From contig CM074511.1 of NCBI GenBank assembly GCA_037379345.1, forward strand, positions 52,892,862-52,956,861: a stretch of 64,000 nt of DNA. The letters run 5' to 3'. The notes under the pieces were generated by a model. That model did not search any database and was not told where the DNA came from. It worked only from the letters and a program-made list of their open reading frames with translations. Both the position numbers and the translations under genes were made by a program. Positions 1 through 64,000 of this stretch are shown here, one piece after another; within the stretch, counting starts at the first letter, position 1, and each line of letters starts with the position of its first letter. This DNA is from Perna viridis. Taxonomy: Eukaryota.

Positions 1-12700: not shown

Positions 12701-15087
12701 TGGCATTTATAGTCAGAACTTGCCAATCAGTATTTAAAGCTCCTATAAATCTGGCTGTCATCTTGTTCATTCAAGTGGAATGGTGCTAGGTTTTTTTTTT
12801 TTTATTTTCTGTTGTGGTATATAATGCATATTTTTTAACCTCCTGCACAATAGACACATTCTTTGTAGGAGACAGGGCTCAAATGTGGGAGGGTTGACAG
12901 GTACGGGAAAAAAAGTGGATCATATAACCAGAATGGAAATGGTGAATATGTCAAAGAGGCAACAACCCCAATGGGATAAAACATTTCAGCTCAAGGACCT
13001 CATAGGTATTCAATGAAGAACAAGGGAACCATCCCATCATACCACAAAACATTATACACAAGTACAGTGAAATAGTTACCCCTGTATAGTCCAACAATAT
13101 AAAAGTAAACTGAGAGTGAAAACAAAACAATATATACAGAGGTCAGAAAATCCGTGTCTAGGACGAATTTTGGTTACAGTGGGCTCAATATTTCCAGTGA
13201 TAAGGCTAAAATGTGTTTTCTAATAGGGTTTTGATAGTTACCTTTTCTTGGTGCAGCCAATAAAGCAGCATCAGAAGTAAAGCATTTGTAGAAGTTATAG
13301 CCGTCAACATTCATATGAAATTTCAAAACACTGGCATTAAACTTTGAAAAATGTCCAATCAAAAGCTATTTGCCTGTAATCCTGTTCAATCAAGGGGGAC
13401 CATTTTTTATATCCAAATGCATACACCATATATACCAAGTGTTGCTACAATAGGGGAAGAGTTTTTCAGTATGATAGTTGAGCAGAAAATGATGGCTGAC
13501 AGACCAAAAAGGGATTGCATCTGTGGTCCAGTTTAGCTAAACCTATATTTTGTATTTAGTACATAAGATGAATTGTTTGGTTAGGCAAAAGAATCCTGAT
13601 CAGCCATGCAACAGAATGTCAAATCTAATGAATTTTATGTCATCAAATGGATATCAGCTATACAAGTATGGCTGTTCATATATTAACTACAAAAGTTATA
13701 CACATTTTTTTTAATTATTTCTTTTTACAAAACAATATGAAAGACAAAATTGCAAATATCAACATGAAAGACATAAAATTTAATCTAACAGTAAACATTA
13801 TCTGTATAATGTAATACATGTATCAAAATTTAATGTGAAAGAAAAAAGTTTCTACTAGATATACAAGACCAACTGTCCTTCACAATAAAAGAAAAAGCTA
13901 TTGTTTATACAAGTTGTAATCAGTGAATGTAAGATAATAATTATTATATCAACACTTTTTAAGCACATTTCACATGAAGAGGCTACCTTTTTTTGTCAGA
14001 AGAGAAACCATCTCATGAACACTGTATCCACTTTTGAACTAATATCAGCTGGACATTATTATAAATATCATAGATGTTGAGTTTTGAACTAAATTAAAAA
14101 AAAACACACAATAACAAATTTTCTATTAGGATTTATCATTTAACACACTGGGGATGGAGTAACAAGTTAGATACACAAAATTACCCACATGGTCTTTAAA
14201 TTGTTGTTTTAACACATGTATTATTCATGGTCATATATTGTAAAATCTATAGACATGGACAGTGGAATATAAAAAAAAGACATAAATAACGACAATTGTT
14301 TAGGCAATTTTATGCATCTTACACATTAAGTCAAGTCATGTGACCTGACATAATCCAACTTACAAATAATTACATGAATGTTTGAAAATATAAAGAATTA
14401 AACAAATGGATTTCTCCTTTTTCTATTATGCTTTTCTATCCATCCTAATGGCACCTAAGATCACTCTATACATAATGATTTGTTATTCTTACACTGAATC
14501 AGACAAATATGATTTTATTGTCATAATAAAATCACTTAACATGATTTTTATCCACTCCTTTTTGTACTTCTCTAAGATCACTATCATTGGAATTTGAAAT
14601 AATCACAATAACTTATAAGAAAATCAATCAAAAATTATAATTGGCTTTTATATCATGACCAACACAAATTTTTATGGTAACTTCATTGTTATTCCATTGT
14701 TCTTACTGCCTGATAGTTGGTATAGCTGTGATCCTATAATGTATCAACAATCTCAGATTTCAAATTTATTTCAAATCAACTTTGACATGATGTTGCAATA
14801 AAACAGAATAACACCAGTTTTTAAAGTTTCAAAACTGAACATCATATCTCAACCTATTGATTTCATTGTGTTAATTTCTATCTCAACCTCAAAACTGCTG
14901 TTATTCTGTATTTTAATACATAGAAAATAAGCAAGAAAAACACAACCAAGAAAGGATATGAAGAACAAAACACTGTATTGGAAAAACTCATACATATATA
15001 TTATCCAGAATAAATAAATGCAAAACAAACATACACATCATAATAATCTGCCTGCAGACTTAGAACATAAACAAATAAAACCATATA

Positions 15088-15288
15088 CAGTGAAACTTCT
15101 CCAAAACGGCCAACACTGGGATGAGAAAAAATGGCCATTTTATAGGGGTGGGCAGTTTTATGAAAAATGGCAATGCATTCTAAGAGCTGTTTCTATTAAT
15201 GTGTTCTATAACCCTACACCTTGTCAATTTGTTGGTTGAGACATGATTAATGCCAATTCAAAACTCTGGGTTTGGAGAAGTTTCACTG
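15088..15288. mobile_element. Tc1/mariner (pogo/Tigger-type) MITE
   Basis: Perfect 18-bp TIR cagtgaaacttctccaaa, TA on both flanks. Confidence 0.85.
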
Positions 15289-16422
15289 TATATGTAATGT
15301 GAATTAAAGTAATGACAACAATTATAAATCATGAAGGAAAATATTTAATAGTACATGATTTGGCAAAATCAAGGAAACACCATAAAAATTAGCCAGATCA
15401 AGACGATCTAAAAGTAAGTGTGTTTGTACAGAGGTAGAAAATTATCACAGTACTTCTGTCATTGTGATAAAAAAAGAAAAATAAAGACATCATTATTAAA
15501 ATATTCATTAATGCTAAACATTAGGATAATACTTAGAAATTAAGAGCATGCATCACTAATGACCATTTAATTTGTTCCCAGGCACTTTTATTCCTATGTA
15601 TTTTGATTTTTCAAACAAGAAAAAAAAAAAGAATAGAAAATTCTAAATTCTAAAAAAAATCTTTCTTAGTGGACTTTTTTTCACATTTTCTCATACATTT
15701 GACATTGAGGTTTGACTTATCTATGTTGTTGATAGCCATGAAAATTGATAATTTGCATACAGTAGTTCTTTGTCATTGCAATGCAATCCTTAACTTATTT
15801 CTGTTGCCATGTTATCACAATGGAGTATAAATCAAATCAGTAAAATGAAGATTTATGAACTGTTAAAGTTTAAAATATACTACTCCTTAAAATCCAAATC
15901 AGTAAACACACAAAATTCTGCCATCTTTAAAAAAGAAACAAAAAAAAAAAAAACCCAACTGAAATCTTGATTAATTATGTAAGTCAAATACTGGTAAATC
16001 AGAAAAAAAATCTTATTTGTGCTTATCAATGGTAGTAGTGGATCCAGATGAGGGGGTTGACATCCCTCCTTTTTATTAGAAAATTTGTCATTTTCATGTG
16101 TAAAATTGACAAAAAATGGCAAATAATGTCCTAGCATCCCCCTTTTTCTGAGAAACCCAGACTAGCACCCCCTCCTTTTCAAAGTGTCTGGATACACACC
16201 TGAATGGGAACTATAGTGTACAAAATGAAATATTAATGATAAAAAATCTCAGATCTAAAACAAAAACAAAAACAAAAATCTGATTAAACAAAACCGGTAG
16301 TTTACATCAAAATATTGAAACAACACAATCAACATACATAATCCACATTTTCATACTTTAGACTGTATTAAAATTATATTGTATTAAATACGTAACAATC
16401 TATTACTATCACAGTTACCATA

Positions 16423-16612
16423 CTATAAACCAATTTATTTTTTGCTAATTTGCAAACTGGAAAAATGGTGAAAATAAATCACAGTGAACAAGTCATTTTA
16501 TCACAGAATACATCTTTTAGTTAGTGATAAATGCAAATTTAAATAGCCACAAAATTGGATTGACATATTCAATTATAAGAATAAGTATCAGTGAAAATAA
16601 ATTGGTTTACAG
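16423..16612. mobile_element. TA-flanked MITE
   Basis: TIR ct(a/g)taaaccaatttattt with 1 mismatch, TA flanks. Confidence 0.75.
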
Positions 16613-16752
16613 TAGATAGAAACATTGGAATTCATTAAGAAATTTGTCTAATCATAATCAATCGTAGCTGTTTTTACATGTATAAACTGGATTAGTGACA
16701 TAGAATTTGATCTGTGCAAACAATCTCAATGGAACCAACAGTAACAAAGCAC

Positions 16753-16892
16753 TTAGAATATTTGTATATTGGGGAAGTCTTTACTGCTTTGAGTGCTTCT
16801 TGCACTACTCCTAGCACTGTTAGGTCGGACCAATTCTACTGTACTTCCAGCTAAACTGTCATCGTCTGTAGTTTCTCCTCTAAATGATCCAT
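16753..16892 (-). CDS. ABCA last coding exon (...[12 protein letters not shown]...FPNIQIF*)
   Basis: CAG acceptor, phase 1, TAA at 16753-16755. Confidence 0.7.
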
Positions 16893-19800
16893 CTGTTATG
16901 CAACAAAGAGGGATAAAGGTTAAAACTAAAGTAAGTTTATAAAGATATACATGAATTACAAATTTTCAAAATGTAAAAAGGTTGTAGCTTCTAAATAATA
17001 AATGAAATAACATAATTATAATTGAACTTGACCTGTATTTCATGGCCGAAAGCAATGTGTTAAAATATGAAAATATATTGATGAGGCAGTTCTGTAATTA
17101 CTGGGTATCATAGGGAAAACCAAAGTGTGATTGACAAATGGGTTGGACGAATAGATGGAAGTATGATAGATCTTTGGAGAACTATATACCCTTGATTTTA
17201 GCAGAAAAATAATAAAAAGCCTCCCCAAGCACAGCATTACATGACTGCAGTGGGCAAACCCTGAACAGTTGGGGCAAGTGTGGACACAATATAAGTTTCT
17301 GACACATTTAAGCATAAGGACTTATGGATACGTCAAATAGTTTGGACACTTATTGCACAAAATTTTAAATTAAATGAAAAATTTTCAAAATCAGACCAAA
17401 AATTTAAAAAAAATCTATTTTTTCATGTGTGGCCCCTTTGACCCCTTATAACTAGATTACTGTTAGAGATATCTGAAATCTGATTGACATAGGCAGACTG
17501 AGATTTTAATGAGGAATCCAATAAAAAAAAATTTGAAATCAGACCAAAAACAAAGAAGTTTTTTTACAGGTGTGGCCCCTTTGACCCCTTATAATTCGAA
17601 ATCATTAAGAGATATCTGAAATCTGATTGAAAAATGCACGCAGGGATTTTATAGGAATCCAATGACAAAAAATATCAAAATTTGGACCAAAATAACCAGT
17701 TGAATATTTTGGGTGTTGCCCAACTTTATTCCCCTGTAACTCAAAAGCCATAGGAGATATATAAAATTTGATTGCAAATGAAGCATAAAATTTGTTTACC
17801 AGAATTAAATAAGGTAAGGTACACAATTAAAAAAGAAACAATTAAAATCAGAGAAAAAAAAAAACAGACATTCTACATTCTATTTAATAAAACACCTAGT
17901 TTTACCCTTTTTGGCTCCTTTTTCTAACTTTTTCTAGCTTACGTCAATAGATATGAATAATTCACCAAAATTTCATAAAAGTTAGTGAAAGTGTTTTTGA
18001 GTTATTGTGCAAAAACTTGAAAACCCCCTTTTTATAAGTAAAAAAAATTCATAACAAGGAAATGAAAAATCTGAAATTTACAAAATCGAAAGAGAGCTTA
18101 TATCAATACATATGAACAATTTACCAAAGTTTCATAAAATTTGGTGAAAGTGTTTTTCAGTAAATGTCCGAAATCTGGACAACCGACGGACGAAAAATGG
18201 TAAAAAACCATAATATGTCCCGTCTTAGACGGGCATATAAAAATTGCAAACCTTATCAGGACATGACTTACATAAATTGATTCTTCTTTCATGTGTCATG
18301 AGATCAACAGCACTACCAGTAACACTCTCTATGTCTGATTCATCAGGAGCTATACTATTCCTCGAGCTACCACTTCGATGAAATATACCTATTATATATC
18401 ACATAAATATGAAATAAGAAGTCACTATTAAATGTTTACATTCATCATCACAGAGGATGATGGAACAATTCTAAAAAGATTACTACTTTGACTTTTCTTC
18501 AAAATTCTACTAATGTGAATTGGATCTACAACTAAGCCACAAATGTACAGGTATACATCTTTTCGAGCATAGGGAAGACATTTCGGATACATGAGTCAAC
18601 TTTTTCTAAGCACAATTTGAAGATCTAGTATTCTTGGCATTTGTAAAAATTTTCTCGAGAAATAACAGGTCTCTAAAAGATTACACATACCCAGTTCTAC
18701 TAAGTAGTGCAAGGAGTGGAAAACATTAAGTGCATTAAGTTCACAAAAAGAAATCTACATCTGCTGGTCAGACTACACATACACTTCTAATGGAAACAAC
18801 ACATAGTTTTCAGATTAGTGTCATATAAGTCAAAGAGCCAGACTGTTTCTTAAAAGTAACAGATTAATGCCCTGAAGATGCTTCCAATGAGGTTAAATAC
18901 ACAGTAATTTTGATATTATAAAGTGATCTTATTGGACCATCTCTAAAGATTAATGTTAAGTTTTATTAGTTTTTTTTGTAAGTAGTGTCAGATAAGCTTA
19001 TCTATTGACCATTCAAAATCTATGAATATTATTGATACAAATTTGTTTACTCCAGCAGAATATTTCTCCCAAGTTAAGCTGGATTGTCTGTAGAATGTAC
19101 AATGTTAACAGAAGGATGACAGCTAACATAATGACTCGGTAAATTGTATAGAATTGAAAAAGAGTTTGGATCATGGATATTATTTTTTTTCCCATATCTA
19201 TGGCCAAACTTTTCAGATTTTCATTAAAAATATGTGATACCTGAACCAATTTAAGCTAACTCAAGTCAAAAGAGTGTGAGCAAGTTGAACAAAAAGCCTC
19301 TCGCTTCATTAAGACTAAACATGTCATGTATAAAATGAGCAAGACCATGCTTATCTTCCTTTATACACATATCATATGATTACCAGACTATATAGCTCTC
19401 ATAAAATCCATTGAGTGGTTTAGAAGGAGTTTTTCTTTCTCAATAAGTAGGTAAATAAACTGGTTAACAGACATAAAGATTGATTCCTATAAAACCCTAT
19501 CATTTTCTTGGAAGAGTGTAATAAAACTTATAGCTTGGATATATGAAGCTAATAGATGCAAAAATTAATAAAAGTGAAATTATCAAGCAGACCTTATCAG
19601 GTAAACCATTACACATTCCCCAAAAAAAAAAAAAAAAAACTAAACACAGCAAACAGAAGGTTAGGTTTGTTAGTATCACCTCTATCCCAACAATGTTTCA
19701 CACCTTTACGTTTGGCTGTGTAAGAAAAAAAAATATCTTTAACCTACAAGTTTATCAAACTAATCACCATTTTAATTGCTAATACATTCTGACAACCAAA

Positions 19801-22800
19801 TACTAACCAATGATTGGTTGATTGATTTTCTAGTACTTAAAATCCTTTCATTGATATTTTTGAAAATGAAGTAAAAATTATCATATTACAAAAAGGAAAA
19901 AAAAATGGTTGTAAAAGGACCTGAATTGCAATATGTAACTAATGAATACAATAGTCTGCATACATGTACATGTCATCCAGACCAATAAAATAATTCATTT
20001 TAATGATACTTTAATACTCAGTACCTACCATTTTCTGTTCCTTCAACTGACTTATTCTTCATTTCATCATCTAACATGTCTGTCTGCTTTGAGGCAAAAT
20101 GAATGAAAACCTGAAATAAAACAAAAATACTTGACTGTTAGACTTTTAAAGTCATAATACAATAGCCTAGTTCCTGTGAATGTTAATACAATAGCTAAGT
20201 TTCTGTGAATGTTAATAAAATAGCCTAGTTCCTGTGAATGTTAATACAATAGCCTGATTCCTGTGAATATTAATACAATAGCCTAGTTTCTGTGAATGTT
20301 AACACAATAGCATAGTTTCTGTGAATGTTTAATATTATACAAATATAATAAAAAATACACTCTAAAGACACATATGAAAAAAACAGTACTGATATTAGAA
20401 CTTATGTTTTGATATATTGATAGTGGTAACCTTCCAAATAACTTTTTTTATGTTTAACACAGAAATGGTTCCGTAAGGTATTAAGGAGGTAGACCTAGGG
20501 TAAGGGAATATCTCTTGAAATTAGTGATATGTTTGTATCATATTCAATTCACAAAAGCCTATCAAGCTTTCATTTGAAACAGAATGAAATCAGTTCAAGT
20601 TATTTTGATGCTTAGATGAGATTGATGTAAAATGCTGAATACAAACATTCCAATGATTTGTATGAGTTGTGTCCCTTACCCAAGGTTTACCTCCAAAATG
20701 GCAGTTTGATATTAAAAGAGAGATTGATATTAAAGAGCAGATTGATGTTAAAGAATAGACTGATATCAAAGGACAGACTGATATTAAAGGACAGATTGAT
20801 ATTAAAGGGCAGATTGATATTAAAGGAGAGATTAATATTAAAGGACAGATTAATATCAAAGGAGAGATTGAAATTAAATGACAGACTGATATTAAAGGAG
20901 AGATTGATATTAAAGGAGACTGATATTAAAGGACAGATTGATATTAAAAGGCAGACTGATATTAAAGAAGAGATTGATATTAAAAGGCAGATTGATATCA
21001 AAGGAGAGATTGATATCAAAGGGTAGATTGATATTACAAGGCAGAATGATATTAAATGACAGACTGATATTAAAAGAGAGATTGACATTAAAGAGCAGAT
21101 TGATGTCAAAGGATAGATTGATATCAAATGGCAGACTGATTTTAAAAGGCAGATTGATATTAAAGGAGAAATTGATTTCTGGTAACTGTTGTTTTTCACT
21201 TGAAGAAGTAGCAGGGTACAGTAGAGTATGTCAACACCAACATTATTGGCCGTCTCAAGTACAATTAGTTAAGAACAATAATATATTAAGTTTATACGAT
21301 AACATGAGAACATCAATATAATCTCACCTGGTCTAAAGTCGTCTGAGACACAGAGTAGTCTTCTATCATCAGCTCTTCTTTAACTGCCTCTAACTGACCA
21401 AATATCCTTGACAGTTTAATTTTAGAATCAAGCTGGTACTGAACCATGTTGTTATGTTCCTCCTTGAGATCAGGATCACCAAACACATTGGTGATAAACT
21501 CCTTGACAGGCTGTAGGTCTGGAACCTCACCTGCCACTCTGATGATCACAGTGTAACCATCGCCAAACCTGTCAGGTGTAAACAGAAAATATCAAATCTG
21601 CAGCTAAAATCTTTTTTTAGTAAATCCAACAAATGTACTGTCTTCATTACACTGGTATGGTAATAATGCAATGTTATTTTGTGAATAAGGGATACAAAGG
21701 TCATTTACAGTATTAGTATGTATGTAAATGATAATGATGGTTCAAGATCTACATATCTGTAAAGAGATACTGAAGAAGTAAACTCAATACGGCATAGTAT
21801 GCATGACATATTTTCAGTGTATAAACTCATGAAGCTAATGACCAATAAGAAATAATCAACTACTCCAAGTATTCTACAAAATCCCACCTGTTTTTAAGAT
21901 GTTGTGTACTACCAATACATTTCAGTCTACCATTCACCATTATAGCTAGTCTGTTACATAGGGCTTCACATTCTTCCATACTGAAATTATACCATTGCAA
22001 TAAAAAGTAACAAATAACTCAGAGCTACCAATCATAGTTTTGCATACCTTTTATATCTGCTTACTTTTCATAGTATCCAGTATCAGAATTAAATCAGGTA
22101 TGAAAACTAGTGGCCATTTTATTTGTGAAATATGGCCATGAAAATGTTATAAGCGCCATATTTTCAGAACAAGTTCCATATGTACTAACTTTAGTCTGTT
22201 TTTTGATGTTTGTTTTAGAGAATTCAAGATATACTATGATTGACCAAGAGCAATTACAATTTTGTTGGCAATGGGAAACTTCAAGCAGCCTGAGTAAGGG
22301 CAGGTAATTATTGTTATAACAAACCTGTGTGAAGTAAGTATAACAGATCTTCCATCCTTTACAATATTATTGATACAGTTCCATAAGAACCTCCTAGCAT
22401 GTGGATCCATTCCTGTTGTTGGTTCATCCTGTAATGAGGAATGTAACCATACTCAATCATTAAATATAAATATACACACTTCATTTAACAAAATTGTTGC
22501 ATGATACAGCCATACATGTGCATGTATGTCTCCCACTGCTATCAAAATTTGAAGTGCCCAAAGTTCCATAACTCTAACAAAATTGCAAGTAGTTAAATCG
22601 AGATAACTGTTTACTCATCATGACAATACATTCTATCCAATGTGGATGCAATTCATCATGCATTTTCAGAGGACATGTGTCAACACAGTTGTGTCCACAT
22701 AGTGTTGAGGACAGAAACCATAAACATGCCCATCCATCACTTCAGATAATGACAACAAATTAACAAACTTCTGCACCCCCCCCCAAAATGAAAACAGAGT

Positions 22801-25800
22801 TCAATGAACAAGGCACAGTGTTTTGTACAAAATTCAGAATGATGACTGGAACTAAATCTTATTTTATAAGACAGGTTATATTTTTTAGATATGTCAAAAT
22901 TTGGTGTGTTTTAAAGCTGCCAGCCTTTACCATGAGTACCCAGGAAGAAACAATAAAAAAATAAGAAAGAGTTAGAACTACCTTGTCTTAATTTACACGT
23001 ACAAATGTATATATTATGAGAACATACCATAAATATCACAGATGGGTTGCCAATTAATGATATAGCTGTAGACAGTTTACGTTTGTTTCCACCAGAATAG
23101 TCTCCAGACATTTTATCAGCATACTGGACTAATCCTAGTTTGCGGATACACCATGATGAAATCTGAAATATGCATCATAACACTCAGAATAAATATGAAA
23201 TTCCTAGAAACTCCATTCAAGTATATGTATAATCTTACTTAGCACATTTGAAGTTTTCATCATAAGTCTACTTCATTACATGTACTTGAATAACCTTAAA
23301 AGTGTAAAATCAGTGTACCACGTACCATACAACATTGTAAAGACCAAATATTCTCTATTGACCTAACTGACAGCATTTCATATGTATGTGATAGTGAATG
23401 ATCTGTTATTTACTGAAATAAAAATCAATATAAAAACTGTGCAAACAAAACAGACTGCACGCTAGATCGTGTTAAGAATACCCCTACTCAATCATTTCAG
23501 TCAAAACTGGAAAAGACAGACACAGTAGAAGTCATTATGCACAAGCAATACACTAAATATCTAAGCATTCCCTATAAAAAAAAGCTGAGAAATCTGTTAC
23601 AAAATTTGTCCATTATGTACTATACAAAAAATTACTATGTTGATCAGTAAACAAGAAGTAGATGAGTGAGAAACCTGGAAAGGGGAGACACAGCACATGT
23701 CATGATGAAAAAGCAACAACCAAATATCTAAGCATTCCCTGTAATAGAATCTGGAAATCTGTTACGAAAATTTTCTTATGTACCACTTGAAAAATTAATA
23801 TGCTGATCTGTAAACAGGAAGTAGATGAGTAGGGAGGCATGGTACAAATCATCATGCAAAAGCAATATACAAAATATCTTGGCTTTCCTTCCAATAGAAG
23901 CTGAGAAATCTGTTACAGAAGTGAAGCAGACGGACGGACAATCAAGGTGATTGCAATATAGCCCAGTATATTAATACTTCAGAAACTACAAAAATTGATT
24001 CACTAGACACTATACATAACTAACCTGTTTAATATCGCTCTCCTTTATCCCCCTGAGTCTGGCAAAGAAACACAAAATCTCTCTGCCTGTCAAAAGTGGG
24101 TCAAAGGCATCAAACTGGGGACAATATCCAAGGTCAAGTCGTACTTTCTCAAGGTCAGTTAGAACACTACAAATATGTTAAAAATTATCATAAACAAAAT
24201 CTAAAGAAAAGAATTATGAAGCTAAAAAGATATTATATTTAGTATTTTAGTCACTTAATAATTGCAGTTTATTTTGAAGGAAGACGATTCAATTTAAAAA
24301 AAAGTGCAATATTATTGTTTCAACAATGTTCAAGGTCAAAGCAAACTTTAGCGGTTAAAAGTATAAGACAGTCTAAAAATGAACCTGATGAAGTATAATA
24401 AGATGTGGGCTGATATTCCTACTGGATCATAGCTCTTCATTCATTCACATGCCAATTCTTTTCATAATCAATTTCAACATCTTTTGTTTTTAATAAATAT
24501 ATATTATGATCTTAAATATTTTGTAAAGGTTATACCGGTATTTTATCATATCAGGTATCCACATTCTACCTTGGTATAAAAATTAAACAACATTTAGAAT
24601 TTGTTTTCCTCCTATGCATTGTTTCGCAAATGTGAAATCTTTTTAGCTAAAAAAAATTAATAGGGAGATGCCATAAATGTAGATTCATCAATTTTCATGT
24701 CGAAAATTTTCAACATGTGGAAAATAAAGACAGCTTATATTCATAAAGTTTGACACTAGGAAAATTTATACATTATACTGTAACATCCCTATACCTGTGG
24801 CCATTCAGTGTAGCATTGCCTTTAGTAACATCTACATCTCCTGTCATCATTTTGAATGTTGTAGTCTTTCCTGCTCCATTAACTCCAAGCAAACCAAAAC
24901 ATTGTCCATTAGGTACACCAAAACAAGATCTATCCACAGCAATATTTCTTCCTTTCTTCCCATGTAGCTGATAAACCTGATATGAAATGAATGCAATACA
25001 GAAAATTTCTAAACACAATAAAGAAAAAAAAACAACTTCATAAGTTTATATCTCAGCATTGAATCAATTTTCAATTTATTGCAGTTCCAAGCACTCATTG
25101 AATCTTGGCATTCTTCACAATTGTATTCTTATTTTGGTTATTTACACTTTCCAATTCATTATCTTATAAATATCAATTACCTTTGTGAGGTTCTCCACTA
25201 CTAGAACATCATCCTTTGTGTCTTTATTATTGATTCTTCTCCTTTCATTCGCCACATCAATATCCTCATCATCCAGTGATTTAAAGTCTGGTTTACGTCC
25301 AAAGCAATTCCAACTGAAATGTTTCTTTTAACTAAATACATTTTCAATGATACGAAGAGGTTAAAAATTTTCTGGTTTACTGGTGTTTTTAATTTATTCA
25401 GGGTTCTTTTAAGATAGGTTTCACAGTTACACTATGAAGTTGCCAGATAAGAATACCATGTACTTAAAACCAAAAAAAAGCCAATCCTAATTGTGTTATT
25501 GACATACAAAATGAAAAAAGTATATTCCACAGTGATGAAAAAAATGAATAAATACCTTCTCCTGATGAAGAAGTTATATTCCACCAGGAGGTTGATAATA
25601 AACATAAATAATCCAATACAAAACATTGACAGCATGTTTCTTCCCACTTGGTCAAATATAAATGGACTCTTCCATATTTTAGAATCTACAAAGGGGATAA
25701 TGTCACATTTAATTTGCTTTTAACCATTGGAAATTTGACAGTTCAAATTCATTGCCACTGGATTTTGACCTTTCCATTGTTATATTAAGCACAAAAGTCA

Positions 25801-40800: not shown

Positions 40801-43800
40801 TATTGCCTGCTCTTCATACCTAGCTATGTAACTACAGCCAAAACCAAATGCTACACTGGATGATAAACACTGAAAAAAAAGTATCAAATAAAACAATAGT
40901 AAAGATCAAGTATAGAATAATCACAATTCTGCTAGACTTGCATTTAACAAAAACAATATTCCCGTAACCAATGTCATTTATGATCAACAGCAATATTAGT
41001 GATGAAACAGATGTCATTTTTACATTTTGCCAAAACCTCATAAAAATGTTTACTTAATAATAGATTTCGTCTTGTATAGTACTTTTAAAAATATGATTAC
41101 GGTAATGAATTGTAACTATTCATGAAAGGGTGAAAAAACACCCATTGAAACATAAAACTCCTATTTAAGCAAGTATCATTTGAATTCTCTCCATCTATAC
41201 TGAAATTCATGTGTGCACTGTGTATCATGCATTTTTGTGAACTGTAGTTCTTCATTTGACAGAATATAATATGATATCTCTGATGTCTGTGAAAAAATAT
41301 TTATTTTTAAATATCACTCATTAGATACAGTTTACCTACCTTAGTTAGTTTTAATTCTACTTATAATCTTTTATAAGGAAATCATAAAATTTTCATTCGT
41401 TGATTGATTGATTATGGTTTAACATCCTACGGCATTTGATTTATTTCAGGAGAGCAATTGACCAATCTAACAGACTTAGAACTAGTCAGCCATGCTGAGC
41501 CAGATCTTTATTGAGGCTCACAGAGGCAACAGCCCACAGATAGGAATGCAAACCCACTCAAACACATTACTCTGACTCTGAGCCAACCAGTCATCACCCT
41601 ATCCTCTTTAATATCACTTGTTTGGAGGAGAAGCAGTGACTACAAATAGTAAAGTCTTTGGTGTGACTTGGTCTGGATTGAACACATGACCTCCTACAAT
41701 TGAGGTTAACACGCAACCCTGAGACCAATGAGGCAGTTAAATTACATTAAAGTTGAGTTCCCGATACTCACTGCTATGGTTTTGTGTGTGTTGGTCATTA
41801 GTTCTTCCCACTGTGTACACAATGGATATGGCAGATACAACATGAAATATAGGAATCCAGCAACACATGCTGCTATGTTTGCTTTGGAGAAAAACACACT
41901 GATCAGGAAACATTGTGATATAGTAGCTATGGTGAATGCTGTCAACATGAACAGGACTACAGTAGGATCAGAATATTCCAACACTTTACCAGTCTGTAAA
42001 AGTTAAAGCAATTAAAAAAAATATTATTATGGTTATTTTGATGTATTTCAATATATCTGGAAGTTTAACTACTCTGAATAGAAGATTTTCACTTCAATGA
42101 CTATTAAAAAATTATGATAGTTCTCATCAAAACATCAGTAATACCCAGAACTTCACACTCAACAACGAAGTCCTTATATTTATTACAGTGTATTGGCAAT
42201 CATTAAGTCATTTTGTATGAGAAATAATGAATACTAAAATGAATCAAGCACACACTCAAAACATAAGACTCAATATGAAGCCTGCATTATATTGTAGTTT
42301 ACTTGTTCGGACTGTTAGTTCATCATGTAACATATATAAGCAAGTACTAGTAACTAGTAATGAATATAATAAATAAGGCAATGGCAATAACAGAATTGGT
42401 TGTCAGTGTATCAACTTACTATGTAGGAAAAATTGTTAAAAATAGACTGTACCAAATGATAGACAAATCTAACAACCAATCCAGGTAATCTAAAACAGTG
42501 CATAAGACACAGTTAAGACAATTAAAGTAATCTAAAACAGTTGCCTAAGACCTAGGTAAAGATAATCAAGGTTATCTAAAATAGTTGCCTAACACCTGGT
42601 AAAAATAATCAAGGTAGTCTAAAACAGTTGCCTAAGACCTGGTTGAGATACTCAAGGTAGTCTTAAAAAGTTGCCTAAAATTTGGTAAAGATAATCAAGG
42701 TAATCTAAAACAGTTGCCCAGGATCCTGTAAAATAATCATGGTTATCCAAAATAGTTTCTTTAGACTGGGTAAAGATTATCAAGGAAGTCTAAACAGTTG
42801 CCTAAGACCTGGTAAAGATAATTACCTTCATGATGATAACCAACAGGATTAGTGATATAAACATAACAATGAAAGCATCAATAAACCACGCCAACCAGTG
42901 GACTCCATTACTCAGGCCCATGATCTTCATAACTTCCTTCAAACGTTTCTCTTTCTCGTAGACGATATTTTTACAAATCATAGCCACAGATAATACCCAA
43001 GCTAGCACAAGGAATAGCGGTAAAGATCGGGAAATGGCATATATAAACCTGCAAAATAAATCATATATATGATTTCTATAATATCTTAAACTTAACTATT
43101 CGACAGGTAAAAAGCTAATACCCAGAACATATTACTCCAAACACACTATCATTTGTTTATATTTTATATTATAGTTTCCAGCTTGAAATGGAGAGCAAAA
43201 ATTCAAAGAATAATGGATTTTTGATAAGTAAGAATATTTGAAACTATTTTAAAATTATATATAAAGTTCATTCATGTTGATAAGTAAAATCACATTTAAC
43301 TCTATGTTAACTGTTAACTAAAAGGGCAGCTTTAGTAACAATCTTACAAAATTTCAGACATGAGGTGATTCATGCATGTCAAAAACCACCTCATTCACCT
43401 TCATTTCTTATTCTGAAACAGAATAACCAGTCTTAGTTTGTCATTTAGTTGTTGCACTTTTGAGATGTAAATTATATACATAGTACATAAAATTAGCATT
43501 TTTCTAGAGTTACTGTTCTTACTTAGGTTGATTTAAAAGTGAGATATAAATGTATGGTTTTCTGAAAAATACATATCTGTGTTCAGAAAGGCCTATAATT
43601 ACATAAAAAATATGGCCTATGAAGACCAAAAAAGTATTGTTAGTTTCATCATTTTTTCTGCACCATAACTGCCTCCACTACTGGCAGTGTCAGAACTTCA
43701 AATGAATTGGTACTTAATACTTTGAATGTTATCTCTTTAATCTGTCTTTTTCTTGTGAATATTTCTCTTCCACTTAGCAGCAAAATAAAGTTAAATGAAC

Positions 43801-46800
43801 TAACAGCTGAAGTTAATAATGATTACATATGAAAAACTTATAGAATAGGACGATAAAGATTTACTGTCACTGATCTATGAATGACTGGATGATTTTTCTC
43901 ATATAGTAATATAAACTGACAAATAATACCAAATTATGGGGAAAACAAACATTTTTGACATCTTATTTCTATTAAGAATAAACATCAAACACCAAAATTG
44001 GTTCCCATCAAAAAGAAGTATCCCACTGTTGTGTATACAGAAAACTTCAAAACCACAAATTCAAGAATCCATGAAATGTGAAAATACAATGAAATAACAC
44101 AAAAACAATATGCCATGAAATATTCTGATTATACAGTATATATACAAACATGCAGTTTACTAGCAACAGAGGTTTATAAGTTGTATATATTGTTGAGCCC
44201 TGGTGCCTTTCACATACAAAGACTATTGCTGGGTATAATAGTACATATGATAATGTATTGATTTAGTCCTTATAGACAGTTTATAGTAACACCAGGTCTC
44301 AACATGAGTTAACAGACATGCATTAAATAGCAAGCCAACAGTAACTCACTTGTCCCGTATGTAACAAGGATATGGAAACTGTTGGAGTATAACACCAATT
44401 TCTGAGGTTAGATTAGTTTGTACTTTTATTAGTGCATGGTCAACCATGTCTTGAAGGTAGACAAATCCGTAGCGGACATATCTATTCCAAGCTCTTGGCC
44501 CAGGTCGCCAGTACCTATGAAAAGTAACAAGCAATTATATAAAATAGAACTGTACATACTTATCTTGAATGTAGCATGGATAAGGGAACATCTGAGTTAC
44601 AACACCAACATCTGATGTGCTGTTAGTCTGTAGCTTTATAATGGCATGGTCTATCATATCTTGTAGGTATGCAAACCCATAAGTTACATATTTAGTATCA
44701 GTAGGAGCTGTTGACCTTGGCCCTGGTCTCCAGTATCTATAACATATCTTATTTTATTGTACAAGTAAATTTGGTATAATATGACTGCAATAGCTGATCC
44801 TATATGTATCCACATAATATGATATGAAATGTTTCCAAAGTATATCAGAATTTTTAATACAGCAGCAAGTATAGAAGTCAACACTAGATAACAGCATCAT
44901 AATAAAAATGTGAAATACATATTTGAATCCGATCTTTCTTATCAATAAACACTTCTGCATGTTATAAAATATTTTTTCTGTATAAAAGAACATCTTTGCT
45001 CTCTCTCAAGTCAAGCTAAGTGGACAATGAACCAGTACTTCACTTGAACAGTGAAGTGAACCAAAACCTATATTATAAATATAATGTCTGTAAGTCAAGC
45101 TCAGTATATACTCCACCTGTAATTGACATTAATTGTGAAGAGAACCCAAACATCTATTAGAAATATAATGTCAGACAAGTTAAGTGGAAACTGTACCGGT
45201 ACTTGACATGAACAATAAAGAATATCCCAACTCACTATTACAAATATAATGTCAGTGGATACTGTACCGGTACTAGACATGAACAATAAAGAATATCCCA
45301 ACTCACTATCACAAATATAATGTCAGTTGATATTGTACCGGTACTAGACATGTACAATAAAGAGAACCCCAACTCTCTAATTTAAATATAATGTCAGTGG
45401 GTAGTGTACTGGTACTAGACATGAACTATGAAGAGAACCCCCACTCTCTAATGTAAATATAATGTCAGTGGATACTGCACTTGTACTTGACATGAACTAT
45501 GAAGAGAACCCCACTTCACTATTATAAATATAATGTCAGTGGGTACTGTACTGGTACTAGACATGAACTGTGATGAGAACTTCAGCCCTCTATTAAAATA
45601 ATGATTTGCAAACCTATCTTGAATTCTGTTTGTTGTATCTACTCTGTCTTGATTCATCCTTATGGAATATTTTACATGGGTTGCTAATCCATTCTGATAA
45701 TCTTGGTCAAATACAATGGCTAAAACACAAAAGTTCTTCTTGTAAAAAATCTGCATCTATTTGGTCCTTAATCAAATTATTTCATTATAATCATGTCAAA
45801 CTGTTCTTAGCAATTACCACAATATACCTTTATCTACTACTGATATTCAGAAACTGTGTATTTCAATTTGATACAACAACCAAATGAGTAAAAAGCATGC
45901 AAAGATAATTGGTTGTGTATGTCTTTCATCTAAAGTTTAAAAGAAGCCAACAAATCCCAAGGAAATTTATTCAATATTGATCATTTATTTTATATCATGG
46001 AAGTAGTTATGTTCAACTTAACATTTCTTAAAAAGCTTTAAAAAGCTACCTTTGAAAAGTTAAGACCAATGACCTGACAATGGGCCCATCTAAAATATTT
46101 AATTTGCCATCAGGATGACAAAACTGCAATACACTAGACCTAGACCTAGATACCTACCTCCAAAGTACTTATTCTGACCAATGAGTTTCAGACTTTCAAC
46201 TGTCAATTCATATTCTGTTTTAAAGCCCACAAACTTGTCAAACACAAAGCACTGCAAAAAGCAATAAATATAAATATACAAAATGTAAGGTCTTTTTTAA
46301 CTAGGGTTAGAAACAAGCCACAAGTAGGAAAGACCATTCAACAAGAGATTCAAGTCGCCTGCTGTAAACTTTGACATCATAATAAAGTTCAATTAATTAT
46401 CATAATTTCACTTTCATGAAAAGTGTCATAATAAACTAAAACTAAATTACAACCAAAATTTATGGAATACAGTAATTGAACCTTTTCATGAATTTAGTAA
46501 AAACCAAAAAAAACATTACACAGATATTATTCTTCAAATAACAATTTACCAATAAAATTAACTTTATGAGTTTTTTCATTGGAATTTTTACTAATTGAAT
46601 GATATTTATTTGGATGAAACTATCAATAGGACTAAACCATGTATACAACTTACCTTTCCACACTCTGACACTGTTTCTAACACCTGGTTGACCATGTATA
46701 TAACTTACCTTTCCACACTCTGACACTGTTGTCTAACACCTGTTGGACCATGTATATAACTTACCTTTCCACACTCTGACACTGTTTCTAACACCTGTTG

Positions 46801-49800
46801 GACCATGTCTATAACTTACCTTTCCATACTCTGACACTGTTGTCTAACACCTGGTTGACCATGTCTATAACTTACCATTCCATACTCTGACACTGTTTCT
46901 AACACCTGGTTGACCATGTCTATAACTTACATTTCCACACTCTGACACTGTTTCTAACACCTGGTTGACCATGTCTATAACTTACCTTTCCATACTCTGA
47001 CACTGTTGTCTAACACCTGGTTGACCATGTCTATAACTTACCATTCCATACTCTGACACTGTTTCTAACACCTGGTTGACCATGTCTATAACTTACATTT
47101 CCACACTCTGACACTGTTTCTAACACCTGGTTGACCATGTCTATAACTTACATTTCCACACTCTGACACTGTTGTCTAACACCTGGTTGACCATGTCTAT
47201 AACTTACATTTCCACACTCTGACACTGTTTCTAACACCTGGTTGATCATGTATATACTTACTTTCCACACTCTGACACTGTTTCTAACACCTGGTTGACC
47301 ATGTATATAACTTACCTTTCCACACTCTGACACTGTTTCTAACACCTGTTGGACCATGTATATAACTTACCTTTCCACACTCTGACACGGTATCTAACGC
47401 CTGGTTGACCATGTCTATAACTTACCTTTCCACATTCTGACACTGTTTCTAACACCTGGTTGACCATGTCTATAACTTACCTTTCCACACTCTGACACGG
47501 TATGTAACGCCTGGTTGACCATGTCTATAACTTACCTTTTCACATTCTGACACTGTTTCTAACACCTGGTTGACCATGTCTATAACTTACCTTTCCACAC
47601 TCTGACACTGTTTCTAACACCTGGTTGACCATGTCTATAACTTACCTTTCCACACTCTGACACTGTTTCTAACACCTGTTGGACCATGTATATAACTTAC
47701 CTTTCCACACTCTGACACGGTATCTAACGCCTGGTTGACCATGTCTATAACTTACCTTTCCACACTCTGACACTGTTTCTAACACCTGGTTGACCATGTC
47801 TATAACTTACCTTTCCACATTCTGACACTGTTTCTAACACCTGTTGGACCATGTCTATAACTTACCTTTCCACACTCTGACACTGTTTCTAACACCTGGT
47901 TGACCATGTCTATAACTTACCTTTCCACACTCTGACACTGTTTCTATCACCTGGTTGACCATGTCTATAACTTACCTTTCCACACTCTGACACTGTTTCT
48001 AACACCTGGTTGACCATGTCTATAACTTACCTTTCCACACTCTGACACTGTTTCTAACACCTGGTTGACCATGTCCATAACTTACCTTTCCACACTCTGA
48101 CACTGTTTCTAACACCTGGTTGACCATGTGTATAACTTACCTTTCCATACTCTGACACTGTTTCTAACACCTGGTTGATATTGTTCAGGGCATCTTTCCA
48201 AGTATAATTAGATATATTTATATCATTGCCACTATACAGGAACCTAAACAAAGGATCACATGGACTGTAATTTGGGTCCACATCACACATGAATGAGAAG
48301 TTTAGTCCCGCTGCTTGAGTGATATAGTTGTTCAGTGCAGCTGAGGCAAAACCAGGTATGAGAGATGAGATATCAAATCCCCCAACAGTTTGGCCTGTCA
48401 GGATATCTGATATATTAAATCCTGGGAGTGATCCATTACAGGCTGTTTGTCTAAATGTATGCCAGACATCATCACAAACCTCAGAGCATGTAAAGTCCTG
48501 AAATGAAGTAAAAGCTGTGAAAGAACTTTTAATCTGGACTATCAGTTTTCATTGGTACACATTTTTTCTCTAAAAATCTAATTTGTATGAAATCATGGCT
48601 ATTCACCATGAAAGGGCTAACCAACCAAAGAATGTTACAAAAAAATAGGGACTAGTACTCCATGAGAACATTTTGCAGATTTTTCAAATAATTAAGCCAA
48701 TGTTTCTGAAACTAATTAAAAAACAAAATATCATAGTCACCACAGGCTTACAGTTCATACTTTAACAATATGACATTAATACATGCACTACATATAGGTG
48801 ACCTTCGTTTATAAAAACTAAATAATGTTAATGATAGGTTACCCTCAATAGTTGAATATTTGGATCTGTATCAAGGAAATTGAACAAAGAATCAGATTCT
48901 ACCCTCCATGTATTAGCAAGATCTACAATGCTGAACAGATCATCAAATGTCTTGTTTGCCTAAAAAATAAATAATTTATAATGATAGAGCACAGTTTTAA
49001 TAACAATTTTTGATAGTTATTGTAAATATATAAATTTTCACATTGAACTAATTTTTGCTATTTTAATGGTGGACTGAAAAGCATGAAAAATAGTACTTTA
49101 CACTAATAATTTTTTACACCATTAAGATTGATACCCGCAAATATGGTCACTTGACAGAATCCACAAAAATTAGCAGCTGCAAAAATTAATAAGTTTATAG
49201 AAATTACGAGGAATAGGGTTGGTTTACCCTTGATTGAATTACCCTTAACTCATTAACTTAATGGACAATTGACAAAGAGATATGAATTTTCTATCAGACA
49301 TACACTCAAGTACCTATGAAATGATAAAAAGGTTGAATCTCCTTGTTATTTGTCCAGTGATCTACCTATGACAGTTCATCAAGTTGTAATCATTCAATAA
49401 AGGGAAGACCAACTTTATTCCCTAAAGTCGACTACATTTTAAATCACTGTGATATCCAGTCATATTATATTTATACACATGTAATTCCTTTTTATGTTTA
49501 CACCACATTTAAGGAAGTACACCTAAGGTAAGGGACATAACTCTTGAAATCAGTGATACGTTTGTATCATATTCAATTTCACCAACGCCTTTCAATCAGT
49601 CCAAGTTACTTTGATGCTTACATGAGATTGATGTAAAATGCTGAATACAAATGTTTACATGATTCGTAAGAGTTGTGTCCCTTACTCTAGGTCTACCTCC
49701 TCAAAACACTGTCATTTCTTGTTCATGAACGAGAATTAAGATTAAAATTTACAATAAAAGACAATATGGTATTGAGAAATTGACCATACAAGCCTGCTCA

Positions 49801-52800
49801 TTACGATTCCTGTCATTTTCAGTTAAAATTATAGGGATGAAGAGACAGCGAAGTCCTACATATGTAGATCCTCTGTCAAAACATGAATATTTCAAAATTT
49901 TTCTGTCCGAATTGACGTATGAAGTAAGTGTGTGATTGTTTGAACTTTTAACACAGATACCCATCAGTGGGAAAATATCACATATTCCCGCAGGACACGA
50001 CATCAGCAATATAACAATATAATGGTGCATTTATTAATCAAGTTAAATGTAACTTGAATACAAATAGCTCCGTCCCTAATAAGAAAAGCCTAAAATTAAA
50101 TTAAAGTTCAAGACAGAACAGGTAAATTTAAACAAAGGAGCCAAAATTTTTAATGAAATATAATAAAACCACAGCAATGAAATAACATACCATTCTAATA
50201 ACTTCATTTACTGTTGTACTGTTAGGAGCATATGGAATCTTTCCTTCAACAAGAGGCTCCAGTTGTCTCCATATTACTTGTCCAAAGTCAGTTGACTCTA
50301 AATTATCCACTAAATCTGCACAAACTGTTCCTAAAAAAAAAAACCAAAAAAAAACCACAATATTGTCATGACTTCTGAAATATAGAACAGGGTATATGTT
50401 ATTTACTCTACTCTAAACAATGTATGTTACTTACTTTACTCTGAACAGAGTATTTGTTATTTATTGTACTCTAAACAGAGTATTTGTTACTTACTCTACT
50501 CTAAACAGAGTATTTGTTACTTACTCTACTATGAACAGAGTATTTGTTACTTACTCTACTATGAACAGAGTATATGTTACTTACTCTACTATGAACAGAG
50601 TATATGTTACTTACTTTTGCACTGAACTCCTGGATTTCCTATAATTTCCTTTCTGTTACCACAATTATGGCAATGTGGGTGTTTTCCTCGTTTAGATTTA
50701 TACTGACCAGCTGGACATGGCTTACAAGTGTTACCAGCAGAATCATAGAAATATCCTCTATCACAATACACTGCAGTAAAAAAGATTAAAGTACTAATTA
50801 ATACTCTTTATCACAGTACACTGAGTACACTGAAGTAGAAACAGATTATAGTTCATACAATAATGACATTTTTCTTTTATAAATTTGGCAATAATCCACC
50901 CAGTTGTTTCAGAGGAGAATATTGCTAAAAAAAAAGTTAACAATGACAAATGAGACCACAGATGCCAAGTGATGACAAAAGCTTGAATGGCCTTTGGCCT
51001 GGAAAGCTAAACAGCCTTGATATGTAGCAGTGTATAATATTTCAGAATCCACACATGTGATACAACACTCAACAAAAATTAACTGTTTTAAACAATTATT
51101 GTCTATCAAACGAAAAATGTAGGCATTAATTAGTTAGATAATAATCCTATCATCTTCAATTCTAGTATAAGAATGATTTTATCATCACTTACATTCACTA
51201 CACTGAGTTCTGTCACTTCTGGTGGAAGTCTTATGACCAGTACACCTTTTACATTCAGTTTTCCCACCTGTTGGCTTGTAATGATCATCCTTACACGGAG
51301 CACATGAATCTGTTCCTTCCTTCCCTGGGCCACAGTAAACTAAAATACAAATGCTTTACTGCATCAATCATGATCATATTTTTTTCCCACTGAACACTTT
51401 ATTTTGATTTCCAAATGGACTATTTGCAACACATAATTTAAATGCATCTTTTAATTAATAAGTAGCTATATTCATATTTCATTAAATTAAACAATCAGAT
51501 AAAAATTAGAGTGAACTTACATAGTTACATACATTTTCAAAAGTGCAAGTGTTATGTTTTTGATGAAAATTTTTTTACAAATAGCACATAAATTTTTACA
51601 TAATAAACCCCAAAAAGATTTTGGTGTTTTCAAACTGTAAATCTTACTTTTACAATCATCCTTCTTAACTGAACCTGAATATGTGGTGTTTTTGTTAGGG
51701 TCACAGGTAAGACATGTTGCCTGGGCCCGTGAAGGCTGGTAAGTCCCATAGCTACAGGGTGTGCATTTACTACCATCTATATAAGTCCCTGGGGCACAGT
51801 CCACTGAAAGGGAAAAAATCAATTCAATGTTAATGTCATAATAATGTAACATGTATTCAGGCAACCTAAGACAAAAATATCTCGTATCAGTTTTTTGCAT
51901 CCACACATGGTTTGCTGATAAAAAAAAAATTACTATAAATGTTATTAAAAAAGAAGTACATATATAAAGTATAAAAAAACTCGTGTATCCTTGACTAAGA
52001 AGACAAATGTTGTGTATTCACCCTTGTTACTAACAAGATAGACCTGTGTGTGTTTCACTAAATTCAATCTACCATATGTATGTAAACAATTTTAACACAT
52101 GATAAAACAATGCTTTGAGTGGATATTTTTCATTCCGGTGGAATTGACATATTCATCATATCCATTTTTGTTAAGTTAAAAAATACTTACAAGGCTAAAA
52201 TCAAGAAGGGACTTGTGTAAAAGTGCATGATACCTAACCTCCAGTGACTTTTAAAGTTTGAACAATATTGTTTACTGACAGAATGAAATATCACAGTTAA
52301 ATGTGCAATATATGTTACATGAATGGAAATATATAGTCACATCTTTCACAGTACTTACAAACACACATAGTTCTATCAGCACTAGATGTATATCCATCAG
52401 GACATTGAATACATTCTTCAATACTAGATGTTGACTTGTAGTAGCCTTTCTGACATGTGTCACAATTATTGCCTTCTGAACCAGCTGGACAAATCCCTTT
52501 AAAAGATGACAGAGAATAATAATAAGATAGTTAATAGGAAAGAGTGAATAAGATATTATCATGAGTGCCAAAGAATGCCTAGATTTAACGAGTGTGTGGA
52601 ACTTGTACTGCGCACATGTTTAATCCTTAAGCATTCTTAGCACGAGTGTTTTACAATAACCAATTGATTATCCTATTTATTATACAGATTTTTTTCATAA
52701 TTCATCGATATTTTCAACTTTAATTATAAATTCTGTGATTGGTGGATTGATATCAAAGTTGTGACGTTTTGGCAGGAGTAAGTCCCAAAGTTACATTACT

Positions 52801-55800
52801 GAATTTATTTCACAGTGTGAACTATCGAAATTTTTTACACTGGGAACATTCGATAAAACACTGCTATCTTTATAATAATAAGTATATACAATATCGATTT
52901 CATCAGTAAACTTTGTGTTTTTGTAATTTTTTTCTTACAGATTCAATATTCAAGAAGAAAAAGTTACCATATGAACTTACTTATACAATTTGTAGCAGAT
53001 TTTGAGCCAGTAGAAGTAGTGTCATGGTTAGCTGGACACATGGTACAGGAAGTTTGGTTGTACTGGGATTGGTAATATCCCTTCATACACTGAGAACACT
53101 TGCCATTGCTGATGTAATATCCAGGGGAACAATTCACTGAAAAGAAATATTGATTACAAATGTTGTTGAAGGAAGGTTATACCAGAATTTTAATTGTAAA
53201 ATCACAATAATCATGCCTTGATCTGTTACCAGAATGGATAGTCAAGATCACCTGCAACCTGGATATTGTACTCTAAACTGACACGCAAAAGTGGAACAAG
53301 AACGTTTTTAAATGTTTGAAAAAATAAATAACTAATTTTGGTAGAATCTGACCATCATTAAGATAAGTAATAATATTTGTGGAAAGAAATCACTGATGTA
53401 CTGTACTGTAATTGTTACAATTTCAGACCTGGATAAAATGTTAATGAATATACAATATACTCCTTTTACACCATTTACTTAAATAATGACTGGAAAAAAA
53501 GTTTGATCACTTTGGTCATATCCTAAAGATGTAGTCTCCCCTTTAGGCCCTAAGAGTTATATCAATCAACAAACCAAAACCACAGAATAATTTAAGAATA
53601 AAAAAGAATACACAGAAAGGGTCACCCCTACTTTTTCAGTAATAAGTAGAAATCTATAAGCCAATTTCCACTTGTAGTAGCCTCACACCAGAAATTTAGA
53701 TTATGGTGAAATATAAACTGAGTTGTGTGCCAAACAGGAAGTTGAAGTGTCTAAGCCTAAAATCAATCCCACAATATTATACACTATACAAAACTTGTGC
53801 TCAAATATCAAGTGGCTTTGGCAGACAGTTGCACAGAAAACTGTAATGAAATCTAGTGTGATGGACATATGAATAGACAAGGGTAAAAAGGTATATTCCC
53901 TTCTTTATGGGTATAATTAGGCAGACTCACTAATGCTACATCCTGTTCTTGTAGAATCTGATGTGGTCTGCTCAGGACATTTCATACAGGGATACAGTCC
54001 ATCAGTTGGCTTATAATATCCCTGGTCACATGGTTCACAATTGTCATCCCCCTCTTTACCAGCACTACAGGTAACTACAAGATTTTAAAGCAATATTATA
54101 GCGTTCTATAGTTATCAAAATATGAAGTCTATATTTTTTTTTCCTCAAATATATTACTGTCAGAGTAATCACAGTCATTTTTTAACCAGTAAGTTCTATT
54201 AGGCCTTTTGCAATAGGAAAAAATGTGATACAAATAACAAAACTTTAAAAAAAATCTGTTGATTATTTTAGAATTTCATAAACATTAACATGTTATTTAT
54301 TCTGCGTATAAGTTCACCTTGGCAATCTTTTTCTTTAGTAGAAGCAGTTGAATTAGTTTTCAGATTATCTTCACAAGGCTTGCAGGATCCTTGATTAGCT
54401 TGTGGTTGGTATGTTCCAACAGGACAAGGGAGACATCCTTGTCCAGAAATATAGTATCCAGGTCTACACTGAGTTGTTCCCCCTCGACCACAAACCAAGG
54501 ATTGGACAGTTTGTGTGACATTCACATTTGTTCCCATGGTAGCCCCTTGAACTTGGCTAAACAGATTCTCAACTGCTGTAATAATTCCTTGGTCACGTTG
54601 ATAAATTGCATACAGCTTCATGAACTGAAACAAAACATCATTTTATTTGCATACAAAAAGAAAAAGAACAAGCCTAAAACACACTTTAACAAGGCAGGGA
54701 TACATGCTAAATGTAAAGTATTGGTTTTCAAACTGAATATGAAACAAAACTGTTACTAGCAAAGAAGACTTCAAATAATATAAAATCTATTCAGAATTTC
54801 AATCATCCCAGTTTATGCTACTTAATGAGAATCCATATTTTTGAAAATTTTATGAAAATGGTCCATAAAATTCTGAATTTCTAACATACTAGTAGGTAAG
54901 TAGAAATTCACATTCATAACTTGTAGTCTTAGTTCGTAGAATCAGTTAAGGTAAACAACTCTCCAATTTTATCCCATATCTTATGAAAATGACCACAGTA
55001 AAAATGACTTAGTATATTAAGTTTAAAAAGGGAATGTTAACCACATTTATCTATAAAAGGGAATGTTCACCACATTTATCTATAAAAGGGAATGTTAACC
55101 ACATTTATCTATAGATAGTTATTCTGGTAATACTAGTTTCTAGGTTAAAGCGAACTAAACTGTAAATTTATATGAACCATGATAAGTTTAGAAAAGCTTT
55201 GGTTGAGTTGTTCTCTACTTTACATATTGAAACTAAAACTGCAAATGATGGACATGTAAAACCAAATCCATTTGGATGGAATTAAAATGAAGAATAAAGT
55301 ATTACAAAATGTATATTGTTGACTTTTTAAGATGCTGGCAACAAAAACTTTTTTAAAACAGCTAGAAATCTAACAGTGTTAAAACCAAGTTTTCATTTTC
55401 AACAATGTTTCATTGTATGCAACTGAAGTATAAATACCACAGGAAAAAATACTCTGAAAATCAAACATTTAAGTATGAATATTACTAAGTTTATCTTCTG
55501 TATCTATATTTTCCCATGATTTCAATGTACAAACACTCCTAAGAACTGGGTTTTTCTATTTCAATGTACAAACACTCCTAAGGACTGGGTTTTTCTTGTA
55601 TCTTTTAATGAACTTACATCCTGATAAAGTTGCAGGAACTGGAGTGGATCTGATAGTATTGATTGTCCAGCATTTCTTTCAATATAATTCAAAATCTGTA
55701 AAACATACATCATATTTATCTTGGAAATAGTTAAAAAAAAAAAATGAAAACTGAAAGTGAACAAAGAGTTAGAAAAATGCATATGCCTTCTACACTTTTC

Positions 55801-58800
55801 ATCAAAAGAAACATTGACTTCCTATATCCACAGTTCACTTAAGAAAAAAACCGAAGGTAATATGTCTATATTACTGTCAACTTTCATAATAGTGTAAATG
55901 CATCCAGTATATCCCATTGAACAAATGTATTTTTCCCATAATAGTAAACAAGAAGTAGTTGTAAGTGCTGCATACCAAATATCAAGTGATTATGATCAGT
56001 AGTCCCTGAGAATAATGTTAAGAAAGTTCTGGTTACAGATGAAATGACAGATAAAGCTAAAACAGTATACCCCCTTTCTTCTAAGCAGGAGTATAATAAA
56101 AATAATGAAGAAGGTTGGGAAAGGTGCAGAAAAAAATTGACCGGTTGTGTACTGATATACAGTGAGCGAAAGTGATGGGAAATATTAATCAATTAAACCT
56201 AACTAAACTGTTTTGAGAAATTTCATAATTTACCCAACCTTAAATAAAACTCTAATTTGTACTTAATGATATATATGACTTTCTGAAAAATTTCATGTTG
56301 TGTAAGAAAATTGCATTATGACCAAAAACTTACCTTCAATCAGAAACTTGTGAAGTAACCACAAAAAATTGAATTTCAGAAGTAACAAGCTTTCTGGATA
56401 GATAATTTTTTTGTCCATCCTCTCATAGACCAAATTTTGTAATGTGACTGTGAAATTATCATCATTTTTTAGGATTTAATCATTAAATTTTGATACTAAA
56501 ATTAAACTACAAGGAGTGACAGTTAAATTTTTTCAGTCAATATCAAATAAACCTCAAACCCTTTGGTTCACACTAAAAAATAACCTGCTACACAGGATAT
56601 TTACTGTGCACCACTTAATTGAGGTAATTTTTCATAGACAGAAAAATAGAGCAGTAATTCATTAAATACATGTACTAATAAATTACCACCTCATACATGT
56701 ACTTATTACTCCTCCAATGACTAACATTTCTACATTGATGTTTACCTCATTTCTAGCATTAGGATCATTGAGTGCTGACAACAGTAGAGCATATAACTGG
56801 TCAAACTGAGGTGAAGTGAGGTTACAGATCTGGTTCTGTACAGTCTCTCGTACACTGTCTGATGGAATGATCAGAGTTCGGTTTAAGTACCCTTGTTCAC
56901 ATAGGAGATTCTGTAAGTCCTGAGCTGTCATATTGGTTCCAGGAATCTGACCTCCAGCTGAAGAATTAGTTCTGTTTACTGAGACACTGCATTCTCCAAA
57001 GTCTAACAGTAAACCAGTCGGTAACTGTCAATAAAACATATGTTTTTATAATATGATTTGTTACTTATTCTACCTTACACTTCCTTGTAACTCCTCTGAC
57101 AAAACAAATAAAAATACAACAACTTAAAATTAAAAACCAAGTAATTTCTTTTGATATATGTTTTTCATATGCTTACGAAAAATGATATTTCAAATACGTT
57201 GTACATCTACTGACAACATTTATATTTTTTTATATTTTTTTAAAAGAAAGTGTTCCCTATGTCCTAACTTAAGTTTCTTTTCACATGTTGGATTCACCTG
57301 AAGGTGATAAAAGTCATGTACTTTATAACAGATGTCTGTTAATGTCAATGGTTAATAAATATTCACCACATATAGTTACCATAGTCATCTATAGGTCAAA
57401 AACTACTACTATACTCACAGCAAGGTTTATACTGGAATTGAGAAGTTCATCCACAACACTAGGAGACAGACTAATGTTACTGTTGAGTATCTGGTTACGT
57501 AGATCAGTAGGGTTGGTTACAATATTACCAAGTGATAAACCACCTTGAATGATAATCAAGTTTTTTTATTCAGTTAGATCAAAAGTACTCCAATTTTAAA
57601 AATGTTTTGGAAAATACATTCTGAGATTAATATTTTATAACATATCTGTTTGCCCAAAAATAAGAATTTGAAAATAAATACCCAACTACAAAACAAAAAT
57701 CTTCAAACCAAATAGAAAATTAAAAAGCTTCGTTGAAAGCAGCATGATACAACCACAGCCAGTTGAGCTCTGTTCACTTGACGCAAGTGTGGACACAATA
57801 TTAGTTTTCGACACACTAAACATAGGGACTTACAGTTCATTATGGACAGAAAAACTCATTTGGACACAATATTGCACAATATTTTTTAATTCAATTTTAG
57901 TATAAATTCTGCTTCAGGGTGTATTCATCGATCACTTTGTACCTCATTATATCAAAAACAGTACATGATGAGGTTAATTTGGTAAGCATACTTCTTAAAG
58001 CTCTTGTATTTAGGCTGGGATTTTCATATTAAATCCTAAGAAAACTTTTTTTTTGCAAAACTGCACCAAATATTATCAATCCAAGTCTGACCATTGTGGT
58101 ATGGAATACTGTGGAAAAATATGAGCGACATTCCTATGCTTTTATTGGCATTACACAGTTAAATTCCATGAAATGCTTGTTTTAGACCCCTTTATGGCCT
58201 CTAATTCTTAAACAGTTGGGGGAGGGGGTAATAACCTCTGAAATCAATACCAACCTTCCTTTTGTGATTTAGGACTTTGTACAGTGGATTCCGCTTAATT
58301 GCATAGCCTAATTGCCAGTTAAAATTATGCAAATAACCGGGCTATTCTTATAACCGAAATTACGATTTGACCGGAAGTGTGAGTTCAGGTAAGACGACGA
58401 TACTGTGGATCAACCAGGGATATCACTGTTCAACATTTCTGATCTGGTATTTAATTGTTATAGACCTTCTCATTGTATTGTTCTTTTATCAATAAATAAT
58501 AATATATATTGTGTTTGTCTTGTTTATTGACCTTCTTTACGTTGTGTGTATTTATAAGTAAAACCACGTGTTTCTCATCTATAAATAGTCAAGTAATTTC
58601 CTGACCTTTCTACGAAAGCAAATCCCATATTTCATATTTCAGCCAGGATTCAGTGTAATATTCATAAATGTTTGCAGTTTGTGGGCTTTTGAAATGGTCT
58701 GTGTGTTTTTATTCCTCTGTTCATTGTACACTGATAGTTGTGTATTATACGGGTCATTGACCTCGATATATTCCTATGAAGTGTGGATAGTATGGGGCAC

Positions 58801-60724
58801 CTTAGGGTAGTTGAATTTCATTAGACATTGTACTGAATGAATGACTTTTAATTTTCGTATAATATTTATGCCTAGTAACCCAAGCTCACTCAAAACTGTT
58901 CAGCTCATTAAAGAAAATTAAATTTACATTGATAATCATTTGTAGTCGGAAGAATTTAAATAGGGACAAAAAATACCCCAAGCCGAACCTCAAGCCGCAT
59001 CATAAGGTGATGTTCGGCATGTCGTCAGAAGTCATTGTTCACCTAGGTGCTTGTTTATTTTAATGTAATTAGAAATCATTTATATTTTCTTTCATGTCCA
59101 AGATTTTTTTAATCCATTATTAACACCTCCTGATTGATGATAATCTAGTTTTTACAACAATAAATATGATTGACATATTTATGACCCCAAGGCTTAAAAT
59201 AGAATTTGGGAAAACCTGTCTTTACCTGGACGAGGCAAAATTCTCTATGCAATAAACCGAAATGCACCTCCAAGGCCTATGCAAATAAGCGATTTTTTCC
59301 TTAATAGAATAATAGGAAATGGTTTTGTGCAGGAGAAAATTATGCTAATAACCGAAATATGCAATAAAGCGATATGCGATTAAGTGGAGTCGACTGTATT
59401 AACATTTTATAAAGATCAACCAACTAATACCCAAGTTATCACATTAAAACCAAGTGTTTAAGGAATATACTTCCTAATAATTTGTGTCCATTTCATCCCT
59501 ACCTGTAGCAGTGCCATTTCTTATCATTCCCAATACCCTCAGTATGGTCTGGCCATCTTGTAGTAAATTTTGTACTAATGAAGGCTCCAAAATCTCTCCT
59601 AAATCTTCTAAGATTCTCGTTATTCTGAAAGTAAATAACTACATATTTTTACCTTACACCTTATCCAAGAGGTTAATAGAGCATTTTTCATGTTATGCAT
59701 TCGTGTAATCCTAGGAAACATGAACCAACATTTTAACTGTACTTGTGTAAAATTTTGGTTAGTTAAAATTATACATTTTGTTTTCTTCCAAAGTTGCAGA
59801 AATCACAAGGTCAAAGTAATGAATATTAAACAAGGTAACATGTACTAAAAATAGTCAAAAACTATAAGTAATAGACCTAAGGCAAAACCAACCCTCATAA
59901 ATAGTAGTTTGGCATTTTTTAAACACATTTGTACTATTAGAAGTAGTTTTGAATGACATAAGAAGTGGGGTATAAAAACTGAACATTTCAAAATTATTCA
60001 TGGCCGATAGCCTTGGGCCACTGTTTTAAACTTAAATAATAGTATTATAAACTTTTATCTTAATATATGTTCTTACAATGACTGCTGATTGCCCGAAGCA
60101 GTGAATCCAGGTCTTTCATCAGCTGTAACAGTGGACTGACATTTTTGGTCAGCATTACAAATAATAGATTGCATGAAAGGCCAGGTGCCAGCACTTGGCA
60201 TTGCATTTCCATCAAAATGGCCTACAAAAGAAAGTAGTATACAATCTTGATTAGAACATTTTGATTTGCCTTTAAAAAATAATGATGATATACAGCTAGT
60301 AAAATATTTTAGTTACCACATATGAAAGTGTTTTAGAGAACTTTTTACAATGGATGTGTAGTATTAAGTGAGTACAAAAATAAAAGTGTGGGTATTTGAA
60401 TTCAACTAACCTCCATTTTTACATATCTTCACATAGAACTTCCTATAAACCAAAGAACTGCTAGTACTAAAACTCATTTTTGTTGAAGAAACAGTGAAAT
60501 GTCATCTTTAAAAATTACACTATTCTCTCTGTGGAATATTATATATCAGTTCTTGAGAGATACACTGGCCATTATAGTGACTCCTTTCTACTCGTTTTTG
60601 ATCTTATAATACACATTTTGCACTTACATTCATCATGTCGAACTTTTAAATCTGGACGAGTTCTAACAATCACTAAAATTAAAAAGAGTGCCAAAGGAAA
60701 GGCTACTTCTGCAAAAAACCGGAA
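16753..60724 (-). CDS. ABCA1: ABC transporter subfamily A, ABCA1-like full transporter (multi-exon, 5'-partial: first coding exon missing); ECD1 carries 7 Cys-rich repeats
   Basis: ~54 GT-AG exons join in frame (8316 nt using exon 44560-44736). Motifs: [28 protein letters not shown], Walker [11 protein letters not shown] and [10 protein letters not shown], signatures LSGGMKRKL and YSGGNKRKL, Walker B ILDEPTAG and [35 protein letters not shown]. Exact orthology within the ABCA1/2/4/7 group is not established. Confidence 0.93.
17200..18243 (+). mobile_element. Helentron/HINE-like non-autonomous element (left boundary uncertain)
   Basis: Internal tandem blocks, gacg microsatellite and 3' palindrome cccgtc-tta-gacggg; the caagtgtggacacaatat block recurs at 57784. 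Confidence 0.45.
18272..18388 (-). CDS. ABCA exon: C-terminal tail ([23 protein letters not shown])
   Basis: TAG/GTAAGT, phase 1-1, open; no homology support. Confidence 0.7.
20029..20110 (-). CDS. ABCA exon (VFIHFASKQ, equivalent to the VFVNFA motif)
   Basis: CAG/GTAGGT, conserved motif. Confidence 0.9.
20156..20332. repeat. 29-bp minisatellite, ~6 copies
   Basis: aatagcctagttcctgtgaatgttaatac repeats. Confidence 0.92.
20485..20694. mobile_element. MITE, TTAA-flanked with GG termini (Kolobok-like), copy 1
   Basis: TIR ggaggtagacctagggtaaggga / tcccttacccaaggtttacctcc; second copy at 49513. Confidence 0.75.
20705..21178. repeat. 18-bp minisatellite, ~26 copies
   Basis: gacagattgatattaaag repeats. 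Confidence 0.95.
21328..21568 (-). CDS. ABCA exon: regulatory domain 2 (FGDGY...[13 protein letters not shown])
   Basis: Conserved motif. Confidence 0.94.
21888..21980 (-). CDS. ABCA exon: NBD2 ([17 protein letters not shown])
   Basis: Conserved motif. Confidence 0.95.
22325..22428 (-). CDS. ABCA exon: NBD2 Walker B/D-loop
   Basis: [17 protein letters not shown]. Confidence 0.95.
23028..23162 (-). CDS. ABCA exon: NBD2 signature
   Basis: [17 protein letters not shown]. Confidence 0.95.
24025..24166 (-). CDS. ABCA exon: NBD2 Q-loop
   Basis: GYCPQFDA...LTGRE. Confidence 0.95.
24795..24976 (-). CDS. ABCA exon: NBD2 Walker A
   Basis: [18 protein letters not shown]. Confidence 0.95.
25181..25313 (-). 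CDS. ABCA exon ([12 protein letters not shown]...ENLTK)
   Basis: ED.DV..ER.RI motif. Confidence 0.92.
25556..25685 (-). CDS. ABCA exon: TM12 (VGRNMLSM...EYNFF)
   Basis: Conserved motif. Confidence 0.9.
26077..26212 (-). CDS. ABCA exon: TMD2 ([12 protein letters not shown])
   Basis: Conserved motif. Confidence 0.92.
26655..26805 (-). CDS. ABCA exon: TMD2 ([16 protein letters not shown])
   Basis: Conserved motif. Confidence 0.93.
28077..28192 (-). CDS. ABCA exon: TMD2 (VNYLIP...LLVLYG)
   Basis: Conserved motif. Confidence 0.92.
28558..28735 (-). CDS. ABCA exon: TMD2 ([14 protein letters not shown]...KHLQFVSGV)
   Basis: Conserved motif. Confidence 0.95.
29175..29344 (-). CDS. ABCA exon: ECD2 (VWYNNKGW...[11 protein letters not shown])
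   Basis: Conserved motif. Confidence 0.93.
29566..29746 (-). CDS. ABCA exon: ECD2 (RYGGFSFG)
   Basis: Conserved motif. Confidence 0.9.
30142..30262 (-). CDS. ABCA exon: ECD2 (GAGGPEPP...[12 protein letters not shown])
   Basis: Conserved motif. Confidence 0.92.
30395..30912 (-). mobile_element. 5'-truncated retroelement 3' fragment, copy 2 (intronic)
   Basis: Encodes [55 protein letters not shown], resembling the post-RT region of Penelope-like elements. Confidence 0.72.
31129..31253 (-). CDS. ABCA exon: ECD2 ([13 protein letters not shown])
   Basis: C.CSS....CP motif. Confidence 0.88.
31455..31718. repeat. 22-bp minisatellite, ~12 copies
   Basis: tctggacagtatgttataaaga repeats. Confidence 0.93.
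31729..31833 (-). CDS. ABCA exon: ECD2 (SND...MGNRCM)
   Basis: G.RCM motif, phase 2-2. Confidence 0.88.
32181..32323 (-). CDS. ABCA exon: TM7 ([12 protein letters not shown]...PPLELHPW)
   Basis: Conserved motif. Confidence 0.92.
33027..33193 (-). CDS. ABCA exon ([24 protein letters not shown])
   Basis: Conserved pre-TM7 motif. Confidence 0.9.
34907..35041 (-). CDS. ABCA exon: basic linker ([16 protein letters not shown])
   Basis: AAG/GTAAGT, phase 1-1, open. Confidence 0.72.
35305..35386 (-). CDS. ABCA exon (VFLRVADE)
   Basis: Continues LEE-VFL motif. Confidence 0.88.
35703..35905. repeat. ~114-bp diverged tandem duplication
   Basis: atgccttgttaacttttttaca...agggcct.taagcta...caggaagcag occurs twice. 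Confidence 0.75.
36092..36300 (-). CDS. ABCA exon: regulatory domain 1 ([14 protein letters not shown])
   Basis: Conserved motif. Confidence 0.92.
36554..36680 (-). CDS. ABCA exon: acidic/PEST-like linker (DIEDEGFGD...KPPTPPPE)
   Basis: CAG/GTATGC, phases 0-1 fit. Confidence 0.8.
37353..37618 (-). CDS. ABCA exon: NBD1 H-loop
   Basis: [22 protein letters not shown]. Confidence 0.95.
37755..37892 (-). CDS. ABCA exon: NBD1 signature/Walker B
   Basis: [15 protein letters not shown]...[14 protein letters not shown]. Confidence 0.95.
38138..38478 (-). repeat. 57-bp tandem repeat of NBD1 exon end plus donor, 6 copies
   Basis: Unit encodes DVGLPHK(R/W)RELSSSLSG(NK/YT). Confidence 0.95.
38426..38565 (-). 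CDS. ABCA exon: NBD1 up to the signature ([14 protein letters not shown]...LS)
   Basis: Conserved motif; the first of six duplicated donors is assumed. Confidence 0.88.
39111..39242 (-). CDS. ABCA exon: NBD1 Q-loop
   Basis: [12 protein letters not shown]. Confidence 0.95.
39603..39777 (-). CDS. ABCA exon: NBD1 Walker A
   Basis: [12 protein letters not shown]. Confidence 0.95.
40323..40451 (-). CDS. ABCA exon ([19 protein letters not shown])
   Basis: Conserved motif, phase 1-1. Confidence 0.92.
40665..40869 (-). CDS. ABCA exon: TMD1 (VAFGFGC...WYIEAVFPG)
   Basis: ORF track plus splice sites. Confidence 0.93.
41397..41735 (-). mobile_element. Degenerate tRNA-derived SINE
   Basis: tRNA-like head with B-box gttcaatcc (41675-41683, minus strand) and a (caat)n tail; a similar tail remnant lies at 6343-6420. 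Confidence 0.6.
41772..41993 (-). CDS. ABCA exon: TMD1 (YSDPTVV...FFSKANIAA)
   Basis: ORF track plus splice sites. Confidence 0.93.
42482..42825. repeat. ~43-bp degenerate minisatellite, ~8 copies, abutting a splice donor
   Basis: ggtaaagataatcaaggtaatctaaaacagttgcctaagacct repeats. Confidence 0.88.
42826..43048 (-). CDS. ABCA exon: TMD1 ([16 protein letters not shown])
   Basis: Hallmark ABCA motif. Confidence 0.95.
44350..44514 (-). CDS. ABCA exon variant B ([27 protein letters not shown]...FPYPCYIRD)
   Basis: 165 nt, phase 2-2, TAG/GTGAGT; paralogous to 44560-44736. Confidence 0.87.
44560..44736 (-). CDS. ABCA exon variant A ([31 protein letters not shown]...FPYPCYIQD)
   Basis: 177 nt, phase 2-2, TAG/GTATGT; absent from the ORF track, translated by hand. 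Confidence 0.9.
45020..45602. repeat. ~71-bp minisatellite, ~7 copies
   Basis: aatataatgtcagtggatactgtaccggtactagacatgaac... recurs every 71 bp over most of the array. Confidence 0.88.
45614..45719 (-). CDS. ABCA exon: ECD1 (AIVF...HVKYSIRM)
   Basis: HVKY.IRM motif, phases 1-2. Confidence 0.88.
46158..46251 (-). CDS. ABCA exon: ECD1 ([16 protein letters not shown]...)
   Basis: ABCA C...DKF motif, phases 0-1. Confidence 0.88.
46637..48178 (-). repeat. 55-bp tandem repeat of exon end plus GTAAGT donor, ~28 copies
   Basis: ccatgtctataacttacctttccacactctgacactgtttctaacacctggttga; the terminal copy overlaps exon 48141-48497. Confidence 0.97.
48141..48497 (-). CDS. ABCA exon: ECD1 (DFTCSEVC...[22 protein letters not shown])
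   Basis: 357 nt open, CAG/GTAAGT, YTW motif. Confidence 0.85.
48843..48959 (-). CDS. ABCA exon: ECD1 (ANKTFDDL...)
   Basis: ABCA (A/V)NKTF motif, phase 0-0. Confidence 0.88.
49513..49700. mobile_element. MITE, Kolobok-like, copy 2
   Basis: Same TIRs and internal sequence as 20485-20694; ttaa/tcaa flanks. Confidence 0.75.
50191..50330 (-). CDS. ABCA exon: ECD1 resumes ([10 protein letters not shown]...[17 protein letters not shown])
   Basis: Matches ABCA C..L...LES....IW..L.PL..GKI.Y.P. Confidence 0.92.
50384..50614 (-). repeat. 30-bp minisatellite starting at a splice donor, ~8 copies
   Basis: Minus-strand unit gtaagtaacatatactctgttcatagtaga. Confidence 0.92.
50615..50770 (-). CDS. ABCA exon: Cys-rich repeat 7 ([49 protein letters not shown])
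   Basis: 156 nt, phase 1-1, CAG/GTAAGT. Confidence 0.87.
51193..51339 (-). CDS. ABCA exon: Cys-rich repeat 6 ([45 protein letters not shown])
   Basis: 147 nt, phase 1-1, TAG/GTAAGT. Confidence 0.88.
51648..51803 (-). CDS. ABCA exon: Cys-rich repeat 5 ([49 protein letters not shown])
   Basis: 156 nt, phase 1-1, CAG/GTAAGA. Confidence 0.9.
52359..52496 (-). CDS. ABCA exon: Cys-rich repeat 4 ([43 protein letters not shown])
   Basis: 138 nt, phase 1-1, AAG/GTAAGT. Confidence 0.88.
52981..53136 (-). CDS. ABCA exon: Cys-rich repeat 3 ([49 protein letters not shown])
   Basis: 156 nt, phase 1-1, CAG/GTAAGT. Confidence 0.9.
53931..54074 (-). CDS. ABCA exon: Cys-rich repeat 2 ([44 protein letters not shown])
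   Basis: 144 nt, phase 1-1, TAG/GTGAGT. Confidence 0.88.
54318..54624 (-). CDS. ABCA exon: ECD1 (..QSLVCG) fused to Cys-rich repeat 1
   Basis: SLVCG motif followed in the same exon by [32 protein letters not shown]. Confidence 0.9.
55026..55112. repeat. 29-bp triplication
   Basis: aaaagggaatgttaaccacatttatctat x3. Confidence 0.85.
55618..55695 (-). CDS. ABCA exon: ECD1 ([26 protein letters not shown])
   Basis: CAG/GTAAGT, phase 0-0. Confidence 0.75.
56746..57024 (-). CDS. ABCA exon: ECD1 (LQNLLCEQ...NQICNLT)
   Basis: AG/GT, phase 0-0, ORF track 56683..56931. Confidence 0.82.
57419..57543 (-). CDS. ABCA exon: ECD1 ([11 protein letters not shown]...[13 protein letters not shown])
   Basis: AG/GT, resembles ABCA NLSL..S.VD..L segment. 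Confidence 0.8.
58282..59396. mobile_element. 1.1-kb non-autonomous pogo/Tigger-type DNA transposon
   Basis: Imperfect 24-bp TIR cagtggattccgcttaattgcata / tatgcgattaagtggagtcgactg, TA flanks, subterminal aataaccg repeats, no transposase ORF. Confidence 0.8.
59503..59624 (-). CDS. ABCA exon: ECD1 ([12 protein letters not shown]...)
   Basis: AG/GT, open frame, phases 2-1 fit neighbours. Confidence 0.8.
60077..60221 (-). CDS. ABCA exon: ECD1 start ([23 protein letters not shown])
   Basis: Conserved ABCA CHF..AMPSAG motif, phases 1-2. Confidence 0.92.
60628..60724 (-). CDS. ABCA exon: TM1 ([32 protein letters not shown])
   Basis: AG/GT bounded, resembles ABCA TM1. Confidence 0.9.
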
Positions 60725-63700
60725 CTGAAAAATAAAAAATAAATATCTACATTGTAATTGTATTTTCATTATCTTATGTGATGTTACAACCACAAAATGA
60801 TGCTTAAAACCTCTTTTAAACATCTATATGTCTATATCACATAAATATTAGAGTATTGATTATCATGCCTATCACAATCTCCAAAGCAAAAATCAAAAGT
60901 TGTTTCAAACATGTCTTTTTCCAAGCAAAACTCAGCAAATAGAGGATAAAGATAAAAAAATTAGAAAAAAAACTAAAAATTCTCATTATAAACATGCCAC
61001 ACACTCTACACTGAAGCATGCAATTTGCATAATAAACTAATATCAAGATTGCCTCAGAAAGTTTGTTGTGGTCTTAATCAACAATTTGGCATATGGTAGA
61101 GGAAATGAAGTTAATATAACCAACTCCCTTTATCTTTGGAAAATTTCATGCAACCTGCACATTTCCATTAAGTACATAAACTGCCTAGAAAAGCTGCACT
61201 TGAAAACTGTAGAAGAAGATAGCCAGACAAACCATTTACAATCTGCTACCTCTATGTAATATTGAAATTGCTAAGTTCAACTATCTCTGATTTTGGCAAT
61301 ATCCTTCTACTGATTTAAAGATTAAATCTTAATTTTATTTCCAACAATGATAGCACATATTCTCCAACACATATTTACTGACGATTTTGAAAACAGTAAC
61401 TGAATGATATAAAATGAATGACATACAGACTATGTTTTGTGTAGTGTTCAGTCTTCTGATGAATGGTGACATAAGGTATTCTGAAGGATCAAAATCCTAA
61501 AACCTGTTGCAGGAGATAGCTGGACAAACCATATACCACCTATTATCCTTGAGACAATTGAAATGCTTAGTTCAACTATCTCTAATTTTGCAATATTTTT
61601 TTAAATCAAAATCGTTTAGCCATGCAGATCTCTATTTTAGGTGCATATATAAACATTCTACAAAAATTCAAAGCTGAAGCTCAAAAACTGTGAAAGAAGA
61701 TAGCCAGATAAACCATGCACCACCAAACGGAACAGAGAGATGAAAGGATGAACAGACAAAGGTAATTTAAGATGCCCCTTCTCCCCAGGACATCTAGTCA
61801 TAGGGCATAAAAAAGAAACATTCAGGAAGACAATTTTTCACTTTAAAGTCCTGTCTGTTCTTTCTGATTAAGACTATGGCCTGGTAAGGATTTCACTGGG
61901 ACAGAGTATTTTTTGAAAACTACCTTCTATTTTTCCAATAACAATCTAACAGCAGTTTCTGAAAAGTTCTCTGACCAATAAGATTCCTAAGCAAGACTCA
62001 AGAGAACTGAATTTAACTCTGTTTAACATTAAATGTACTTAAGTCAAAAATAAGAACATATTGTTATACATGCATTTACACCTATATGTTATATCACATG
62101 TTGTACTTAACAATAATCCTCACAATTCTATCATGCTATAGCCTTTTAATAGCATTGTTAAATGTACTACTGAGATAAATATCAATAACAGTCATGACCA
62201 TGCTGATCCATAAATAGATTCTTTTCATATTATAATTACGGTAGATGAAAAATTTTCCAAGTTCTACTTTCTGACCAGGTACCTATGTACTGTTTTCTTT
62301 TATTTGCTGCTTTACAGAACAATATTATGGAATATGTCATTACTTCGTGAATTTACATGCCCTTGTGCAACAAAGAAACTGTTCTAAAAGACCCTGAGAG
62401 TCCTACTTAAAAGGCAATGCTCTTAGTGTTCTGAAAAATTCAAATAGTTTGATCAATTGATCCATCTGCAAGTTGTCTTCTTGGAAATTGACAGTGGACA
62501 GACACTCAACATTTCACAGGGTATCACATAATACACATGCACTTCAAAGCTTGACACTTCAAGTGCATTCCTAGTTTAGTTAAATTACAAATGTACTTAC
62601 GTTAATATTTGCTTGGCCTACATTTTTACTTTTCACTTTGTATTTGAAGGTGATATAGGTTACTTAAGTCATTTAAAACTTACTCAAATCATACCTCAGG
62701 TGCAAATACATTAAGGAGAAGGGCCAAGTGTATAACTCCCTCTATAGGTAAAAAAAGTTTTTGAATAAAATATCAATTTCCAAAATATTTTGTGATTACT
62801 TTTTTCCACAGAAATAAATCTTATTAAGTCCATTACCACCTGAAATCCTGTAACTACCCCTTTATAACCAAAACATATATGTCCGTTTTAAATTTTAGAC
62901 ATAAATAAAGCAATTCATAGAACTATTCCCTGTTTAAAAATATCGACATATTTATTACTCAGTGGTTGATTTCACAAAAAATCTTAAGTATAAAATTAAT
63001 CGTAAGTTCTGACGTCACATTTTTTTTTATTAATCATGATATTATAACTTACAACTATTGTTACATTTAAGAATTTTTGTGAAAAGGACTGCTGGTAGAT
63101 GTACACTGTATTTTAAAATGTCTGCTGTATTTTTTTTAATATAAAAAGATTATAAAACAACATTGAACATGTCACAAAAACGTGACATTTTTTAAACAAA
63201 CCATATACATGTATGTAACAATATGATCAATAGTTTCCAATGTGTATTTAGACAGTTCTACCTAATAATTTAAATGTTGTATGGATATACAAGAAACCAT
63301 GATGCTTAGTCATAAATAATTTTAATGATGTTCTGAATTGTGACCCAGAAGAAATGCCATTTAAACTACTGTCTTCATTAACCAAAACCAACCACTGACA
63401 TGTACTACATTAAAAATCGAAAAATCATTTTCAAGTAAGTCACCAAAAATTCTTGCCACAACAAAGTCTCTTGTAATCATATATTAAAAAAGTTGAAATA
63501 GAATGCTTTGAAGAGGGCAGCTAGATATGCCCCCAGAGGTCGAACCTGAATATCTGTCAGGGATATGTACAATGCAGGCATGAGAGCATTACAAGGTGTG
63601 ATGGACTGATTTGCTAAGAACCCCTTGCATTTCTTTGTTCCTGTGCCATGTTGTGATGGGAGACAATAATTTGATTAGTACCTACATGTATATAGTACTA

Positions 63701-64000
63701 GTACATGTATATATCAGTAGTGACAACGGTAATAAAAAAACACATGACTGTGTAACTGCAACATTACTAATGGATAGAAATGTAGGAGTCAATTGTTTAA
63801 GGCTCTTCAATTTTCAGTATGCCTTCTTGCTTAAAAATTACTTCCAAAATAATAGCACAAATAAAGTACACCAGTATTTTAAGTATTTTGCCACTATGGC
63901 GTCATTGGCCTGTCACTTAATTTAGTTGGTCCTGAATTACAGAAGAACAGTTTAAGTCAGACTACATTCTGTATGTCTAGAATTACTAGCTGACAAAAGG

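Follow-up and report, generated by a model that had tools for sequence, protein, structure and literature searches.

Two similar exons lie 45 nt apart in a gene on the minus strand of the 64,000-nt stretch of Perna viridis DNA analysed here (the window), and this arrangement raises three questions. Does each mRNA carry one exon or the other, what would keep the two apart, and which part of the encoded protein would be exchanged? An earlier note, made from the letters of the window, had proposed that the two are mutually exclusive exons swapping the extracellular gateway segment of an ABCA1-like transporter. In this regard, we examined the layout of the gene, the RNA that crosses the pair, the alignment of both exons with human ABCA1, and the corresponding exon in relatives.

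The gene and its duplicated exon

When its exons were searched one at a time against Pfam, the gene showed two matches each to PF12698 (ABC2_membrane_3; 42.8 and 28.6 kb) and PF00005 (ABC_tran; 39.6 and 24.9 kb), as well as a match to the R1 regulatory domain specific to ABCA1 (PF23321; 21.3-21.6 kb). A full-length ABCA1-like protein of the scallop Argopecten irradians, P0130, is colinear with the gene from residue 28 (60.7 kb) to residue 2482 (16.8 kb). Among solved structures (PDB), human ABCA1 is the best match to both of the paired exons, followed by ABCA4 and ABCA7. By these matches, which come from exons searched singly, the predicted product is an ABCA1/4/7-type full ABC transporter, for which the order TMD-NBD-TMD-NBD and the R1 domain were all found.

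All features of the pair lie on the minus strand. The upstream constitutive exon occupies 45614..45721, as given by the sequence, by contig pieces (X1 record 8, X9 record 9) and by joints to both 44736 and 44514, and it is followed by an intron of 877 nt (44737..45613) defined by the RNA joint 44736/45614. Exon A (44560..44736; 177 nt, 58 full codons), known from the sequence and RNA contigs, is separated by a 45-nt GT-AG spacer intron, read from the sequence (44515..44559), from exon B (44350..44514; 165 nt, 54 full codons), known from the sequence, an RNA contig and reads. An intron of 1301 nt (43049..44349), defined by an RNA joint skipping 1301 nt, then leads to the downstream constitutive exon (42826..43048), which is reached by joints from both A and B and in which the TMD1 region starts (ABC2_membrane_3, PF12698, E 7e-8).

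Each of the two exons is preceded by a pyrimidine-rich tract with AG and followed by GT; the flanks are ttatag and gtatgt for A, and ttcatag and gtgagt for B. Both carry one nucleotide of a split codon at their start and two at their end. The upstream exon finishes with ...RIQD plus AG, and the split codon reads R whether A or B joins. The coordinates, lengths, phase and canonical splice sites that the earlier note had assigned to A and B all match the sequence, as does its spacer of exactly 45 nt (44559-44515), and its flanking exon edges at 45614 and 43048 are right by both the sequence and the RNA joints. Mutually exclusive exons (MXE) are recognised as homologous neighbours of the same phase and similar length, and A and B are such neighbours, with 66% amino acid identity and lengths of 177 vs 165 nt.

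The spacer is indeed, as had been claimed, far shorter than the other introns of the gene. The next-shortest one placed in the gene (37754-37619) measures 136 nt, three times as much, and apart from the spacer, none of the introns compared, about 35 in this gene and about 31 in a paralogue with which tblastx aligns about 38 colinear exons, is shorter than 136 nt. Apart from the 45-nt and 136-nt introns, the modelled introns of the gene and its paralogue range from roughly 190 nt to 4 kb, sizes that hold as orders of magnitude only, the automatic splice modelling being crude (895 nt given where RNA shows 877).

The gene also contains tandem repeats. Inside the 877-nt intron before exon A, TRF reports a 71-bp unit in 5.4 copies (45183-45568), and a 43-bp unit in 8.1 copies (42478-42822) begins immediately after the donor of the downstream exon. 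At 38135-38478 of the minus-strand gene, a 57-bp unit repeated 6.1 times reproduces the final ~50 nt of the NBD1 exon together with its GT donor (caggtaata / caggttata). The same gene has two arrays of this kind, exon end plus 5' splice site, the other being a 55-bp unit in 28 copies at 46636-48178. In addition, the intronic stretches 43295-43496 and 44002-44102 show an RNA word depth of up to ~1900 on both strands, and 92-98% of the reads there continue into unlike sequence, some with fixed differences. These two stretches are pieces of a dispersed repeat, and their RNA comes from copies elsewhere, not from this locus.

RNA across the pair and the probable basis of exclusivity

RNA was mapped to 42790-45790 from two contig runs (X1 and X9) and from the raw reads of two stranded RNA-seq runs (X21 and X22), with a joint being listed when three reads or a contig carried it, at counts of 1-5 reads per joint. 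All four joints predicted by the earlier note are present. The upstream exon joins A (45614>44736, skipping 877 nt) in contigs of X1 and X9 and in three reads of X22, and A joins the downstream exon (44560>43048, skipping 1511 nt including B) in contigs of X1 and X9, three reads of X21 and five of X22. The upstream exon also joins B directly (45614>44514, skipping 1099 nt including A) in a contig of X1 and three reads of X22, and B joins the downstream exon (44350>43048, skipping 1301 nt) in a contig of X1 and one read of X21; in X22 there are three reads into B from upstream vs zero from B to the downstream exon.

The joint from A to B (44560>44514, skipping 45 nt), whose absence had likewise been predicted, is listed in none of the four runs X1, X9, X21 and X22, and neither is the joint that skips both exons (45614>43048); at these low counts, and with contigs dropping rare variants, A+B or skip-both forms below roughly 10-20% would escape detection. 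Since mRNA with both exons or with neither would be in frame, and so stable and visible, this absence is informative. Neither routine inclusion of A and B together nor a copy that is never transcribed was seen, and both exons are spliced in RNA.

The proportions differ between samples. The X1 assembly forms a bubble of two contigs: in one of 235 nt, exon A is bordered by 30 and 26 nt of the neighbouring exons (depth 11.3), and in one of 223 nt, exon B is bordered by 32 and 26 nt of those same exons (depth 5.72). Exon B makes up about one third of the A+B word depth in X1 and is absent from X9, where a single 8229-nt spliced contig reads upstream exon, A, downstream exon, and B has zero depth. 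In all exonic reads, the first mate maps to the plus strand, matching minus-strand RNA in a dUTP-type library. For a 406-nt stretch, the run index gives 20 holder runs, 11 of which carry about 0.37 of the words, equivalent to one exon, and five of which carry 0.54-0.80, equivalent to both. We took the single exon in the runs near 0.37 to be A because X9 shows that exon to be A. Exons A and B are each expressed, and separately; A is the major form, and B is a minor one whose share varies between samples.

Four routes to mutual exclusivity are recognised, namely NMD, U2/U12 incompatibility, competing RNA structures and steric hindrance (PMC6071210, PMC5740500). Enforcement by NMD, which requires a frame shift upon double inclusion or skipping (PMC6071210), is out, as 177 and 165 are both divisible by three and the loss of both exons leaves the reading frame intact too. 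Incompatibility between U2 and U12 sites is out as well, the donors being gtatgt, gtgagt and gtttgc with ag acceptors and no U12 donor consensus. For steric hindrance, the accepted limit is a donor-to-branch-point distance under about 50 nt (PMC5740500). Here the entire intron is 45 nt long with candidate branch adenosines at intron positions 20, 25 and 35, and the branch point for the B acceptor lies at most about 35 nt from the A donor.

Steric hindrance is the best candidate mechanism because NMD is excluded by the frame and the spacer is only a third as long as the next-shortest intron, and we infer that it is probably the cause of the exclusivity. Overall, we consider it likely that A and B form a two-exon mutually exclusive cluster, produced by tandem duplication of one ABCA1-type exon and most likely sterically enforced. 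In such a cluster, the duplication would have led to mRNAs that each carry A or B, and from there to two proteins. One spliceosome would be unable to pair the A donor with the B branch point, the two being too close (at most about 35 nt); a bound A donor would block the B branch site, and vice versa, with the result that a transcript defined at A would skip B and one defined at B would skip A.

It is rather unlikely, on balance, that exclusivity is instead set by competing RNA structures or trans-acting splicing factors, with the short spacer being incidental. Usage of B varies between runs, so some regulator is needed in any case, and the tandem pairs of two other loci described below, L077 with 109 nt and L044 with 1.6 kb between the copies, indicate that an exon pair can persist without a tiny spacer. 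However, exclusivity in those pairs, which are known from their DNA, is conjectural, and the 45-nt intron by itself already falls under the accepted steric limit. When the region from A through the spacer to B (44330-44780) was folded as RNA, it was slightly more stable than shuffled sequences (z = -1.76), but this score is marginal, since 5 of 100 shuffles were equally stable, and no docking/selector pair was found in that region. Our literature search on bivalve minimal introns returned nothing specific.

The exchanged segment and the history of the two copies

In human ABCA1, the gateway consists of residues 564-592, a charged loop that takes phospholipid out of the outward-open cavity and delivers it to the tunnel (Segrest et al. 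2022, PMC9381790). D571G, R587W and W590S/L are Tangier mutations (PMC9381790), and R587W and W590S serve as loss-of-function controls (PMC10792246). Efflux by the human protein falls by 80-85% with D581K/E584K/D585K and by 95% with F583K/W590E (PMC9381790).

Over their whole length, both exons align with human ABCA1 573-630, A gap-free (E 9e-14) and B with one gap (5e-12), and the segment containing R587 and W590 is thus the one that the earlier note had named. Its location at the gateway was also borne out: the alternative exon covers 20 of the 29 gateway residues, the C-terminal part of 564-592, plus 593-630, and the equivalents of 564-572, the first gateway residues, are encoded by the upstream exon (45614..45721). 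The anchors YW, PGPR, YV.YGF and YLQD are conserved in A and B, and Q597 is retained in both.

The differences between the copies number 20, of which nine fall in the gateway part 573-592, all within 580-590, and 11 in 593-630. The loop between PGPR and YGF has 11 residues in A and seven in B, which lacks 582-585, including the only acidic loop residue of A. This is the four-residue shortening that had been noted before, and the residues reported with it are also seen in the alignments: at 587, A has K and B has R, and at 590, A has T and B has R. The loop substitutions from A to B thus change K to R at 587 and T to R at 590, and also T to W at 581; those at 580 and 586 are milder. The two proteins differ mainly in this 11-residue stretch of the loop. 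In 593-630 the changes are mostly I/V/L or D/E, with exceptions at 611 (S/L), 619 (T/L), 621 (M/Q) and 629 (Q/R). The net charge of the whole exon is -1 in A and +2 in B.

The vertebrate residues D581/E584/D585 and F583/W590 are not conserved, A keeping only D585 and B none of them. Transfer of the human gateway model is uncertain because the acidic cluster is not conserved even in A. It is a plausible guess, though only a guess, that the A and B isoforms may differ in headgroup preference or acceptor interaction.

The two peptides share 66% identity and 81% similarity (E=1e-30), and their alignment has a single four-residue gap. Their nucleotide identity is 70% over 54 aligned codons and 48% at third positions, in line with the description of the pair as diverged in DNA and conserved in protein. 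The dN/dS comparison that the earlier note had proposed gives saturated synonymous sites (pS 0.77) together with a pN of 0.17 and a dN of 0.20. All columns that are invariant across seven homologues, in a 7-sequence alignment, are intact in both exons. Because synonymous sites are saturated yet dN is 0.20, the duplication is old in sequence terms, and purifying selection has acted on both copies.

In scallop P0130, A and B both map to residues 773-834, with 66% (A) and 55% (B) identity, and the downstream exon is 83% identical to residues 832-906, a value consistent with a pteriomorph bivalve. The scallop orthologue (L081, GCA_041381155.1 CM084269.1) has a single A-type gateway exon at 17150-17323, and no B copy is present between this exon and the next. 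A search of the own genome returned A, B and the exon of one paralogous gene, with no third copy of the exon. This paralogue, an ABCA1-like gene at G000:C1:55646000-55678000 on the same chromosome and 2.7 Mb away, is more compact and has a single gateway exon (55666501-55666674) that is 60% identical to A. A JGI fragment (P0022) is 83% identical to the paralogue's gateway exon. As a side observation, the scallop intron after the gateway exon (L081 17459-18222) contains a tandem series of ~14 copies, 60 nt each, of the 3' end of that exon, an array of the same exon-end kind as those in the window gene but derived from the gateway exon itself.

Single exons were also found in L007 and L080, from a clade that includes the gastropod Nucella, and in about 50 annelid-like metagenome loci. 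In L079, codons 1-27 of the exon are repeated in decayed form at 1566-1646, 62 nt upstream of an intact exon that groups with that of the gastropod Nucella lapillus. Among the 52 loci of a metagenome scan, only L044 has two full copies, the other loci with multiple matches having an exon split by an intron. The L044 copies lie at 2213-2383 and 4001-4174 of a JGI metagenome contig, and those of L077, an ENA assembly contig, at 1057-1236 and 1346-1525. The copies of both loci, which come from unrelated data sets, are full and same-phase, with canonical splice sites. In the tree, the first copies of the two loci pair with each other and so do the second copies, and all four share a clade that excludes A and B (99/95 support). 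These groupings suggest that the same exon was probably duplicated independently in the L044/L077 lineage, where it probably makes up a separate conserved alternative-exon pair. On conservation in related genomes, a check that the earlier note had proposed, the exon itself is present in relatives; the scallop and gastropod loci have a single intact exon, and among the other loci compared a full tandem pair occurs only in L044 and L077.

The best identity to B is 70%, in a fragment that groups with a Nucella lapillus protein. A B-type loop of seven residues occurs in 0 of the 239 homologues retrieved with exon A, exon B and a 7-sequence profile from a library clustered at 50% identity, which makes this zero weak evidence for absence, and the 11-residue loop length of A occurs in 123 of the 155 loops counted. 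Exon A is the ancestral-type copy and exon B, with its more basic loop, the derived one. In an exon tree whose 58 columns are too few to date the A/B split, B joins a distant exon clade with the motif RY.NFGF.YLQDLIDRA only weakly, at 65-85% support, and a clade of A and B is not rejected (AU p = 0.35); orthology of B with that motif clade is a hypothesis on which we built nothing. At the locus of one member of that motif clade, a second copy was not found within 10 kb on either side. The simplest reading is that the duplication took place after the mussel-scallop split; alternatively, the pair may be older and B may have been lost in scallop. Exon B could be young in lineage terms despite the saturated dS.

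These data also bear on whether B has a role of its own. That B is only a by-product of splicing, tolerated at a low level after a lineage-specific duplication and lacking a distinct function, and that only A matters, seems improbable to us. Its loop is absent from the retrieved homologues, and A, with the ancestral loop length, is closer to the scallop and gastropod exons and is the sole form in X9 and probably in most runs. Against this, dN is 0.20 at saturated synonymous sites, and the family-invariant residues are all intact in B; its splice sites are canonical, with an acceptor tract better than that of A. Moreover, B provides about one third of the A+B word depth in X1, and its upstream-joint reads equal those of A in X22. 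That A and B are both constitutive and included together, giving a tandemly repeated protein segment, is hardly credible: double inclusion (177 + 165 nt) would be in frame, but the joint across the 45-nt spacer occurs in 0 of 4 runs, joints skipping A or B are present in reads and contigs, and the segment appears twice in 0 of the top 150 library proteins, the extra stretches in P0122, P0188 and P0207 not being a second full copy.

For the preferred reading of a mutually exclusive pair, we offer one broader idea, tentatively. The gateway loop might be a recurrent target of diversification, in which a sterically enforced choice between a neutral loop of normal length and a short, basic, W-bearing one alters the lipids or acceptors handled, and in at least one other invertebrate lineage the L044/L077 pair might have arisen independently for the same purpose.

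Meaning and comparison with known systems

For annotation, models of this gene should carry two isoforms, without an A-B join. The pair represents a natural set of gateway-loop variants in an otherwise identical transporter and could be used to test the 'extracellular translocase' model, according to which phospholipid reaches the tunnel from the membrane by way of charged and aromatic residues in the gateway. It would also be a clean steric example in which the splicing block can be studied alone; NMD cannot contribute, because every exon combination is in frame.

Like the gateway of human ABCA1, to which A and B align unambiguously, the exchanged segment has a variable part, 580-590, that includes the Tangier sites R587 and W590. 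Unlike in the human protein, the acidic cluster and F583/W590 are not conserved, and a gateway function is assumed here from the alignment.

In terms of splicing, exons 2 and 3 of alpha-tropomyosin are the classic steric-hindrance exon pair. As in steric MXE pairs generally, the exons described here are adjacent and homologous, separated by an intron that would be too short for a donor and a branch point to be used together. The present case differs from the classics in that the whole intron is 45 nt, whereas theirs is a long intron with a distant branch point, and in that it concerns an ABCA1-type transporter of a bivalve-like invertebrate, for which the mechanism is the one we infer. Steric-hindrance pairs account for about 9% of human MXE clusters (PMC5740500).

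With regard to the exchange of a protein segment, our case resembles substitution isoforms made by tandem exon duplication. The insect MRP/ABCC arrays are isoforms of this type in transporters. The nAChR alpha6 gene is another tandem-exon-duplication substitution case (PMC5111602). As in both of these, duplicated exons swap a segment that would face the substrate or ligand, the rest of the protein stays constant, and both copies are under purifying selection; unlike in these systems, the swapped part here is an extracellular loop and not a transmembrane pocket. In the literature searched, we found no report of a tandem alternative pair in any ABCA gene, and the papers containing both terms were generic splicing surveys. 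The kind of arrangement, tandem-duplicated MXE around a too-short intron, is well known.

Follow-up and report, generated by a model that had tools for sequence, protein, structure and literature searches.

Seven Ephrin_rec_like modules inside extracellular domain 1 of an ABCA1/4/7-type gene

The large extracellular domain 1 (ECD1) of human ABCA transporters is held by mapped disulfides, C75-C309 and C355-C504 in ABCA1 (bioRxiv 10.1101/2021.05.23.445323) and C75-C324 and C370-C519 in ABCA4 (PMC8501128). Between the disulfide-pinned cysteines 309/355 of ABCA1 and 324/370 of ABCA4 lie 45 residues, whereas in the gene described here the count is about 359; the loop of ~45 aa that the original prediction had given for vertebrate ABCA1/ABCA4 agrees with these two published maps. 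The solved structures of human ABCA1, ABCA4 and ABCA7 (5XJY, 7TBW, 7LKP, 8EDW) share with this gene the full layout of two ABC2_membrane_3 TMDs and two nucleotide-binding domains, and in ECD1 they share the Cys54/75/81 cluster and a '(Y/V)C..L...LES' segment. Three papers on these proteins (PMC8501128, PMC7932691, bioRxiv 10.64898/2026.08.25.746927) describe no recognised receptor-type module in solved ABCA ectodomains. The fold of the ABCA ectodomain is unlike any other known, and how it hands lipid over to outside acceptors is still debated.

Another close system is the group of Ephrin_rec_like / GCC2_GCC3 proteins, represented by the thyroglobulin hinge repeats, the Eph receptors and the Chlamydomonas mastigoneme Mst1, with which the array reported below has in common the Pfam family, the six-Cys pattern, the fold, and tandem alternating subtypes on phase 1-1 exons. 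SCUBE, SVEP1 and ELAPOR1 are members of the same repeat group. These proteins are secreted or single-pass, with their repeats in a linear ectodomain; here, by contrast, the array is inserted inside a loop of a polytopic ABC transporter, and both of its ends are tied to the host domain.

The gene and its module array

We analysed a window of 64,000 nucleotides from Perna viridis, and all searches were run exon by exon. The minus strand carries a gene whose TM1 exon lies near 60,600-60,800 and whose last coding exon lies near 21,316-21,591. PF12698 (ABC2_membrane_3) matched at 42805-43095 (32.7 bits) and 28543-28794 (50.2 bits), against a cut-off of 31.6; each match exceeds the cut-off although it is confined to a single exon. 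PF00005 matched at 24776-25045 with 39.2 bits and, in a 26-residue exon fragment at 39602-39814, with 24.6 bits, slightly below the cut-off of 25. Walker A motifs can be read directly in both nucleotide-binding domains. After TM1 comes the conserved cysteine set of the large ECD1 (human 54/75/81 and 355): the exon at 60076-60312 aligns with ABCA1 residues 55-99, including 'IICNA...C', and exon 8 aligns with residues 354-395, starting at the Cys (E 8e-6), with ABCA7 and ABCA4 as the next matches. Human ABCA1, ABCA4 and ABCA7 were the best PDB matches of the flanking ECD1 exons. Pfam domains and alignments thus agree with the earlier call of an ABCA gene; it is an intact, transcribed gene of the ABCA1/4/7 type, with ATP-driven lipid transport as the predicted activity of its full-transporter product.

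Seven Cys-rich segments had been predicted on the minus strand of ECD1, and all were found where they had been placed (Table 1). Every one exceeds the PF07699 gathering score of 23.1 bits, modules 6 and 7 narrowly, so that the proposed family assignment held for the whole array. Across 13 module copies from three species, C2, G5, C13, C16, Y21, C30, C33 and C50 are invariant, and this pattern, together with seven of seven modules above threshold, is not due to chance. The predicted structure of module 5 (pLDDT 95.5) matched a thyroglobulin repeat best (TM 0.93, rmsd 0.6 A), followed by cysteine-rich domains of Eph receptors, CaSR and TNFR; TM scores against those of EphA4, EphB2 and EphA2 were 0.70-0.75. 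Judged by profile match and predicted fold, the segments are TNFR-like cysteine-rich modules of the Ephrin_rec_like family.

Table 1. Features of the ABCA-type gene and its module array in the window
Feature	Position	Strand	Evidence
ABCA1/4/7-type gene, whole span approximate	21300..60823	-	open segments with ABCA motifs, Pfam matches
ABCA ECD1 exon next upstream, spliced to exon A	55618..55697	-	joint 54624->55618, CT..AC ends, 4/4 runs; contig piece ends 55697
Exon A, 52 ABCA ECD1 residues ending '...SLVCG' plus module 1	54318..54624	-	AG/GT, phase 0 to 1; RNA joints at both ends
Module 1 (type A), within exon A	54319-54471	-	PF07699 43.4 bits
Module 2 (type B), 144 nt, phase 1-1	53931..54074	-	PF07699 27.9 bits; borders, RNA joints
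Module 3 (type A), 156 nt, phase 1-1	52981..53136	-	PF07699 44.0 bits; RNA joints
Module 4 (type B), 138 nt, phase 1-1	52359..52496	-	PF07699 25.0 bits; RNA joints
Module 5 (type A), 156 nt, phase 1-1	51648..51803	-	PF07699 35.1 bits; RNA joints; predicted structure
Module 6 (type B), 147 nt, phase 1-1	51193..51339	-	PF07699 23.3 bits; RNA joints
Module 7 (divergent type), 156 nt, phase 1-1	50615..50770	-	PF07699 24.7 bits; contig pieces contiguous with exon 8
ABCA ECD1 exon 8, ABCA sequence resumes; Cys at ABCA1 Cys355 position	50191..50330	-	alignment to ABCA1
Tandem array, 30 bp x 7.8, start of intron after module 7	50385..50615	.	TRF

AG...GT borders were present at every exon, and no stop arose at any split codon. 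Each of four sequencing runs, drawn from as many studies, yielded a contig (6.8-9.1 kb) in which the eight exons are connected with no deviation from the predicted borders. The in-frame joining that had been claimed is borne out by compatible phases, by the lack of stops and by a transcript that contains all the exons; likewise, the RNA junctions proposed for a check (54318->54074->...->50330) were found in the four runs with all modules included. Exon 8 sequence occurred at only two genomic places, both with introns, which makes a DNA retrocopy an unlikely source of these contigs.

The cysteine of the 'VCG' motif and the Cys355 equivalent are separated by 359 residues, of which ~348 make up the seven modules, close to the ~350 aa given earlier. 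Spacers of only 7 and 4 residues connect the array to the anchoring cysteines, so the points at which it exits the ECD1 core and returns to it must be fixed. N-glycosylation sequons occur in modules 1, 3 and 5, and those of modules 1 and 5 are conserved between species. From these conserved sequons, and from ABCA topology, by which ECD1 is exoplasmic, we infer that the array is extracellular or luminal.

The correspondence at the upstream end of the loop is less direct than at the downstream end. A 'VCG' or 'MCG' motif was present in the window gene, in two metagenome contigs of other species (L001 and L002, see below) and in a paralogue, and the 'SLVCG' cysteine may be equivalent to human Cys309 ('IVCG'), with a short motif and the exon order as the sole basis. 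The 'VCG' segment gave no alignment with solved ABCA proteins when queried as single sequences, as the paralogue exon or as a three-sequence profile. The partner of the Cys355 equivalent (human Cys504) may or may not have been kept, as an exon end near 48,100 reads Y where its tandem copies read C.

Relatives in the genome and in other species

A paralogous ABCA1-like gene with the same exon order lies 2.7 Mb away on the same chromosome (G000:C1, about 55.65-55.68 Mb). Its ECD1 and TMD exons are 44-78% identical to those of the window gene, and both the 'FVCG' motif and the 'PVCRNLVNELNSNP' exon are present. Yet no Ephrin_rec_like exon occurred in the 6.8 kb that separates its ECD1 anchor exons; ordinary non-Cys-rich sequence follows 'FVCG' in the paralogue, where seven modules follow 'SLVCG' here. 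The genome holds at least 126 Ephrin_rec_like exons, many of them in large clusters on C4. A recent donor of the modules was considered and rejected, the nearest repeats elsewhere in the genome being at most 48% identical and no closer than the modules are among themselves. Among the matches from the 30 of 1717 candidates scored for PF12698, no other ABC2_membrane_3 match lay near an Ephrin_rec_like match, which makes one such ABCA gene a lower bound.

Both L001 and L002 carry the exon in which ABCA sequence is fused to module 1. L002 spans the entire insert: besides the fused exon it has counterparts of modules 2, 5, 6 and 7 and of exon 8, amounting to five modules whose exon lengths and phases are identical to those of the window gene; modules 3 and 4 had no orthologue in this contig. 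Identity to the window gene was 57% for module 2, 67% for module 5, 69% for each of modules 6 and 7, and 61% for exon 8. Between species, modules at the same position were 57-73% identical, versus 20-49% for different modules within one gene. Only exon sequence could be aligned between species, and pooled pN was 0.21 versus a pS of 0.71. By these comparisons the insert shows the mark of purifying selection; it arose before the lineage of the window species parted from those of at least two others, and the number of modules later changed by one A-B pair, with seven here and five in the relative.

We searched for the same architecture in wider collections. A phmmer search with exon A returned 704 matches, from a library evidently without full-length animal models, and only two exon-sized fragments shared the junction; these matches are therefore little guide to how commonly the architecture occurs. 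The best 150 of the 704 were multi-repeat Ephrin_rec_like proteins, and local BLAST with the NBD, TMD and ECD exons of the window detected no ABC sequence among them. Pfam likewise identified no ABC transporter among eight candidates from the exon A search, and a homologue search with exon A, within length limits that exclude full-length proteins, recovered only the window's own ORF. The ESM Atlas yielded weak haptophyte Ephrin_rec_like clusters only, with scores of 0.81 or less, and a scan of JGI metagenomes with a three-species alignment detected no relative. Full-text literature searches on ABCA or ABC transporters together with Ephrin_rec_like or GCC2_GCC3 yielded no description of the architecture. 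Two literature matches were set aside as irrelevant: in one 'ABCAA' was a letter code, and in the other the ABC transporter and Ephrin_rec_like domains were on separate proteins. Automatic gene models of this protein are very likely already present in InterPro, UniProt or animal proteomes.

Origin and possible roles of the array

Taken together, the results very probably mean that the ABCA loop between the Cys309 and Cys355 equivalents has been replaced by a seven-module array, which would act as an extracellular arm. The array was built by exon shuffling and by duplication of symmetrical phase 1-1 exons, in a pattern of alternating A-B units plus a divergent last unit. It is a clean, datable case of a polytopic membrane protein receiving shuffled exons in an internal loop, and it shows that this site of the ABCA ectodomain tolerates a large insertion.

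That the arrangement is an artefact (a separate gene nested in the locus, a chimeric assembly or a wrongly joined contig) is hardly credible, as nothing was found in its support, modules and ABCA exons are linked at both flanks in independent transcript contigs, and independent metagenome assemblies of other species repeat the arrangement; the fusion of module 1 with ABCA sequence in one exon, on which the original prediction had based its dismissal of a nested gene, points the same way. The module exons might instead be cassettes skipped in most tissues, with a conventional ABCA as the usual product and the long form minor or tissue-limited. All of them are phase 1-1, any subset could be skipped in frame, and minor module-skipping isoforms may escape because assembled contigs drop rare variants. 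However, four of the four runs contain all seven modules, no skipping joint is listed in their transcript-like contigs, and 14 RNA-like runs contain 22-25% of sampled words, near the share of exons in the stretch (about 30%). Removal of module 1 by skipping would also remove ABCA sequence, and we consider the cassette explanation very improbable.

The transport cycle would be the ordinary ABCA one, with the array as a rigid, disulfide-bonded arm binding an extracellular partner, and our leading guess, a tentative one, is that the arm keeps a lipid acceptor, or a carrier protein, close to the lipid tunnel of the ECD. Almost as plausible, though on balance somewhat doubtful, is that the array mediates self-association or anchoring, through transporter clustering or tethering to matrix or cell-surface glycans, with no docking of a lipid acceptor. 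In Eph receptors and SCUBE proteins, cysteine-rich regions contribute to clustering or surface binding; Eph-receptor cysteine-rich domains are among the closest folds, and an abundance of Ephrin_rec_like exons, clustered as on C4, is typical of adhesion and recognition repertoires. Against this, the insert sits inside the lipid-handling ECD and not at a terminus, which suggests a link to the role of the ECD. A passive spacer or shield without specific ligand, lengthening or stiffening the ECD or protecting it by glycosylation, would fit the sequons, and a pure spacer would tolerate the difference between seven and five modules. Beyond the cysteines, however, the preserved identity of module positions and a pN far below pS exceed the needs of a spacer, and we think this quite improbable. 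If the arm were only a spacer, it would be a curiosity of invertebrate domain shuffling.

An extended form of the acceptor-holding arm is bolder and unlikely: the arm would serve as an integral receptor, capturing a lipid acceptor or some other extracellular ligand where the ECD tunnel opens, with its reach tuned between species by gain or loss of A-B pairs (seven versus five). If true, the gene would encode the first known ABC exporter with its own receptor-type ectodomain, combining transport and acceptor docking in one polypeptide. The array also offers a purifiable handle with which extracellular partners of an ABCA transporter could be sought.

Against the arm stands a geometric problem: the seven rod-like modules have both ends pinned near the core (hairpin or arch?). 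In the intron behind module 7, each unit of the 30-bp tandem array copies 5' splice-site sequence, and the donor used in the transcript contigs is the first one, at 50615.

The ABCA gene and its module exons

The window (G000:C1:52,892,862-52,956,861) is AT-rich (G+C ~32%) and belongs to an assembly of 723 Mb; sequence searches used its exons one at a time. Reading it revealed ABCA hallmarks in minus-strand open segments from ~60,800 down to ~21,300. Human ABCA1 residues 55–99 aligned with the exon of extracellular domain 1 (ECD1) at 60076–60312, Cys75/Cys81 pair included, and residues 354–395 matched, from the cysteine onward, the exon that follows the modules (exon 8), whose next best matches were ABCA7 and ABCA4. 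By Pfam, ABC2_membrane_3 was above threshold in two exons; NBD exons matched ABC_tran, with both Walker A motifs visible. Outside the insert the transporter is conventional. Downstream of the gene, on the opposite strand, is a 749-aa uninterrupted ORF rich in Ser and Lys (7525–9771, +).

The original prediction of seven Ephrin_rec_like repeats inside ECD1 was borne out. The six-Cys motif occurs in seven minus-strand open segments, and PF07699 scores for modules 1–7 were 43.4, 27.9, 44.0, 25.0, 35.1, 23.3 and 24.7 bits, all exceeding the Pfam gathering score of 23.1. Splice-site analysis gave a single consistent model with AG/GT at all borders and no stop at any of the seven split codons. The repeats join in frame as had been proposed; likewise, repeat 1 does share an exon with ABCA sequence.

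Features of the module region and of intron starts in the ABCA gene
Feature	Window position	Strand	Description
Exon A	54624-54318	minus	phase 0 to 1; 52 ABCA residues to '..SLVCG', then module 1
Modules 2-7		minus	six symmetrical phase 1-1 exons of 144, 156, 138, 156, 147 and 156 nt, in order
ABCA exon following modules (exon 8)	50330-50191	minus	AG/GT model
Tandem arrays at intron starts	50385-50615, 38135-38478, 42478-42822, 45183-45568, 46636-48178		

Tandem arrays, of 30–71 bp units in 5–28 copies, open at least five of the gene's introns. Each unit carries the last part of the exon before it together with that exon's 5' splice site, making the intron start a row of spare donors. The donor used at 50615 in transcript contigs is the first.

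Transcripts of the array

Fourteen small runs from organism A, whose RNA label is only a guess, contained 22–25% of sampled words of 50191–54624, close to the exon share of that interval (1344/4434 bases). Four of these runs, each from a different study, were compared with 50100–55900. In every one, all eight exons lay on one contig of 6.8–9.1 kb. The predicted junctions recurred exactly, at 54318/54074, 53931/53136, 52981/52496, 52359/51803, 51648/51339 and 51193/50770, and 54624/55618 connected exon A to the upstream ABCA exon. Joint ends were all CT..AC, that is GT..AG on the gene strand, and skipped lengths equaled predicted intron lengths. The last junction, 50615/50330, is absent from the listed joints owing to a skipped T-run; contig coordinates are contiguous across it to within four bases. 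Being intron-less with exact canonical borders, the contigs represent spliced RNA. A genomic retrocopy is an unlikely source, since the only two genome matches to exon 8 are both in intron-containing genes.

At two positions some contigs have G where the assembly has A (+ strand), 52409 in the module 4 exon and 54352 in the module 1 exon, probably polymorphisms between individuals. In the intron between modules 3 and 4, at ~52,580–52,880, contig depth was 300–700 versus 18–85 in exons, and each of the four runs showed many differing joints and loose ends, a pattern that resembles a dispersed repeat with transcription from other genomic sites.

Conservation and origin of the modules

When exon A was run against the whole library by phmmer, most hits were unrelated proteins with multiple repeats, but two exon-sized fragments align over the ABCA part too, at 64–65% identity. 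Their contigs, L001 and L002, belong to separate ENA metagenome assemblies. L001 has an ECD1 exon upstream of the fused exon, whose donor position is identical. L002 (7.6 kb) has the fused exon and matches to modules 2, 5, 6, 7 and exon 8; its module exons have AG/GT borders and the same lengths as in the window (144, 156, 147 and 156 nt). At the expected site of modules 3 and 4 it has no Cys-rich coding segment, so its species has five modules. Since the window's genome lacks an exon 8 of 61% identity, the contigs are not copies within it, and the two differ from each other (67% identity in module 1); the insertion is therefore common to at least three species. Modules at the same position are 57–73% identical between species, versus 20–49% for different modules within one gene, so the array had differentiated before these species diverged. 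Orthologous module exons and exon 8 gave pN 0.21 and pS 0.71 (a corrected ratio of ~0.12, rough because dS is near saturation), and DNA alignment between species was limited to exon sequence; together these indicate purifying selection on these exons.

Type A modules (1, 3 and 5; 51 aa) alternate with type B modules (2, 4 and 6; 45–48 aa); module 7 is divergent. All 13 module copies compared keep the same six Cys, one Gly and one Tyr. With those copies as the alignment, the predicted fold of module 5 had a mean pLDDT of 95.5 and matched a thyroglobulin repeat (TM 0.93, rmsd 0.6 Å), with cysteine-rich domains of Eph receptors, CaSR and TNFR as the next best matches. Sequence-based PDB searches agreed. 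Symmetrical phase 1-1 exons are a classic substrate for exon shuffling. Of the genome's Ephrin_rec_like exons (at least 126), none elsewhere was closer than 48% to module 5, so the donor could not be traced. For the module 3-4 pair, gain here and loss in the L002 lineage would both be compatible with the data, because module 3 is roughly equidistant from module 1 in all three species. In L002 the end of the module 7 exon recurs as tandem partial copies (5310–6121) and, just upstream of its module 6 orthologue, there is a degenerate partial type B copy with several cysteines lost (4431–4553), which looks like a decayed pseudo-exon of a local duplication.

The same contig carries another ABCA1-like gene at a distance of 2.7 Mb (L005, L007; G000:C1:55,653,000-55,678,000), its exons 44–78% identical to the window's. 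In contrast to the window gene it keeps a short ECD1 loop of the conventional kind: ordinary sequence comes after its 'FVCG', then a 'PVCRNLVNELNSNP' exon, and the 6.8 kb separating its ECD1 anchor exons has no Ephrin_rec_like match. Among scored genome-wide matches, whose numbers are lower bounds, no other ABC2_membrane_3 hit was near an Ephrin_rec_like hit. Large Ephrin_rec_like exon clusters were noted on C4 (21.5–21.7, 23.8–24.2, 49.7 and 17.0 Mb) and C1 (56.74–56.76 Mb); with the matches numbering at least 126, this suggests lineage expansion of proteins made from this module.

Position in ECD1 and possible roles

From the 'VCG' cysteine to the next ABCA cysteine there are 359 residues, ~348 of them in modules, leaving linkers of only 7 and 4 residues to the flanking cysteines. 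The disulfides of human ABCA1 (C75-C309 and C355-C504, structural; bioRxiv 10.1101/2021.05.23.445323) and ABCA4 (C75-C324 and C370-C519; PMC8501128) leave 45 residues between Cys309 and Cys355 and between C324 and C370, in agreement with the ~45-aa vertebrate loop originally given for comparison. Alignment identifies the downstream cysteine as the equivalent of Cys355. The upstream one is putatively matched to Cys309 by a short motif and exon order only, no search having aligned the divergent 'VCG' segment. Elsewhere, the exon end at ~48,057–48,178 reads '...LETVSEYGK' in its first copy and '...LETVSECGK' in the tandem copies that extend to ~46,460. This site lies close to where human ABCA1 has Cys504, the Cys355 partner; the protein may thus gain or lose a cysteine depending on donor choice.

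ABCA topology would place the insert on the exoplasmic side. Sequons occur in modules 1, 3 and 5, those of 1 and 5 at identical positions in L002, and the insert is tied to the ECD1 core at both ends. The array would form a rigid disulfide-bonded arm projecting out of the ECD. The ABCA1 ECD is thought to pass lipids to apoA-I (PMC8501128, in a passage citing the ABCA1 structure), and our leading reading, a tentative one, is that an extracellular partner, for instance a lipid acceptor, docks on the arm close to the lipid tunnel. Self-association or matrix anchoring is a rival role that we regard as only slightly less probable, and a passive spacer would be an unlikely one. That the array is a cassette mostly skipped in transcripts is very improbable; no module-skipping joint was listed in the four runs, though from assembled contigs minor isoforms could escape.

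A full-text literature search found no paper describing an ABC transporter with Ephrin_rec_like modules, its two candidates being irrelevant. As far as checked, with protein libraries compared without full-length animal models, the architecture is undescribed; the protein is very likely already in the automatic annotation of this genome. The insert is real, expressed and conserved, and it is lineage-restricted.
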